DNA of 64,000 bases from Hyalangium minutum (GTDB taxonomy: Bacteria > Myxococcota > Myxococcia > Myxococcales > Myxococcaceae), in NCBI RefSeq assembly GCF_000737315.1, contig NZ_JMCB01000004.1, positions 1-64,000 on the forward strand. The letters are read 5' to 3'. Both the position numbers and the translations under genes were made by a program. Numbering within the stretch: position 1 is the first letter of the stretch; each line of letters starts with the position of its first letter. Shown in pieces: positions 1 to 64,000 of the stretch. The notes beneath the pieces were generated by a model, which made no database searches, had not been told where the DNA came from, and worked only from the letters and a program-made list of their open reading frames with translations.

Positions 1-4086
<4,086 letters not shown>

Positions 4087-4101
4087 CACAAGGAGCCCTC
4101 C

Positions 4102-7100
4102 GTGTCTGGGAATCAACCGACGAATCCTCCCTCGATGGCGCCGCTCGATCAGGCGCTGCTTGCGCTGAAGAAGGCGAACGCGAAGCTCTCCGCCGCCGAG
4201 CGCGAGAAGTCCGAGCCCATCGCCATCGTGGGCTTGTCCTGCCGCTTCCCCGGCGGCGCCAACGACCCGGAGTCCTTCTGGCGCCTGCTCGAGTCCGGCA
4301 CGGACGCCGTCCGCGAGATCCCGCCCGAGCGCTGGGAGCGCGATCCGGCCTTTCCCGAGCCCCTGGCCTCCTGGGCCGGGCTGCTCGACTCGGTGGACGG
4401 CTTCGACGCCCCGTTCTTCGGCATCTCCCCGCGCGAGGCCGCTCGCCTCGATCCGCAGCAGCGCCTGCTGATGGAGGTGAGCTGGGAGGCGATCGAGTCC
4501 GCCGGCTATGCCCCGTCCAGCCTCAGCGGCAGCCGCACGGGCGTGTACGTGGGGATCTGCTCGCTCGATTACCAGCGCCAGCTCCTGGGGAGAGACCCGT
4601 CGGAGGTGGACGCCTACGTCGTCACCGGGAACATGGTCAGCGTGGCGGCGGGCCGGCTCTCGTACGTGCTGGGCCTGCAGGGCCCGTGCATGTCCATCGA
4701 CACGGCCTGCTCGTCCTCGCTCGTCTCGGTCCATCTCGCGTGCCAGAGCCTGCGCGGACGCGAGAGCGATCTGGCGCTTGCGGGCGGCGTGAACCTCATC
4801 CTCTCTCCCGCGAGCATGTTCCTCCTGGGGCGCACCCAGGCCCTGGCGCCCGACGGACGCTGCAAGTCCTTCGATGCTCGCGCCAACGGCTACGCCCGTG
4901 GCGAGGGCTGCGGCATGCTCGTGCTCAAGCGGCTCTCGGATGCCGAGCGCGACGGAGATCCCATCTGGGCCGTCATCCGAGGCTCGGCGATCAACCAGGA
5001 TGGACGCTCCACGGGCCTCACGGCCCCCAACGTGCTCTCGCAGCAGGCGCTCCTGCGCAAGGCGTTGGAGAGCGCTCGCGTGAAGCCCGAGCAGATCGGC
5101 TACGTGGAGGCCCACGGCACGGGCACCTCGCTCGGAGATCCCATCGAGCTGGAGGCGCTCAAGTCGGTGCTGGGGACGCCCCGGGCGGATGGCTCGACGT
5201 GTGCCATTGGCTCAGTGAAGACCAACATCGGTCACCTCGAGGCCGCAGCGGGGGTCGCGGGTCTCATCAAGGTGGTGCTCGCCTTCCAGCACGAGGCCAT
5301 TCCGCGCCAACTGCACTTCCAGGCCCTCAACCCGCGCATCTCTCTCGAGGGAACGCCGTTCAAGATCGCCTCCTCGCCTCAGCCGTGGAAGGCGGGCGCC
5401 AACCCGCGCTTTGCGGGGGTGAGCTCGTTTGGCATGAGTGGCACCAACGCTCACGTTCTCCTGGAGGAGGCACCCCGGAACCCGGCGGCGCGGACGGTCT
5501 CCCCCATCGAGCGCAAGCACCACCTGCTGACGCTCTCGGCGATGTCCGACGGGGCGCTGCGCAGCCAGGCCACGCGGGTGGCGGAGCACCTGGCGGGCTC
5601 GCGCGGAGAGAACCTGGGCGACGTGTGCTTCACGTCCCATGCGGGACGGACCCACTTCGCCCAGCGCGCGGCCTTCGTGGCGGAGACGGTCGAAGAGCTG
5701 CGTGAGCAACTGCGGTCATGGGGCGCGGAGGGCGGAACCGGTGTCACCGGGAGCCTGCCCGCCGCTTCGCGCCGCCCGAAGGTGGCCTTCCTGTTCACAG
5801 GGCAGGGCTCACAGTACGCGGGCATGGGCCGGGGGTTGTATGAGACGGAGCCCGTCTTCCGGGAGGCGCTGGATCGCTGCGCGGCGCTGCTGAAGAAGGA
5901 GCTGCCGCATCCACTCCTGGACGTGATGTGGGGCACCCATACCGCAGAGCTGGATCAGACGCGGTACACCCAGCCCGCCCTCTTCGCGCTGGAGTACGCG
6001 CTCTGCGAGCTGTGGCGCTCCTGGGGCGTGGAGCCGGATGTCGTCATCGGCCACAGCGTGGGCGAGTACGCGGCGGCGTGCGCGGCGGGGGTGACGTCCC
6101 TGGAGGACGCCGCCCGATTGATCGCCGTACGGGCGCGGATGATGCAGGCGCTCGAGGCCGAAGGAGCGATGCTGGCCGTGCAGGCGGAGCCCGCGCTCGT
6201 GGAGCCGCTGCTGGCCCGCCTGGGCAGGGAGATCTCCATCGCGGCGATCAACGGGCCGCAGAGCCTGGTGCTGTCGGGGCGCCGTGCGCTGGTGGACGAG
6301 GCCGCGAAGGCGCTGGCCGCGGATGGCGTGAAGGTCAAACCGTTGAACGTCTCGCATGCGTTCCACTCGGACCTGATGGAGCCCATGTTGGATGCCTTCG
6401 AGCGCGAGGCCTCCCAGGTGAAGTTCCGCGCGCCGAGCCTGGCCTGGGTCACCAACCTGACGGGGGCCCGGGCGGAGGCGGACTTTGGCGGCGCCGCCTA
6501 TTGGCGCCGGCAGATCCGCGAGCCGGTGCGGTTCGTCGATTGCGTGCGCGCGGCCAGCGAGCAGGGCTGTGAGCTGTGGATCGAGATCGGGCCGAACCCG
6601 GTCCTGTTGGGCTCGGTCTCGGCCATCGCCAGTGAGGCCACCTCCATTCCCTCGCTGCGCAAGGGGCAGGAAGAGGGGCGGGTCCTCATGCAGGCCGTCG
6701 CGCAGCTCTACGCGCGAGGCGTGAAGCTCGACTGGCAGGCCTTCGACAAGCCCTTCGCCCGGCGCCGGGTCGTCCTGCCCACCTATCCCTTCGATCGCCA
6801 GCGGCACTGGATGCAGGCGGCCCCGTTGCCGTCCACAGCCGTTGCACGGCCCGCTTCCGCTCATCCCCTGCTGGGCGAGAGGCTCGTGCTGCCCGGGCGC
6901 GAGGTCCACTTCGCCCATCGGCTGAGCCCCGAGTCTCCGTCCTACCTCGGGGAACATCGCATCTTCGGGGAGGTGGTGGTCCCGGCCGCCTTCTACGTGT
7001 CCGCCTTCCTCGCCGCGGCCGAGCGCGCGAGTGGTGCGCGAGGGCTTGAGGACGTGGTGTTCGCACGTGCCCTCACCCTCGCGTCGGAGCAGCGGGTCGA

Positions 7101-10100
7101 CATCTCGGTGGCCCCGAGGGAAGGCGGCGGAGCCCGCATCGAGCTGGCCAGCGTGAGCGGCGATGAAGCCTCGCCGCAGTGGACATCGCATGCCTCCGCC
7201 GTGGCCTCCCTGGATCAGAAGGGGGTCGCGGCCGTGTCGGATGTGGACGGGCTGCGCACCCGGTGTGCCCAGGAGGCCGTGCCCTCCGAGGCCCTGGCCG
7301 GAGTGTGGGGCGCGTCCGGCGCTCATGAGCCCGCGAGCATGTCGCTCGGGCCGTCCTTCCGTTGGATCTCGGCGTTGTGGCGGGGGCCGTCCGAGGCCCT
7401 GGCTCGGCTGGAGCAGCCCGCGTCGCTGGCTGTGGATCCAGGAGTGCCTCCGACGCTGATCGACAGTTGCTTCCAGCTCATGGGGGCCTCGTTGAGCGGC
7501 GCGGATCTGGGGAACGCGTACATGCCGCTCAGCATCGAGCGTGTGCGAGTCCACGGGCCTGCCGACGGAGCGCTCTGGTGCCATGCCTCCACCCAGGTGA
7601 CGGCTGGGGGCGCGTTCGTTCGTGGCGATGTGCAGGTGCTCGATGCGTCGGGCCGGAAGGTGCTCGAGCTCAGCGGGGTCCGGCTGAAGAAGGTCGCGCG
7701 GGAGGAGCTGCTCCTGCTGAAGGAGACGTGGAACGAGTGGCTCTACGAGGTGAAGTGGCAGGCCCGTGAGCTTCCTCCCGCTTCGGGAGCGGATCTCTCG
7801 GCATCCGCGCCGTGGGTCTTCTGCCTGGACCGGCGTGGGCTCGGTGAGCGGCTCGCGGCCGAGGTGCAGCGGCGGGGTGGGCGTGCCGTGCGGCTCATCT
7901 CGGGCAATGCGTGGCGCCAAGTGGCTCCCGATATCTATGAAGTGAACCCGGGCAGCGCCGAGGAGATCCGGCAAGCGATCTCCCATGCGCTGGGTGAGGA
8001 GGCCTCCGTCGCGTATGTCGTCTCGCTGTTCGCGCTCGATGAGGGCGGGCCGGTCGAGGTGACGGCGCGCGCGCTGGCCACCACACAGGCGCTGTCGGGA
8101 GTGCGGTGGAAGCGGGCACCGCGCCTGTGGTGGCTCACGGAGGGTGCGCAAGCGGTCGGTGCCAGCAGCCATGCGGTGTCGATCTCCCAGGCGGGTCTCT
8201 GGGGGCTTGGCCGCAACGTCGCCGCGGAGCTGAACGAGCTCTGGGGTGGCGTGATCGATCTGGAGCCCACGAGCCGTCCCGAGCAGGTCCTGCGGGTGCT
8301 CGATCTGGTGGGCGGGGAGGAGGACCAGCTCGCGCTGCGCGGCGACGCCGTCCTGGCCCCGCGGATGGAGCGCTACCGGCAGGCCCGGGGCGCTCAGCGT
8401 GTCGCGATCAAGCCGGACGCGACCTATGTCATCAGCGGTGGCCTTGGAGGCATCGGCTGGCGCCTGGCGCGTGCGTGGATCCAGCAGGGGGCCCGTTCGC
8501 TCGTGCTGCTCGGTCGCTCGGCTCCGTCCGAGGCGGTGCGAGCGGAGCTGGCGAGCTACGAGCAGCGCGGCCTTCGCGTGCGTGCGGTCCAGGTGGACGT
8601 GTCTGACCGGGAGGCTCTGGCGCGCACCTGGAGCGAGCTCGAGGCCTCCATGCCCCCTGTCGCGGGCGTGGCGCATGCCGCGGGCGTGCTGAGCGACGCC
8701 GCGCTGGTGAAGCAATCCGAAGAGCACCTCCGAGCCACCTTCGCGCCCAAGGTCCTCGGAGCGCTGAACCTGCATGGACTGACGGCGGAGAGGAAGCTGG
8801 ACTTCTTCATCCTCTTCTCCTCGCTGGCATCGGTTGTCGGCTCTCCCGGCCAGGCCAACTATGCCGCCGCCAATGCGTGCCTGGACGCGCTCGCGCAGGA
8901 GCGCCGGAGGCTTGGACTCCCGGCGTTGAGTATCGGCTGGGGCCCGTGGGGAGAGGTGGGCATGGCAGTCTCCCATCAGCGCTCCCTCTCCGTGCGAGGC
9001 ATCACTCCGCTTCCGCCCGAGGCGGCGCTGGAGGCGCTCGGCGCTTGTCTCCAGGAGGAGCGCGCGCGGCTGGTCATCGCCGCCGTGAACTGGACGACCT
9101 TGAGTGCCCTCCTGCCCGTCAAAGGGCGCTCGCTGCTCGCTGCCTGGGCCCCGAAGGAGCGTCCCGCGTCCACCGAGCCCGCGGGACAGTTCGTGCAGAA
9201 GCTCTTGGCTGCGCCTGCCCGGCAGCGCCGGGACCTGCTCCAGACGTTCCTCACGACAGAGGTGCGCCGGGTGCTGGGACTCGCGAAGGGCACTCGCATC
9301 GATCCGGGCCAGAGCTTCTTCGACATGGGGTTCGACTCGCTGATGGCGGTCGAACTGCGCACCGCGCTCCAGCAGGCGCTGGGGAAGAGTCTCCCCGCCT
9401 CGCTCGCGTTCGAGCACCCGAACCTCGAGGCCCTCACGACCGCCTTGCTTGCGGATCTGGGGCCAGGTCCGGAGGCAGAAGCCCCGGCGGCCACTTCCGC
9501 CGAGCCCGTGCAGCCAGCCCCTCAGACTCCCGAGGTGCGCACGGATGACGATGCGATCCAGGCAGTCCTCGCGGGCAGGCTGCCAGCCGCTGCACTGCCG
9601 CCCGTGAGGCTGGCCTCTCTCGCCACGCAGGTGCGCGCTTCCCGGCGCGAGCTGCCACTGCTTGCCGCGGAGCCCATTGCCATCGTCGGCATGGGGTGCC
9701 GCTTCCCTGGCGGGGCTCGCAACCCTGAGCAGTTCTGGCGCCTGCTGCGTGACGGCATCGAGGGAATCCAGGAGGTCCCCGCCGAGCGCTGGGACAAGGA
9801 GGCCTGGTACGACCCTGATCCCGAGGCGCCCGGGAAGATGCGGACCCGCCGAGGCGGCTTCCTGGATGGGGCGGCGGAGTTCGACGCGGGCTTCTTCGGC
9901 ATCTCGCCACGTGAGGCGAAGTGCATGGACCCGCAGCACCGGCTCCTGCTGGAGGTCGCCTGGGAGTCCCTGGAGGACGCTGGCCAGCCGCCCGCGCGCT
10001 TCACGGGCAGCAAGACGGGCGTCTTCATGGGCTTCCTCAACAACGACTACCTCGGCGCGGGAGACATGGCCGAGCTGGAGGGCCACTTCGCCACGGGTAA

Positions 10101-13100
10101 CGGCTTCAGCAACGCCGTCGGGCGCCTCTCGTACGTGCTCGGTCTCCACGGCCCGTCGGTGGCGCTGGATACGGCGTGCTCCTCCTCGCTCGTGGCCATC
10201 CACCTGGCCAGCCAGAGCCTGCGCCAGCGCGAGTGCGACATGGCGCTCGCGGGCGGCGTCAACCTCATCCTCGCTCCGGGCCTCTCGGTGATGATGTCGA
10301 AGCTTGGCGCGCTGGCTCCGGATGGAAAGTGTAAGACGTTCGATGCGTCGGCGGACGGGTACGTGCGCGGTGATGGCTGCGGCGTGCTCGTGCTCAAGCG
10401 GCTGTCGGACGCGCTACGGGATCGGGATCGCGTCGTCGCCGTCGTGCGCGGCTCCGCGGTGAACCACGGTGGCCGGGGAGGTGGCTTCAGCCAGCCGAAC
10501 GTGCATGCCCAGCAGATGCTGCTCCGCGAGGCACTGGCGACGAGCCAGACTCTGCCTTCCCAGGTGAGCTACCTCGAAGCGCACGGCACCGGAACGCCGC
10601 TGGGCGACCCGATCGAGGTGCGCGCGGCGACCGCGGTGCTCTCCGCCGGGCGCACGGCCGAGGCGCCGCTGATGATCGGCTCGGTGAAGACGAACCTGGG
10701 CCACCTGGAGGCGGCTGCGGGTGTGGCGGGAGTGATCAAGGTGGCCCTGGCGCTCCAGCACCAGGAGATCCCTCCTCATCTGAACTTCAAGTCTCTCAGC
10801 CCGCACATCAACCTGGACGCCATTCCTGCGAAGATCCCCACCACGCTCCTCCCCTGGCAGCCCCTGCAGGGCCGGCGGATCGCGGGGGTCAGCGCGTTCG
10901 GTCTGGCAGGCACCAACGCGCATGTCATCCTGGAAGAGGCGCCGGGCCCGGCGGAGCTGGGAATCGAGGAGCCGGCCAAGGCTCCAGAGGGAGCGCGAGA
11001 GGAGTTGCTCGTTCTGTCGGCGCGCTCCGAGCCCGCCCTGGCGGCGTTCGTGACGGCCTATGCGGAGCATCTGCGCGCCTCGGACCTACCGCTGAAGGAC
11101 GTGGCGGGAATGGCCGCCACCCGCCGTGCCCATCATGAGCACCGGCTCGCGGTGATGGGCGGTACCAAGGCGGAGGTGCTGGAGGCCTTGGAGTCCTTCC
11201 GCCAGAGAGGCAGTCACCCGAGCGCCATTGCCGGAGCGAGCGAAGGAGGATCGCGCCCGCGAACCGTCTTCGTGTTCCCGGGACAGGGCTCGCAGTGGCT
11301 GGGCATGGGGCGAGAGCTGCTCGCTCGCGAGCCTGACTTCCGCCGGGTGCTGGAGCAGTGCGACGAGGCCATGCGGCCGCACACGGACTGGCGGCTGCTC
11401 GAGGCGTTCCAGGCCGCCGAGGCGCCCCAGCGCATCGACATGGTGCAGCCGATGCTGTTCGCCATGTCGGTGGGGCTGGGCGCGCTGTGGCGCGCGTGGG
11501 GCATCGAGCCGGACGCGGTGGTGGGGCACAGCATGGGCGAGGTGGCTGCGGCGTGTGTGGCCGGAGCGCTGAGCCTGGAGGATGCGGCACGCATCATCTG
11601 CCTCCGGAGCCGGCTGATGCGCGAGGTCTCTGGGCGTGGGGCGATGGCGATGGTGGAGCTGGGCGCTCGCGAGCTGCGCGAGTGGCTGGAGCCCTTCGGC
11701 GGAGCCCTGTCTCTGGCGGTCTGCAACAGCCCCCGCTCGTCCGTGGTGGCAGGGGACTCGCAGGCCCTGGAGTCGCTGCTCGCGAAGCTGGAGGCCGCGA
11801 AGATCTTCTGCCGGCGCGTGAAGGTGGACGTGGCCTCTCACAGCGCGCAAGTGGACCCTCTCCGAGAGCCGCTGCTGCGCGCGCTGGAAGGGATCCAGCC
11901 GCGCGCGGGGACAGTGCCTCTCTGGTCCACGGTGACGGGCCAGGTAGTGGAGGGCTCGGAGCTGGTGCCCGAGTACTGGGTGCGAAACCTGCGCGAGCCT
12001 GTCCAGTTCGCTCAAGTCATCCAGGCCCTCGTGGAGGCGGAGCACTCGCTGTTCCTCGAGCTCAGCCCTCACCCCATCCTGGTGCCGTCCATTGAGCAGA
12101 CCGTGGAGCACGTGGGGGAGGGCCGGGCCTGGGCTGTCGGGAGCCTGCAGCGAGAGAAGCCCGAGCGTATGGCGATGCTGCGTGGTCTGGGGGCCCTGTA
12201 CACCCGCGGGTATCCGGTGGACTTCCGCTCATTGTACCCCGACAGCCGGTGCGTGCCGCTGCCGACCTACCCGTTCCAGCGGCAGCGCTACTGGCTGGAG
12301 CTGGCTCCTGGACCCGAGCGCCGAGGCGCCGCAGCCTCTGCGGCGGCAGGGCGTCCGCGGGAGAAAGAGCCGCTCGCGAACATCCTCTATGAAGTGGCAT
12401 GGCCGGAAGTCGCGGCCTCCAAGCCCCAGCGTGAGGCGGGCCATGACCGATTCCTCATCCTTGCGGATCAGGCAGGGTTCGGGCAGCGGTTGTCTCGGGA
12501 ACTCGAGTCGCGTGGCCACTCCTGCGTCGTGGTGCCTGCCAACGGCGCCAACATGGAGCAGGGAATGCTGGCCGTGTTCCAGGGCGGAGCGATGTTCCGC
12601 GCGTGCATTCACCTGGGGAGCCTCGACTTCGCTCCAGGTAGCAGTGGGGAAGCACCGCCCTCCGGAGCGGCTGTCCTGATGGACTCCATCCTGCGCTCCC
12701 TCGCCGTGCTCGTGCGCCGGGGCTCGACGCCGCTTTGGCTCGTGACCCGGGGTGCCCAGCGCCTGGGGACCGCTGGGATCTCACTGGCGCAGTCACCCGT
12801 CTGGGGCCTGGGCCGGACGATCGCGGTCGAGCACGCGGCGCTGTGGGGCGGCCTGGTGGACCTGGATCCCTCCGAGCCAGTGGGAGATGTGGCGCTGCTG
12901 GCGGACGCGCTGACCCAGCAGGACGGCGAGAGGCAGATCGCGTTCCGGCATTCGACCCGCCGGGTGGCACGCGTCACGGCTTCTCCCGTAGGGGAGGACA
13001 CGCTGCTGCCCAGCATCCAGGGAGATCGCACTTATTGGATCACCGGGGGGCTGGCGGGACTGGGAGGCGAAGCCGCGGCCTGGCTCGTCGAGCAAGGCGC

Positions 13101-14148
13101 TCGGCATCTGCTCGTGAGCGGGGCTCCAGACGCGGAGAGCGCTGAGCGCCTCCGGGAGTTGGGGGCCAAGGGGGCATCGATCTCCTTTGATGCGACCTCC
13201 CTGCATGACGGGAGCGCCTGGGCGCGCATCCTCGATGGACTCCGGGTGCCGCTCGCGGGTGTGCTGCACCTCCTGCCTCCCGGAGGGGCCCCGACACCCC
13301 TGGGGCAGCCAGGCTCCGAGGCGCTCGTAGCACCGTTCCGCGCGGCGGCCCTGAGTGCCTGGGGCGTGCACGAGGCGACGCGGGGCAGGAGCCTCGACTT
13401 CCTGCTGCTCTGCTCGCCTGCGATCTCGCTCTTGGGAGGGGTGGGCCAGGGCCCCACGGCGGCTGCCAGCCAGTTCCTCGAAGGGCTCGCGGCACTCAGG
13501 CGCGACGAGGCCCTGCCCACCACCAGCATCCTCGTGGCCGCGTGGCCGGGAGAGGAGGTAGGGCCGCTGAAGGCACTCGGGATCACCCCGCTCACCGCGG
13601 GACAGCTCCTCGCGTCCTCCAGCCGGGCTCTGTCCGCGGGCTTCACCAGCCGCATGGCCGCGTCGATCGACTGGTCCTCCTTCCGTCCCGTCTACGAGGC
13701 GCGCGGGGATCGCCAGCTCCTGGAGCGTGTGGGAGTGGATGACACGCAAGCCAGCGCTGGCGCGGCGGAGTGGCGCAAGCAACTCGCGGCACTGCCGCCC
13801 GAAGCCGCGCGCAAGCGGGTGACCGAGACCGTGGTGGCCTACGTCACCGAGGCGCTCGGGCTCCCCGCGGATCAGCCCTTGGGGCTCACGCGTCGCTTCG
13901 CAGATCTGGGAATGGACTCGGTGATGGCGGTGCGGCTGATGACGAAGCTCGGGAAGACCCTGGGCGAACGGTTACCCACGGTGCTCGCCTTCGAGCACCC
14001 GACGGCGGCGGCGCTGGCGAATCACCTCTCCGAGAACGTGCTCCACATCCGGGAGGAGGAGCGCGTGGTGCAGGCCGGGGACGATGATGACGCATCCGAA
14101 GACGAGCTGGCCGAGCTCCTGGCGGCGAAGCTGCAGAAGCTGGGATGA
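4102..14148 (+). CDS. Bimodular type I PKS: KS-AT(malonyl)-DH-KR-ACP / KS-AT(methylmalonyl-type)-KR0-ACP
   Basis: GTG start after AAGGAG. Both KS have DTACSSS, HGTGT and [10 protein letters not shown]1 GHSVG/HAFH; [12 protein letters not shown]; KR1 [19 protein letters not shown]; ACP GFDSLM. AT2 RIDMVQP/GHSMG/VASH; KR2 lacks the catalytic Tyr (GQGPTAAAS); ACP GMDSVM. Confidence 0.95.
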
Positions 14149-14166
14149 GGAAGGGAGCGACGAGCC

Positions 14167-17100
14167 ATGAGTGAGGCAAACGCGGCGGAGGCGCGCAAGG
14201 CGCTGCTCCGGCAGGCACTCTCCAAGATCGATGAGCTTCAGACGAAGCTCACGCAGGCGGAGCAGTTCCGTGATGCGCCTATCGCGGTGGTGGGCATCGG
14301 CTGCCGGTTCCCCGGCGCGAACGAGCCGGAGCGCTACTGGCGCAACCTGGCGGAGGGCTTGGACCTGGTCACCGAGGTCCCACCCGACCGCTGGGACAAC
14401 GAGCAGTGGTTCGATCCGGATCCGGACGCACCCGGCAAGACGTACTCGCGCCACGGGGGCTTCCTGGGGAAGGTGGATGGCTTCGACGCGGCCTTCTTCG
14501 GCATCGCGCCGCGCGACGCCGTGCACATGGATCCTCAGCATCGGCTCCTGCTCGAGTGCGCGTGGGAGGCGCTGGAGCGTGCGGGGCTGCCCGCGGATCG
14601 CCTGAGCGGGACGAAGACAGGCGTCTTCGTGGGTATCTCCAGCAGCGACTACGGCATGCTCATCCATGAGCGGGAGCCCATGGAGTCGCTGGACGCGTAC
14701 TTCCTCACGGGCCTCGCTCCGAACTTCGCCGCGGGCCGCACCTCTTATGTGCTGGGACTGCAGGGGCCGGCGATGGCGGTGGACACGGCGTGCTCCTCGT
14801 CGCTGGTCGCGGTGCACCTGGCCTGCCAGAGCCTGCGGGCGGGGGGCTCGGATCTGGCGCTGGCGGCGGGCACCAACCTGATGCTGATGCCCCTCTCGCA
14901 CATCGTGATGTCCAAGGTGCGGGTGCTCTCGGGCACCGGGCGCTGCCGGACGTTCGACACTGCGGCGGACGGGCTCGTGCGCGGCGAGGCCGTGGCGGTC
15001 GTGGTCCTCAAGCGGCTGTCGGATGCGCTGGCTGCGGGCGACAACGTGCTGGCGGTCATTCGGGGCACGGCGGTGAACCAGGACGGGCCCAGCAGCGGAC
15101 TGACTGTGCCCAACAAGCACGCGCAGGAGCGCGTCATCCGCGACGCGCTCGAGAACGCCAAGGTCCAGCCCCACGAGGTGAGCTACGTGGAGGCGCACGG
15201 CACCGGCACCCCGCTGGGGGACCCGATCGAGCTGCGCGCGTTGAGCGCGGTGTACGGGAAGGATCGGCCTGCGGACAGCCCGCTGTACGTCGGCTCGGTG
15301 AAGACGAACATCGGGCACACGGAGCCGTCGGCGGGCATCGCGGGCCTGATCAAGGTCATCCTCTCCTTGCAGAACCGCACGCTTCCGCCGCATCTGCACT
15401 TGCATCAGCGCACGCCTCAGGTGGACTGGAGCGGGCTGGGGATCGATGTGCCGACGCGGCTGACCCCCTGGTCTCGCCCGAAGCTCATCGCGGGAGTGAG
15501 CGCGTTTGGCGCCAGCGGGACGAACGCGCACATCGTGGTGGAAGAAGCGCCGCCCGTGGAGCACGGGTCTCCCAAGCCGGTTCGGCCTGAGCTGCTGGTG
15601 CTCTCGGCACGCGGCGAGCCTGCACTGCGAGCGCTCGCCACCGAGTACATCTCGCACCTCCAGGGAGGCAAAGCGGCCTCGATGGCGGAGCTGGCAGCGG
15701 CGGCGAGCGTGCGCCGCATGCACCACGAGCACCGGCTGGCGGTGGTGGGAGAGACGCACGAGGAGCTGGTGGCGGCGCTCGAGCCGCTGTCTCGCGGAGC
15801 GCCGCATCCGTTCGGGGCCTCGGGCCAGAGCGACAAGGAGACGCGACGCAAGGTGGTCTTCGTCTTCCCCGGGCAGGGCTCGCAGTGGGCGGCCATGGGC
15901 CGGGATCTGCTCGAGCAGGAGCCGGTCTTCCTGCGCGCGGTGGAGCGATGCGCCGAGGCGTTTGCCCCCCACGTGGACTGGTCTCTGCTGGATGAGCTGC
16001 GTTCCGAGCAGCCTTCAGAGCGGATGGATGTCATCCAGCCGGCGCTGTTCGCCATGGAGGTTGGGCTGGCGGCGCTCTGGCGCTCATGGGGCCTGGAGCC
16101 GGACGCGGTGATCGGGCACAGCATGGGAGAGGTGGCAGCCGCGCATGTGGCTGGAGCGCTCAGTCTGGAAGATGCGGCGCGGGTCATCTGCCGCCGCAGC
16201 AAGCTGCTGCGAGAGGTGAGCGGGCAGGGGGCCATGGCGGTGGTCGAGCTGGGGATGAAGGAGGCGCAGGAGCGTCTGCGCGGCCTCGAGGATCGATTGG
16301 CTGTGGCGGTGAGCAATGGCCCACGCTCCACGGTGCTATCCGGGAACGCGGACGCGCTCGAGACGTTGCTGGGGCAGTTGGAGCGGGAGGGGATCTTCTG
16401 CCGCCGTGTGAAGGTGACGGTGGCCTCGCATAGCCCTCAGATGGATCCGCTCCGAGGCCCTCTGCTGGCGGCCCTGGCCGAGCTCAAGCCGCGACAGGGC
16501 GCGGTCCCGCTCTACTCCACGGTGACGGGGGAGGTGAGCCCCGGCACGAGCCTCGACCCCGCGTACTGGGTGAACAACCTGCGTGAGCCCGTGCGCTTCT
16601 GGCACACCATCGAGAAGTTGATGGCAGACGGCCACACGCTGTTCGTGGAGATCAGCCCCCACCCCATCCTGCTCCCCGCGATAGAGCAGATCTTCGCGGA
16701 GCGTGCCACCGCCGCCTACGCCTTTGGCAGCCTCCGGCGAGAGCAGCCCGCCCGCCGCACGTTGCTGAAGTCCCTGGGGGACTTGTACGTGCGAGGTGCG
16801 CCGATCGACTGGACGAAGCTCTACCCGAATGCCCGCGTCGTCCCGCTGCCGACCTATCCGTTCCAGCGGGAGCGCTACTGGGTGGATCCGCCGGCTGCGG
16901 ACGCGCGGCGGGCCCGAGGGGCCTCCATGGGAGGCGCGCTGCTCGGAGAGAGATTCGAGTCAGCGGGGGACAGTCGGCTGCACTCCTGGCGGAGATGGTT
17001 GAGCCTGGGCGATGCCGGCTTCCTGGCGGAGCATCTCGTCCAGGGGCTGCCGATGGTCCCCGCGACGATCTATCCGCTCCTGGTCCTGGAGGCTGCGCGG

Positions 17101-20100
17101 CGGGCGCTCGGTCCAGGGCAGTACGCCGTGGAGGAGCTCTTGTTCGGAGGCCCGCTGGCGCTCGAGGCAGCTCCTCAGGGTGAGCGCGAGCTGCAGATCT
17201 CCCTCGTCGAAGAAGGAGCAGGGCGCACGAGCTTCCGCGCCGCGAGCCGCCGCGAGGGCGAGCCTTGGGCGGTCCACGTGTCGGGGAGGATCGGCTCGGG
17301 CGCGAACATGGGCGAGGTGTTCGGGCAGGAGGCTCTTGAGGCCGTGCGCGCACGGTGCTCGATGCCAGCGCCTGCCGACGGGTTCTACGGAGAGCTGGAG
17401 CAGCGGGGAATCGCGAACGGCCCACGGCTGAGATCGATCCAGGAGATCTGGCTCGGTCAGGGCGAGGCGCTCACGCGGCTCTCCGTTCCGGCTGGGAGCG
17501 CCCGCGCGTCCGAAGGGCTGCCCTTGCACCCGGTGCTGCTCGACGGCGCGTTCCAGAGTATCGGCGCCGCCCTGGCAACGCTGGAGAACGAGGAGCCCGG
17601 GGTGCCACTCCCGACGAGGATCCAGGCGTTGACCGTGGGGACCTCCTCGGTGACGCAGGCCTGGAGCCATGTGCGCGTGCGCTCCATCGATGCGCGGACG
17701 CTCGAGGCGGATCTGCGCATTCTCGATGAAGCGGGGGCGCTGATCGCGGAGGCGCGCGGTCTGCGGCTCGAGCTGAGAGATGCAGGGGGCCAGCGCCCGG
17801 AGGCGAAGCTGTTCGCCAACGAGTGGCAAGCCACGGAGGCACTGCCCGCGCCGACCAGCCCGGAGCCCGGCACCTGGCTCGTCGTCACGCATGAGCTCGC
17901 CAGGGGCCGGCTCCTCGGCCAGAGGCTGGAGGCGCATGGCCAGAAGGTGCTCTACGCGGAGCCGGGGGCGCTCCGGGTGACCGATCGGGCCCGTGTGCTC
18001 TTGAGCGAGGCGCTCGCCGGGCCGTGCCGAGGCGTCCTGTACCTGGCGTCGAGTGTGCCGACTCCAGGAGCGGAGGACGTGGCGGAGAGCTGCTCGGCGC
18101 TGGGGCGCGACTCCATGGATCTGCTGGCGATTGCCCAGGCCCTCCAAGGGTCTGGGGTGAATCCTCTGCCGCGTCTGTGGCTCATCACCCAGGGGGCGCA
18201 GAGCGTCGCGGGCGAGCCGGTGTCTCTCGCCCAGTCAGGCGTCTGGGGGCTGAGCCGGAGCCTGTTCAAGGTGAAGTCCGCGCGACTCGACGTGGGATCG
18301 GAGGACACGCTGGAGTCCGCCTCCCGGGAGCTGCTCACCGGTTCGGCCGAGGATGAGATCGTACTTCGCCCCAATGCCCGGTACGTCGCGCGACTGCGTC
18401 AGCCGGGCGCGGGCTTGGCCTTTCAGCAGGTGCCCGCGCACGAGCAGCCGTTCCGCCTGGAGGTGGAGAAGCCCGGCGAGCTCGACAGCCTCTCCCTGCG
18501 CGTGAGCGAGCGCCGCGCCCCAGGACGGGGCGAGGTGGAATTCCGCGTGCATGCGGCGGGGCTCAACTTCAGTGACGCCATGAAGGCCCTGGGGATGTAC
18601 CCCGCCGAAGAGGGCGAGAAGTCTGTGCTGGGCCTGGAGTGTGCGGGGCAGGTCATCGCGGTGGGCGAGGGCGTCGAGGGCCTTGAGGTGGGGCAAGAGG
18701 TCTTCGGGCTCGCTGCGGGGAGCCTCGGGGCGTACGTCACCGTGCCGGCCGCGCAGGTGGTGGCCCGCCCGCGAGGGCTCACGGTCGAGCAGGCCGCCTC
18801 CTCCGGAATGGCCTTCACGGCGGCCTGGCACGCACTGCACGAGGTCGCCCGGCTCCAGAAGGGAGAGCGGATCCTGATCCACTGTGCCGCCAGCGGCGTG
18901 GGGCTCGCGGCGGTGCGGATCGCCCGGCAGGTGGGGGCGGAGGTCTTCGCGACCACCAGCTCGCCGGAGAAGCGGGACTTCCTGCGCGAGCAGGGCGTGG
19001 CGCGGGTGATGGACTCGCGCTCGCTGCGCTTCGCCGAGGAGGTCCTCGCGGCCACTCAGGGCGAGGGCGTGGATGTCGTCCTCAACTCGTTGGCGGGCGA
19101 GGCGATCGAAAAGGGGCTCTCGGTCCTGGCGTCGGATGGCCGCTTCGTGGACCTGGGCAAGCGGGACCTGAATGCGGCGCATCGGACGCTGAGCCTGGGC
19201 CTGCTGCGCAAGCGAATCTCGTACCACGTCGTGGATCTGCTGGGGCTCGCGCGCGAGCGCCCGGGACGGATCCGCTCGCTGCTGGGACAGGTCTCGCAGG
19301 CGCTCGATCAGGGCACGCTGGCTCCGCTGCCGGTGCACGTCTGGCCGCTGGCCAAGGCGAATGAGGCGATCCGCGCGCTGGCGATGGCGAAGCATGTCGG
19401 CAAGCTCGTCGTCTCGATCCAGCAGGATGAGGGAGCGCTCGTCTCGGTTCCGGCGCGTCCATGGGCTGGCCTCTCCAAGGAGGCGGCGTACCTCCTCGTC
19501 ACCGATGCACCCACGATGGGTGCCTGGCTCCTCCGGTGGATGGTGGAGGAGGGGGCCCGGCACGTCGTGCTCGCCACACCTCGGGAGGGGACTTTCGAAG
19601 CGTTGGCCGCTGGGGCACGGGAAGCCGAGGTGGCGGGGGCGGATGTGGAGTGGGCGCGGGTGGAGCTGACGGATGCGAGCCAACTGGCGCACCTGCTCGA
19701 GGAGGGAGAGCGACGCGGGCGCCGGTGGAAGGGGTTCTTCCACGCCCCTGCCGCCGAGCCTCGCGAGGCGCTGGAGTCCGCACTGGGCCCGAGCGTGACC
19801 CCGGCGATGACGCTGGAGACCCTGACGCGTGGGAGGGCACTCGACACCTTTGTGCTGCTCTCGTCGGGAGGCGCGTCGCTCGGACGCTCCAGCCCGCCAA
19901 CGGTCTCCGCCATGACGGCCGTGCTCGACGCACTGGCGCAGCGCCGGCGCCTCGCGGGTCTTCCTGGGCTCAGCCTGGATTTGGGACCCGTGGCAACCGA
20001 GGAGGCCCAGAAGGGCGCGGCAGCGAACCTCTCGGCGCGCCAGGCACGAGCGCTCTTGTCGGAGGCGCTCGGCAGCGGACTGACGCAAGTTGGAGCCCTG

Positions 20101-20502
20101 CCCGCGTCTCCGCCCGAGGCGGGATGGATGTCCCGGGTGAGCCCGCTGCCGCGCTTCTCGGAGGTGGTGGCCGCCTTGGGGAGCACGGGGGGGGCGAGCG
20201 CCGGAGCGGGCACGCTGTTGAGCGGAGTTGCACCCGAAGAGCGCAAGGCGCGCCTGCTGGACTTCGTACACGAGCAGGTGAGCCTCGTCCTCCGGATGGA
20301 TCGTGAGAAGATCAGCGTGGAGGCGCCGCTGCGAGGCTTCGGGATTGATTCCCTCATGGGGCTCGAGCTGCGCAACCGGCTGGAGAAGGCGTTGGGCTTC
20401 CGTCTCCCCGCCACGGTGATGTGGAGCAGCCCGACGATCGCCGCCCTCGTCGAGAAGCTCCTCGAGGTCGCGGAGTCCCAACTCGTGCAGCAGACGAACT
20501 GA
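14167..20502 (+). CDS. Terminal PKS module KS-AT(methylmalonyl-type)-DH-ER-KR0-ACP, no fused thioesterase
   Basis: KS DTACSSS/HGTGT/GHTEPSAG; AT RMDVIQP/GHSMG/VASH; DH HLVQGLPMVP and LDGAFQ; ER LNFSDAMKALGMYP and IHCAASGVG; KR Rossmann motif is TDAPTMG and Tyr is replaced by Val; ACP GIDSLM followed by a short tail. Confidence 0.93.
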   Translation: MSEANAAEARKALLRQALSKIDELQTKLTQAEQFRDAPIAVVGIGCRFPGANEPERYWRNLAEGLDLVTEVPPDRWDNEQWFDPDPDAPGKTYSRHGGFLGKVDGFDAAFFGIAPRDAVHMDPQHRLLLECAWEALERAGLPADRLSGTKTGVFVGISSSDYGMLIHEREPMESLDAYFLTGLAPNFAAGRTSYVLGLQGPAMAVDTACSSSLVAVHLACQSLRAGGSDLALAAGTNLMLMPLSHIVMSKVRVLSGTGRCRTFDTAADGLVRGEAVAVVVLKRLSDALAAGDNVLAVIRGTAVNQDGPSSGLTVPNKHAQERVIRDALENAKVQPHEVSYVEAHGTGTPLGDPIELRALSAVYGKDRPADSPLYVGSVKTNIGHTEPSAGIAGLIKVILSLQNRTLPPHLHLHQRTPQVDWSGLGIDVPTRLTPWSRPKLIAGVSAFGASGTNAHIVVEEAPPVEHGSPKPVRPELLVLSARGEPALRALATEYISHLQGGKAASMAELAAAASVRRMHHEHRLAVVGETHEELVAALEPLSRGAPHPFGASGQSDKETRRKVVFVFPGQGSQWAAMGRDLLEQEPVFLRAVERCAEAFAPHVDWSLLDELRSEQPSERMDVIQPALFAMEVGLAALWRSWGLEPDAVIGHSMGEVAAAHVAGALSLEDAARVICRRSKLLREVSGQGAMAVVELGMKEAQERLRGLEDRLAVAVSNGPRSTVLSGNADALETLLGQLEREGIFCRRVKVTVASHSPQMDPLRGPLLAALAELKPRQGAVPLYSTVTGEVSPGTSLDPAYWVNNLREPVRFWHTIEKLMADGHTLFVEISPHPILLPAIEQIFAERATAAYAFGSLRREQPARRTLLKSLGDLYVRGAPIDWTKLYPNARVVPLPTYPFQRERYWVDPPAADARRARGASMGGALLGERFESAGDSRLHSWRRWLSLGDAGFLAEHLVQGLPMVPATIYPLLVLEAARRALGPGQYAVEELLFGGPLALEAAPQGERELQISLVEEGAGRTSFRAASRREGEPWAVHVSGRIGSGANMGEVFGQEALEAVRARCSMPAPADGFYGELEQRGIANGPRLRSIQEIWLGQGEALTRLSVPAGSARASEGLPLHPVLLDGAFQSIGAALATLENEEPGVPLPTRIQALTVGTSSVTQAWSHVRVRSIDARTLEADLRILDEAGALIAEARGLRLELRDAGGQRPEAKLFANEWQATEALPAPTSPEPGTWLVVTHELARGRLLGQRLEAHGQKVLYAEPGALRVTDRARVLLSEALAGPCRGVLYLASSVPTPGAEDVAESCSALGRDSMDLLAIAQALQGSGVNPLPRLWLITQGAQSVAGEPVSLAQSGVWGLSRSLFKVKSARLDVGSEDTLESASRELLTGSAEDEIVLRPNARYVARLRQPGAGLAFQQVPAHEQPFRLEVEKPGELDSLSLRVSERRAPGRGEVEFRVHAAGLNFSDAMKALGMYPAEEGEKSVLGLECAGQVIAVGEGVEGLEVGQEVFGLAAGSLGAYVTVPAAQVVARPRGLTVEQAASSGMAFTAAWHALHEVARLQKGERILIHCAASGVGLAAVRIARQVGAEVFATTSSPEKRDFLREQGVARVMDSRSLRFAEEVLAATQGEGVDVVLNSLAGEAIEKGLSVLASDGRFVDLGKRDLNAAHRTLSLGLLRKRISYHVVDLLGLARERPGRIRSLLGQVSQALDQGTLAPLPVHVWPLAKANEAIRALAMAKHVGKLVVSIQQDEGALVSVPARPWAGLSKEAAYLLVTDAPTMGAWLLRWMVEEGARHVVLATPREGTFEALAAGAREAEVAGADVEWARVELTDASQLAHLLEEGERRGRRWKGFFHAPAAEPREALESALGPSVTPAMTLETLTRGRALDTFVLLSSGGASLGRSSPPTVSAMTAVLDALAQRRRLAGLPGLSLDLGPVATEEAQKGAAANLSARQARALLSEALGSGLTQVGALPASPPEAGWMSRVSPLPRFSEVVAALGSTGGASAGAGTLLSGVAPEERKARLLDFVHEQVSLVLRMDREKISVEAPLRGFGIDSLMGLELRNRLEKALGFRLPATVMWSSPTIAALVEKLLEVAESQLVQQTN

Positions 20503-20521
20503 GCCGCGGACAGCGGCGCGA

Positions 20522-21289
20522 ATGAGAGTGATGGAAAACGATACGGCACAGTGGTTGATGTTTGGAGGAACCCGGAAAGCCGCGAGGGCGCGGATCTTCT
20601 GCTTCCATCACGCGGGAGGAGGCGCGTCGATGTACCGGAAGTGGGTGGAGGATCTCCCACCTGAGCTCGATCTCTATGCGGTCCAGCTTCCGGGGCGAGA
20701 GTTCCGCATTCGCGAGGCCTCCTTCACGCAACTGGAGCCGCTCGTCCAGGAGCTGGCCCGGGTGCTGGGGCCTCTGCTGGAGCAGCCGTTCGCCCTCTTC
20801 GGTCACAGCATGGGCGCCACCGTGGCATTCGAGCTGGCCCGCGAGCTGCGTCGGCGCGGGGCGAGGCAGCCTCTCATGTTGGGCGCCTCCGGGCGCATCG
20901 CCCCCCACTGCCGCTCGCGCTTCACGCCGGTGCAGGAGCTCACGGAGGCGCAGCTCGTCGAGAAGCTCAAGAGGGGAGGCGGTCTGCCCGATTACGTCCT
21001 CAACGAGCCGGAGCTGATGGCGATGGTCCTCCCGCTGGTCCGCTCCGACTACAAGATTGTCGACGGCTACCGGCTCACTCCCGAGCCACCGCTGACCTTT
21101 CCCATTGCGGCCTTCTACGGGCTCGACGACGTGCTCACGACACCGGAGGAGATCACGGGGTGGCAGCAGCACACCACCGGTGCTTTCTCGGTGCAGGCGC
21201 TCCCGGGCGACCATTTCTTCTTGGCCAACGCCCGGCGAGAGATCTTGTGGACCCTGAGCCGGGGCATCCTGCAGGCGCTGGACAGGTGA
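20522..21289 (+). CDS. Stand-alone type II thioesterase
   Basis: FCFHHAGGGAS, QLPGRE, GHSMG nucleophile motif and GDHFF His; 19 bp downstream of the last PKS gene. Confidence 0.92.
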   Translation: MRVMENDTAQWLMFGGTRKAARARIFCFHHAGGGASMYRKWVEDLPPELDLYAVQLPGREFRIREASFTQLEPLVQELARVLGPLLEQPFALFGHSMGATVAFELARELRRRGARQPLMLGASGRIAPHCRSRFTPVQELTEAQLVEKLKRGGGLPDYVLNEPELMAMVLPLVRSDYKIVDGYRLTPEPPLTFPIAAFYGLDDVLTTPEEITGWQQHTTGAFSVQALPGDHFFLANARREILWTLSRGILQALDR

Positions 21290-21297
21290 TCCCTGGT

Positions 21298-21328
21298 GCG
21301 AGGGAGGGAGCGAGCCTCCTCCCCTCGC
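21298..21328. terminator. GC-rich hairpin between the convergent TE and P450 genes
   Basis: GCGAGGGAGGGA...TCCTCCCCTCGC imperfect inverted repeat; no U-tract. Confidence 0.4.
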
Positions 21329-21331
21329 TTC

Positions 21332-22654
21332 TCAGGAGAGGAGCTTCTGGGCCAGCCGCACGCGCACACCGTTCTTGGGCCCCACACCCACTCCCTGGCG
21401 CACCGGCACCTCCGCTGGATCGGCCAGCTCCAGATCGAAGTTCCGCACGATCGTCGCGAGTACGACCTTCAGCTGCTGCTCCGCGAACGCGGCCCCAAGG
21501 CAGCGCCGCACCCCCGCCCCGAAGGGGATGAACTCGTAGGGGGTGAACTTGCGCTCGAGGAAGCGCTCCGGGCGGAACGTGTCCGGCTCCGGGTACAGAT
21601 CCTCGCGAGAGTGGATCATCCGGCTGAACACCGCGACACCGGCGCCCGCAGGCAGGGTATAGCCGCGGACCTGGATGGGCGCCCGCAGCTTGCGGAACAT
21701 GTCCGGCACGGGCGGGTAGATGCGCAGCGTCTCGTTGCAGACGGCTCCCAGGTAGGGGAGCGAGGCGTACGCCTCGGGGCCTGCGTCGGCGGGCAGGCCC
21801 GCCAGCTCCTCGCGGAGCTTGCGCAGGATCTCGGGGGACCGGTAGGTCCAGTAAACGCCCCAGGCGATCGCAGTGGCGGTGGCGGCGTAGCCCGCCACGA
21901 GCAGTCCCACCAGCTCTTTGCTCACCTGCTCGTTGGTCATCCCCGTGCCGTCGTCGTACTTCGACGTCATCATGAGGTTGAGCATGTCATCCGGCGCGGC
22001 CTCGAGATTGGCGCGGCGGGCCGTGAGCTGCTCGGCGATCAGCGCGTCCAGGCGTGCGTTGGCGCGCAGGTACCTCGCGTAGGGGCCAACTCCGCCGAAC
22101 TCATGACGCAGCCAACTGAAGAAGAGCAGGGCGGGCGTCGTCGCCTTCTGGAGCTCGACGAAGGCCTCCTCGAAGCGCGCGACCAGGGAGTCATCGGCCA
22201 GGCCAAAGACGTTGCGGAGGATCACCTCGCGCGTGATGCCGCGGGACACCTCGTGCATGGGGATCGTCTCACCGGGGCGCACCGCGCCCATCCGCTTGAG
22301 CGCTACCTGCTGCATCGTGCCAGCGTAGGCCCGCATGCGAGCGCCCAGGAACGGCGGCATCAGCAGCTTGCGCTGGCGCCGGTGCGGCTCGCCAACGATC
22401 AGGGGGACGGAGCCATCGCGGAAGACCATCCGCAGGTTTTCGGGCGCGAAGATCTCGTAGCTCGTGGGGTCCGCCGTGAGGACCTCGCGTGCCCCCTCGG
22501 GCTCGCCGGTGATGATCAGCGGCCCTTCCAGAGTCTTGACGGTCAGGGTGTCGCCGTAGTTCTTCCGGAACCAGGCGTAGGCCCCGACGGGATCGGTCAT
22601 GTAGCGGAACGTCTCGACGAGGGCGATGGAGGGGCCAGGGGGAAGGGGAGCCAT
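21332..22654 (-). CDS. Cytochrome P450 with an atypical I-helix
   Basis: Heme motif FGAGVRRCLG, ExxR (ETLR), PERF; I-helix AGYAAT. Start moved to ATG 22654 (MAPLPPGPS), which has an AGGA RBS; the ORF-track start at 22801 overlaps the upstream gene. Confidence 0.93.
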   Translation of the reverse strand: MAPLPPGPSIALVETFRYMTDPVGAYAWFRKNYGDTLTVKTLEGPLIITGEPEGAREVLTADPTSYEIFAPENLRMVFRDGSVPLIVGEPHRRQRKLLMPPFLGARMRAYAGTMQQVALKRMGAVRPGETIPMHEVSRGITREVILRNVFGLADDSLVARFEEAFVELQKATTPALLFFSWLRHEFGGVGPYARYLRANARLDALIAEQLTARRANLEAAPDDMLNLMMTSKYDDGTGMTNEQVSKELVGLLVAGYAATATAIAWGVYWTYRSPEILRKLREELAGLPADAGPEAYASLPYLGAVCNETLRIYPPVPDMFRKLRAPIQVRGYTLPAGAGVAVFSRMIHSREDLYPEPDTFRPERFLERKFTPYEFIPFGAGVRRCLGAAFAEQQLKVVLATIVRNFDLELADPAEVPVRQGVGVGPKNGVRVRLAQKLLS

Positions 22655-22685
22655 AGCGGTCTGTCCTGTGTTGAAGCTCTGTCGT

Positions 22686-25517
22686 TTACGGTGCGGCGGA
22701 GTGAGCCACGTTGATGGGGCTGCCGCTGGGCTCGTCGCCGTCGTAGATGCCATCCAGGTTCCGGTCGATGCCGATGCGCGCTCCGGAGCCGGGTGGCACA
22801 CAGGTGTAGGTCAGCTCTCGCCCCGGCTTCGAGGCGAGCGCACGCAGCGCCTCCGCGCTGAGCGGCTTTCGCGAGCGCTGGTCGGGCTGAAACCCGGCCC
22901 CGGGGCGGTAGAGAAAGCCGAGCTCTCGCTGGGGGCCAGCGCCCTTCACCACCAGATCGCACTCCTGCGCTTCGGCCTGGGCGATCAGCAGCTCGATGCG
23001 GGGGCCCGCCACCGTCAGGTTGCTCGAGGTGAGCGTCACCTGCTGGCCCACGATAGGCGCCAGGTTGGAGGGGAAGACGAACATGAACGACTCGATCTGG
23101 CGGCGCACCACGTTGGACTCGGGGGTGAGCGGAAAGCCGCCACGCGAGAAGAGCGAGGTGAAGCCCAGGTTGCTGAAGAAGCGGAAGATGGTGTCGATGC
23201 TGCCCGAGTGCGTGAAGCCGAAGCCCCGGACCTGATCCCCCATGAACTCGTTGTTGCCCTTGAGGAACGAATCGCCGGCCAGCGCCATGCCGAACATGCC
23301 CGTCTTCTGGTACATGTTGCGCAGGTGGGGAATCTTGAGCAGCTGGGGGTTGAAGTCGAAGGTCATCCTCCCGTCCGTGCCAAAGAAGCCCGGCGCGGCG
23401 GTCGTGGGGTTGGCCTTCGGATCCAGCGCGTGGCAGCCGATGCAGGTGGCGATGGTGTTGGCGTTGCGGGTGAGGAACTCCTGGCGCCCCACCTCCTGAT
23501 CCGGCGTGAGCGAGTTGTCCAGGTTCCGGATGGGGTTGGGAGGGTAGGTGAGCTGTAGGGCGAAGCGGGTGAGCGCCTCCAGGGCGTCATCTGGCAGCTG
23601 CTTGTCGCGGCCTAGGACGTTCATGAAGCCAGCGGTCTCGCGGAACGCGGCCTTCTCGTCGAACGCGCCCGTGTCCGGCTGGGAGCTGCCCCCGCGGGTG
23701 GCCTTCACTCGCTCGCCGTGCCAGTGCATGGGCCCGGCGTTGAGCAATCCGCGCAGGGACTGCGTCGTCGTGGGGCCTTTCAGGGGGTGGAACACCGGAT
23801 CGGTGATGACTTGCCTGTAGAGGGGATTCGTCAGCGGCTCGACGACGAAGGGACCCGAGACGGGCACCACGGGCGCATCGGGGTTGCCCAGATCCCAGGC
23901 CAGGCTGTCGAAGTCGCCGTAGACGTGGCAGCTCGCGCACGCCGTGTCCCCGTGGCTGGAGCCGACGGACGCGTCATAGAGGTAGCGGCGCCCCTGAGAG
24001 ACGCTCGCGGGCTCCGGGTTGTACAGGGGGACGTGGGCCACCTCGGTCCGGCTCTGGGTGCTGATGACGGAGATGGCGTTGTCGAAGCGCGCCAGCACGT
24101 ACAACTTGCCGCGGGCCTCATCGAGCACCAGCCCGGTGGGGCCACCTCCGGGCACGTGGATCTGCTGCTTCGTGTCCGGCACGAAGGAGTCCTTCTCAAG
24201 CGCCTCGGTGTCGAAGATGCCGATCTTGTCCGAGCCGAGGGCCGCGACGTACAGCGTCTTCCCGTCGCCTGTCACCGCCATGGACTGGGGGAGCGCGAGG
24301 CTGCGGACGCTCTCGTCATTCGGCAGGGGCTCGCAGCACTTGCTGTAGTCGATGTGCTTGTTGAGGTGACGCGGTTGGGCACCCTCGGGGCCTAGCACGC
24401 TGATGCGGCTCTCCACGGTATGCCCGCGCAGGGTGTGGCCGGCGAAGATGCCGGGGCCCTCGAAGCGCTGGAGGTTGCGGGCCTCGGTGTTGGACACGTA
24501 GAGCTTGCCGCTCACCGGGTTGACGGCGAGGTTGTAGAGGATGGTGCCCGCACCGGTGAAGAAGCCCTCGGGGCCCTCGAGCTGCTGGGGCACAGGGGCC
24601 ATGGCATCGATCACGAAGACGTCCTTGTCCGGCAGCGCCAGCTTCACCTTCTCGTCCCAGGTGCGGCCTTCCACATCCACCCAGTGGGTTCCGTCGAACT
24701 GGAGGATCAGCCCGCTCTCTGGAGCGGGGATGCCCTGGAAGTTGGTGCTGGGGCCGGGCACGGCCTTGGTCCCCTTCTTGGGGTCCTTGCCGAAGCCGTT
24801 GGGGACCAGCCGCTCGTGGATGGCCGTGGTGCGGTTGCCGGAGTGGAAGGCGGCCGCATAGACACGGCTCCCGTCGGGGGTGACCGCGAGCGCGCGCGGC
24901 GTGTCGCTGAAAAGCCGGACCAGCGTCAGCGGCTCTCCTCCGAGCGTGGTGCCCAGATTGGCTGCATCGAAGACCCAGACGTCGGCGCGGCCGATGCCCG
25001 GAGTGGTGAGCTGGGGATCGAACGGTGCGTTCTGGCCTCGGTGGGCGGCGGTGATGAAGGCGCGGCGGCGCTCCGGCCCGGCGAAGACGATGTCTCGCGG
25101 CTCGTCACCGACGAGCAGGGTGCGCACCACGCGGCCGCGGCGGGTCTTCGCATCCAGCGCCACGACGCTCACACTGTCAGACAGGTGGTTGACGACCCAC
25201 ACCTCGGTGTCGCTGCGCGCGGCGACGGCGACAGGTTCCAGGCCCACCACCACAGAGGTCCGGTGGACCAGCCCGGTACTCTCGACGCTGAAGACCTCCA
25301 GCCGGTTGTCCGGCGTGTTGGTGGCGAAGAGGAGCTTTCCGCTCGGGGAGAGGGCGAGGGGACGCACCTGGCCGCTCTCGAAGAGTGTGAAGGAGGAGCG
25401 GGAGGGAGGAGGTGCGCCGTTCTTGTCCGGGACTGTGGCCGGAGCGGCGTGGACCAGCGTCGCCACGGCGGCGGCGCAGAGGAGACAGGCACGAAGGAGA
25501 GCAGGAGAACGAGGCAT
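22686..25517 (-). CDS. Secreted YVTN/YncE-type beta-propeller plus di-heme cytochrome c (peroxidase-like) protein
   Basis: N-terminal signal peptide (LLRACLLCAAAVATLVHA); repeated propeller blades (LALSPSGKLLFATN, LAVTPDGSRVYAA, MAVTGDGKTLYVA); two CxxCH motifs, CASCH (23925-23939) and CIGCH (23430-23444). Confidence 0.8.
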   Translation of the reverse strand: MPRSPALLRACLLCAAAVATLVHAAPATVPDKNGAPPPSRSSFTLFESGQVRPLALSPSGKLLFATNTPDNRLEVFSVESTGLVHRTSVVVGLEPVAVAARSDTEVWVVNHLSDSVSVVALDAKTRRGRVVRTLLVGDEPRDIVFAGPERRRAFITAAHRGQNAPFDPQLTTPGIGRADVWVFDAANLGTTLGGEPLTLVRLFSDTPRALAVTPDGSRVYAAAFHSGNRTTAIHERLVPNGFGKDPKKGTKAVPGPSTNFQGIPAPESGLILQFDGTHWVDVEGRTWDEKVKLALPDKDVFVIDAMAPVPQQLEGPEGFFTGAGTILYNLAVNPVSGKLYVSNTEARNLQRFEGPGIFAGHTLRGHTVESRISVLGPEGAQPRHLNKHIDYSKCCEPLPNDESVRSLALPQSMAVTGDGKTLYVAALGSDKIGIFDTEALEKDSFVPDTKQQIHVPGGGPTGLVLDEARGKLYVLARFDNAISVISTQSRTEVAHVPLYNPEPASVSQGRRYLYDASVGSSHGDTACASCHVYGDFDSLAWDLGNPDAPVVPVSGPFVVEPLTNPLYRQVITDPVFHPLKGPTTTQSLRGLLNAGPMHWHGERVKATRGGSSQPDTGAFDEKAAFRETAGFMNVLGRDKQLPDDALEALTRFALQLTYPPNPIRNLDNSLTPDQEVGRQEFLTRNANTIATCIGCHALDPKANPTTAAPGFFGTDGRMTFDFNPQLLKIPHLRNMYQKTGMFGMALAGDSFLKGNNEFMGDQVRGFGFTHSGSIDTIFRFFSNLGFTSLFSRGGFPLTPESNVVRRQIESFMFVFPSNLAPIVGQQVTLTSSNLTVAGPRIELLIAQAEAQECDLVVKGAGPQRELGFLYRPGAGFQPDQRSRKPLSAEALRALASKPGRELTYTCVPPGSGARIGIDRNLDGIYDGDEPSGSPINVAHSAAP

Positions 25518-25732
25518 GCGTCAGAGGAGCAGGACGTGGGAGCCCGTCAATGCGGCGGGGGCACCGCGGAATCTTCCTGGGAAGAGAGGAGGACTGAATC
25601 CCTCGGGGCCGAGGGGGCGTTGCCACGGAGCACGGTGCCGCGAATCAGAGACTGTTCAACAGGTGACCAAATATAGAACGATGATCATCCGCGATCCACC
25701 GTGGGGGGGACGCGCGGATCAACGAGAGGGAG

Positions 25733-27049
25733 TTGAGAGACGTGGCCTCTGGAACGGATGTGCTGAGAGCACTGGGTGACTTCGAGCGTGCGTTCTGGCT
25801 GATGGATCAGACCCACAGCGTCAACTTCGCCATCATCGCGCACGTGAGAGGAGCGCTGGAGCCTCAGGTGCTCGAACGTGCGCTCGCGCTGCTTCAGGCC
25901 CGGCATCCGCTGCTGGGCGCCCGGATCACCGACTCCGGACCCGCCTCGTTCGGTAGGGGCGGGGTGCCACCCATTCCCCTACGTGAGGCGTCCCGTGGCT
26001 CCGAGGATCAGTGGCGCCAGGAGGTGGAGCACGAGCTGAATACTCCGCTGCCCTGGAGCCAGGGGCCGCTGGTGCGCGCCGTCCTCGTGCGAGCGGCGGA
26101 GCAGAGTGAGATCCTGCTCACCTTTCACCACTCGGCGGGAGATGGGCGCTCGGGGATGTACGCGATGAGGGATCTGCTCACGTTCGCGGCCTCGCTCATG
26201 GGCGGGGCGCCGGTGGCGGCGGAAGCCGTGCGATTCCCGCCCAGCATCGAGGAGCTGTCCGCTCCGCACGTGCGAGGGCTGCGGGCCTTCGGGCGGGTTG
26301 CGCGGTTCTTGGGCTCGACGGTGCTGGCGATGAGCCGGCGCCCCGGGAAGCTCCCCTCGCAGAGCCAGGAAGTGAAGGCGCGGACCGCCCTGCTCCATGG
26401 GGAGCTGTCCCCGGAAGAGGGCGAGCGGCTTCGTGCCCGCTGCCGAAAGGAGTCGGCCACGGTCCACGGAGTGCTCTGCGGCGCCATGCTCCGGGCGGCG
26501 GCGGCCCAGCTCGACGGCCTCACCCACTCCTCCAAGCCGCGCTTCCTGAGCTGCTATTCGCCCGTTGATCTGCGGGACATGTTCCAGGAGTCCGTGGCCC
26601 CAGGCGCCGTGGGCTATTTCCTGGGGATGGGGCTGAGCTTCCACCGCGTCGACCGTTCGGCGGAGATCTGGCCCCTGGCGCGCGAGGTGGGGGAGCGCCT
26701 GCGCACCATGCGGGAGGACGGCACCATCGTCGCTGCCACCCACTTCCAGAGCCGCGTACAGAAGGGCTGGGACGTGAAGACCGCCGCGAGCAGCGCGCCC
26801 CCGGTCACCGCCGCGGTGTCCAACCTCCGGGAGGTGGACATCCCCGGCCAGTACGGCCCGCTCGCCTTGGACGGTGTCCATTTCTCCCTGGCGAGCCATG
26901 GCTGGGGAACCGCCCCTGTGCTCACCGTGGCGACCTACCAGGGGCGCATGCAGTTGAACTTCACCTACAGCCTCCCTCGCGTGCCCGAGGAGTGGGGCCG
27001 CCAGGTGTTCGAGCGCGCCCTCGGGGAGCTTCGTGCCCTGGCCGCTTGA
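25733..27049 (+). CDS. Stand-alone condensation-domain/PapA5-like acyltransferase
   Basis: TTG start after GAGAGGGA; intact HHxxxDG (HHSAGDG, 26126-26146); RALGDFE N-terminus and SNL/TVATYQGRMQLNFTY C-terminal pattern typical of the CoA-dependent acyltransferase fold. Confidence 0.82.
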   Translation: MRDVASGTDVLRALGDFERAFWLMDQTHSVNFAIIAHVRGALEPQVLERALALLQARHPLLGARITDSGPASFGRGGVPPIPLREASRGSEDQWRQEVEHELNTPLPWSQGPLVRAVLVRAAEQSEILLTFHHSAGDGRSGMYAMRDLLTFAASLMGGAPVAAEAVRFPPSIEELSAPHVRGLRAFGRVARFLGSTVLAMSRRPGKLPSQSQEVKARTALLHGELSPEEGERLRARCRKESATVHGVLCGAMLRAAAAQLDGLTHSSKPRFLSCYSPVDLRDMFQESVAPGAVGYFLGMGLSFHRVDRSAEIWPLAREVGERLRTMREDGTIVAATHFQSRVQKGWDVKTAASSAPPVTAAVSNLREVDIPGQYGPLALDGVHFSLASHGWGTAPVLTVATYQGRMQLNFTYSLPRVPEEWGRQVFERALGELRALAA

Positions 27050-27071
27050 GCCCGCTGCGGCCGGGGGTGGA

Positions 27072-27497
27072 TCAGGCGATCTTCGTCGGCAGGGCCTCGC
27101 TCTTGCGGGTGCCACGCCAGAAGGGCCACGCGTCGTAGAGGTACAGCCCGAAGGGCACCAGCCAGATGACGTCGTTGGTGAGGGTGAGCACGATGGAGGC
27201 AGGGGGCCAATCTCCACGGAGGACGAGCCCGATGGAGGGCAGCCCCAGCAGCTTGCCCAGCATCCCCGCCGCGGCGGGGACGAAGCCCTGCTCAGGATTC
27301 CGTCCCACCTCCAGGTAGATGATACCGAAGCAGCCCACGACGACGCCCAGCCCTGCGAAGATGCCGGGGTGGTTGAGGGGCTGCATGCCCGCGAAGCGGA
27401 AGAGCCACTGTTGATCCACCAGGGCGTAGAGCCCCCAGAGGATGTTGTAGATCCCCGCCAGGGTGAAGGTTGCGCGGTGCAGGGCGCGCCGTTTCAT
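27072..27497 (-). CDS. Small multi-pass membrane protein of unknown function
   Basis: 141 aa with about four hydrophobic segments (AGIYNILWGLY, GLGVVVGCFGIIY, GMLGKLLG, NDVIWLVPF). Confidence 0.7.
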   Translation of the reverse strand: MKRRALHRATFTLAGIYNILWGLYALVDQQWLFRFAGMQPLNHPGIFAGLGVVVGCFGIIYLEVGRNPEQGFVPAAAGMLGKLLGLPSIGLVLRGDWPPASIVLTLTNDVIWLVPFGLYLYDAWPFWRGTRKSEALPTKIA

Positions 27498-27594
27498 GAA
27501 GGACTCCCTTGGGTGCTGGAGCCCGCTCCGGCTCGCGAATGCCGATGACGGGGCCCAGGTGAACTATAAGTGGAATGAAGTACAGGAGAGAAAC

Positions 27595-28548
27595 GTGACG
27601 ATCGCGATCTTGGGTGCAGCGGGGGCCGTTGGAAAGGCGGTGGCTGCGGCACTTCGGCAGCGCAACATTCCCTTTCGTGCCGTGGGCCGCAACAAGGCCC
27701 GGCTGGAGGCAGCCTTCAAGGACTACCCTGGCGCCGAGCTCGTGGAGGCGGATCTCATGACGGTGGAGGGAGCGCGCAAGGCCTCCCGGGGCATGAGCAC
27801 GCTCATCCATACCGCGGGGGTGACCTACACCGAGTTCGAGCGGCTGCCGCCGATGATGCGCGCGTCCATCGACGGTGCGGTGGCCGAGGGCGTGAAGCGG
27901 ATCGTCCTGGCCACCAACGTCTATCCCTACGGCCGGCCCCGCACCTCGCCCGTGAAGGAAGATCACCCGCGCGAGCCGCACACGAAGAAGGGCCAACTGC
28001 GCAAGCAGCAGGAGGATCTGCTGCTGGAGGCACATGCCCAGGGCAAGCTGCAGGGACTGGTGGTGCGCTTCCCGGACTTCTACGGGGCGGACGCGGAGTA
28101 CAGCTTTGCCATCGGCATGGCTCAGGCGGCGGTGGCCGGCAAGGCGGCGAACCTGGTGGGCAACATCGATCTGCCCCACGAGTTCATCTACATCCCGGAC
28201 GCGGGACCGGTGCTGGTGGACCTGGCCCTTCGCGATGACGTCTGGGGCGAGGTCTGGCACTGCGGTGGGGCGAGCACCATCACTCAGCGTCAGTTCGTCA
28301 CCCAGCTCTTCGAGGCGGCGGGCCGCAAGCCGAAGTTCCGGGCGGCGGGCTCGGGGCTGGTGCGCATGATTGGCCTCTTCGATCCCTTCATGCGCGAGCT
28401 GTTTGAGATGATGTACCAGTGGCAGGAGACCCCCCTGGTGCTGGACGACTCCAAGCTGCGCGTGAAGCTCGGGAACGTGAAGAAGACGTCCTACGAGGAC
28501 GGCATCCGCCAGACCATTGGGGAGCTCAAAGCTCGGACGGCGAAGTAG
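27595..28548 (+). CDS. NAD-dependent epimerase/dehydratase (atypical SDR) family protein
   Basis: GTG start after AGGAGAG; ILGAAGAVG Rossmann motif; TNVYPYG, HTKKG, VRFPDFYG. Confidence 0.85.
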   Translation: MTIAILGAAGAVGKAVAAALRQRNIPFRAVGRNKARLEAAFKDYPGAELVEADLMTVEGARKASRGMSTLIHTAGVTYTEFERLPPMMRASIDGAVAEGVKRIVLATNVYPYGRPRTSPVKEDHPREPHTKKGQLRKQQEDLLLEAHAQGKLQGLVVRFPDFYGADAEYSFAIGMAQAAVAGKAANLVGNIDLPHEFIYIPDAGPVLVDLALRDDVWGEVWHCGGASTITQRQFVTQLFEAAGRKPKFRAAGSGLVRMIGLFDPFMRELFEMMYQWQETPLVLDDSKLRVKLGNVKKTSYEDGIRQTIGELKARTAK

Positions 28549-28643
28549 CGGACGCGCGCCCGCGTCACTTTGATCAAGGCCCTCCTGATGAAGTACGTCA
28601 ACGATTGATACCTGTGCTGACTTCCTCTCCCAATCCGGATCCC

Positions 28644-29261
28644 ATGCGCCACCACCCTGTTCAAGTTGCTCTCCTCCTCTCCGCCTCTGTGCTCTTGACG
28701 GGGCTGATCTTCGTCTCCTGCGCCACGGACAGCAGCTCCACCGCCGTGCAAGCTCAGGCTCCGCAGACCTGTGACTCGTGCCTGGCCGGAACGTGCGCGG
28801 AGAAGAGCCAAGCCTGCTTGAGTGACCCCACCTGCCGCGAGACGTTCGAGTGCGCGCAGAAGTGCGGGGACAGGGACAAGTGGTGCGTCTGGAACTGCGT
28901 CCTGGCGCGCCCCCAGAGCGTGCCGAAGTTCTTCCCCGCCGCCCACTGCACCACCAAGCAGTGCTCTCCCGCTTGCCAGTTTCCGGCGCGGATTATCGAC
29001 TCGTGCTTGGAGTGCAATGCCACCTACTGTGGCCAGGCGATGAGCGGCTGCTTCGAGAACCGGGAGTGCTGGACGCTGGTGCACTGCGTGCGCAACAACT
29101 GCCAGCCCGGAGACCTGGAGTGCGCGCAGGAGTGCATTGGCGAGCATCCGGACGGCCTCGCTTCGATCCAGCCGCTGCGTGACTGCGGCGGGGATCACTG
29201 CGCGGAGCAGTGCTCCAGGCGCGAGAACTACGATCTCCCCGATGGGGGCGCCCCGCGCTAG
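28644..29261 (+). CDS. Cysteine-rich lipoprotein with two 12-Cys repeats
   Basis: ATG 28644; hydrophobic signal ending in LIFVS-C; 24 further Cys in two repeats with near-identical spacing. Confidence 0.8.
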   Translation: MRHHPVQVALLLSASVLLTGLIFVSCATDSSSTAVQAQAPQTCDSCLAGTCAEKSQACLSDPTCRETFECAQKCGDRDKWCVWNCVLARPQSVPKFFPAAHCTTKQCSPACQFPARIIDSCLECNATYCGQAMSGCFENRECWTLVHCVRNNCQPGDLECAQECIGEHPDGLASIQPLRDCGGDHCAEQCSRRENYDLPDGGAPR

Positions 29262-29287
29262 GCCGCCCCGCGCCAGGCCGCCGCGTG

Positions 29288-30682
29288 CTAGGCTGCCGCG
29301 GCGCGCCGGTACAGCTTCAGAGGCACCGTGTCCGGGCGCAGGTTGACGCCGACCACAAAGGGGGGCGGCTTCTGCTCGGTGTACTGCACCCGGTAGCGCT
29401 GCACGATCATGGCCAGGATGATCTGCATCTCCATCGAGGCGAAGTTCGTCCCGATGCACATGCGCATGCCCCCGCCGAACGGGAAGAAGGCCAGCCGGGG
29501 GCGCCCGGCGGAACGCTCGGGACTGAAGCGCTCCGGGTTGAACTTCTCGGGCTCCTCCCAGACGGCGGGGTGGCGGTGGGTGAGGTAGGGGCTGAGGGTG
29601 ATGATGTCTCCCTTGGACACCAGGTAGCCCCCGATGACGTCGTCGCTCATGGCCTCGCGGGGGAAGCTCCAGACAGGGGGGTACAGGCGCATGGACTCAT
29701 CGATGACCATGGCCGTGTACCGGAGCTTCGGCAGATCCTGCGCGGTGGGCACGCGGCCCTCGAGCACCGAGTCGACCTCGGCCTGGAGCTTCTCCCAGAC
29801 CTCGGGGTGGCTGCCCAGCAGGAACCACGTCCACCCCAGCGCGAACGTGGTGGTCTCATGCCCGGCGACGATGAGCGTCATCAGCTCGTCGCGGAGCTGC
29901 GCGTCGCTCATGCCCCCGCCCGTGTCCTCGTAGCGGGCCTCCAGCAGCATCTGGAGCAGATCCTGCGGAGGCTGAGCCTGCTTGCGCCGGGCCTCGATGA
30001 GGCCGAGCACCGCGCGGTTCAGCATGGCCATGTTCTTGTCGAACTCGCGGTTGGCCTTGGTCGGCAGGAACATCCGCAGCGGGTTGGCGGACAGGAGCCG
30101 TGCGCTGTTCTCGTGGGTGGCGCTGTACATCGCGTCCTCGAGCTCCGCGGCCCCGGGGTTGACGGTCCCGTTGAAGGCGTCACTGCTGAAGAGCGTCCGC
30201 GTGGTGATGGAGAGGGTGAGCCGCGTCATCTCCGGCATGATGTCCAGGACGGTGCCGTCGGGCAGGGCGTCCCAGTTTCGGAGATGGGCGCCCATCACCT
30301 GGACCATCTGGTCCACCAGGACGGCCAGCCTCTCGCGGTGGAAGGCGGGCTGGGCGAGCCTTCGCTGGCGTCTCCAGGACTCCCCGTCGTTGGTGATGAG
30401 CCCCTTGCCGAGGATGGGCTCGGCCCTGCGCAGCAGCTTGCTGCGGCCGTAGATGGTGGGGCGCTCCACCAGGATGTGCTTCACGTGGTCCGGGTGGGTG
30501 AAGTAGGTCACCCGGATCGGGCCCATCCGGTAGGAGATGACCTCGCCGTACTCGGCGAACCCTTGTGAGAGCAAGCCGAGTGGGTCCTTCTGCAACTCGA
30601 GGATGCTACCCAGGAGCCAGTGACCCTTGGGGCCGCTGGGCCTCCTCGGAGTGGAAGGAACTTGGGGTGCAGGCGACAGCAT
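29288..30682 (-). CDS. Cytochrome P450 (canonical)
   Basis: GGAGGAG RBS; AGHETT I-helix, ESMR (ExxR), PERF, FGGGMRMCIG. Confidence 0.95.
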   Translation of the reverse strand: MLSPAPQVPSTPRRPSGPKGHWLLGSILELQKDPLGLLSQGFAEYGEVISYRMGPIRVTYFTHPDHVKHILVERPTIYGRSKLLRRAEPILGKGLITNDGESWRRQRRLAQPAFHRERLAVLVDQMVQVMGAHLRNWDALPDGTVLDIMPEMTRLTLSITTRTLFSSDAFNGTVNPGAAELEDAMYSATHENSARLLSANPLRMFLPTKANREFDKNMAMLNRAVLGLIEARRKQAQPPQDLLQMLLEARYEDTGGGMSDAQLRDELMTLIVAGHETTTFALGWTWFLLGSHPEVWEKLQAEVDSVLEGRVPTAQDLPKLRYTAMVIDESMRLYPPVWSFPREAMSDDVIGGYLVSKGDIITLSPYLTHRHPAVWEEPEKFNPERFSPERSAGRPRLAFFPFGGGMRMCIGTNFASMEMQIILAMIVQRYRVQYTEQKPPPFVVGVNLRPDTVPLKLYRRAAAA

Positions 30683-30728
30683 ATGAACTCCTCCAGAGCC
30701 TGGGGGGAGGGAAGACAGAAGCCACGGA

Positions 30729-32279
30729 CTACTTCGCCGCGGGGGCGTGCTGCACCGGCGGCACGTAGGGCCAGCTCTTGAGCGGTCCCTTGCCCGCGTC
30801 GCGCGAGATGTAGTCCGCGGCGATGTTGGCGCTCTCCATGATTGCGAGCAGTCCGCTGCCGGGGTGGGTGCCGCCGCCCACGAAGTACAGCCCGCTCACC
30901 TCCGTGTTCTTCACCCGAGGGCGCAGCGGCCCGAGCTGGTCCATGGTGTGGGCCAGGTTGAAGACGGCGCCGCGGAACACGTTGAAGTCATCCCGCCAGG
31001 TCTCCGCGGTCCAGGAGCGCCGGGCGCGGATGTGCTTGGTGATGTCGTGGATGCCCACCTTGGTGAGCAGCTCGGGGACGCGCTCGTTGAGTATCCGCTC
31101 GGCCTGCTTGAAGTCCACCGGGTGGCCGGTGTGGGGCGTGGGGATCGTGACGTAGAGCGTGGAGTGTCCCGGCGGCGCGACGGAGGGATCCGTGACGCAC
31201 GGGTTGCAGACGTAGAAGGGCGGATCCTCGGTGTCCACCGTCGTGTCCTCGAGCTTCGCGAGATCGTTCTTCAGGCCGTTGGCGGAGAAGGAGATCTGGT
31301 GGTGAGGCACGTCATAGACGCGATCCAGGCCCAGGTAGAGCATGAAGAGGCTGGGCGAGTACCGGGCCTTGTCCAGGAAGCCATCGGTCATGCGGCCCTT
31401 GCGCCAGCGCGCGTCCAGGAGGTTCTTGGCGGCGTAGGGCAGATCCGCGTTGACGACCACGGTGTCTGCCTTCAGGCGCTCGCCCGAGCTCAGCTCCACG
31501 CCGCGCGCCTTGCCCTCTTCGACCCAGATGCGGGAGACGGGCGTGCCCATCCGGAACTCCACGCCCAGATCCTGCGCGCACTTCATCATCCCTTGCGCCA
31601 TCGCACGGAAGCCGCCCTTGGGGTGCCACACGCCGAAGGCCAGCTCCAGGTAGGGGACGATGGAGAAGAGGCTGGTGGCGGTGGTGGGGTGCAGCCCCAG
31701 GTACTTGGAGGAGAAGGCGAACCCGTAGGTGATGCGGTCGTCTTTGAAGTAATCGTTGAAGTGCGAGTAGAGCGTCTGCCAGGGCTTGAAGCGCAGGTTG
31801 GGTCCCCACAGCCACGGCACGATGTACCCGGGGAGCGAGTCGGCTGGGGTGGCAACGAACTTGCCGTAGATGAAGCGGTACTTCTCCTCGGCATCGGCCA
31901 CCCAGCGCTTGAGGGCTGCGGGCTTGTCGGGGCCGAAGCGGGCCAGATCCGCGGCCATGCGCTCCGTGTCGCGGAAGGAGTCCATGTACGTGCCATCCCA
32001 GAACCAGGTACGGCTCATCGGCTCCACGGGCAGCAGGGTCACATAGTCTTCGAGCCGCTTGCCGGCGCGCTCGAAGGTTTTGAAGAGGATCTCGGGGACC
32101 TGGAAGATGGTGGGCCCGGTGTCGATCGTGTACTCGTTCTGTTCGCCGAGGGTCAGGCCCTTCATGCGGCCGCCGGGGACCGGATCCTTCTCCACGACGG
32201 TCACCTTCAGCCCGAGCCCTGCCAGGTTGATGGCGGACAACAAGCCTCCGGGGCCTGCTCCGACGATGAGGACGTCCAT
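30729..32279 (-). CDS. crtI: Phytoene desaturase family FAD oxidoreductase, close to myxobacterial CrtIa
   Basis: GAGPGG FAD motif, EK..PGGR, DTGPT, YLGLHP, C-terminal GLYFVGGGTHPGSGL CrtI signature. Confidence 0.9.
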   Translation of the reverse strand: MDVLIVGAGPGGLLSAINLAGLGLKVTVVEKDPVPGGRMKGLTLGEQNEYTIDTGPTIFQVPEILFKTFERAGKRLEDYVTLLPVEPMSRTWFWDGTYMDSFRDTERMAADLARFGPDKPAALKRWVADAEEKYRFIYGKFVATPADSLPGYIVPWLWGPNLRFKPWQTLYSHFNDYFKDDRITYGFAFSSKYLGLHPTTATSLFSIVPYLELAFGVWHPKGGFRAMAQGMMKCAQDLGVEFRMGTPVSRIWVEEGKARGVELSSGERLKADTVVVNADLPYAAKNLLDARWRKGRMTDGFLDKARYSPSLFMLYLGLDRVYDVPHHQISFSANGLKNDLAKLEDTTVDTEDPPFYVCNPCVTDPSVAPPGHSTLYVTIPTPHTGHPVDFKQAERILNERVPELLTKVGIHDITKHIRARRSWTAETWRDDFNVFRGAVFNLAHTMDQLGPLRPRVKNTEVSGLYFVGGGTHPGSGLLAIMESANIAADYISRDAGKGPLKSWPYVPPVQHAPAAK

Positions 32280-32425
32280 CTGGTTTCACCTCTCTTGGGT
32301 GCCGTTCCGCGCAGGCGCGAGGCGGCATGAGCGCCGCTCCCACGCACAGGGGATGATCGGCGCGCATCGTCACATAGTGGACGGAAGCTTGTCATCCCCG
32401 GGATTCGGGTATTAGGGGGAAATAG

Positions 32426-32524
32426 TGGCGGTAGGGCATGAGAATCGAACTCACCAGGGACCGTTCTCACGGCCCCTCACCGGTTTTGAAGACCGGGCCG
32501 GCCACCAGATCCGGAGGCCCTACC
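32426..32524 (-). tRNA. selC: tRNA-Sec (anticodon UCA)
   Basis: Minus strand reads GGTAGGGC...CCGGT-CTTCAAA-ACCGG...GGGGCCGT-GAGA-ACGGTCCC...GTGAG-TTCGATT-CTCAT-GCCCTACC-G-CCA. This gives an 8-bp acceptor stem, 5-bp T stem, long variable arm, TCA anticodon, G discriminator and encoded CCA (99 nt). Confidence 0.9.
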
Positions 32525-32578
32525 ACGCTCGACTCTACTGCCCGGCCAATGCCCCTCCGTCAACGATGCGCTCGATAA

Positions 32579-32740
32579 GAAAGCGCTGTCAGATCCAGAG
32601 GTGTTTGACGCATAAAGCCACAAATTGAAAAGGCAGTTTTGCGCTCCCACGCATAATTTTATGCGGTGATGGCAAAAGGTGGCATGAGTTTTTGAATGCG
32701 CTTTCATAAAGCGCTTTACTCCCTGGAAAAGACGCTTTAC
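32579..32740. promoter_or_regulatory. AT-rich intergenic array of LacI/GalR-type operator-like palindromes
   Basis: GAAAGCGCTGTC (32579-32590), TGAATGCGCTTTCA (32693-32706), perfect TAAAGCGCTTTA (32707-32718), GAAAAGACGCTTTAC (~32726-32740), plus CGCATAA-TT-TTATGCG (32650-32665). Confidence 0.55.
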
Positions 32741-32911
32741 ACTCGGTTCCAGAAAAGTGCCGAAGGGTCTCCTGCCGTTGGAATGACCTGGGCTGCGTTG
32801 CGCCCTGTGAGTCTGTCTTCAGAGGCACGGTTCCAAGCGCTGCATTGCGTCAGTTGACTCAACCCTTGATCGGCTCCGGGGCTGGATCTCCATGGGCCGA
32901 GAAGGAAGGCC

Positions 32912-35188
32912 ATGATCCATAAATCGTTGGGAGTCGCCGTCGTGTTGCTGATGGGCATCCTGGGAGCGGGCGAGAGCCTCGCCGCGCCCACCTATGGAGC
33001 CCAGAGCTCGGGGGCCAGCTCGGCCCTCTTCTATATCAACAGCACCTCGTGGGCGGACATCCACTACCGGGTCAACAATGGGGGCCAGGTCAACGTTCGG
33101 ATGACGCTCGTGGGCTCGCAGAACCAGTACACGGTGACGGGTCTCACCAGTGGCAGCGTCGTCACCTACAACTTCACGTACTGGGACGCCGCCTGTAACT
33201 GCGCCTTCGATACCGCCACGGCCACTTATACCCATGGCTCCTCGTCGCCTCCGGACGCGGGCACGGGCACTCCCGATGCGGGCTCCGGAACTCCGGACGC
33301 GGGCACGGGCACTCCGGACGCGGGTACCGGTGGCCCTACTGGCAGCGCGGTCCCCTTGTTCAACAGCACCACCCCGCTGGAGCCGGCCCTGGTGGAGAAC
33401 ACCTCCACGGCGATCATCACCCACGTGGGCGAGCGCGTGCGCGATCGCCATGCCCGCGAGTCCCAGTTCCAGGCGTATGACCACTTCCTGGGCAAGTACT
33501 TCGTCAACCGTACCTTCTACGTCGACATCATCGACGAGGTGGCCAAGGGCGGCAGCCAGATCACCGTCAACATGCACACCGTCTACCCACACGACGGCAC
33601 GAACTTCCGCGCGTTCTTCCGGGGCCTCAACACCGTCGCGGAGTACTTCCACAACGGCACCTTCACCCGCGTGAACGACTACCTCTACACCGCCAGCGTC
33701 AACTACAACGCCAAGGAGGGGCGTGCCATCCGGGTGGGCGATCGCATGGAGATCGAGATCGGCGTCTTCCTGAAGCAACCGGTGGACGGCCGCTTCAACT
33801 ATTACTCGGGGGCGTGGCTGTACATCGTGGGCCAGGGCGGCATCGTGCCCTTCGAGGGCGTCGGCTCCACGCTCGACTCCTTCCCCCTGCCGGAGACCGC
33901 GTGGGCGGGCGGACGGACCACGCAGAACTACCCGTATTCGAACGAGCCGGCCGAGCGCTTCATGCAGATGGCGCTGAACCTGGCCCCGGTCAACACTCAG
34001 ACGTTCGTCGAGGGCCGCCGGATCCACCACACGGACTTCGGTACGGGCGCTCACTCCGAGGCGGACAACCCGGTGTTCACCGAGCAGGCGAACAAGCTGG
34101 GGAACAGCTACATCGCGCGCTCGTGCGTGGCCTGCCACGTGAACAACGGCCGCGGCCTGCCTCCTGCCACCAACACCACGCTGACCAACCTCGTGGTCAA
34201 GGTGGGCAAGCTCAGCGGCTCCACGAACGTGTCGGATCCGCAGCTGGGCGCCAAGCTGCAGCCGCGCTCTGTCAGTGGCACCCCCGAGGCGGATGTGAAG
34301 ATCACCTCGTGGACCACGACCAATGGCACTTTCTCGGATGGCACGGCCTACCAGCTGCGCAAGCCCGTCTACGCCTTCAGCAACGTCATCCCCACGAACT
34401 ACTCGGCGCGCATGACGCCGCAGCTGGTGGGCTTGGGCCTGCTGGAGGCGGTGCCCGAGAGCGCCATCTTCGCCCTGGCCGATCCCAATGACGCCAACGG
34501 CGACGGCATCTCTGGCCGCATGAGCACCGTGGTGGACCCCCAGACGGGCCAGACCCGCATGGGCCGCTTCGGCTGGAAGGCGAGCCTGGCGCGGGTGCGC
34601 CACCAGGTCGCCGATGCGCTCAATGGCGACATGGGCGTCACCACGTCCGTGTACAGGTCGCTGGACTGCGGCTCGTCCCAGCAGGGCTGCACGGGCACCA
34701 GCACAGAGCTGAGTGACGCGGACCTGGACAAGCTCGTCCGCTACATCTCTCTCTTGGGCGTCAATGCCCGGCGCAACCTCAACGACACGCAGGCGCAGCG
34801 CGGCGAGACGCTCTTCCAGAGCGCCGGCTGCTCCAAGTGCCACACGGCCAGCCTGCCTACGAGCCCCTACCACCCGAACTCCGAGCTGCGCAGCCAGACG
34901 ATCCGTCCGTACACGGATCTGCTCCTGCACGACATGGGCTCGGGGCTGGCGGACAACCTGCCGGAGGGCACGGCCTCGGGCTCCGAGTGGCGCACCGCTC
35001 CCCTGTGGAGCATCGGCTGGACGGCGGGCGTCAGCGGCGGCGAGGCCTACCTGCACGACGGCCGCGCTCGCAACCTCTCCGAGGCCATCCTCTGGCACGG
35101 CGGTGAGGGCGAGGCCTCCAAGCAGTCCTTCGTGAGGATGTCCGCTGCGGACCGGGATGCGCTGATCAAGTTCCTCCAGTCCCTGTAA
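32912..35188 (+). CDS. Secreted CBM56-like / linker / di-heme oxidoreductase (DHOR family) fusion
   Basis: AGGAAGG RBS; signal peptide; WADIHYRVNNGGQVNVRM...YNFTY...AFDT CBM56-like module; PDAG repeats; CVACH (34124-34138) and CSKCH (34829-34843); DHOR motifs GLGLLEAVP, DPNDANGDGISGR, GRFGWKA, WRTAPLWSIG, YLHDGRARNL. Confidence 0.87.
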   Translation: MIHKSLGVAVVLLMGILGAGESLAAPTYGAQSSGASSALFYINSTSWADIHYRVNNGGQVNVRMTLVGSQNQYTVTGLTSGSVVTYNFTYWDAACNCAFDTATATYTHGSSSPPDAGTGTPDAGSGTPDAGTGTPDAGTGGPTGSAVPLFNSTTPLEPALVENTSTAIITHVGERVRDRHARESQFQAYDHFLGKYFVNRTFYVDIIDEVAKGGSQITVNMHTVYPHDGTNFRAFFRGLNTVAEYFHNGTFTRVNDYLYTASVNYNAKEGRAIRVGDRMEIEIGVFLKQPVDGRFNYYSGAWLYIVGQGGIVPFEGVGSTLDSFPLPETAWAGGRTTQNYPYSNEPAERFMQMALNLAPVNTQTFVEGRRIHHTDFGTGAHSEADNPVFTEQANKLGNSYIARSCVACHVNNGRGLPPATNTTLTNLVVKVGKLSGSTNVSDPQLGAKLQPRSVSGTPEADVKITSWTTTNGTFSDGTAYQLRKPVYAFSNVIPTNYSARMTPQLVGLGLLEAVPESAIFALADPNDANGDGISGRMSTVVDPQTGQTRMGRFGWKASLARVRHQVADALNGDMGVTTSVYRSLDCGSSQQGCTGTSTELSDADLDKLVRYISLLGVNARRNLNDTQAQRGETLFQSAGCSKCHTASLPTSPYHPNSELRSQTIRPYTDLLLHDMGSGLADNLPEGTASGSEWRTAPLWSIGWTAGVSGGEAYLHDGRARNLSEAILWHGGEGEASKQSFVRMSAADRDALIKFLQSL
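33251..33334 (+). repeat. 4 x 21-bp tandem repeat encoding a PDAG(T/S)G(T/G) linker
   Basis: ccggacgcgggcacgggcact-type units. Confidence 0.9.
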
Positions 35189-35208
35189 CGCGCGCTGGAG
35201 GCAGCTCC

Positions 35209-35239
35209 GGGGACCGCGTCACCACGCGGTCCCCTTTTT
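35209..35239 (+). terminator. Rho-independent terminator
   Basis: GGGGACCGCGT-CACC-ACGCGGTCCCC perfect 11-bp stem followed by TTTTT. Confidence 0.9.
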
Positions 35240-35263
35240 ATTTGCGGGAGAGGGCTGCGCTGC

Positions 35264-36349
35264 TCAGTCCAGCCCGCGCTCCCAGAGGTCGTCCTCGTCC
35301 AGCCCCACGAGGTGCCCCACCTCGTGCATCACGGTGATGCCGATCTGCTCGATCAGCTCCTCGCGCGTCTTCGCGAAGCGCTCCAGGTTCCTCTGGTACA
35401 GCACGATCGCCGCCGGGAAGTGATCGTACGCGTTCGTCACGCTCCGCTCGCCCACCGGCGTTCCCCGGAACACCCCCAGGATGCATGGCGACAGGGGAGG
35501 GGTCTGATCCATCAGCTCTTCATCCGACGGGATGTCCTCCACGGAGATCGTCACGTTGTCCAGGTAGCCCTTCACGTGCTCTGGAAGCGCCTTCACCGCC
35601 GACTCGAGCGCCTGATCGAACTCCGGCTCCGCCAACGACACCGGCGGCGGGAACTCCTGCGGCGCCAACGCCTGCGCCTTCCCGAACCGCTTCTTGGCCT
35701 CCTTCGCATCCCCGCGCCGCTCCGCTATCAGCCCCAGGTAGTGGTGCGCCCAGGCCTCGTCCGGCGTGTCCTTCAGCACCTTCTCGAAGGACGCCTGCGA
35801 CTCCTTGAAGCGGCACAGCTCGAACAGCGCGATGGCTCGCTCCACCTGCGCATCGATCGAGCGCGGCATGTGCCCGAGCGCTTCCTCCAGGCTCTCCAGC
35901 GCCTGGGTGCACTCGCCCATCTGGTTCAGGCCCATCCCTTCCAAGAGGAGGAACTCGTACACATGCTCTACATCGTCCGCTCGTTCCGCCAGCTTCCGCC
36001 CACGGCCACACAGGGTGAGCCCTTCCTCCACCGCGTCGCGATCTTCTCCCATCCGGCAGAGGAGGAAGTCCGCCATCTCCAGGATCAGCTCCAGATCCTC
36101 TGGGCTCGCCTCCAAAGCCTGTTGATACGCTTGCACCGCTTCTTCCTGGCGCCCAAGCCCCGCGAGCGCTGCCGCTCGATAGTGCAGCGCCTCCGGCTGC
36201 CCTGGCGCCTCCTTCAGCAGCGCTTGTGTCTTCTCCAGCGCGCCTTCCAGATCCTCGGCGTCGAACGCCGCGGCGATCTGTTCCAGGCGCTGCTCCGAGT
36301 CCCCCGGCAATGAGCGTTTCTCCCGCTTCCCCATCATGAGCGGCCTCAT
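35264..36349 (-). CDS. TPR-containing minimal zincin (Zincin_1-like) metallopeptidase
   Basis: Start at ATG 36349 with GAGGGA RBS; several TPR helices; C-terminal ILGVFRG...IVLYQRN...TVMHEVGHLVGLDEDDL. Confidence 0.85.
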   Translation of the reverse strand: MRPLMMGKREKRSLPGDSEQRLEQIAAAFDAEDLEGALEKTQALLKEAPGQPEALHYRAAALAGLGRQEEAVQAYQQALEASPEDLELILEMADFLLCRMGEDRDAVEEGLTLCGRGRKLAERADDVEHVYEFLLLEGMGLNQMGECTQALESLEEALGHMPRSIDAQVERAIALFELCRFKESQASFEKVLKDTPDEAWAHHYLGLIAERRGDAKEAKKRFGKAQALAPQEFPPPVSLAEPEFDQALESAVKALPEHVKGYLDNVTISVEDIPSDEELMDQTPPLSPCILGVFRGTPVGERSVTNAYDHFPAAIVLYQRNLERFAKTREELIEQIGITVMHEVGHLVGLDEDDLWERGLD

Positions 36350-36436
36350 ATCCAGGTCCCTCTGTACGTTGTCAACGCAGGGAGCGGTTGTTACTTTCGC
36401 TCTTTCCCTGAGTCCCCAGGGACAGGTGTCCCTTTC

Positions 36437-36793
36437 GTGAACATCCTCGTCGTCGATGATGACCTCAGCCTGTGCGCCAGTCTCTCCCAGTTTTTGGAGG
36501 GGAACGGCTACACGGTCTATTCGGCCGGCGACGCCCTCCAGGCCTTGGACGTCATGGAGCGCCAGCCCGTGGAGCTCATCATCACCGATTATTTGATGCC
36601 CCACGTGGATGGCATCCGTTTCACCGAGATGCTCAAGGCGGATCCCCGCTTTACGGAGATCCCCGTGCTCCTCATCACCGCCTCCCCGGACGTGGCCACC
36701 ACCGACAAGGGCCTGCGCAGGGGCGTGGCCATGATGCTCCAGAAGCCGGTGGACATGGGCCAGCTCCTGACGCTGGTCCGCTTCGCCGAGTAG
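36437..36793 (+). CDS. Single-domain response regulator
   Basis: ILVVDDD, ITDYLMP phosphoacceptor Asp, LITA, QKP. Confidence 0.9.
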   Translation: MNILVVDDDLSLCASLSQFLEGNGYTVYSAGDALQALDVMERQPVELIITDYLMPHVDGIRFTEMLKADPRFTEIPVLLITASPDVATTDKGLRRGVAMMLQKPVDMGQLLTLVRFAE

Positions 36794-36843
36794 GCCCGAG
36801 GACCTTCCAGCCGTCCTACCGTCTACACCCTCGGCTTTCCGTG

Positions 36844-36896
36844 TTGACATCCCCCGTGCGGCCCTTATTTTGGCGCTCGCCGAGGCCGAGTGCTAA
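36844..36896 (+). promoter_or_regulatory. sigma70-type promoter and CIRCE (HrcA operator) upstream of groEL
   Basis: TTGACA at 36844-36849; TTGGCGCTC-N9-GAGTGCTAA at 36870-36896, two mismatches to TTAGCACTC-N9-GAGTGCTAA. Confidence 0.85.
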
Positions 36897-36938
36897 CGGC
36901 CCCAAATTCCCATTTCCATGTAGTTTCAGGAGGTTACG

Positions 36939-38588
<1,650 letters not shown>

Positions 38589-38634
38589 GCCGCTAGGGCT
38601 CGGGACGGCCGCTCCGGTGGCCGTCCTCGGTAGT

Positions 38635-38677
38635 CGGCCCCGGTGTCCTCGAGAGAGGCCCGGGGCCGTTGCTTTTT
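38635..38677 (+). terminator. Terminator after groEL
   Basis: CGGCCCCGG...CCGGGGCCG stem followed by TTGCTTTTT. Confidence 0.6.
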
Positions 38678-40188
38678 CAGGGCGTGCCCAGCTTCAGGGC
38701 GCGGGACAGCTCGCGGCTGAGCGCGGGCGCGTCGAAGAAGAGCCGAGGCAGGCAGGCGATGGCGCCGGCCCGCAGCGAGTCCAGCGTCGTCTCCATGGTG
38801 AGGTGCTCCACCAGGACGATGAAGGGCGCGCCCTGGGCCAGGGCCTTGCCCAGCTCCAGCGCCTTGCGGCCGTACGCCGGGGTGAAGTCCCAGCTCACCA
38901 CCACCGCCATGGGAGGCTCCATCGCGGCGATCTCCGTGGTGCTAATGAGCCGCGGCTCCAGTCCCAGGCGGGTGAGCGCCTCCATGACGGTGCGCGAGGA
39001 GGTGGCGTTGTCGTCGATGACGTCCACGCGCCGCCCGGTGGCCGTCCGGGGCTGCGCCGGAGGCGAGGCGATGGCCGCGCGGATGAGGGCACGCACCTGG
39101 CGGATGTCGTCGAAGGGCTTGAGCAGGTAGTCCATCACCCCCAGCTCCAGCGCCTCCTGCGTGGTGCCCAGCGAGGGGTAGCCCGTCATCAACAGGATGC
39201 GGGCCTGCGGGTTCATCATCCGCGCCTGCTGAGCCAGCGCCAGGCCGGACAGGCCCGGGAGGTTCTTGTCGGTGACGATGAGGTCCACGCGCTCGTTGCG
39301 CAGCAGATCGAGCGCTTCCTCGGCCGTGCCCGCCTCGAGCACCTCGAACTCCTTGCCCAGCAGGTCCCGGAAGACCATGCGGATGATGCTCTCGTCATCG
39401 ACGATGAGCACTCGCTTGCGCTGGGTGGTGGGCACCTCGACAGTTGCGGGGAAGGAGATTCGGAAGACGGTGGAAGGCGGCGGCTGGTCCGGCAGCGTGT
39501 CCGTGGGCGCCAGGCTGATCTGCGCCCGGTGTTCCTGGGCAATCCGCTTGCACACCGCGAGCCCCAGCCCCGTGCCGCGCTTGCTGCTGGAGACGTAGGG
39601 CTCGAAGATCTTCTCCCGCATCTCCCGGGGAATGCCGGGGCCCCAGTCCGCCACGTACAGGACGGGTGCGCTGCCCTCCAGCGTCAGCAGCACCTTGATG
39701 CGCCCCCGGCCGCCCATGGCGTCGCGCGCGTTGTTGAGCAGGTTGAGGGTGAGCTGCTCCAGGAGCCGGGCGTTGCCCTGAACGGTGATGGTCTCCGGGG
39801 CCTCCACCTCCAGCGAGATGCGGGCGGAGTCCGGGTTGAGCGAGAAGAGCTTGGCCGCGGCCCACACGGGGGTGGCCAGCGACAGGCGCTGCTGGGGCGC
39901 CGTCCGGTCGCTGGAGAGGCGGACGAAGTCAGAGATGATCTGCTCCATCCGCTCCACCTGGGCCAGCAGCAGCTTGAGCGGGCCTACGGTGCCGGTCTCT
40001 TCCGCCAGCAGCTGGGCGTAGGCCTTCACCCCTAGCAGGGGCTGGCGCAGCTCGTGCAGCACCTCGGCGGCCAGCTGGGTCGAGCCAGGCCCCGAGCGCT
40101 GCAGGGCCGCGGCCGCGGCCTTTGCCGTTGCCAGGTCACCAACCTCCAAGGCTTGCAGGAGATGAGCGAGCGGGGCAGGAGTCTCCAT
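38677..40188 (-). CDS. sinK: Hybrid histidine kinase/response regulator, SinK-like
   Basis: HELRQPL H-box, NLLNNA, DWGPGI, GTGLGL, REC (IVDDE, TDKNLP, KP) and a degenerate second REC; lies next to groEL and encC as recalled for Myxococcus. Confidence 0.8.
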   Translation of the reverse strand: METPAPLAHLLQALEVGDLATAKAAAAALQRSGPGSTQLAAEVLHELRQPLLGVKAYAQLLAEETGTVGPLKLLLAQVERMEQIISDFVRLSSDRTAPQQRLSLATPVWAAAKLFSLNPDSARISLEVEAPETITVQGNARLLEQLTLNLLNNARDAMGGRGRIKVLLTLEGSAPVLYVADWGPGIPREMREKIFEPYVSSSKRGTGLGLAVCKRIAQEHRAQISLAPTDTLPDQPPPSTVFRISFPATVEVPTTQRKRVLIVDDESIIRMVFRDLLGKEFEVLEAGTAEEALDLLRNERVDLIVTDKNLPGLSGLALAQQARMMNPQARILLMTGYPSLGTTQEALELGVMDYLLKPFDDIRQVRALIRAAIASPPAQPRTATGRRVDVIDDNATSSRTVMEALTRLGLEPRLISTTEIAAMEPPMAVVVSWDFTPAYGRKALELGKALAQGAPFIVLVEHLTMETTLDSLRAGAIACLPRLFFDAPALSRELSRALKLGTP

Positions 40189-40320
40189 TCACCCCCGAGC
40201 ATGGCGGACCCTGTGTCCATGCGCAACGCAACACACGCGGAATCCGTTGACCGGAGGCCGAAGCCTGCGGATGCTGCCACCCCCGCCCGGGTCGCCCCGG
40301 CCGGGGCCCTGGAGGCTGAC

Positions 40321-40716
40321 ATGCCGCAGACCAATCCGTTCCACTCGGTGGTGCCCCCCCGCAAGCTCACGGACTCCGAGCTGGCGCGCTCCATCCGGCT
40401 CAACATCGAGGCGGAGCTGGACGCCATCAACCTCTATGCCGCCCACATCGAGGCCACGGACAATGAGGAGGCCAAGGCCATCCTCCAGCACGTGATGGAC
40501 GAGGAGCGCGAGCACGCGGCCCTCTTCTGGCAGCTCATTGCCCGGCTGGATCCCCAGCAGGCCAAGCATGATTCGGAGGCCTCGCGGAAGTACCAGCTCA
40601 TCGTCAGCGGGGCTCCGCACGAGGACGTGGAGTCGGTGGGCGAGGGCGGGGGAGGGGGCAGGGCCGCCGAGCCTCCGCTCCCCAAGCAGCTGACCGTGGG
40701 CAACTTGCGCCGCTGA
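40321..40716 (+). CDS. encC: Encapsulin ferritin-like cargo protein
   Basis: Start at ATG 40321 (MPQTNPFHS); EAELDAINLY and DEEREH ferroxidase motifs; C-terminal LTVGNLRR encapsulin targeting peptide. Confidence 0.9.
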   Translation: MPQTNPFHSVVPPRKLTDSELARSIRLNIEAELDAINLYAAHIEATDNEEAKAILQHVMDEEREHAALFWQLIARLDPQQAKHDSEASRKYQLIVSGAPHEDVESVGEGGGGGRAAEPPLPKQLTVGNLRR

Positions 40717-40741
40717 GCTTCCGGGCGGCGAACGGGAGCGC

Positions 40742-42103
40742 CTAGCCCGCCACCTTGCGCTCGGCGGGCAGGGCCTCCTGGTCCAGCGCTGCCATGTAGA
40801 CAACATTCCGGGTGCCGCGCTTGCCGCGGTACATGGCGCGATCGGCCATGTCCAGCAGTGCGCCCTTGTCGCGCGCATGCTCGGGGAAGCTGGCCACTCC
40901 CACGCACGTCGTCAGGGAGAGGGAGATGCCCTCGCGCGGGATGAAGTGGTGGTTCTCCATGGTGCGGCGGATGCGCTCGGCCACCTTGAGGGCGCCACCC
41001 GAATCCGTGTTGCGCAGCAGCACCACGTACTCGTCCCCTCCGTAGCGGACGACCACGTCCCGCTCGCGCACGCAGCCCTTGAGCACGCGCCCCACCTCCA
41101 CCAGCAGGCGCGAGCCCACCAGGTGGCCGTGCGTGTCGTTCACGGCCTTGAAGTGGTCCAGGTCCATGAAGAGCAGGCTGAAGGGGATGTCCGTCTGCTG
41201 CGAGGCCTTCACCTCCCGGTCCAGCACCAGGTGGAGGTAGCGCATGTTGTAGAGGTGGGTGAGATCGTCCATGTAGGCCAGATCTTCCACCTCGCTGAAG
41301 CGCCCCATGTTGCGCAGCGCCATGGCGTAGTGGCGCGAGAGGAACCCGGCCACCTCGGGCACGTTCTCCGGCGGCGGGCGGGAGAAGAACAGGACGATCT
41401 GGCCCAGGGACAGGTCCGCGTCGCTCGCGGGGAAGGCGATCACGTGCTCGAAGTCCCCGGGCAGCGAGTCCAGCGAGCGGGGCGTACGGATGCCCTGGAG
41501 CTGGGAGCAGAGGATGGGCTCGAGCTCCGTCACCAGCTCGGGGGCCATGCCGTTGTGGCCATGGACCTTCAGCGGGCCGCCCTCGCGCAGCAGCAGCAAC
41601 ACGCCCTGGGCTTGCGTCTGCGCCTCGAGCGCACTGGCCACGGCCAGCGCGAGCCGCTCGCGATCCAGGGTGGTGGCGATGCGCTGCCCCATCTCCAACA
41701 GAGAGACGTACTGGCGCAGTGAGGCGTTCTCGCGCAGCAGATCCCTCGTGGTGAGGGCGCGGCGCACGGCGTGCTCGAGCGCCTCCGGGGCCACCGGCTT
41801 CACGAGGTACTCGGCCGCGCCGCTCTTGATGGCACGCACGGCGGGATCCACCTTGTCCAGGCCGGTGATGACGACCACCTCGACGCCCGGGTAGCGCTCC
41901 TTGCTGTAGCGGAGCACCTCCATGCCGTCGGTGCCAGGAAGGATCAGGTCCGTGACCACCGCGTCATAGGTGTCGGCATTGAGCGCTTCGCGGAACTCCT
42001 CGAAGCTTCCCACGGCGACGACGGTGTGGCCGGCGGCGCGCAGATAGTCCCCGTACAGGGTCCGGGCCATCTTCTCGTCGTCGACTAGCAGGATCTGCGC
42101 CAT
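40742..42103 (-). CDS. REC-(GAF-like)-Hypr GGDEF dinucleotide cyclase, predicted 3',3'-cGAMP synthase
   Basis: REC (VDDE, TDLILP, KP); DLDHFKAVNDTHGHLVGS with Ser at the PleD D344-equivalent position; RERD I-site; RYGGDEY. Confidence 0.85.
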   Translation of the reverse strand: MAQILLVDDEKMARTLYGDYLRAAGHTVVAVGSFEEFREALNADTYDAVVTDLILPGTDGMEVLRYSKERYPGVEVVVITGLDKVDPAVRAIKSGAAEYLVKPVAPEALEHAVRRALTTRDLLRENASLRQYVSLLEMGQRIATTLDRERLALAVASALEAQTQAQGVLLLLREGGPLKVHGHNGMAPELVTELEPILCSQLQGIRTPRSLDSLPGDFEHVIAFPASDADLSLGQIVLFFSRPPPENVPEVAGFLSRHYAMALRNMGRFSEVEDLAYMDDLTHLYNMRYLHLVLDREVKASQQTDIPFSLLFMDLDHFKAVNDTHGHLVGSRLLVEVGRVLKGCVRERDVVVRYGGDEYVVLLRNTDSGGALKVAERIRRTMENHHFIPREGISLSLTTCVGVASFPEHARDKGALLDMADRAMYRGKRGTRNVVYMAALDQEALPAERKVAG

Positions 42104-42122
42104 TGTCTTCCGCTTACCATCA

Positions 42123-42968
42123 ATGCCCTCGGGGCTGCTAGCCTCCCTCCCCGTGGCTCCATTCGAAAGCGGACGCCGGTTGTGTCTGCTCGTCGAGGCG
42201 GGTGAGACGCGCTATGCCCTGGAGGCTACCTCGGTGATGGAGGTGGCCCTGCCGGGCAGTGATGGCACCAGCCTGCGAGGCATGCTCGAGGTGAAGGATC
42301 TGTCCGTGCTGCTCGGCGGCGCCCCCGAGAAGGGGCAGGGCATGGTGGTGGTGTTGGATGTGAGCCCCACGCTGGCGGTGCGGGTCCGCTCGGTGGTGGA
42401 GGTGGCGGACGTGGCGCACGCGCCGTTCTTCCTGCTGCCCGCGGGGCTGGGCGAGGCGCTCGTCCCGCTGAGCCGGGGCGCCGTCCTCCACAAGGGGCGG
42501 CTCTACCTGGAGCTCATCGCCGAGTCGCTGCCGCAGCGCGGCGTCCCCAAGCCCTCCGCAGGCACCCCCCGGCCCGTGCACCTCATGGAGAGTGCTCCGG
42601 AGCGGGCGCTCGTCTTCGAGTCCCAGGGCCGCCTGTTCGGTCTGCCGCTGAGCTTGGTGTCCCAGGTCGTCACTCAGGGTGAGGCCTTCAGCCGGTTACC
42701 CGTGCAGCGCGGGGCGGTGGCGGGGGTATTCCCCCATGCCCAGGTGCTGTGGCCTATCTTCTCGGTGCCGGCGATGCTGGGGGGGACGGCCGGGGTGGAG
42801 GCCTTCTTCGTGCTCACGGAGATGGCGGGCCAGAACGTGGGGCTGTGTGCCACCCGTGTCCTCGGCGTGCTCCCACGCTTCGAGCCCACCGACGTCCCTG
42901 GCGAGTTCCGTGCACCCGGATTGACCGGACCTGTGCTCTTCCTGGACCTGCAGCACATGTTTTCTTGA
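42123..42968 (+). CDS. Tandem CheW-like domain protein
   Basis: Two degenerate CheW-like halves (RYALEATSVMEV...; LFGLPLSLVSQVV...GVFPH). Confidence 0.7.
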   Translation: MPSGLLASLPVAPFESGRRLCLLVEAGETRYALEATSVMEVALPGSDGTSLRGMLEVKDLSVLLGGAPEKGQGMVVVLDVSPTLAVRVRSVVEVADVAHAPFFLLPAGLGEALVPLSRGAVLHKGRLYLELIAESLPQRGVPKPSAGTPRPVHLMESAPERALVFESQGRLFGLPLSLVSQVVTQGEAFSRLPVQRGAVAGVFPHAQVLWPIFSVPAMLGGTAGVEAFFVLTEMAGQNVGLCATRVLGVLPRFEPTDVPGEFRAPGLTGPVLFLDLQHMFS

Positions 42969-43085
42969 TTGCCCCGGAGGGCAACCCCTAAGCTGCCCCG
43001 CGTGCAGCGAGCGTGGAATGTCTTCGCCTTCGCTCCCGTTTCTTCAATTAATTCTGGGGGTTGATGCCCCCGAGGCCCGACGCCG

Positions 43086-44354
43086 ATGCCGAAGAATCTG
43101 CTGGTCGCCGACGACTCGCTCACCATCCGCAAGGTCATTGGGATGATCTTTGCGACCGAGGACTTCCAGGTGACCGCAGTGGACAACGGGTTGGATGCGA
43201 TTGCCCGTTGCCGCGAGCTGCGCCCGGACGTGGTGCTCGCGGATGTGATGATGCCCGGCAAGAGCGGGTACGAGGTCTGCGAGGCCCTCAAGAGTGACCC
43301 GAACACCCAGCACATCCCCGTGGTGCTGCTGGCGGGTACCTTCGAGGCCTTCGACGAGAACCGCGCCCGTGCCTCCCGCGCGGACGACCACGTCACCAAG
43401 CCCTTCGAGAGCCAGGTGTTGCTCGACAAGGTGAAGGCCCTGGTGGGGCAGAAGTCGAACACCATGCCCGCCTCAGCCGCCACGCAGATCACTGCCCAGA
43501 CGGCGGCTCCTGCGGCTGCTCGTCCGGCCGGTCCTCCTCCTCCCGCCGCTGCCGCGGGGGCTCCGCGTCCTCCGGGGCCTGCGGGCGTGCCGCGTCCTCC
43601 GGGCCCGGGTATGCCGCCGGGTCCGGGTGCGCCTCCGGGCATGACGCGTCCTCCGGGGCCTGGGATGCCTCCTGCGCCGGGTGCGCGTCCTCCGGGGCCT
43701 GGAATGCCGCCGGGGCCTGCCGCGGGCGTGCCGCGTCCTCCGGGGCCGGGCATGCCGCCGGGGCCAGGTGCTCCTCCGGGTGCGCGTCCTCCGGGGCCGG
43801 GTGCGCCTCCGGGCATGGCGCGTCCTCCGGGGCCAGGGGTTCCTCCTGCGCCGGGTGCGCGTCCTCCAGGGCCTGGAATGCCTCCGGGGCCTGCTGCGGG
43901 CGTGCCGCGTCCGCCGGGTCCGGGCATGCCGCCGGGTCCGGGCATGGCGCGTCCTCCGGGGCCTGGGGTTCCTCCTGCGCCGGGTGGCGTTCCTCGTCCG
44001 CCGGGTGGCGCGGGGCTGCCATCTGCTCCTGCAGGTGCACAGCCGCGCAGGCCGGATCCATTCGGTCTTGGAGCTCCCGCGCCTCAGGCCGCGCCGCAGC
44101 CGCAGCCGCAGGTGGAGTCTCTCTCTCTCGATGACGCGCTGCCCGAGCCCCACGGTGCCCCAGTCAACGTGGGAGCGGGCCGTGCTGCGCCTCGGGCCGC
44201 GGATGGCGGTGAGGCCCAGTTGCGCGAGGCGCTCTCGAAGGCCTCCCGCGAGGTCATCGAGAAGATCGCCTGGGAGGTAGTACCCCAGCTCGCCGAGACC
44301 ATCATCCGCGAGGAGCTGGATCGGCTGATCAAGGACCGAGAGACGCAGCACTAG
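43086..44354 (+). CDS. romR: Polarity regulator RomR (REC, Pro-rich linker, C-terminal helix)
   Basis: MPKNLLVADDSLTIRKVIGMIFATEDF; Pro-rich linker; LREALSKASREVIEKIAWEVVPQLAETIIREELDRL; upstream of valS. Confidence 0.92.
   Translation: MPKNLLVADDSLTIRKVIGMIFATEDFQVTAVDNGLDAIARCRELRPDVVLADVMMPGKSGYEVCEALKSDPNTQHIPVVLLAGTFEAFDENRARASRADDHVTKPFESQVLLDKVKALVGQKSNTMPASAATQITAQTAAPAAARPAGPPPPAAAAGAPRPPGPAGVPRPPGPGMPPGPGAPPGMTRPPGPGMPPAPGARPPGPGMPPGPAAGVPRPPGPGMPPGPGAPPGARPPGPGAPPGMARPPGPGVPPAPGARPPGPGMPPGPAAGVPRPPGPGMPPGPGMARPPGPGVPPAPGGVPRPPGGAGLPSAPAGAQPRRPDPFGLGAPAPQAAPQPQPQVESLSLDDALPEPHGAPVNVGAGRAAPRAADGGEAQLREALSKASREVIEKIAWEVVPQLAETIIREELDRLIKDRETQH
43540..44010 (+). repeat. Imperfect tandem repeats (RPPGPGMPPGPG-type) in the romR linker
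   Basis: Recurrent cgtcctccggggcc... units. Confidence 0.85.
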
Positions 44355-44404
44355 TTGCCGTAATCCGACCCTGATTGCCTGCCGGCCCACTGGGCCGGCC
44401 TCTT

Positions 44405-47400
44405 ATGACTGACACCATTGAACTGTCCAAGGCCTACGAGCCCACCGAGGTGGAGGCCCGCTGGTCGAAGTTCTGGCTGGAGCGGAAGTACTTCCACGCC
44501 GAGTCCACATCCGACAAGCCGCCGTTCTCCATCGTGCTGCCGCCGCCCAACGTGACGGGCAGCCTGCACCTGGGACACGCGCTCACGGCCACCATCGAAG
44601 ACACGCTCATCCGCTGGAAGCGCATGAGCGGCTACAACGCGCTCTGGATGCCGGGCACGGATCACGCCGGCATCGCCACGCAGATGGTGGTGGAGAAGGA
44701 GCTGAAGAAGACGGAGAAGAAGAGCCGTCACGATCTGGGCCGCCCGGAGTTCCTCAAGCGCGTCTGGCAGTGGAAGGACAAGTTCGGCAAGCGCATTGGC
44801 GAGCAGCACCAGTTCCTCGGCGCCTCGCTGGACTGGGAGCGCGAGCGCTTCACCATGGACGAGAAGTCCTCGGCCGCGGTGCGCGAAGTTTTTGTCCGGC
44901 TGCACGAAGAGGGGCTCATCTACCGGGCCCAGAAGCTCATCAACTGGTGTCCCTCGTGCCATACGGCGCTGAGCGACCTCGAAGTGGATCACGACGAGGG
45001 GAAGAAGGGCTCGCTGTGGCACATCCGCTACCCGGTGAAGGGGACGGATCGGGCGCTCACGGTGGCCACCACCCGCCCGGAGACGATGCTGGGCGACACC
45101 GCGGTGGCCATCCACCCGGATGACGAGCGCTACAAGGGGCTGGCGGGCGGCACGGTGGTGCTCCCGCTGATCAACCGTGAGATCCCCATCATCGCGGACG
45201 CCGAGCTGGTCAGCATGGAGTTCGGCACGGGCGTGGTGAAGGTGACGCCGGCGCACGACTTCAACGACTACCAGACGGGGCTCCGGCACAACCTGCCGAT
45301 GATCTCCATCTTCGATGACAACGCGCGCACCAACAAGGAAGCGGGGCCCTACGCGGGGATGGACCGCTACGAGGCGCGCAAGAAGGTCCTCGAGGACCTG
45401 ACGCTGCAGGGACTGCTGGAGAAGGAAGAGCCGCACACGCTCTCCGTGGGCCAGTGCCAGCGGTGCCAAACGGTGGTGGAGCCGCGGCTGTCCATGCAGT
45501 GGTGGGTGAAGATCGAGCCGCTGGCCAAGCCCGCCATTGAGGCGGTGGCGCAGGGCCGCACCAAGTTCGTCCCCGAGTCATGGACGAACACCTACTTCCA
45601 GTGGATGGAGAACATCCACGACTGGTGCATCAGCCGCCAGCTGTGGTGGGGCCACCAGATCCCCGCCTACTACTGCACGGCGTGCAGCCCGCGCGTGGGC
45701 GATGACACGGATCTGCCCGAGGGTGCGCCCACGGTGCGCGTGGGCGGCGTGGACTTCAACCGCGCCGAGCCGATTGTCTCGCGCCAGCAGCCCTCGCACT
45801 GCCCCAAGTGCAACGGCACGAACTTCACCCAGGATCCGGACGTGCTGGACACCTGGTTCAGCTCCGCGCTGTGGCCGTTCTCCACGCTGGGCTGGCCGGA
45901 GCAGACGCCCGAGCTGAAGACCTTCTACCCGACGTCCGTCATGGAGACGGGCCACGACATCATCTTCTTCTGGGTCGCCCGGATGATGATGATGGGCCTG
46001 CACTTCATGGGGGATGTGCCCTTCCGCACCGTGTACCTGCACGCGATGGTGCGCGACGAGAAGGGCGAGAAGATGTCGAAGACGAAGGGGAACGTCATTG
46101 ATCCCCTCGACATCATCCTCGGGTCTCAGGCGGAGAACCTCAACCCCACGCTGCGCAACAAGTTCCCCCAGGGCATGCCGGCGTTCGGCGCGGACGCGCT
46201 GCGCTTCACTCTCGCCTCGCTCACGCAGCAGGGGCGCGACATCAAGCTCTCCATGGATCGCGTGGCGGGCTACAAGGCGTTCTGCAACAAGCTGTGGAAC
46301 GCCAGCCGCTTCGTGCTGATGAACCTGGGCGGCTTCCGGCTCGACACGCGCCCCATCAAGGAGCGCCAGCTGACGCTGGCGGACCGGTGGATCCTCGCGC
46401 GGCTGCAGCGCGCCATCGTGGACACGCGCCTGGCGCTGGAGACGTACGCGTTCTCGGACGCGGCCTCCACGCTCTACCAGTTCCTCTGGTCCGAGTTCTG
46501 TGACTGGTACATCGAGTTGTCCAAGGGCTCGCTCTACGGCGACGACGAGAAGTCCAAGGACAGCACCCGCGCGGTGCTGGTGTTCTGCCTGGAGCGCATG
46601 CTTCGGCTGCTGCACCCGTTCATGCCGTTCATCACCGAGGAGATCTGGCAGAAGCTGCCGATCCCGCGGTCGGTGGACTCGATCATGATCTCGCCGTACC
46701 CGGAGCCGGACTCGCGGCTGGCGGACTTCGCGGCGGAGACGGAGATGGCGCCCGTGGTGGCGGCCATCGAGGGCATCCGCACCATTCGCGGCGAGAGTAA
46801 CTTGCCACCCTCGGCCAAGCTGGTGGCGCACGTGCAGAGCGCTGATGCGGCGCTGAGGGCCACGCTGGAGCGGTGCAGCAACTACCTGCTGCCGCTGGCG
46901 GGCCTGTCCGAGGTCCGCATCGAGGCTCCGGGCCGCAAGCCGGTGCAGGCCGCGGCGTACGTGGGCTCGGGGCTGGAGATCTACGTGCCGCTGGCCGGGC
47001 TCATCGACGTGGATGCGGAGCGAGACCGTTTGGGTAAGGAGCTGGCGCGGGCGGATCAGGAACTGGCGAGCGTGCTGCGCAAGCTAGAGAACCCGAACTT
47101 CGTCGCCAAGGCTCCGCCAGATGTCGTGGAGAAGGATCGGGCCCGCGTGGAAGAGCTGAAGGCCCGCAAGACAAAGCTGCAGGAGAACCTCGATCGGCTG
47201 GCCCCGGAGGCACCTATGTCCGAAGAGACCCCGCCTGAAGCAGCGGAGGAGAAGCTCCCTGATGCGCAGACGTCCCAGGTGAAGGTGGCGCCGCCAAGCG
47301 CCCCCACGGCGGATGCCGTGGACCTGAGCAAGGAGCTGAAGGGAGAGCTCGAGGCCAGCGGGGAGGTCGTGAACCCGCAGATCACCGACGCGCTGAACAA

Positions 47401-47863
47401 GCTCCGCGAGAGCACCAAGGAAGGCCTGTCCGCCAAGGACCACGAGGACCTGGGCGTGGCGTACATGAGCATGGGGCTCGTGGACGACGCCCAGCGTGAG
47501 TTCGACAAGGCCAAGCAGGGCGGGGAGGGCAGTGCTCAGCCCGCTTCAGCGCCTGCGAAGAAGGCCCCGGCCAAGAAGGCTCCGGCCAAGAAGGCTCCGG
47601 CCAAGAAGGCTCCGGCCAAGAAGGCTCCGGCCAAGAAGGCTCCGGCCAAGAAGGCTTCGGCGAAGAAGGCCGCTGCGGCGAAGAAGGCTCCTGCCAAGAA
47701 GGTCGCGGCGAAGAAGGCTCCGGCCAAGAAGGCGGCTGCCAAGAAGGCTGGGACGCGGAAGGCTCCGGCGAAGAAGGTCGCGGCGAAGAAGGCGCCTGCC
47801 AAGAAGGCTGCGGCGAAGAAGGCACCCGCGAAGAAGTCCACGGCCAAGAAGGCCCGGCGGTAA
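44405..47863 (+). CDS. valS: Valine--tRNA ligase with C-terminal TPR-like and histone-H1-like extension
   Basis: [13 protein letters not shown] (HIGH), [17 protein letters not shown]-terminal coiled coil, then a ~215-aa extension. Confidence 0.97.
47549..47860 (+). repeat. APAKK/AAKK low-complexity repeat, including 5 identical 15-bp units GCTCCGGCCAAGAAG (47579-47653)
   Basis: Read directly from the sequence. Confidence 0.95.
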
Positions 47864-47874
47864 GGAGACCGATC

Positions 47875-48750
47875 TTGAAGGACTACCTCGACCGCCTCAT
47901 CGAGCTGGCCTTGGACGAGGACCTTGGGGCGGCGGGGGATGTGACCTCCAACGCCCTGGTTCCTCCGGACGCGATGGGCAGTGGCGAGCTGCTGGCGAAG
48001 GAGCAGCTCGTGCTCGCTGGGCTGGATGCGTTTGCCCGCGTGTTCTACTACGTGGACCCGGAGGTGAAGGTCGAGTTCCTCCGGCGGGACGGCGACGAGA
48101 TCAAGCCCAAGGTCGTGGCGGCGAAGGTCTCCGGTCGGCTGCGCTCGCTGCTGGCCGCCGAACGCACGGCGCTCAACATTGTCCAGCGCATGTCGGGCAT
48201 CGCCACGCTGGCGCAGCAGGCGATGACCGCAGTGCGGGGCTCGAAGCTCAAGGTGCTGGACACGCGCAAGACGCCGCCGGGGATGCGCGCCCTCTCGAAG
48301 GAGGCGGTCCGGCTGGGGGGGGCGACGAACCACCGCTTCGGTCTCTTCGATGGGGTGCTCATCAAGGACAACCACATCGCGGCGGTGGGGGGCTCCATCA
48401 AGGAGGCCCTGCGCCGGGCCCGGGCTTATGCGCCTCGGTTGGTGAAGATCGAGATCGAGGTCACCAACCTCAAGCAGTTGGCCGAGGCCATCGAAGAGGG
48501 CGCGGACGTGGTGATGCTCGACAACATGGATGACGAGCAGATCCGCAAGGCCGTGGAGCTCACGGCAGGGCGGGTGCCTCTGGAGGTCTCTGGAGGCGTC
48601 GCGCTGGATCGGCTGCCGAGGCTGGCCAAGCTGGGCGTGGACTTCGTGTCCATGGGCTCGTTAACGCACTCGGCACGGGCCATGGACTTGTCGCTGGAGA
48701 TCGCCACGACCAAGGGGGCAGCCCGCTCCCGCTCGCGCCGGAAGCACTGA
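47875..48750 (+). CDS. nadC: Nicotinate-nucleotide diphosphorylase (carboxylating)
   Basis: EDLG..GDVTS, ERTALN, DTRKT.PG, HRFGLFD, LIKDNH, MLDN; TTG start after AAGGAG. Confidence 0.95.
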
Positions 48751-48771
48751 CCACGAAAGGGAAGGGGAGTC

Positions 48772-50429
48772 TCAGTTGCTGGGGCCAGCCGGCCGGCCGT
48801 TCGTGAAGAACTCGGTCCGGGGATGGCCCTCGGCGGAGGCGGGCGCGCCCAACTCCAGCATCGCCGCCAGCGTGGGGGCCACGTCCGTTGCGTTGATCTC
48901 CTGCAGGTACGTCCCCGGCTTCACGCCCTTGCCCGCGAACACCACCGGCACCTGCTGATCGTAGTTGTACGGCGTGCCGTGGTTCGTACCGACCAGCACG
49001 TTGCTGATGACCTGGAACGCCTGCGGCACGATCAAGACGTCTCCGCTGCGTCCAGCGTAATAGCCTCGCCGCACCGGCGCGATCAGCCCCGCCACATCCG
49101 GCGCCGTGTAGAGATCATCCCGCGCCACCGCCGCCGCGATGCCCGGCTGCTTCGACAGCCACTCCGCCGCCGCCCTCCGCACCGCCGCTCCGTCTGCCTT
49201 CCCGTCCTCGAGCGCCTTGCCTAACAAGTACACGTCCGACTCTTCCTGGGTGACCGTCACCTCCACCTGCGGAAACCGCGCCTTGAGTGCCTGCGCGAGC
49301 CCTTGCGACAGCTCCTTCGTGTTCATCCGCCGCGCCGGCAGCCCCTCCGAGGCCCAGTGCTCTGGCACCGCCGCCCCTCCGTGGTCCGCCGTCAGCACGA
49401 TGACCAGGTTCGCCCGGCCCCCCGCAGCCTTCTCCGCCGCCGTCACCAGCTCCGCCACTGCGCGGTCCAGCCGGTACAGCGTGTCCTGCATCTCCCATGG
49501 TACGGCCCGTATGCATGGAACACGCGGTCCGTCCCGCTGAAGCTCACCGCCAGCAGGTCCGGCACCTCGTCCTTGCCCAGCCCCTCGCCCTCCAGGGCCG
49601 CCTTCGCTGCCTGCACCAGCAAGTCATTCGAGTACGCCGAGCTCGCCAGCGCCGCATACGACCGCGGCCCCGCCATCTGGCCCCCTCCATTCAGCGGGTG
49701 TGGGAAGCTGCGCCCCAGCCCCGATTCGTCCGTCTCGTAGGGGCGCTCGTCCTCCCCCAGGTACTCCGTCTTCGGCAGCAGCAGCGTCCACTGCTGCGAG
49801 AAGTACCCGTCCGCCAGCTCCTTCGCGTTGAACGCCTGCAGCCACGCCGGGAACTCCTTCGTGTACCAGGTCCCCGTTACGAATTTCCCCACCGTCTCAT
49901 CGAACCAGTAGGCCTGCCCCAGCCGCCCCGCCAGTGGGATCGCCGCCCGGCCCTTGCCCGACAGCGCCACCGCCTTCCCTCGCCCCCGTGAGCTCATTCG
50001 CAGCCGGTCCGCCAGTGTCTCCGCCATCAGGTTCAGCGGGCTCGTGTCGCCCCTCGTGGCGAAGGTCAGGGGCACCTCCAGCACCGGGTGCGCCTCGTCC
50101 TGGAACACGCTCAGCGGCTGCCCCGTGGTGCGATCCACCACCCGGTTGTCGACAATCCCGTGCCGCCACGGGTTCGCCCCCGTGGACAGCGTCGTGTGCC
50201 CCGCCGCCGTCCGAGGCTTGGCGTAGTCGTACCGGCCGTACGGGTAGAACGCCCCACCGTCGAGCAGTTGACGCAGCCCGCTCTTGAACTTTGGCCGTGT
50301 GCGCAACAGCAGGTCCGTGCCGAGTGCATCCACCGAGATGAAGAGGGCCAGCCTCGGAGGCTTCGCGAACACCGGGAAGCTGAGGAGAACCACGGCCAGG
50401 GCGAGAGGGCGCACCATAGGGGGGCTCAT
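48772..50429 (-). pseudogene. PafA-type alkaline phosphatase family gene split by a 1-bp frameshift at 49499/49500 (pseudogene or sequencing error)
   Basis: Signal peptide, ISVDAL, TAAGH Thr nucleophile and SFSGTDRVFHAYGP in 49443-50459; TADHG, SGD and HGTPYNYDQQVP in 48772-49491. One inserted base restores GPY-S-WEMQD. Confidence 0.8.
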
Positions 50430-50515
50430 CTTCGCCGCCAGATGGTCAGAAGCAACCAACTCGCCATGGCTTCGGCTTGGAGGGGCCCGATCCCCCTGTT
50501 ACCGTCGGCGCACGC

Positions 50516-50917
50516 ATGGTGGAAGCGCGGATCCGAGTCATCTACGGCGATACCGACCAGATGGGGGTCGTTTATCACGCCAACTACTTCCGCTACTTCG
50601 AGTTCTCCCGCATGGAGTTCTTCCGCGCTCGCGGCGGCAGCTACCAGGAGATGGAGCGCGAGGGCTACATGCTCCCCGTCGCCGAGGTCTCCTGCCAGTA
50701 CAAGGCCCCCGCACGCTACGACGATCTGCTCGTCATCCGTCCTCGTGTGACGGAGGTCCGCCGCGCCTCGCTCACTTTCCAGTACGAGATCTTTCGCGAC
50801 GGGAACCCCTCGACGTTGCTGTGCACCGGGCACACTCTCCATGCCTGCATCGGGCGCGACGGCAAGCCCCGGCGCTTCCCGGACACGTTCCTGCGTCTGC
50901 TCGAGCAGTCCCCCTGA
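50516..50917 (+). CDS. YbgC/FcbC-family acyl-CoA thioesterase
   Basis: IRVIYGDTDQMGVVYHANYFRYFE. Confidence 0.9.
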   Translation: MVEARIRVIYGDTDQMGVVYHANYFRYFEFSRMEFFRARGGSYQEMEREGYMLPVAEVSCQYKAPARYDDLLVIRPRVTEVRRASLTFQYEIFRDGNPSTLLCTGHTLHACIGRDGKPRRFPDTFLRLLEQSP

Positions 50918-50947
50918 AAGTTCCACCTTCTCTCAAGGAGTCCCCAC

Positions 50948-51916
50948 ATGGATCGCAACCTGGCAATGGAGGCCGTGCGCGTCACCGAGATGGCGGCCAT
51001 CGCCTCCGCCCGTCTCATGGGCCGCGGCAGCAAGAACGAGTCGGATCAGGCCGCCGTGGACGCCATGCGCCGCGCCTTCGACGCCCTCTTCATCGACGGC
51101 ACCGTCGTCATCGGCGAGGGCGAGCGCGATGAGGCCCCCATGCTCTACATCGGCGAGCGCGTCGGCCGGCGCACCGAGGGCGTCCCCGAGGTGGACATCG
51201 CCCTGGACCCGCTGGAGGGCACCAACCTCGCCGCCTATGGCCGCCCCGGCGCCATCTCCGTGGTCGCCATGGCCAGCAAGGGCAACCTCCTCAACGCCCC
51301 GGATACCTATATGGAGAAGATCGCGGTGGGCCCGCGCGCCAAGGGTGCCATCGATCTGCGCCGCACCCCCACCGAGAACCTCCGTGCCGTCGCGGAGCGG
51401 CAGAAGGTCTATGTGGAGGATCTCACCGTGGTCATCCTCGACCGCGAGCGGCACGTGGACCTCATCAAGGAGGTCCGCGCCGCGGGCGCCCGCATCCGCC
51501 TCATCGAGGACGGCGACGTGGCCGGCGCCATCTCCACCTGCTTCGAGGAGACCGGTGTGGACGTGCTGATGGGCATCGGCGGCGCCCCCGAAGGCGTCAT
51601 CGCCGCGGCGGCGGTGCGCTGCGTGGGCGGCGACATGCAGGGCCGCCTCGTGCCGCGCAACCAGGGCGAGATTGACCGCGCCAAGAAGATGGGCATCACC
51701 GACATCACCAAGATCTACGCCGCCGATGAGCTGGCCAGGGGCGAGGTGATGTTTGCCGCCACCGGCGTCACCTCGGGCGACTTCCTCAAGGGCGTGCGCT
51801 TCTTCGGCGGCGGCTGTGAGACGCACTCCGTCGTCATGCGCAGCAAGACGGGCACCGTTCGTTTCGTGCAATCCGTCCACAAGTTCGACAAGAAGCCGGG
51901 GTACTCTGCGTTCTAG
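50948..51916 (+). CDS. glpX: Class II fructose-1,6-bisphosphatase
   Basis: VIGEGERDEAPMLYIGE, DPLEGT, PDTYMEK, DGDVAG, GAPEGV. Confidence 0.96.
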   Translation: MDRNLAMEAVRVTEMAAIASARLMGRGSKNESDQAAVDAMRRAFDALFIDGTVVIGEGERDEAPMLYIGERVGRRTEGVPEVDIALDPLEGTNLAAYGRPGAISVVAMASKGNLLNAPDTYMEKIAVGPRAKGAIDLRRTPTENLRAVAERQKVYVEDLTVVILDRERHVDLIKEVRAAGARIRLIEDGDVAGAISTCFEETGVDVLMGIGGAPEGVIAAAAVRCVGGDMQGRLVPRNQGEIDRAKKMGITDITKIYAADELARGEVMFAATGVTSGDFLKGVRFFGGGCETHSVVMRSKTGTVRFVQSVHKFDKKPGYSAF

Positions 51917-51952
51917 CTGCAGGCTTCCCCCTCACCCCGTCCGGAGAGTTCC

Positions 51953-52378
51953 ATGGCAGGCGCTACCCGCTCGATCATCATCAACGCCCCCATCGAGAAG
52001 GTGTTCGACGTCATCACCCAATACGAGAAGTACGGCGAGTTCCTCTCCGAGGTGAAGGAAGTGAAGACCTCGGGGCGCCAGGGCAATGAGGTCAACGTCC
52101 ACTACAAGGTCGATGTGGTGAAGACCATCAAGTACACCATCCGCGTCAAGGAGGAGCGCCCCACTCGCATGTCCTGGACCTTCGTGGACGGCGAGTTCAT
52201 GAAGGACAACAAGGGCAGCTGGGTGCTCGAGCCCGCGGGCGAAGGGAAGACCAAGGGCACCTACACCGTGGAGATGGCGCTCGGTGCCCTGGTCCCCAAG
52301 GCCGTCGTCAACGCCCTGGTCGACACCTCCCTCCCCAAGATGCTGGAGGCCTTCAAGCGCAGGGCGGAGACCCCCTGA
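51953..52378 (+). CDS. SRPBCC/polyketide cyclase-like (START-fold) protein
   Basis: SIIINAPIEKVFDVITQYEKYGEFL; GSWVLEP. Confidence 0.85.
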   Translation: MAGATRSIIINAPIEKVFDVITQYEKYGEFLSEVKEVKTSGRQGNEVNVHYKVDVVKTIKYTIRVKEERPTRMSWTFVDGEFMKDNKGSWVLEPAGEGKTKGTYTVEMALGALVPKAVVNALVDTSLPKMLEAFKRRAETP

Positions 52379-52747
52379 GCGCCTCCTCGGCCCTTCCTGT
52401 GCCCTGGATGTCATACCTGTACCCACCCTGGGCAAGAGGGCAGGCGAGCCTCGTCCAGGGGTTGCCACGTTGAATGGTCGAGGCTTCACCGCTGGTTGGA
52501 CGGCTTGCGGGTTGCCACGACTGCATTAGAATCAACGTACCCAGTGGCAGAAGGTCGAGCGCCAACCATGACATCCCTGACACAGGGGTGTGGCTTCGAT
52601 GTCGGTGCGGTGGACAGGCAACCGGGCCCGGTAGCAAGGTTGTACCCCCGCAGTGTTGGGGGACCTACCTTTGCATGCGAGAGCACCGGAGCCGGGGCGA
52701 GGTGGCGGGCGTACACCGGGGTATGTAGGCTGAGGGAGAGCAAACCC

Positions 52748-52921
52748 ATGCTGGACGCCTTCATCATCGAAGAGATCAAGCGCCGGGAGCGCAGCCGCGA
52801 GGAGCGCGAGCGCCCTGCCGTGGAGTTGCCGCTACCGGCTCCTCCGGATCGTCCGCGCCGTCGCACGGAGACGGACGACGAGGAGAAGCCGCCTCGCGGT
52901 GTCGTCGTCATTGACCTCTGA
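52748..52921 (+). CDS. Small hypothetical protein (57 aa)
   Basis: GGGAGAG RBS; MLDAFIIEEIKRRE...RGVVVIDL; strong codon bias; hairpins follow. Confidence 0.7.
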   Translation: MLDAFIIEEIKRRERSREERERPAVELPLPAPPDRPRRRTETDDEEKPPRGVVVIDL

Positions 52922-53037
52922 AGCCGGCTCCTTCGGCTTCAGCGTGGCTCTGAGCCCGCGGCAGGTGTCCCCTCGGGGACTGCCTCCCGCGGGCTTCGTG
53001 CGTTCAGGGGCTGCGCTGGCTTCTCAGTCCTGGCCGC

Positions 53038-54201
53038 TCAGTCCTGCACGAGGGCGAGCAAGTGCCGCGGGTGGTAGAGGTTCCACAGCGGCCCGCGCAC
53101 GGTGTTCATGGACTCGAGGACGAGCTGCTTCCACTCGGCGGGGATGGCGCTCTCTCCGTAGAAGGCGCCCAGGAGCGCGCCGGTGATGGCGCCGTGCGCG
53201 TCTGCGTCCGCCCCCCGGTTCGCCACGTCCACCAGCGCGGCCTCGAGGCTGGGGGCGTGCAGCAGCTCCCAGAAGGCCAGCCGGAAGGCGATGCGCACGT
53301 GGCCGTGGTGGCGGTGCAGGTGCAGCTCCGGTCCGTAGAGCATGGGGTTCTGTTGCTGCGCTGCCTCCAGGTCCGCCCAGAGCAGGGACTTGGCGAACGA
53401 CACCTCTTCCACGTAGTCGGACAGCGAGCGGGCCAGCGCCGCCGCGCCAATGGAGAGCCCCTTCTGCGCGGCGATGAGGAGGTCCGAGGGCTGGAGCTTG
53501 TCGCCGCCGGTGATGGCCCTGGCGATGGCCTCGTTCAGGGCCACGCAGGCGAGCTGGCAGCGCGGATCGTAGTGGGTGAGGGCGGAGTCGTCGAACGAGG
53601 CCTGAAGGCGGGCCGCATCATCCTTGGCGAAGAAGACGCCGATGGGGGCCGTGCGCGCCAGGCTGCTGTTGGTGCAGGAGCGGCGGAAGCCTCGGATCCA
53701 CACGCGACGCCCCGAGGTGAGCGCGGGCATGCCTGCGTCCATCTCGTTGAGCACCTCGCGCATCGGATCGCTCATGTCGAAGGCGACGGGCTTCCAGGCG
53801 CGGTAGCGGCGGACGACGTCCGAGGCGTTGTAGCTCTTCACCTCTTTCAGGCTCCAGGCAATGCAGCACGCCATGTGCGTCTCGTCCGTCACCTGGCCCT
53901 TGCGCAGCTCCACCACCGGAGGAGGCAGCTCGCCGTTTTCGGGGATCCCCTCGGGGAAGTCCTCGTAGTTGGCCGTCATGGGATCCTGGGGGATCCGGGA
54001 CTTGAACTTGCCGCCCATGGGCATGCGGCGCATGCCGTCCGCCAGCTGGGGGAAGAGGGGGGCCAGGAGGTTGCGGCCTCGCATGGGCGCCCCGAGCGCG
54101 TCCCCTACGGCCAGGCCCAGCAGCGCACCTCGGCTCCGCTGGCCCGGGAGGGGATCCGGACCCTTCTGTTTCGGAGGTGGTCGGCGCGGCGGGGGAGGCA
54201 T
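53038..54201 (-). CDS. ADP-ribosylglycohydrolase family protein
   Basis: GALLGLAVGDALG, TDET, R.APIG, THYDPR, DADAHGAITGALLGA. Confidence 0.9.
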   Translation of the reverse strand: MPPPPRRPPPKQKGPDPLPGQRSRGALLGLAVGDALGAPMRGRNLLAPLFPQLADGMRRMPMGGKFKSRIPQDPMTANYEDFPEGIPENGELPPPVVELRKGQVTDETHMACCIAWSLKEVKSYNASDVVRRYRAWKPVAFDMSDPMREVLNEMDAGMPALTSGRRVWIRGFRRSCTNSSLARTAPIGVFFAKDDAARLQASFDDSALTHYDPRCQLACVALNEAIARAITGGDKLQPSDLLIAAQKGLSIGAAALARSLSDYVEEVSFAKSLLWADLEAAQQQNPMLYGPELHLHRHHGHVRIAFRLAFWELLHAPSLEAALVDVANRGADADAHGAITGALLGAFYGESAIPAEWKQLVLESMNTVRGPLWNLYHPRHLLALVQD

Positions 54202-54241
54202 GGGCAGGGGGTGGACGGGCCTTCAGGGGTGGACACTGTAG

Positions 54242-55594
<1,353 letters not shown>

Positions 55595-55600
55595 GGCGAC

Positions 55601-56389
55601 GTGACCCAGGCCCGACGCCCTCGCATCCTGGTCTCCAATGATGATGGGTACTTCTCGGACGGGCTGAAGGCGCTGGTCGAGGCCGTCAGCCCGCTCGGGG
55701 AGGTGTGGGTGGTGGCGCCGGACCGCGAGCAGAGCGCGGCCTCGCACGCCATCTCCCTGCACCGCCCCCTGCGCATCAAGGAGATCCGCGAGCGCTGGTT
55801 TGCCGTGGATGGCACCCCTGCGGACAGCGCTTATCTGGCGATCAACCACCTCCTCAAGGATGATCGCCCCCAGCTCATGGTGTCTGGGATCAATCACGGC
55901 GCGAATCTGGCGGACGACGTCACCTACTCGGGGACCGTCGCCGCCGCCATGGAGGGGGCCCTGCTTGGGGTGCCCTCCATCGCGTTCAGCCTCGCCTCCC
56001 ACGCGCCGTTCGACTTCAAACCCGCGGCCCGGTTCGCCCGTGCGATCGTGGCCGAGGCCCTGTCGCGGACGCTGCCTCCGCGGATGCTGTTGAACGTGAA
56101 CATCCCCGGCGGCGTGGAGCCGGAGGGCTACGTCGTCACCCGGCTCGGGCGGCACAGCTACGGCTATGCCGTGACCGAGAACGTCGATCCGCGGGGCAAG
56201 AAGTACTACTGGATCGGCGGCAGCGAGTACGAGCACGAGGACATCCCCGGCAGCGACTGCAACGCCGTCCACCTGGACAAGCGCGTCTCCGTCACGCCGC
56301 TGCACCTCGATTTGACCGATCACAGCCGGCTCTCCGATCTCGCGGGGTGGACGATCGAGGGCTTCCGGCGCTCCGGGTCGGGTGGGTGA
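55601..56389 (+). CDS. surE: 5'/3'-nucleotidase SurE
   Basis: ILVSNDDG, APDREQSAAS, DGTPAD, SGINHGAN, YSGTVAAA. Confidence 0.96.
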   Translation: MTQARRPRILVSNDDGYFSDGLKALVEAVSPLGEVWVVAPDREQSAASHAISLHRPLRIKEIRERWFAVDGTPADSAYLAINHLLKDDRPQLMVSGINHGANLADDVTYSGTVAAAMEGALLGVPSIAFSLASHAPFDFKPAARFARAIVAEALSRTLPPRMLLNVNIPGGVEPEGYVVTRLGRHSYGYAVTENVDPRGKKYYWIGGSEYEHEDIPGSDCNAVHLDKRVSVTPLHLDLTDHSRLSDLAGWTIEGFRRSGSGG

Positions 56390-57357
56390 GGTTGGCTGGC
56401 CGGTGTCTCAGCCGAGCGGGCTTGGCGCTCCTCCTGGTTCTCGGCGCCACCGGGTGTGCCAGCTCTCAGTCTGCCTCGCGCCCCCGAGGGCTCGAGGCAC
56501 CGCCGTCTCCCTCGGAGGTTGAGGCACGGGCTCCCGCGAAGGGAACCGCGCCTGCTCCCGGGGCCTCTGCCTCCGCGTCATCGGCCTCTCTGCCCATCAC
56601 CTTGCGGGCCGCGCATCCCGAGCCGGAGCTTCTCACCGTCCGTCACAAGGTGGCGCCCGGAGAGACGGTGTTCCGCATTGCTCGCTCGTATGGCGTCACT
56701 GTGGACGACTTGAAGGCCGCCAATGGCATCAAGGATCCCCGGAGCCTCTCCGTGGGACAGGAGCTGCTCATCCCCACCGTGCCTCCCGAGGACGAGGCAC
56801 CTGAGCCCCCAGATGAGCCTCACGTGGAGCCCGATGTGGGGCCCGCGCCGGGGAAGGGTGGGGCGCCTCGGGTTGTCGTGGGCCGGGATGATCTGCCGCC
56901 TCGGCCTCGTCTGCAGGAGAAGCCCACGCCTCCTCGGAAGGGGGGCAAGGCCTCGCGGCCCGAGCCAGCGACCAAGGGGATGCTCGACTGGCCGTTCCGA
57001 GGCGTGCTGTACGGCCGCTTTGGCAAGAAGGGCCGCGAGCCCCACGACGGCATCGACCTGGCGGCCCCGGCGGGAACTCCGGTCCAGACGGCCCAGGAGG
57101 GCACTGTCCTCTATGCGGGCGAGCAGAAGGGTTACGGCCTCATCGTCATCGTCCAGCACCCCAACGGCCTCATTACGCTCTACGCCCACAACCGGGATCT
57201 GCGAGTGAAGACCGGGCAGACCGTGCGTCGCTCCCAGGTAGTGGCCACGGTGGGAGAGTCCGGGCGGACGTCGGGTCCCCACTGCCACTTCGAGGTCCGC
57301 CTGGAGGGCAAGCCCGTGGACCCGCTGGACTACCTCGGGCCTCTCCCGTCCTCCTGA
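56386..57357 (+). CDS. nlpD: LysM-M23 peptidase lipoprotein (NlpD-like)
   Basis: GTG overlapping the surE stop (GTGA); lipobox ATGC; LysM (HKVAPGETVFRIARSYG); M23 motifs HDGID, YAHN and HCHFE; surE-nlpD synteny. Confidence 0.85.
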   Translation: MRLAGRCLSRAGLALLLVLGATGCASSQSASRPRGLEAPPSPSEVEARAPAKGTAPAPGASASASSASLPITLRAAHPEPELLTVRHKVAPGETVFRIARSYGVTVDDLKAANGIKDPRSLSVGQELLIPTVPPEDEAPEPPDEPHVEPDVGPAPGKGGAPRVVVGRDDLPPRPRLQEKPTPPRKGGKASRPEPATKGMLDWPFRGVLYGRFGKKGREPHDGIDLAAPAGTPVQTAQEGTVLYAGEQKGYGLIVIVQHPNGLITLYAHNRDLRVKTGQTVRRSQVVATVGESGRTSGPHCHFEVRLEGKPVDPLDYLGPLPSS

Positions 57358-57414
57358 GGCAGGCAGGCGGGGAGGGGGATGGCTCTCGGCGCCGATTCTC
57401 CTAGAGTGTCGCCG

Positions 57415-58635
57415 GTGAAGCGCCTTAGCCCCCTGATCTTCCTCTCGCTGCTGCTCTCGACGGCTGCCTGGGCCCAGACCCCTGCTCCCGCCGAGGAGCC
57501 GGCGTCCTCGTCCGCTTCTCTTGCCGCGCCTGTCGCGCCCGCAGCGCCTCCCGAGGCTGCTCCCGCGACGCCTCCGGCTGAAGCTCCTGCGGCTGAAGCT
57601 CCTGCGGCAGTGGCACCTCCCGCTGCCACGGCGGCCCCCGAGCAGAAGCCTGCGTCCGAGAAGAAGCCGTCCGACGCCTCGCCGTTGCCCACCGTGGCCG
57701 TGCTCGCGCTCGAGTCCAACAAGGCAGCTCAGGAGGCCGCGCCCGGCATTGCCTCGCTCATCGCGAGCCGGCTTGCTGACTCTCCCAAGCTCAAGGTGCT
57801 CACCCAGCGGGACATCGAAACGATGCTGAGCACCGAGCGCCAGCGCCAGCTGCTGGGCTCTGGCTCGTGCTCCAGCAAAGGCCCCTGCCTCGAGGAGCTA
57901 TCGAACGCCATCGGCGCCCAGTATGTGGTGGCCGGGCGGCTGGACCGCTTCGGGGACAAGTACCTGCTCACCGTCAGCCTGCTCGACACGTTCTCGGGAC
58001 GCAGCCTGGCCCGGCCCGCCGCCGAGGCCCCCAGCACCGAGGATCTCCTCCAGGTTGCGGATGCCGTCGGAGAGCAGCTGCTCGCCGAGCTGGCGCCCGA
58101 GGGCGAGACGCGCGCGGCCCGGCCGCTATTCGGCAGCGCCAGGGAGACCCCCGGCGGTGGTCTCGTGCTGGGGTTGCGCATCAACAACAGCTTCATCTCC
58201 AACATCCAGGCCCTCAACCCCGGCGCGGACCTCGAGGTGGGCTATGCCTTCCATCCCGAGTGGGTGGGCTTCCTCCAGGTGGGCATCACCTTCATCCGGG
58301 CGAATGGCGATGAGAGCGAGTCCGGCCGTCTCCGCATCCTGCCCAGCCTGCTCGGGGCCCGTCATTACTACCGGCTGCAGCACGCCTTCCGGCCGTACTG
58401 GGGGCTGGGGCTCGGCGTGCAGCTCGCGTTCGGGCAGTTCGGCATCTTCGAGTCCACCGGCTCGCTGCCCACAGTGATCGGCTTCTTCGGCGCCGAGTAC
58501 CTCATTGGCGGCAAGTTCGGCATCCACCTCGAGGCCGGCACCAATCTCGCTCAGGCCACGCTGGGCCTCGCGGACAACGGGCTCGGGGATGGGCTCAACC
58601 TCGATCTCACCGCTGGCATCCTGTACCACTTCTGA
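57415..58635 (+). CDS. Secreted/outer-membrane protein: Pro/Ala linker, CsgG/FlgO-like domain, C-terminal beta-barrel
   Basis: Signal peptide ending AAWA; VAVLALE...VVAGRLDRFGDKYLLTVSLLD; amphipathic strands ending in YHF. Confidence 0.65.
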   Translation: MKRLSPLIFLSLLLSTAAWAQTPAPAEEPASSSASLAAPVAPAAPPEAAPATPPAEAPAAEAPAAVAPPAATAAPEQKPASEKKPSDASPLPTVAVLALESNKAAQEAAPGIASLIASRLADSPKLKVLTQRDIETMLSTERQRQLLGSGSCSSKGPCLEELSNAIGAQYVVAGRLDRFGDKYLLTVSLLDTFSGRSLARPAAEAPSTEDLLQVADAVGEQLLAELAPEGETRAARPLFGSARETPGGGLVLGLRINNSFISNIQALNPGADLEVGYAFHPEWVGFLQVGITFIRANGDESESGRLRILPSLLGARHYYRLQHAFRPYWGLGLGVQLAFGQFGIFESTGSLPTVIGFFGAEYLIGGKFGIHLEAGTNLAQATLGLADNGLGDGLNLDLTAGILYHF

Positions 58636-58652
58636 AGTCTGGAGCCCCGTTT

Positions 58653-59792
58653 ATGCCTTCGCGCCTGCGCGCTCTGTCGCTGCTCGCCTTGCTCGCCACA
58701 GCGGCTTGTGACGACACGCCCAAGATCGATCCCAAGGACCGCGCTGAGGGCCTCTACGTGAAGGGCAATGCCGAGTATCTGCACGGCGACTTCGATCAGG
58801 CGCTCGCCTCGTTCGCGGAGATGAAGCAGCTGGCGCCCAATGACCCGCGCCTGCCCGCCGCCGTGGGCGAGGTCTACCTCTCCATGGGCAAGTACGCCGA
58901 GGCGCTCACCGAGTTCCAGGCGGCGCTGGCGCTCGATCCGAAGCGCTCCACCACCTGGAGCCGCATCGGCTTCATCCAGGCGCAGACGGGCAAGTACGAG
59001 GAGGCCATGAGCTCGCTGCGCAAGGCCATTGGCCTGTATCCCAAGGACTTCAACGCGCTGGAGCAGCTGGCGGAGATCCACCACAAGCGCGGAGAGAACG
59101 ACGAGGCCGTCCGCCACTTCACGCTCGCCGCCGAGGTCAGCCCCGAGAAGCTCAAGCCCGACTATCTGCTCAAGGCGGTGGAACTGCTCCAGCAGGACAG
59201 CCGGCACGCGGAGGCGCTCACCCTGTTGCAGAAGTGGGTGGGGCAGGGCGTTCGTACCTCTGAGGTGCTCTCGGTCTTTGGGGACGAGCAGGTGCGCGCC
59301 GGGAAGATGGACGAGGCGGCCGCCGCCTACAAAGAGGCCGCGCAGAAGTCGCCCAAGGATCCCTCGATGTGGGAGCTCGTCGGCCGCATCTACGCCAGTC
59401 AGGGCAAGAGCGCGGACGCGCTCGCGGCGTTCCGCGAGTCCCTCAAGGTGAAGGACCGCGCTCTGGTGCACGTGGCCATCGCGCAGCTCCACCTGGCTCA
59501 GAAGGACCGCAAGGCCGCCGAGGAGGAGCTGAGCAAGGCGCTGGAGACGGCTTCCGGCGAGGACGTGCGCGAGTTGATCGAGCTGTCGGAGCTGCTCGTG
59601 ACGATGGAGCGCAAGCCGGACGCGCTGCGCATCCTCAGCAACCTGGCCGCCGAGCCGGACAACGCGAACAACGAGGAGCTGCAGCTGCGCACTGCCCGGC
59701 TGGCGCGCGACCTGAAGGACACCGCGACCGTGAAGACCGCCTGCTCCCGCATCACCGGGAAAGACGGAGGCGGTGCCCCCGCCTGCCCGTAA
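58653..59792 (+). CDS. TPR-repeat lipoprotein
   Basis: LLATAA-C lipobox; many TPR helices. Confidence 0.85.
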   Translation: MPSRLRALSLLALLATAACDDTPKIDPKDRAEGLYVKGNAEYLHGDFDQALASFAEMKQLAPNDPRLPAAVGEVYLSMGKYAEALTEFQAALALDPKRSTTWSRIGFIQAQTGKYEEAMSSLRKAIGLYPKDFNALEQLAEIHHKRGENDEAVRHFTLAAEVSPEKLKPDYLLKAVELLQQDSRHAEALTLLQKWVGQGVRTSEVLSVFGDEQVRAGKMDEAAAAYKEAAQKSPKDPSMWELVGRIYASQGKSADALAAFRESLKVKDRALVHVAIAQLHLAQKDRKAAEEELSKALETASGEDVRELIELSELLVTMERKPDALRILSNLAAEPDNANNEELQLRTARLARDLKDTATVKTACSRITGKDGGGAPACP

Positions 59793-59804
59793 CTACCCGG
59801 GACG

Positions 59805-60467
59805 TCAGTTCCGCCCGCCGGGCAGCTTGCGGTACACGCCCACGACGATCCCCAACAGCATCGTCGAGCGGAAGTCCGCCTTGTTCACGTAGATGGGCTG
59901 CATGTCCTTGTTCGCCGGCTGGAACCGGATGCGCTCGCCCTCGGGGAAGTAGCGCTTCACCGTCGCCTCATCCTCGATGAGTGCCACGACGATGTCCCCC
60001 GGCTGCGCCGCCGGCGTCTTGCGCACGAACAGGTAGTCCCCGTCGTGGATGCCATCCTCGATCATCGACTGGCCCTTCACTCGAAGCGCGAACACCTCGC
60101 GGCCCGCGCCTCCAATGAGGAAGCTGTCGATCTTGACCGAGTCCTCCATGTTCTCCTGGGCCAGCAGCGGCGCGCCTGCCGCCACCTTGCCCAAGAGCGG
60201 CACGTCCACCAGCCCCGAGTCCTTCTTCGCCCCCAGCCCCAGTAGCATCCGCGCCCGCTTGGTCGGCACCAGCGACCGGCTCTGCTGCTCGCCCCGGTTC
60301 AGGTAACCCTTGCGCTCCAGCGCCTTGAGGTGATCGTTCACCCCGTTGGTCGAGCGGATGTCCATCTGCTCGCCAATCTCGCGGATGGTGGGGGGAAACC
60401 CTCGGGACTCCGTCTCCTTCACGATGAAGGTGAGAATCTCGCGCTGGCGCTCCGTTAGCTCTTCCAT
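59805..60467 (-). CDS. lexA: SOS repressor LexA
   Basis: wHTH (PPTIREI...[11 protein letters not shown]), VAAG cleavage site, GQSM Ser, ATVKR Lys. Confidence 0.97.
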
Positions 60468-60540
60468 GCCTCACTCCCTCCCTCGGTGGGGGGCCCTGGC
60501 CGCTTTGGACCAGGGCAACAGGCTTTCAGTGTCCATGCTC

Positions 60541-60557
60541 CCTGAACAGGCGTGTAG
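60541..60557 (-). promoter_or_regulatory. Myxobacterial LexA (SOS) box in the lexA promoter
   Basis: Minus strand CTACACGCCTGTTCAGG fits the recalled M. xanthus consensus CTRHAMRYBYGTTCAGS at every position and follows TTGACT (60563-60558). Confidence 0.8.
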
Positions 60558-60673
60558 AGTCAATCGTTTCGAGCAGGCAGGCGAGCCGACCCTTCGGGTT
60601 GCCTCCTTCCCTTCAGGGCTCTGTGAGAGAACTTGAGGTTTCGCACTGATCTGGGCGTACAATTTCTCCCGTC

Positions 60674-63600
60674 TTGTCCGAGCTACGACACACCCTGCTT
60701 CTCGTCGATGACGAGGCGGATGTACTGGACATCCTCGTCCGGATGTTCCAGCGGCAGTACCGCGTCCTCACCGCCACCTCCGGTCAGGAGGCTCTGTCCA
60801 TCCTCCGGACCCAGACGGTAGATGTCCTCATCACCGACCAGCGCATGCCCGAGATGACGGGCATCGAGCTCGTGTCGGCCTCCCGCGCCGAGGGCATCGA
60901 CGTCACCACGTTGCTGCTCACCGGCTACACGGACCCCGAAGACATCATCGCCGCCATCAACCAGGGCCAGGTCTACCGCTACATCACCAAGCCCTGGGAG
61001 GTGAATGATCTCCTCATCACCGTGCGCAACGCGGTGGACTACACGCAGCTGCGCCGCGACAAGGAGCGGCTTCTGCGCCAGCTCCACCAGCGCGTCGAGG
61101 CCCTCTTCGTCCTCTACGAGGTGAGCCGCGCCAGTGCCTCGGACCCGCCGAGCTACGAGGCCATCATCGACCGCGTGCTCAGCGCCGTGGCCCGTGTGCT
61201 GCCGTACGACTGCGGCGCCGCGCTCATTGCCCCGGATGACGCGCGCTCGGCCATCCTGCGTCTGCGTTGTCTGGGAACCGTGGGCGAGAAGGCCCTGCTG
61301 GGTGTGAAAGAGTCCATGCTCGGAGCCTACCGCCGCAGCTCCGGCCAGCTCCTGCCCGAGGACCGGCTCACCACCCGCGTCACTGGCACCATCACCCAGG
61401 ACTCCAGCGCTCCGGCCGTCTACCCGAGCCAGGTCACCGTCAGCCTCGTGGCCGGCGGCAAGCCCGTGGGCATGCTGTCGCTGTTCTCTCAGAACCCTCA
61501 GGCGTTCAGCGAGGACGATGGCGTGCTCTTGGACACGCTGGCCAACCAGACCGCAGACGCCATCCAGTCCCTGCGCGCCGTGGAGGAAGAGGCCCGCCGC
61601 CGCATCGAGCGCATGGTCGAGTCCATGGCCGACGGCGTGCTCCTCACCGATGAGGCGGACGCTATCGTCGTCATCAACCCCGCCGCACGGCGCCTGCTGC
61701 GCCTGGGCGAGGACGTGGGCACGCTCACCGGCCGCATGTTGGAGGAGCGCCTGGGTTTCGAGCCTTCCGAGCTCATTCGCGGCTGGGAGTACAGCGGCTC
61801 GCAGGTGCTCGAAGAAGAGGTCGAGCTGTTCGAGCGCCACATCCAGTGCACCGTCACCCCAGTGAATGACGCTCGCGGCACCGTGCGCGGTGTCTGCGTG
61901 GTGCTGCGCGACGTCACCGAGCAGAAGGTGCTCGAGGAGCGCAAGGACGAGTTCGTCTCCATGGTGAGCCACGAGCTGCGCACCCCGCTCACGTCCATCT
62001 CCGGCGCGCTGGACCTGGTGCTCAACTTCCTCGCGGGCCCCATCAACGAGAAGCAGCAGAAGTACCTGGCGATGGCCAAGGACTCCACCGAGAAGCTCAA
62101 CACCCTGGTGGATGACCTGCTGGATCTGGCCAAGTTCGCCAAGGGCCGGCTGCAGATGAACTTCGAGCTGACGTACCTCGACGAGCTGGTCCGCCGCGCC
62201 GTCGAGAAGTACGGCCCCGCCTTCCAGGAGCGGCGGGTGAAGGTGAACACCGCGCTGCCCCAGTACGGCTTGCGCGTCATGGCCGATCCCAACCGCGTCA
62301 ACCAGGTGCTCAACAACCTGCTGACCAACGCGGCCAAGTTCACCCCCGAGGGCGGCGAAGTCACCCTGGAGCTGCGCGCCACCTCGTCCCTGCCGGGCTT
62401 CGTGTCGCTGTCCTGCTGGAACAGCGGCGAGCCCATCGCCGACGAGAACCTCGAGCGCATCTTCGACCGCTTCGAGCAGGCCCGCACCCCGTCCAATCGC
62501 ACCGTGCGTGGCACTGGCCTGGGGCTCGCCATCTGCCGCCACATCGTCGAGGCCCACGGTGGCCGCATCTGGTGCGAGCCCAGCGTCCAGGGCGTGCGCT
62601 TCGTCACCGTGCTCCCCGTGGAGCCTCCCCAGGAGCTGCTCCGTCCCGACGCCAACGAGATCCCTTATCAGGCCCGCAAGCTCGATTCGCGCGGCCGGGT
62701 GCTCGTCATCGAGGGCGAGGTGGAGCTCGCCTACATCATCAAGGCGCTGCTGCTCGGGCGCGGATATGCGGTGCACATCGCCAGCACCGCCGAGGAGGGC
62801 ATCCAAGCCGCTCGGCGCCACCACCCGGACGCCGTCCTCGTGGCCGTGCGCCTGCCCGACGTGGACGGACTGCGCCTCACCGAGATCCTCCGGCACGATC
62901 CCGACACCCGGCGCACGCCGCTGCTCGTGAACTCCTCGTTCGATGAGCGCCAGCGCGCGTTCCGCTCGGGCGCGGACGCCTTCCTGTTGCGGCCCCTCAT
63001 GGTGGACAAGCTCCTGGCCACCGTGGACTCGCTGGTGCGCGGCCGCACCGGCCAGCAGCATGGCCGCGTGCTCGTCGTGGACGACGACGCGAAGATCGGC
63101 AGCATCTGCGGCGAGGTGCTCGCCAGCCTCGGGTTTGAAGTGACGGTGGTCGGCTCGCTCGAGGAGGCCCGGAAGATTCTCCGCGAGCGCCGCCCGGACG
63201 TCGTCCTCCTGGACGTGACGCTGCCGGACGGCGACGGCTTCGTCTTCATCGAGGAGATCAAGGCCGAGCGCGCCAGCGGCCACATCTCCGTCATCTTCCT
63301 GTCGGCCCGCGCGGAGACGGCCTCGAAGATCCGCGCCCTCAAGCTGGGCGGCGACGACTACATCACCAAGCCCTTCGATGCCCTGGAACTGGGCGCTCGC
63401 GTGGAGAGCGTGCTGCGCCGCAAGGAGCAGGAGCTGTCGGCCTCGCCCACCACGCAGCTGCCGGGCTCCAATGCCATCGAGCGCGAGGTGCAGCGCCGCC
63501 TCATGGCCCGCAAGCCCTTCGCCTTCTGCTACCTCGATCTCGACAACCTCAAGGCCTACAACGACTACTACGGCTTCGCGAAGGCCGATGGTGTCGTGCG

Positions 63601-64000
63601 TCAGACGGGCGACCTGCTGCGGGACATCTTCGCGCAGGAGGGCGTGCCCGGAGACTTCCTGGGCCACGTGGCGGGCGATGACTTCGTCTTCATCGTCGCC
63701 CCCGAGTCCGTGGACCGCATCTGCCAGCGCGCCATCGAAGCGTTCGACCGCATCATCCCGCTCTATTATGATCGGCAGGACCGCGAGCGCGGCCACATCG
63801 AGGCCGAGGACCGGTTCGGAGAGAAGCGGAAGTTCCCCATCATGAGTGTCTCCATCGTGGCGGTGATGAGCGACGGTGTGGCCCTGGATCACGCGGAACT
63901 GGCGCGGCGCGCCGCGGACATGAAGAAGCGCGCCAAGGCCATTCAAGGCTCCATCTACCTGCGCAGCGACCGCGAGCGGGAGACCCGGACCGTCACCGGA
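60674..64000 (+). CDS. tmoK: TmoK-like hybrid kinase REC-GAF-PAS-HisKA-HATPase-pseudoREC-REC-degenerate GGDEF, 3'-partial and absent from the ORF track
   Basis: Hand translation from TTG 60674: LLLVDDE, TDQRMP, SHELRTPL (frame checked at 61961), NLLTNAAKF, GTGLGL, LDVTLP, YLDLDNLKAYND, HVAGDDF (frame checked at 63671); no stop seen before the window edge; divergent from lexA. Confidence 0.85.
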   Translation, partial: MSELRHTLLLVDDEADVLDILVRMFQRQYRVLTATSGQEALSILRTQTVDVLITDQRMPEMTGIELVSASRAEGIDVTTLLLTGYTDPEDIIAAINQGQVYRYITKPWEVNDLLITVRNAVDYTQLRRDKERLLRQLHQRVEALFVLYEVSRASASDPPSYEAIIDRVLSAVARVLPYDCGAALIAPDDARSAILRLRCLGTVGEKALLGVKESMLGAYRRSSGQLLPEDRLTTRVTGTITQDSSAPAVYPSQVTVSLVAGGKPVGMLSLFSQNPQAFSEDDGVLLDTLANQTADAIQSLRAVEEEARRRIERMVESMADGVLLTDEADAIVVINPAARRLLRLGEDVGTLTGRMLEERLGFEPSELIRGWEYSGSQVLEEEVELFERHIQCTVTPVNDARGTVRGVCVVLRDVTEQKVLEERKDEFVSMVSHELRTPLTSISGALDLVLNFLAGPINEKQQKYLAMAKDSTEKLNTLVDDLLDLAKFAKGRLQMNFELTYLDELVRRAVEKYGPAFQERRVKVNTALPQYGLRVMADPNRVNQVLNNLLTNAAKFTPEGGEVTLELRATSSLPGFVSLSCWNSGEPIADENLERIFDRFEQARTPSNRTVRGTGLGLAICRHIVEAHGGRIWCEPSVQGVRFVTVLPVEPPQELLRPDANEIPYQARKLDSRGRVLVIEGEVELAYIIKALLLGRGYAVHIASTAEEGIQAARRHHPDAVLVAVRLPDVDGLRLTEILRHDPDTRRTPLLVNSSFDERQRAFRSGADAFLLRPLMVDKLLATVDSLVRGRTGQQHGRVLVVDDDAKIGSICGEVLASLGFEVTVVGSLEEARKILRERRPDVVLLDVTLPDGDGFVFIEEIKAERASGHISVIFLSARAETASKIRALKLGGDDYITKPFDALELGARVESVLRRKEQELSASPTTQLPGSNAIEREVQRRLMARKPFAFCYLDLDNLKAYNDYYGFAKADGVVRQTGDLLRDIFAQEGVPGDFLGHVAGDDFVFIVAPESVDRICQRAIEAFDRIIPLYYDRQDRERGHIEAEDRFGEKRKFPIMSVSIVAVMSDGVALDHAELARRAADMKKRAKAIQGSIYLRSDRERETRTVTG

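Follow-up and report, generated by a model that had tools for sequence, protein, structure and literature searches.

The window analysed here is the whole 64-kb stretch of DNA with which contig JMCB01000004.1 from Hyalangium minutum DSM 14724 opens, its first base included. It contains the terminal genes of a modular PKS cluster (ORF1 to ORF3), followed at 20.5-32.3 kb by a block of accessory genes (Table 1). The end of the contig truncates the upstream half of the cluster, and ORF1 is already open at base 1. The Pfam E-values for the PKS domain matches range from 1e-28 to 1e-187, so chance matches are of no concern.

Table 1. Genes of the PKS terminus and the adjoining accessory block, with positions in the window.
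Feature	Position	Strand	Content or basis
ORF1, 3' part of a PKS gene	1..4086	+	(AT tail)-DH-ER-KR-ACP, fully reducing module; Pfam
ORF2, bimodular PKS, 3348 aa	4102..14148	+	KS-AT-DH-KR-ACP-KS-AT-KR-ACP; Pfam
ORF3, final module, 2111 aa	14167..20502	+	KS-AT(methylmalonyl, VASH)-DH(vestigial)-ER-KR(dead)-ACP; Pfam
Type II thioesterase (TEII), RifR-like, 255 aa	20522..21289	+	PF00975 6e-52
Cytochrome P450-A, AufH counterpart	21335..22654	-	PF00067; heme loop FGAGVRRCLG
Secreted beta-propeller protein, two CxxCH haem-c sites	22689..25517	-	Pfam/NCBIfam propeller and hydrazine-synthase families
Stand-alone condensation-family (C-family) protein	25751..27049	+	Pfam PapA_C, Condensation
Predicted membrane protein, 141 aa	27075..27497	-	Hydrophobic segments
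NAD(P)-binding reductase, extended SDR / NmrA type	27592..28548	+	PF13460, PF01370, PF05368
Cysteine-rich putative lipoprotein, 205 aa	28644..29261	+	Weak VDE-profile match, Cys-rich N-terminal part
Cytochrome P450-B	29291..30676	-	PF00067 2e-101; AGHETT, FGGGMRMCIG
CrtI-family flavoenzyme, second phytoene-desaturase paralogue	30732..32279	-	TIGR02734 412 bits

The motif states of the individual domains distinguish active from inactive steps along the line. The DH of ORF1 keeps its HxxxGxxxxP, YGP and DxxxQ motifs, the ER of the same module contains LIHSAASGVG, and the motif check indicates an active KR. In module A of ORF2 (KS-AT-DH-KR-ACP), the AT (AT1) is of the malonyl type (GHSVG and HAFH), and the active KR (KR1), with the GGxGxxG fold motif and the catalytic K, S, Y and N residues, was assigned to the B-type because an LSD (LxD) motif is present and the Trp is absent. 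The malonyl/DH/B-type KR module described in the initial annotation is therefore borne out, while the E-alkene ascribed to it is probable: the DH (DH1) retains HPLL, HxxxGxxxxP and DxxxQ, but LGP replaces YGP, so dehydration, and with it the C6=C7 alkene, is likely though not assured. Module B of ORF2 consists of KS, AT, KR and ACP domains, and its AT (AT2) shares with that of ORF3 (AT3) the GHSMG, VASH and RxDVxQP-type motifs of methylmalonyl-specific domains. The K, S, Y and N residues are all gone from its KR (KR2), and the KR of ORF3 (KR3) has lost the NADPH motif together with K, Y and N, in agreement with the earlier description of two methylmalonyl (VASH) modules with catalytically lost KRs. 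That description did not mention the DH and ER domains that Pfam places in ORF3; the DH has neither HPLL nor YGP, and the pair is expected to lack a substrate because KR3 is dead. The absence of a fused TE was also upheld, since the ORF3 protein stops approximately 15 residues past the ACP and contains no Pfam match to a TE domain (PF00975). The Cys-His-His residues are intact in all three of the KSs (ORF2 and ORF3), as is the serine of the DS(L/V) motif in every ACP.

On sequence comparison, this fragment matches a named cluster, contrary to the initial annotation, which had found no such match. ORF2, ORF3 and P450-A have their positional counterparts in AufF, AufG and AufH, respectively, from the aurafuron (auf) cluster of Stigmatella aurantiaca DW4/3-1 (the names AufG, AufH, AufI and AufJ used for locus L005 were taken from UniRef; auf entries A8YP95-A8YP98). 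ORF3 and AufG are 49% identical from end to end (2103 of 2111 aa), residues 2197-3344 of ORF2 align with the last 1190 aa of AufF at 50% identity, and P450-A, the best match of AufH (ADO72992.1) in the window, is 51% identical to it, giving 49-51% protein identity overall. The likeness of the KS and AT domains is specific to position: KS3 is 69.9% identical to the AufG KS against a background of 52-58% for other pairs, AT3 is 67.9% identical to the AufG AT (other KS/AT pairs, 52-60%), and AT2 is 64.6% identical to the second AT of AufF. The two systems also share their inactivated sites. The ATs of AufF module 2 and AufG carry VASH and GHSMG, the KRs of both modules have likewise lost K, S, Y and N, and the AufG-type DH is again without HPLL and YGP, so that a bimodular protein ending in KS-AT(VASH)-KR(dead)-ACP is followed in both organisms by KS-AT(VASH)-DH-ER-KR(dead)-ACP without a TE, with a P450 gene close downstream of the last PKS gene. 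Exactly two propionate units go into the 2,4-dimethyl-furanone ring of aurafuron, the number that the two unreduced methylmalonyl modules supply. The system thus belongs to the characterised aurafuron family, and its accessory gene set is the unusual part.

The degeneration of the KR, the DH and (in AufG) the ER in this type of module could also signify decay, in which case the last module would be skipped or the locus silent, and no dimethyl-pyrone would be formed. The aurafuron paper reportedly speaks in its abstract of redundant modules and domains in the aurafuron PKS, and is also said to describe the furanone-type PKS genes of actinomycetes as highly divergent. Such decay is nevertheless very improbable, given that KS3, AT3 and ACP3 retain every catalytic residue, that both propionate units are required for the aurafuron ring, and that the ORF3-type module is conserved, with 81% identity in a metagenomic relative (L006), 49% in AufG and KS identities of 70-90%. 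An extra DH considered for the penultimate module of L006 was rejected, as Pfam gave no confirmation of it.

Read from the domain content, the last module of ORF1 would hand on a saturated unit to module A of ORF2, which would incorporate malonate, reduce the keto group with its B-type KR and dehydrate the product to an E-enoyl unit. Module B and ORF3 would then each incorporate methylmalonate and keep the keto group, with the DH and ER of ORF3 as idle relics, following the logic of AufF and AufG in the aurafuron pathway. As the line lacks a TE domain for chain release, we infer that the C5 enol of the ACP-bound 2,4-dimethyl-3,5-dioxo-6-enoyl thioester attacks the thioester, most likely yielding a 6-alkenyl-4-hydroxy-3,5-dimethyl-2-pyrone. 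The RifR-like TEII would chiefly edit stalled ACPs and may help in release. The comparison with aureothin drawn in the initial annotation applies to mechanism only, in that two successive extensions without reduction lead to a triketide from which a pyrone forms by cyclisation. The aureothin line terminates with a fused TE, and its gamma-pyrone is fixed by an O-methyltransferase; the H. minutum locus, unlike that of aureothin, has no fused TE, and no methyltransferase was found by Pfam or NCBIfam among the genes at 20.5-32.3 kb. Taken together, the locus is probably the 3' portion of a modular PKS cluster of the aurafuron type that makes a pyrone which is then tailored, perhaps to compounds of the hyapyrone, hyafurone or hyapyrroline series.

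The same PKS end and accessory block occur on four other contigs with differing outer flanks (L002, L003, L004 and L006), and the accessory gene set conserved in these relatives differs from that of auf. In auf, AufH is followed by AufI (a loading PKS with a mixed loading/first module of the ACP-KS-AT-AT-... type) and AufJ (an FAD monooxygenase), and there is no thioesterase gene; the H. minutum locus instead has a discrete TEII, three envelope proteins, a second P450, the CrtI paralogue, and the reductase together with a C-family protein that resembles AzeD. The TEII gene begins 19 nt past ORF3 and follows the last PKS gene in all four relatives, while none was found in auf-type loci. Its product is a stand-alone alpha/beta hydrolase of approximately 250 aa that resembles RifR (3fla, 2e-47) and contains a Ser-Asp-His triad in the motifs GHSMG, YGLDD and GDHFF. 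The P450-A gene, placed after the TE gene, lies on the strand opposite to the PKS genes. The beta-propeller protein has a signal peptide and haem sites at C527xxCH and C692xxCH, and its gene is syntenic in all four relatives. The 141-aa protein had no match in family profile searches, but an orthologue with 79% identity is present in L003 and L004. The reductase, whose PDB matches are SDRs and epimerases, is encoded next to the C-family gene in L002, and the gene for the 141-aa protein lies between the two in the window, L003 and L004. The gene for the 205-aa protein is found between the propeller and P450-A genes in the relatives and is relocated in the window; its assignment as a lipocalin was rejected, as only the Cys-rich N-terminal part of the VDE profile matches. 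P450-B orthologues are 82% identical in L003 and L004 and 47% identical in L002. The conserved block ends downstream with the CrtI paralogue (PDB 4dgk, 5e-70; 64% identity with the other CrtI of H. minutum), beyond which the flanks of L002 and L003 vary. A search with this protein returned chiefly housekeeping CrtI, and only the three closest matches were informative.

The C-family protein was first annotated as a PapA5-like acyltransferase that might off-load the chain; the PDB comparison gives an AzeD-like role at least equal probability. The protein matches AzeD (PDB 8S6L) over residues 3-428 (1e-38, 137 bits) and PapA5 (1q9j) at 2e-3 (21 bits), and by this comparison AzeD is its nearest relative of solved structure, ahead of PapA5 and of NRPS C domains. 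In azetidomonamide biosynthesis of Pseudomonas aeruginosa, the dehydratase AzeD acts between the short-chain reductase AzeE, which precedes it, and a P450, which follows (bioRxiv 10.64898/2026.07.17.738954). The H. minutum locus is similar in that the gene for a stand-alone C protein lies near those for a short-chain reductase and a P450, again within a natural-product cluster, although the substrate of AzeD and AzeE is an NRPS-derived bicyclocarbamate and that in H. minutum would be a polyketide. If the reductase and the C-family protein acted as a trans KR-DH pair, or if the chain were off-loaded in the manner of PapA5, the ring would be remodelled or no 4-hydroxy-2-pyrone would form. For such a pair speak the full-length homology to AzeD, the position of the reductase gene adjoining or near the C-family gene in the window, L002, L003 and L004, and an intact HHxxxDG motif, which reads HHSAGDG and is invariant in an alignment of the window protein with three orthologues. 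Identity to AzeD is only approximately 35%, however, and the PHxxxDG variant that serves as the dehydratase motif of AzeD is not matched. Approximately one third of the members of the C_standalone clade, of which AzeD is the founding member, vary at the first His, and the authors of the preprint stop short of extending the dehydratase role to the others (bioRxiv 10.64898/2026.07.17.738954). Since, moreover, a 3,5-diketo thioester lactonises readily, and chain release in the aurafuron line proceeds although the retrieved parts of auf-type loci contain neither enzyme, this course of events is unlikely. Under the preferred reading, in which a pyrone is released first, the conserved reductase and AzeD-like pair means that the product may still be reduced after release, and the pyrone would probably be oxidised or otherwise modified by the two P450s, the CrtI-like flavoenzyme, and the reductase with the AzeD-like dehydratase, roles that we infer for these enzymes.

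The initial annotation predicted that the assembly line ends in the pyrone, possibly with further tailoring, and this stands insofar as the chemistry is shared with AufF module 2 and AufG; however, the pyrone may be only the first released product, an intermediate or shunt with furanones as end products. In this family, a flavin monooxygenase is reported to contract a 4-hydroxy-3,5-dimethyl-2-pyrone to a 3(2H)-furanone, and a 2025 study cited in PMC13514767 describes alpha-pyrones as the substrates that LfnO1 converts to furanones. The 5-alkenyl-3(2H)-furanones of actinomycetes, linfuranone (LfnO1) and actinofuranone/E-837 (MIBiG BGC0000050), also have a two-propionate terminus for which ring contraction of an alpha-pyrone is reported, but their clusters carry an AufJ-family flavin monooxygenase, and none was found at the H. 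minutum locus. AufJ (an FAD monooxygenase of PF01494) has no tblastn match within the 64-kb window, which starts in the 3' end of the cluster, and no homologue in the retrieved parts of L002, L003, L004 and L006. Among the best 120 AufJ homologues, which extend down to 46% identity and include proteins of S. aculeolatus and MAR4 at 48-49%, none is from H. minutum. Two of the AufJ homologues, P0275 and P0250, had been considered as H. minutum genes and were rejected, as they belong to further clusters of the auf type, found in an SRA run and in a metagenome. A scan of a genome collection with AufJ returned only the auf-type loci of Archangium and Cystobacter; with an alignment of the C-family protein, the collection gave no confirmed locus, the source genome included, so this stretch may be masked there. 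Metagenomes scanned with the DH region of ORF1 gave no match. In neither the AufH nor the AufJ search did the best 120 matches include another such protein from H. minutum, which suggests that the window holds the only auf-like locus of this genome. With no AufJ/LfnO1-type monooxygenase found in the window or among these matches, the step that defines the furanones of the family is unaccounted for.

It is conceivable on these grounds that the alpha-pyrone is the true end product, with the pathway halting at 2-pyrones of the hyapyrone type and furanones arising only by non-enzymatic oxidation in air, while the culture grows or is worked up. H. minutum is known to make the hyafurones and hyapyrone B (C33H44O4), which was isolated as a 2-pyrone, and the review PMC12843350 states that furanones co-occur with or derive from alpha-pyrones and argues that acetal-furanones can be artefacts of the latter. 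A halt at the pyrone is a possibility of some substance but not the probable outcome, as a monooxygenase could sit in the unseen upstream half of the cluster, the two P450s and the flavoenzyme conserved in the block are likely to oxidise something, and the hyafurones are the main compounds described from the species. The locus is best regarded as a candidate source of the hyapyrones, hyafurones and hyapyrrolines that H. minutum makes, for which no published cluster was found in the searchable literature, and the chance that these series are its products, although they are the most likely ones, is about even. An attempt to link the locus to the hyafurones from the formula of hyapyrone B did not discriminate, as the formula fixes only the unsaturation count. 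The hyafurones are reported with stereocentres at C-7 and C-9; by a parity argument these positions would bear oxygen, which does not fit a C6=C7 alkene and a fully reduced C9 unless oxidation occurs later.

The distribution of accessory genes indicates that the aurafuron-type terminus, in which two dead-KR methylmalonate modules come last and a TE is absent, is accompanied by at least two different tailoring gene sets, in one of which no flavin monooxygenase of the kind held to form the furanone was found. Whether the pyrone-to-furanone step in H. minutum is enzymatic by another route or chemical can now be tested. Somewhat speculatively, the locus might represent an AufJ-less branch of the aurafuron family in which the pyrone/triketide terminus is diversified by a conserved toolkit comprising the AufH-like P450, the second P450, the CrtI flavoenzyme, and the reductase with the AzeD-like C-domain dehydratase, possibly joined by the three envelope proteins, among them the secreted di-haem propeller. 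If this doubtful proposal were true, the toolkit would explain why H. minutum makes such an unusual range of heterocycles (2-pyrone, 3-pyranone, furanone and pyrrolinone) and would involve undescribed enzymology. Through this locus, an AzeD-like stand-alone C-domain protein is also linked to polyketide biosynthesis.

The PKS genes at the 5' end of the window comprise ORF1, the two-module ORF2 and the last-module ORF3, followed by a separate thioesterase gene (see table); domain orders were taken from Pfam and catalytic states from motif reading. The observations of the initial annotation are confirmed, with additions. In the first module of ORF2, the AT is of malonyl type (GHSVG and HAFH) and the KR is complete and B-type (LSD motif present, no Trp), while the ATs of the second module and of ORF3 are of methylmalonyl type (GHSMG and VASH) and are followed by dead KRs (Lys, Ser, Tyr and Asn all lost in ORF2, and the nucleotide-binding motif lost in ORF3 in addition to the catalytic residues). 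All KSs and ACPs are intact, and ORF3 has no TE domain in Pfam, as had been described, and stops shortly past its ACP. The E-alkene assigned to the malonyl module is less secure; the DH is present with its His and Asp kept and has LGP in place of YGP, and dehydration is therefore probable rather than certain. The claimed domain order stands, apart from the DH and ER of the final module, which had been missed. The ORF3 DH has lost its HPLL and YGP motifs and the ER appears intact; both are idle because the KR of this module is dead.

Features of the PKS locus and its surroundings (positions in the window)
Feature	Position	Strand	Description
ORF1	1-4086		(AT tail)-DH-ER-KR-ACP (Pfam)
ORF1 ER	1856-2656
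ORF2	4102-14148		KS-AT-DH-KR-ACP-KS-AT-KR-ACP (Pfam)
ORF3	14167-20502		KS-AT-DH-ER-KR-ACP (Pfam)
ORF3 ER	18449-19249
Thioesterase	20522-21289		separate, 255 aa (Pfam)
P450-A	21335-22654	-	adjoins thioesterase gene
Propeller protein	22689-25517	-	943 aa, signal peptide, beta-propeller repeats, two CxxCH haem-c motifs
Membrane protein	27075-27497	-	141 aa, no family assignment
Putative lipoprotein	28644-29261	+	205 aa, cysteine-rich, no family assignment
Second CrtI-family gene	30732-32279	-	64% identity to other H. minutum CrtI
CBM56-DHOR protein	32912-35188	+	N-terminal carbohydrate-binding module fused to di-haem oxidoreductase domain
EncFtn-like gene and neighbours	38677-42968		hybrid histidine kinase, response-regulator diguanylate cyclase, CheW-domain protein
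EncFtn-like protein	40054-40716	+	encapsulated ferritin
Valyl-tRNA synthetase	44375-47863	+	~100-residue C-terminal tail

Although no named cluster had been matched initially, the fragment matches the aurafuron (auf) family (AufF, AufG, AufH). Close orthologues of P450-A were found in metagenomes only, with the best matches below those at ~50% identity, and the closest match from a named organism (51%) is a P450 of Stigmatella aurantiaca DW4/3-1. At that locus, PKSs of first 3367 and then 2136 aa precede the P450, which is followed by a 2708-aa PKS starting ACP-KS-AT-AT and an FAD monooxygenase. Four of these genes carry the UniRef names AufG, AufH, AufI and AufJ, which identifies the locus as the aurafuron cluster and its 3367-aa PKS as AufF. 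AufG can be aligned with ORF3 over the entire length (49% identity), and AufF with the C-terminal half of ORF2 (50%). Judging from the individual domains, the similarity is position-specific: the ORF3 KS shares 69.9% identity with that of AufG (every other KS pair, 52-58%), the ORF3 AT 67.9% with the AufG AT, and the second ORF2 AT 64.6% with the second AufF AT. The terminal architecture of ORF2 and ORF3 is the hallmark of the aurafuron synthase terminus, since AufF module 2 and AufG likewise have VASH ATs and KRs missing the same catalytic residues, and AufG a vestigial DH. The 2,4-dimethyl furanone ring of the aurafurons serves as an empirical calibration that such ATs load methylmalonate and such KRs are non-reducing. 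The ER, in contrast, looks intact in ORF3 and is decayed in AufG. A ~48-residue stretch is almost identical between the ORF1 and ORF3 ERs (LRFAEEVLAATQGEGVD.VLNSLAGEAIEK...). The DNA identity of the two ER regions is just ~70% overall, suggesting gene conversion inside the cluster, which may be why the idle ORF3 ER looks intact.

Under the proposed release chemistry, the chain from ORF1 would gain malonate and be processed to an enoyl unit, then undergo two methylmalonate extensions, both unreduced. The resulting 2,4-dimethyl-3,5-dioxo thioester would meet no TE domain, and self-release by lactonisation is expected, as in the TE-less aurafuron line, giving a 6-alkenyl-4-hydroxy-3,5-dimethyl-2-pyrone. 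The separate thioesterase is, by its match (2e-47), a RifR-like type II enzyme, and its role is therefore most likely editing. In the literature, the FAD monooxygenase LfnO1 (linfuranone and related natural products) is reported to convert alpha-pyrones to furanones by Baeyer-Villiger oxidation, decarboxylation, dehydrogenation and cyclisation (PMC13514767), and such furanones occur together with the corresponding pyrones or may arise from these (PMC12843350). The initial interpretation is thus partly supported: the dimethyl-2-pyrone is well-founded as a prediction for the released product, given the aurafuron-type terminus, this published chemistry and the H. minutum metabolites, but in this compound family the pyrone is often an intermediate.

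Unlike the aurafuron cluster, which has AufJ, the window joins this PKS end to a different downstream gene set and contains no match to AufJ. The best 120 AufJ homologues, with identities as low as 46% and with the Streptomyces aculeolatus and MAR4 enzymes among them, likewise contain none from H. minutum; this species is represented by other named proteins in that database. The block 3' of ORF3 encodes the type II thioesterase, P450-A, the secreted propeller protein, a condensation-family protein, the membrane protein, a reductase, the lipoprotein, a second P450 (P450-B) and the CrtI-family flavoenzyme. Apart from the AufH-like P450, none of these genes was found in the portions of five auf-type loci that were retrieved. 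The fragment is an aurafuron-family member with a different tailoring set. The block is kept in three related metagenomic contigs (L002, L003 and L004), except that L002 lacks the small membrane protein gene, which the window shares with L003 and L004. Because the outer flanks differ among these relatives (L003 and L004 alike, L002 another), the downstream cluster edge is set at ~32.3 kb. An aurafuron-like line in a known furanone/pyrone producer will not surprise a specialist; the points worth following are the apparent lack of a ring-contracting monooxygenase and the AzeD-like condensation-family protein.

This stand-alone protein has an intact HHSAGDG motif, and its match to PDB 8S6L (1e-38 over the full length) is far closer than that to PapA5. 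That PDB entry is AzeD, a free-standing dehydratase of the C family that works downstream of the short-chain reductase AzeE and upstream of a P450 step (bioRxiv 10.64898/2026.07.17.738954). The block similarly encodes an SDR/NmrA-type reductase, the AzeD-like protein and P450s, and, since AzeD acts after a reductase, modification of the released heterocycle by a reductase-dehydratase pair is by analogy a live possibility. Such a pair bears on the trans-acting reductase that the initial annotation had itself set against its pyrone.

The known products of H. minutum include hyafurones (3-furanones; stereocentres reported at C-7 and C-9), hyapyrrolines, hyapyrone A (3-pyrone) and hyapyrone B (2-pyrone; C33H44O4, phenyl end, triene). 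The chances that this locus makes hyapyrone/hyafurone-type metabolites are roughly even. In its favour, producer and locus are in the same species, two protein searches suggest that the genome has no other auf-like locus, and the oxygen count of hyapyrone B is exactly that of the pyrone plus one hydroxyl. Against it, by the usual polyketide carbon parity, C-7 and C-9 should carry oxygen, whereas the domains in the window predict a C6=C7 alkene and a C9 methylene; a weakened DH together with P450 oxidation might reconcile this mismatch.

The genome is that of Hyalangium minutum DSM 14724T (JMCB00000000; PMC5441343). Since the window is the first 64 kb of contig JMCB01000004.1, starting at base 1, the 5' truncation of ORF1 is an assembly break with no biological cause, most likely where PKS sequence is repeated, and another contig carries the cluster's 5' half. 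Intergenic gaps in the run from ORF1 to the thioesterase are operon-like (15-19 nt), G+C is ~69% across the whole window, and housekeeping and signalling genes typical of myxobacteria lie beyond ~36 kb.

Several further features of the region were observed. The propeller gene, which places an envelope redox protein inside a polyketide cluster, is syntenic with the PKS end in all four related contigs retrieved, and its product shows weak similarity to hydrazine synthase subunits. The window shares its lipoprotein gene with L002, L003 and L004, where the position of the gene differs from that in the window, and the CrtI-family gene lies at the outer block edge in the window and these three contigs alike; a carotenoid-type desaturase/isomerase acting on a polyene polyketide, if the enzyme so acts, would be unusual. 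The rearranged relative L006 (JGI 3300078389 Ga0620843_0000362), with part of the block only in the retrieved sequence, has two P450-A-type copies, a TetR regulator, an alcohol dehydrogenase and an ISL3 transposase fragment between the TE and propeller genes, and ~250 additional residues without a Pfam match in its penultimate module. The CBM56-DHOR gene lies just outside the conserved block, and the valyl-tRNA synthetase tail matches histone H1-like and extensin-like low-complexity profiles.

What the first reader, a model, noticed from the sequence alone, without database searches (positions are those of the whole stretch)
32912..35188. CBM56-like beta-1,3-glucan-binding module fused to a di-heme oxidoreductase: candidate fungal-wall-targeted redox enzyme
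Architecture: signal peptide, a module matching the CBM56 pattern as I recall it from Bacillus beta-1,3-glucanases (WVDVHYKVN...QNVRM...YFFTY...YDT), a PDAG linker, an unassigned ~190-aa domain, and a DHOR domain with two CxxCH. DHOR proteins are largely uncharacterised. Glucan targeting, LacI-like operators and its own terminator suggest a stand-alone, sugar-induced oxidative enzyme for attacking fungal or oomycete prey walls, or an electron donor for such attack.
Basis: partly seen in the sequence, partly recalled or inferred. Interest (0 to 1): 0.75.

Follow-up and report, generated by a model that had tools for sequence, protein, structure and literature searches.

The report
Glucan-anchored two-haem enzyme, sugar-regulated
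This myxobacterial gene encodes an exported two-haem protein with a beta-1,3-glucan anchor; relatives are fused to, or sit in operons with, beta-1,3-glucanases, so it is a good candidate for an undescribed oxidative helper enzyme in beta-glucan (e.g. fungal wall) breakdown.

Summary
ORF 32912..35188 (+) encodes 758 aa: signal peptide, full-length CBM56 (Pfam E=1e-23), a PDAG repeat linker, a ~200-aa beta-rich domain with no Pfam match, and a two-CxxCH DHOR/DUF1111 region. The predicted fold of that region matches only the bacterial cytochrome c peroxidase/MauG superfamily, and only weakly.

The unassigned domain plus the dihaem part form an obligate core found in only ~300 50%-identity clusters (Myxococcota, Planctomycetota, Verrucomicrobiota, some Gammaproteobacteria). 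Elsewhere this core is fused to CBM6, CBM35, CBM32-like modules and CBM4_9. In several proteins it shares a polypeptide with GH16, GH81 or GH128-type beta-1,3-glucanase domains.

A lipoprotein paralogue, with CBM56 inserted next to haem 1, lies in lacI–GH1–paralogue–CBM56-GH16–ABC-transporter clusters in Hyalangium and Vitiosangium. The 28-nt operator/promoter cassette of those clusters also occurs upstream of the window gene.

A Corallococcus secretome reports an 81.4-kDa "CBM56" protein, probably the orthologue, induced by chitin or straw.

Best reading: a LacI-repressed, exported, glucan-docked, peroxide- or O2-activating dihaem enzyme that assists beta-1,3-glucanases. The chemistry and the fungal target are untested. 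I found no paper describing this family.

The parts
32578..32591 (+). Distal LacI-type operator-like palindrome AGAAAGCGCTGTCA
   Evidence: It has 2 mismatches to TGAAAGCGCTTTCA. It aligns with a related site in the Vitiosangium paralogue promoter.
32693..32706 (+). Main operator-like palindrome TGAATGCGCTTTCA, overlapping a -35-like TTGAAT (32692-32697)
   Evidence: It has 1 mismatch to the perfect palindrome. The identical 14-mer lies upstream of the Vitiosangium paralogue, next to a lacI gene. Four such sites lie in the Hyalangium cluster, against 0.2 expected.
32706..32719 (+). Second, overlapping palindrome ATAAAGCGCTTTAC (inner 12 bp perfect), window-specific
   Evidence: Read from the sequence. 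It is not present in L013 or L088.
32714..32720 (+). Conserved CTTTACT block, a candidate -10 region 17 nt after TTGAAT
   Evidence: The composite TGAWWGCGCWTTCA-N7-CTTTACT occurs once in the window, with 0 of 100 shuffles giving a match. Among 88 loci it occurs only upstream of the L013 and L088 paralogues. The promoter assignment is my inference.
32912..35188 (+). CDS, 758 aa plus stop: exported CBM56 / beta-domain / dihaem protein
   Evidence: GC3 is 0.91.
32912..32983 (+). Sec signal peptide (residues 1-24, cleavage after SLA)
   Evidence: Read from the sequence. The AF2 model shows an N-terminal helix with low pLDDT. No signal-peptide predictor was run.
32993..33214 (+). CBM56 beta-1,3-glucan-binding module (residues 28-101)
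   Evidence: Pfam E=1e-23. PDB sequence hits to solved CBM56 modules. Foldseek match to 5t7a with TM 0.82.
33239..33349 (+). Pro/Asp/Gly/Thr linker with four PDAG(T/S)G repeats
   Evidence: Tandem repeat at 33249-33324, period 21, 3.6 copies. pLDDT is below 50 for residues 113-143.
33350..33946 (+). Family-specific beta-rich domain (residues 147-345), carrying the RxRDRHARE motif and many invariant Arg, Asp, Glu and Tyr residues
   Evidence: No Pfam hit at E<=10. Only 298 clusters match among 1.84 billion representatives. Apart from fragments, it is followed by two CxxCH motifs. AF2 predicts about 13 strands, mostly with pLDDT 80-97. Invariant residues are listed.
33947..34711 (+). Haem-1 domain (residues 346-600): GRRIHHTDF..G.HSE, CVACH 405-409 (34124-34138), a beta insert at 427-501, and RFGWKA..Q565..D573-M574
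   Evidence: Foldseek on the 326-758 model gives only bCCP/MauG-superfamily hits. In paralogues, CBM56 is inserted about 17 residues after the haem-1 His.
34712..35185 (+). Haem-2 domain (residues 601-758): CSKCH 640-644 (34829-34843), H673-D-M, W693, W699, YLHDGRA 713-719, W728-H729
   Evidence: Pfam DHOR and Cytochrom_C hits. phmmer aligns it with the C-terminal haem domain of P. aeruginosa CCP, placing H729 at the position of Met275.
35209..35244 (+). Intrinsic terminator: GGGGACCGCGT-CACC-ACGCGGTCCCC followed by a T-run
   Evidence: There is no T-run on the opposite strand, so it serves the + gene.

Best explanation
The gene encodes a Sec-exported c-type dihaem protein that docks on insoluble beta-1,3-glucan through its N-terminal CBM56. 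I propose it acts as a redox accessory enzyme for beta-1,3-glucanases.

Proposed sequence of events, each step marked shown or inferred:
1. A LacI-family repressor encoded elsewhere in the genome binds TGAATGCGCTTTCA, which overlaps the promoter, and is released by a beta-glucan breakdown product. The operator conservation is shown; binding and the inducer are inferred.
2. The protein is exported, and both CxxCH sites receive haem in the periplasm. This is inferred from the motifs.
3. The protein is released from the cell. This is supported only by a probable orthologue in a Corallococcus secretome.
4. [quoted passage not shown] This rests on homology.
5. The family-specific beta domain together with haem 1 forms the active site. 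Haem 1 is the equivalent of the peroxide-reactive haem of CCP/MauG, with invariant Gln565 and near-invariant Asp573. Haem 2 (His644, probably with His729) stores or relays the second oxidising equivalent or incoming electrons. All of this is inferred.
6. With H2O2 or O2 the enzyme oxidises the glucan surface, by chain scission or by introducing carbonyl/aldonic groups. This opens the substrate to GH16, GH81 and GH128 endoglucanases. This step is inferred and is the least certain.
For: Architecture.

Obligate, rare core: the beta domain occurs in 298 50%-identity clusters. Apart from fragments, it is followed by two CxxCH motifs.

Fusions: of 52 representatives, 7 carry CBM56, 8 F5/8-type-C, 6 CBM6, 5 CBM35_2 and 2 CBM4_9, and single members carry PA14, ricin-B or dockerin.

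Single-polypeptide fusions with glucanase domains:
- GH16: P0145, P0147, P0150, P0167, P0173.
- SKN1/KRE6 (GH16-like) only: P0146.
- GH81: P0157.
- Glyco_hydro_cc: one member.

Neighbourhood:
- GH16 genes lie in 8 of 80 loci, and are same-strand neighbours (gaps of 34-230 bp) in four loci: Vitiosangium plus three Verrucomicrobiota/Opitutales MAGs.
- LacI genes lie in 7 of 80 loci.
- Hyalangium has lacI-GH1-paralogue-CBM56-GH16-ABC transporter.
- Vitiosangium has lacI-paralogue-CBM56-GH16.

Shared operator/promoter cassette.

Fold: the dihaem model hits only hydrazine synthase gamma, MbnH, BccP, MauG, CCPs, MacA and YhjA. CCP Met275 aligns with invariant His729.

CBM56 is inserted next to haem 1 in the paralogues.

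Secretome: PMC10875029 supplement lists a 'CBM56(24-112)' protein of 81.359 kDa seen only with straw/cellulose or chitin. Corallococcus orthologues weigh 81.1-81.8 kDa.
Against: - No biochemical data exist for any member.
- Known CCP/MauG-superfamily enzymes oxidise electron-rich substrates: cytochromes, Trp side chains, alkenes and N-oxides (my knowledge). Carbohydrate C-H activation by a His-ligated c-haem would be unprecedented.
- Foldseek support is weak (E from 3e-4 to 0.1, TM 0.3-0.46), and that model has pLDDT of only 73.6.
- The mapping of Gln565, Asp573 and Trp555 onto CCP/MauG catalytic residues is my manual reading. phmmer of the haem-1 domain found no CCP.
- The window gene and its orthologues in M. 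xanthus, C. fuscus and Vitiosangium have unrelated neighbours.
- The operator cassette is absent upstream of most myxobacterial orthologues.
- The secretome identification rests on one peptide, and its identity with the orthologue was not verified.
- No electron or peroxide source is identified.
Confidence: 0.5

Rival explanations
1. It is a glucan-anchored peroxidase whose substrate is not the glucan. It might remove H2O2 at the polysaccharide surface, protecting secreted hydrolases or the predator. It might instead oxidise wall-bound proteins, phenolics or melanin, or metal ions, as proposed for classical DHOR partners of imelysin/EfeO-like proteins.
For: The fold places it in the peroxidase/MauG superfamily. 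MauG and MbnH act on protein Trp residues (my knowledge). DUF1111 is discussed as a dihaem peroxidase in iron-uptake operons (PMC3143127; bioRxiv 10.1101/072470). This chemistry is better precedented than glycan oxidation.
Against: - No imelysin, EfeO or DUF1513 partner lies nearby.
- Covalent fusion to GH16 and GH81 domains and to glucan-specific CBMs, including in aquatic-MAG phyla (Planctomycetota, Verrucomicrobiota) whose likely beta-1,3-glucan is laminarin (a soluble algal glucan without wall matrix, my knowledge), points to the glycan itself.
- The extra invariant beta domain is unexplained by simple peroxide scavenging.
Confidence: 0.25
2. It is a polysaccharide-tethered electron shuttle. 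It would be analogous to the c-type cytochrome domain CjX183 of Cellvibrio Cbp2D, passing electrons to another redox enzyme (an LPMO or an oxidase) at the substrate surface.
For: A CBM combined with a c-type cytochrome has a precedent: CjX183 reduces and activates LPMOs (PMC8981238). In locus L001 a core-only member follows a PA14 plus cytochrome c gene.
Against: - A 600-aa invariant core with a CCP/MauG-like two-domain fold and a conserved distal-pocket-like Gln/Asp is far more than an electron carrier needs.
- No LPMO or other redox partner appears in any of the neighbourhoods inspected.
- The fusions are to hydrolases, not to redox enzymes.
Confidence: 0.15
3. It is a non-catalytic beta-glucan-binding or adhesion protein, with the haems serving a structural or sensing role.
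For: Only the CBM has an assignable function. Many relatives carry adhesin-like modules such as fn3, TSP3, He_PIG and cadherin-like domains.
Against: Both CxxCH motifs and about 30 further polar residues are invariant across four or more phyla. The gene sits in operons with catabolic genes.
Confidence: 0.03

Closest known systems
Bacterial dihaem cytochrome c peroxidase / MauG superfamily (CcpA, MauG, MbnH, MacA, BccP, YhjA, hydrazine synthase gamma)
   Same: It has two c-type haems in two class-I cytochrome c-like domains. These were the only fold matches for residues 326-758. The C-terminal domain aligns with the electron-transfer haem domain of P. aeruginosa CCP. It carries an FWDGRA-like YLHDGRA motif, and in the haem-1 domain a candidate distal Gln plus acidic residue (my reading).
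   Different: - There is no PF03150 hit, and no PDB sequence hit beyond the short motifs.
- TM scores are only 0.3-0.46.
- The position of the Met or Tyr sixth ligand is occupied by His729.
- It has a ~75-aa beta insert after haem 1 and an extra 200-aa N-terminal beta domain.
- It is appended to CBMs and glycoside hydrolases, which I know of for no characterised member.
Classical DHOR/DUF1111 (PF06537) proteins of imelysin/EfeO-like iron-uptake operons
   Same: It scores well above the Pfam threshold (240 bits against 22) over the C-terminal 287 model positions. Databases give it the same annotations: 'di-heme oxidoreductase family', 'thiol oxidoreductase', 'CxxC motif-containing DUF1111'.
   Different: Model positions 1-212 do not match. 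The family-specific beta domain is absent from the model. No imelysin, EfeO or DUF1513 genes lie nearby, whereas those define the classical context. The associations here are with glucanases, CBMs and sugar regulators.
Cbp2D/Cbp2E of Cellvibrio japonicus (CBM2 plus c-type cytochrome domain CjX183)
   Same: Both are secreted, CBM-tethered c-type haem proteins implicated in oxidative polysaccharide breakdown (PMC8981238).
   Different: CjX183 is described as a small c-type cytochrome that acts as an LPMO reductant. Here the module is a ~600-aa dihaem, peroxidase-like core with its own conserved putative active site. No sequence match to it appeared in the PDB searches.
Lytic polysaccharide monooxygenases (copper AA families)
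   Same: Both have a modular CBM-linked architecture, fusion to or co-regulation with endo-acting hydrolases, and a beta-sandwich domain. The presumed role is oxidative loosening of a recalcitrant polysaccharide.
   Different: There is no His-brace: the mature N-terminus is predicted to be Ala. There is no LPMO Pfam hit. The cofactor is haem c rather than copper. [quoted passage not shown]
CBM56-containing beta-1,3-glucanases (BH0236 GH81-CBM6-CBM56, PbBgl64A CBM56-GH64, BglH)
   Same: It has a homologous CBM56 with the conserved W/Y-x-D-x-H-(Y/L)-K/R-V-N-x-G-x-Q motif. The combination CBM6 + CBM56 + GH81 recurs in the long family members (PMC7915573).
   Different: The catalytic partner here is a dihaem module instead of a glycoside hydrolase. 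The myxobacterial CBM56 carries an extra C-x-C pair (C95, C97).
RoxA (extracellular dihaem rubber oxygenase)
   Same: It is a precedent, from my knowledge, for a secreted ~75-kDa dihaem c-type enzyme of the CCP/MauG superfamily that cleaves an insoluble polymer oxidatively.
   Different: RoxA was not among the top 50 fold hits and gave no sequence hit. Its substrate is a polyene, not a glycan.

Membership tests
CBM56 (PF22184) | Full-length match to the family profile above the curated threshold | tested here: met
   83.8 bits against a 27-bit cut-off, model 1-75/75, E=1e-23.
CBM56 (PF22184) | Homology and fold shared with solved CBM56 modules | tested here: met
   phmmer hits 7quz (6e-13), 5h9y, 6a6c and 5t7a. 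Foldseek matches 5t7a with TM 0.82.
CBM56 (PF22184) | Binding of beta-1,3-glucan (laminarin, curdlan) | not testable with these tools
   The D49-x-H51 motif is conserved. The binding residues I recall for BhCBM56 could not be checked, because that paper is not held.
DHOR / DUF1111 (PF06537) | Profile match above the gathering score | tested here: met
   240.4 bits against 22. All 52 representatives match.
DHOR / DUF1111 (PF06537) | Match over the whole 499-position model | tested here: not met
   Only model positions 213-499 align (residues 498-758). The same is true in every relative tested.
DHOR / DUF1111 (PF06537) | Two c-type haem attachment motifs | tested here: met
   CVACH 405-409 and CSKCH 640-644 are invariant in 44 and in 52 sequences.
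DHOR / DUF1111 (PF06537) | Classical genomic context with imelysin/EfeO-like and DUF1513 genes | tested here: not met
   None appears in the window or in any of the inspected loci. No such family appeared among the conserved-neighbour clusters that were annotated for the 80 loci.
bCCP/MauG superfamily | Two-domain dihaem cytochrome c fold | tested here: inconclusive
   The only fold hits are members of this superfamily, but at E from 3e-4 to 0.1 and TM 0.3-0.46, from a model with pLDDT 73.6.
bCCP/MauG superfamily | Match to the CCP_MauG sequence profile (PF03150) | tested here: not met
   No hit at E<=1. The NCBIfam CytoC_perox hit is at E=0.045 and covers the haem motif only.
bCCP/MauG superfamily | Inter-haem Trp, a distal Gln/Glu pair at the reactive haem, and a Ca2+ site | tested here: inconclusive
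   RFGW555KA..Q565..D573-M574 resembles FWDGRA..Q..EM. Trp555 is conserved in 38/44, Gln565 in 44/44 and Asp573 in 42/44. The register is uncertain, and phmmer gives no alignment. The Ca2+ site cannot be tested.
LPMO (copper auxiliary activities) | N-terminal histidine brace on a beta-sandwich, with copper as cofactor | tested here: not met
   There is no LPMO family hit. The predicted mature N-terminus is Ala25. The beta domain is internal.
MbnP-like or imelysin-like metal-binding partner fused to the dihaem (idea tested) | Sequence match of residues 147-345 to MbnP or Peptidase_M75/imelysin models | tested here: not met
   Neither Pfam at E<=10 nor NCBIfam at E<=1 gives such a hit.
LacI-family regulon | 14-bp palindromic operator with central CG, overlapping the promoter | tested here: met
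   Sites at 32693-32706 and 32578-32591. The composite with CTTTACT is unique in the window, with 0 of 100 shuffles giving a match.
LacI-family regulon | The same operator next to a LacI gene and its regulated genes in relatives | tested here: met
   L013 has 3 sites against 0.27 expected, including one before lacI. L088 has 4 sites against 0.20 expected, before lacI, GH1 and the paralogue. The LacI domains are confirmed.
LacI-family regulon | Cognate regulator encoded nearby, and binding demonstrated | tested here: not met
   tblastn with the L013 LacI finds nothing in the 64-kb window. Binding cannot be tested here.

The most novel reading that the evidence does not exclude
The beta-domain plus dihaem core is a haem-dependent lytic polysaccharide oxidase or peroxygenase. 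[quoted passage not shown] That would make it a new CAZy auxiliary-activity family and a new reaction type for the CCP/MauG superfamily.
Probability: 0.25. Interest if true: 0.92.

Novelty: new variant of a known kind. Interest (0 to 1): 0.78.

Why it matters
Oxidative polysaccharide cleavage is currently the preserve of copper LPMOs, and to my knowledge no oxidative enzyme is known for beta-1,3-glucan. Beta-1,3-glucan is the main structural polymer of fungal and oomycete walls and, as laminarin, a major marine carbon pool.

A conserved dihaem module is here repeatedly welded to beta-1,3-glucanases and glucan-binding modules, and placed in sugar-regulated beta-glucan operons in four or more phyla. 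That makes a concrete, testable candidate for such an activity.

If confirmed, it would:
- extend the chemistry of the CCP/MauG superfamily;
- give the largely uncharacterised DUF1111 family a second function;
- bear on myxobacterial predation of fungi and on marine laminarin turnover;
- offer a new enzyme class for antifungal or biomass applications.

Even the conservative outcome, a glucan-tethered peroxidase, would correct the widespread 'thiol oxidoreductase' annotation. That name is an artefact of the CxxC inside the CxxCH haem motifs.

Tried and rejected
1. Foldseek with the full-length model gave CBM56 and then only poor tandem-FN3 alignments (rmsd above 20 Å). This says no more than 'beta-sandwiches' about residues 147-345. 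With both prediction jobs used, the beta domain could not be searched on its own.
2. Profile and single-sequence searches of PDB sequences found no solved DHOR relative. The haem-1 domain alone hit nothing meaningful.
3. Pfam at E<=10 on the beta domain from eight diverse members found nothing. The idea that it is a fused MbnP-like or imelysin-like metal-binding partner has no sequence support.
4. A conserved operon around the window gene was rejected. Neighbours differ in the window, M. xanthus, C. fuscus and Vitiosangium.
5. The operator motif upstream of other myxobacterial orthologues is absent at <=2 mismatches. The regulon membership is therefore lineage-restricted.
6. The third window match, at 35582, lies inside the neighbouring coding region and is probably chance.
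7. Sulfatase (22/80 loci), DUF1501, DUF1552, PSD and 3-keto-disaccharide-hydrolase neighbours are probably background, because these families are very abundant in Planctomycetota and Verrucomicrobiota genomes (the judgement is my knowledge).
8. No riboswitch lies in the ~190-nt leader.
None found a paper on a CBM-linked DHOR. Two searches returned only noise.
10. Technical failures: an 87-sequence alignment failed, one alignment was oversized, and one was too diverse for the locus search.
11. The accession of the Corallococcus secretome protein could not be matched to an orthologue cluster.
Full report
OBSERVATION

The ORF 32912..35188 (+) exists as described. It encodes 758 aa from the first possible start codon. 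Its GC3 is 0.91, against 0.59 for the 759-aa antisense ORF, so the + frame is the gene.

Pfam gives a full-length CBM_56 match at residues 28-101 (E=1e-23). It also gives a DHOR (PF06537) match at E=4e-71, but that match covers only model positions 213-499, which are residues 498-758.

The CBM56 assignment has three independent supports:
- phmmer hits to solved CBM56 modules of beta-1,3-glucanases: 7quz, 5h9y, 6a6c and 5t7a;
- a structural match of the AlphaFold model to BhCBM56, TM 0.82;
- conservation of the W-x-D-x-H-Y-(K/R)-V-N-x-G-x-Q signature.

The linker is a 21-bp unit repeated 3.6 times, encoding PDAG(T/S)G. The two haem motifs are CVACH 405-409 and CSKCH 640-644. A strong hairpin plus T-run lies 20 nt after the stop codon. 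The gene sits between a tRNA-Sec gene on the minus strand and a convergent TPR/zincin gene, so it is monocistronic.

Residues 147-345 are a beta-rich domain of about 13 strands, mostly with pLDDT 80-97. It has no Pfam match even at E<=10 in eight diverse members.

A search of 1.84 billion cluster representatives with residues 147-400 found only 298 clusters at E<=1e-3. Apart from fragments, those proteins have the domain followed by two CxxCH motifs about 215-235 residues apart. The beta domain and the dihaem region therefore form one obligate core of about 610 aa. The core-only form exists as P0110, 646 aa.

Residues invariant or nearly invariant across 44 and across 52 sequences:
- R175, R177, R179, H180, R182 and E183 (the RxRDRHARE motif);
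- H373, H381 and E383;
- both CxxCH motifs;
- Q565 and D573;
- H673, W693, W699, H715 and W728-H729.

FOLD OF THE DIHAEM PART

No solved structure is detectable by sequence.

A model of residues 326-758 (pLDDT 73.6) matches, among PDB entries, essentially only the bacterial cytochrome c peroxidase/MauG superfamily. The hits are hydrazine synthase gamma (E=3e-4), MbnH (6e-3), BccP, MauG, several CCPs, MacA and YhjA, at TM 0.3-0.46. The match is specific but distant.

phmmer aligns the C-terminal domain with the electron-transfer haem domain of P. aeruginosa CCP. This puts invariant His729 where CCP has its Met275 ligand.

In the haem-1 domain, RFGW555KA..Q565..D573-M574 resembles the FWDGRA..Q..EM segment. 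That segment carries the inter-haem Trp and the distal Gln/Glu of the peroxide-reactive haem in CCP and MauG. This is my reading and the register is uncertain.

The database names 'thiol oxidoreductase' and 'CxxC motif-containing protein' come from the CxxC inside CxxCH. They should not be taken as function.

WHAT THE FAMILY KEEPS COMPANY WITH

Pfam scans of 52 representatives show the core joined to many modules:

| Module | Members of 52 |
|---|---|
| F5/8-type-C | 8 |
| CBM56 | 7 |
| Lipoprotein_15 repeats | 7 |
| CBM6 | 6 |
| fn3 | 6 |
| CBM35_2 | 5 |
| TSP3 | 3 |
| CBM4_9 | 2 |
| PA14, ricin-B, dockerin | single cases |

The longest members are single polypeptides that combine a glycoside hydrolase with the core:
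- GH16: P0145, P0147, P0150, P0167, P0173;
- SKN1/KRE6 (GH16-like) only: P0146;
- GH81: P0157;
- Glyco_hydro_cc, which I recall as GH128: one member.

These usually follow the order GH - CBM6/35 - CBM56 - TSP3 - Lipoprotein_15 - core. GH81 members and laminarinase-type GH16 members are beta-1,3-glucanases (PMC9609564 and PMC7915573 for GH81/CBM56).

A scan of one genome per species found relatives in at least 163 species. These are Myxococcota, Planctomycetota (Pirellulales), Verrucomicrobiota (Akkermansiaceae, Roseibacillus, Opitutales), Gammaproteobacteria MAGs, Binatia and Chthonomonadales.

I clustered all ORFs of 80 loci. GH16 genes appear in 8 loci and are same-strand neighbours (gaps of 34-230 bp) in four. 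LacI-family regulators appear in 7 loci.

THE PARALOGUE AND THE REGULON

Archangiaceae and Myxococcaceae carry a second copy. It has a lipobox instead of the N-terminal CBM56. Its CBM56 is inserted about 17 residues after the haem-1 histidine. This places the glucan-binding module beside haem 1.

In Hyalangium rubrum this paralogue lies in a co-directional cluster: lacI - GH1 - paralogue - CBM56-GH16 - sugar-binding protein - ABC ATPase - permease. In Vitiosangium the cluster is lacI - paralogue - CBM56-GH16.

Both clusters carry palindromes of the type TGAAAGCGCTTTCA:
- Hyalangium has four, in front of lacI, GH1 and the paralogue, against 0.20 expected and with 0 of 200 shuffles reaching four.
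- Vitiosangium has three, against 0.27 expected, including one in front of lacI.

The window has TGAATGCGCTTTCA at 32693, identical to the Vitiosangium site, and AGAAAGCGCTGTCA at 32578. The surrounding promoter blocks align between the window and Vitiosangium.

The composite TGAWWGCGCWTTCA-N7-CTTTACT occurs once in the 64-kb window, with 0 of 100 shuffles giving a match. Among 88 loci it occurs only upstream of those two paralogues. In the window and in Hyalangium it ends 192 nt before the start codon.

I read TTGAAT-17 nt-TTTACT as the promoter, with the operator over the -35 box.

No lacI or GH16 gene lies in the window, so the repressor would act in trans. The motif is absent from most other orthologues' upstream regions, so this wiring is lineage-specific.

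EXPERIMENTAL HINT

In the Corallococcus silvisoli secretome, a protein annotated only 'CBM56(24-112)' was found with straw/cellulose or chitin but not in the blank (PMC10875029 and its supplement). It is 81.359 kDa and was identified by one peptide. Corallococcus orthologues are 81.1-81.8 kDa with the CBM56 at the same position. The identity is likely but could not be verified.

MECHANISM

Shown:
- the export signal;
- a bona fide CBM56 by homology;
- two c-haem sites;
- a rare obligate core;
- repeated fusion to, and co-regulation with, beta-1,3-glucan degrading genes;
- a shared LacI-type operator.

Inferred:
- the protein is secreted and docks on insoluble beta-1,3-glucan;
- haem 1, flanked by the beta domain, activates H2O2 or O2;
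- haem 2 (His644, probably with His729) relays or stores an oxidising equivalent, as in MauG and CCP;
- the enzyme oxidises the glucan surface and so assists endoglucanases.

Direct glycan oxidation is the weakest step, because known superfamily members oxidise electron-rich substrates. The rivals are:
- a glucan-tethered peroxidase acting on something else (0.25);
- an electron shuttle like CjX183 of Cbp2D (PMC8981238) (0.15);
- a non-catalytic binder (0.03).

KNOWN OR NEW

The sequences are in databases under generic names. DUF1111 is discussed only as an EfeB-like dihaem peroxidase of imelysin operons (PMC3143127; bioRxiv 10.1101/072470).

Ten full-text searches found nothing on a CBM- or GH-linked DHOR.

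It is a member of CBM56 and, over its C-terminal half, of PF06537. It is not a member of PF03150 or of any LPMO family.

I class it as a new variant of known kinds: the CCP/MauG-type dihaem enzymes and the CBM-tethered redox helpers. It has a real chance of being a new auxiliary activity.

LIMITS

- There is no biochemistry for any member.
- The fold evidence is weak.
- The beta domain's fold class is unresolved.
- The organism is not identified beyond an Archangiaceae-like myxobacterium; the closest orthologues are 75-78% identical, in Vitiosangium, Cystobacter, Hyalangium and Archangium.
- 'Fungal prey' is plausible but untested.

Noticed in passing
window 32426-32524 (-): A tRNA-Sec gene (anticodon TCA) lies immediately upstream of the finding's promoter region. 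ARAGORN finds it, and Rfam RF01852 scores it at 71.6 bits. I did not look for selenoprotein or sel genes.
   Followed up: partly
window 4-20502 (+), 25733-27049 (+), 29288-30682 (-), 30729-32279 (-): There is a type I modular polyketide synthase cluster. Three giant ORFs carry KS, AT, DH, ER, KR and ACP domains. They are followed by a PapA/condensation-like gene, a cytochrome P450 and an FAD-dependent amine-oxidase/desaturase-like gene. The finding sits just beyond the cluster's edge.
   Followed up: partly
window residues C95 and C97 of the CDS (about 33194-33202): The myxobacterial CBM56 carries a conserved C-x-C pair (WDAACNCAFD, with WDTACNCAYD and WDVSCDCARD in orthologues). The three solved Firmicute CBM56 modules whose alignments reach this position have a 2-residue gap there. 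It may be a disulfide or a metal site.
   Followed up: no
L013 7770-10109; L088 5001-7202; proteins P0052, P0053, P0062: The paralogues have a lipobox (LACG or SACG) instead of the N-terminal CBM56, and a CBM56 inserted inside the dihaem domain right after the haem-1 motif. This is an unusual domain insertion into a cytochrome fold.
   Followed up: yes
L001 5195-7972 (+), upstream of 8001-9941: In a contig of undetermined taxonomy (its DUF1501 and DUF7133 genes suggest a planctomycete or verrucomicrobial origin), a core-only family member is preceded by 29 nt by a 925-aa PA14 plus cytochrome c protein. This could be a redox or binding partner.
   Followed up: no
L006-L085 (80 loci): Sulfatase genes neighbour family members in 22 of 80 loci, and 3-keto-disaccharide-hydrolase-domain genes in 5. 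This may be background in Planctomycetota and Verrucomicrobiota, or may hint that some members act on sulfated algal glycans.
   Followed up: partly
proteins P0132, P0145, P0147, P0151, P0157, P0176, P0059: Lipoprotein_15 (PF03640, 'secreted repeat of unknown function') repeats recur just N-terminal to the core in 7 of 52 representatives. In most of the listed long members they are the last recognised module before the core. Their role is unknown.
   Followed up: no
window 35582-35595: A third operator-like 14-mer (TGGAAGCGCCTTCA, 2 mismatches) lies inside the coding region of the convergent TPR/zincin gene. It is probably chance.
   Followed up: no
window 35264-36850 (-), 36437-36793 (+), 36939-38588 (+), 38677-40188 (-), 44375-47863 (+): The downstream neighbours are unrelated to the finding: a TPR plus Zincin_1 protein, a stand-alone response regulator that overlaps the 5' part of that ORF on the other strand, GroEL, a hybrid histidine kinase, and valyl-tRNA synthetase.
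   Followed up: partly
window 32721-32911: If the promoter assignment is right, the leader is about 190 nt long. The distance from the cassette to the start codon (192 nt) is the same in the Hyalangium paralogue. No Rfam family matches it.
   Followed up: partly
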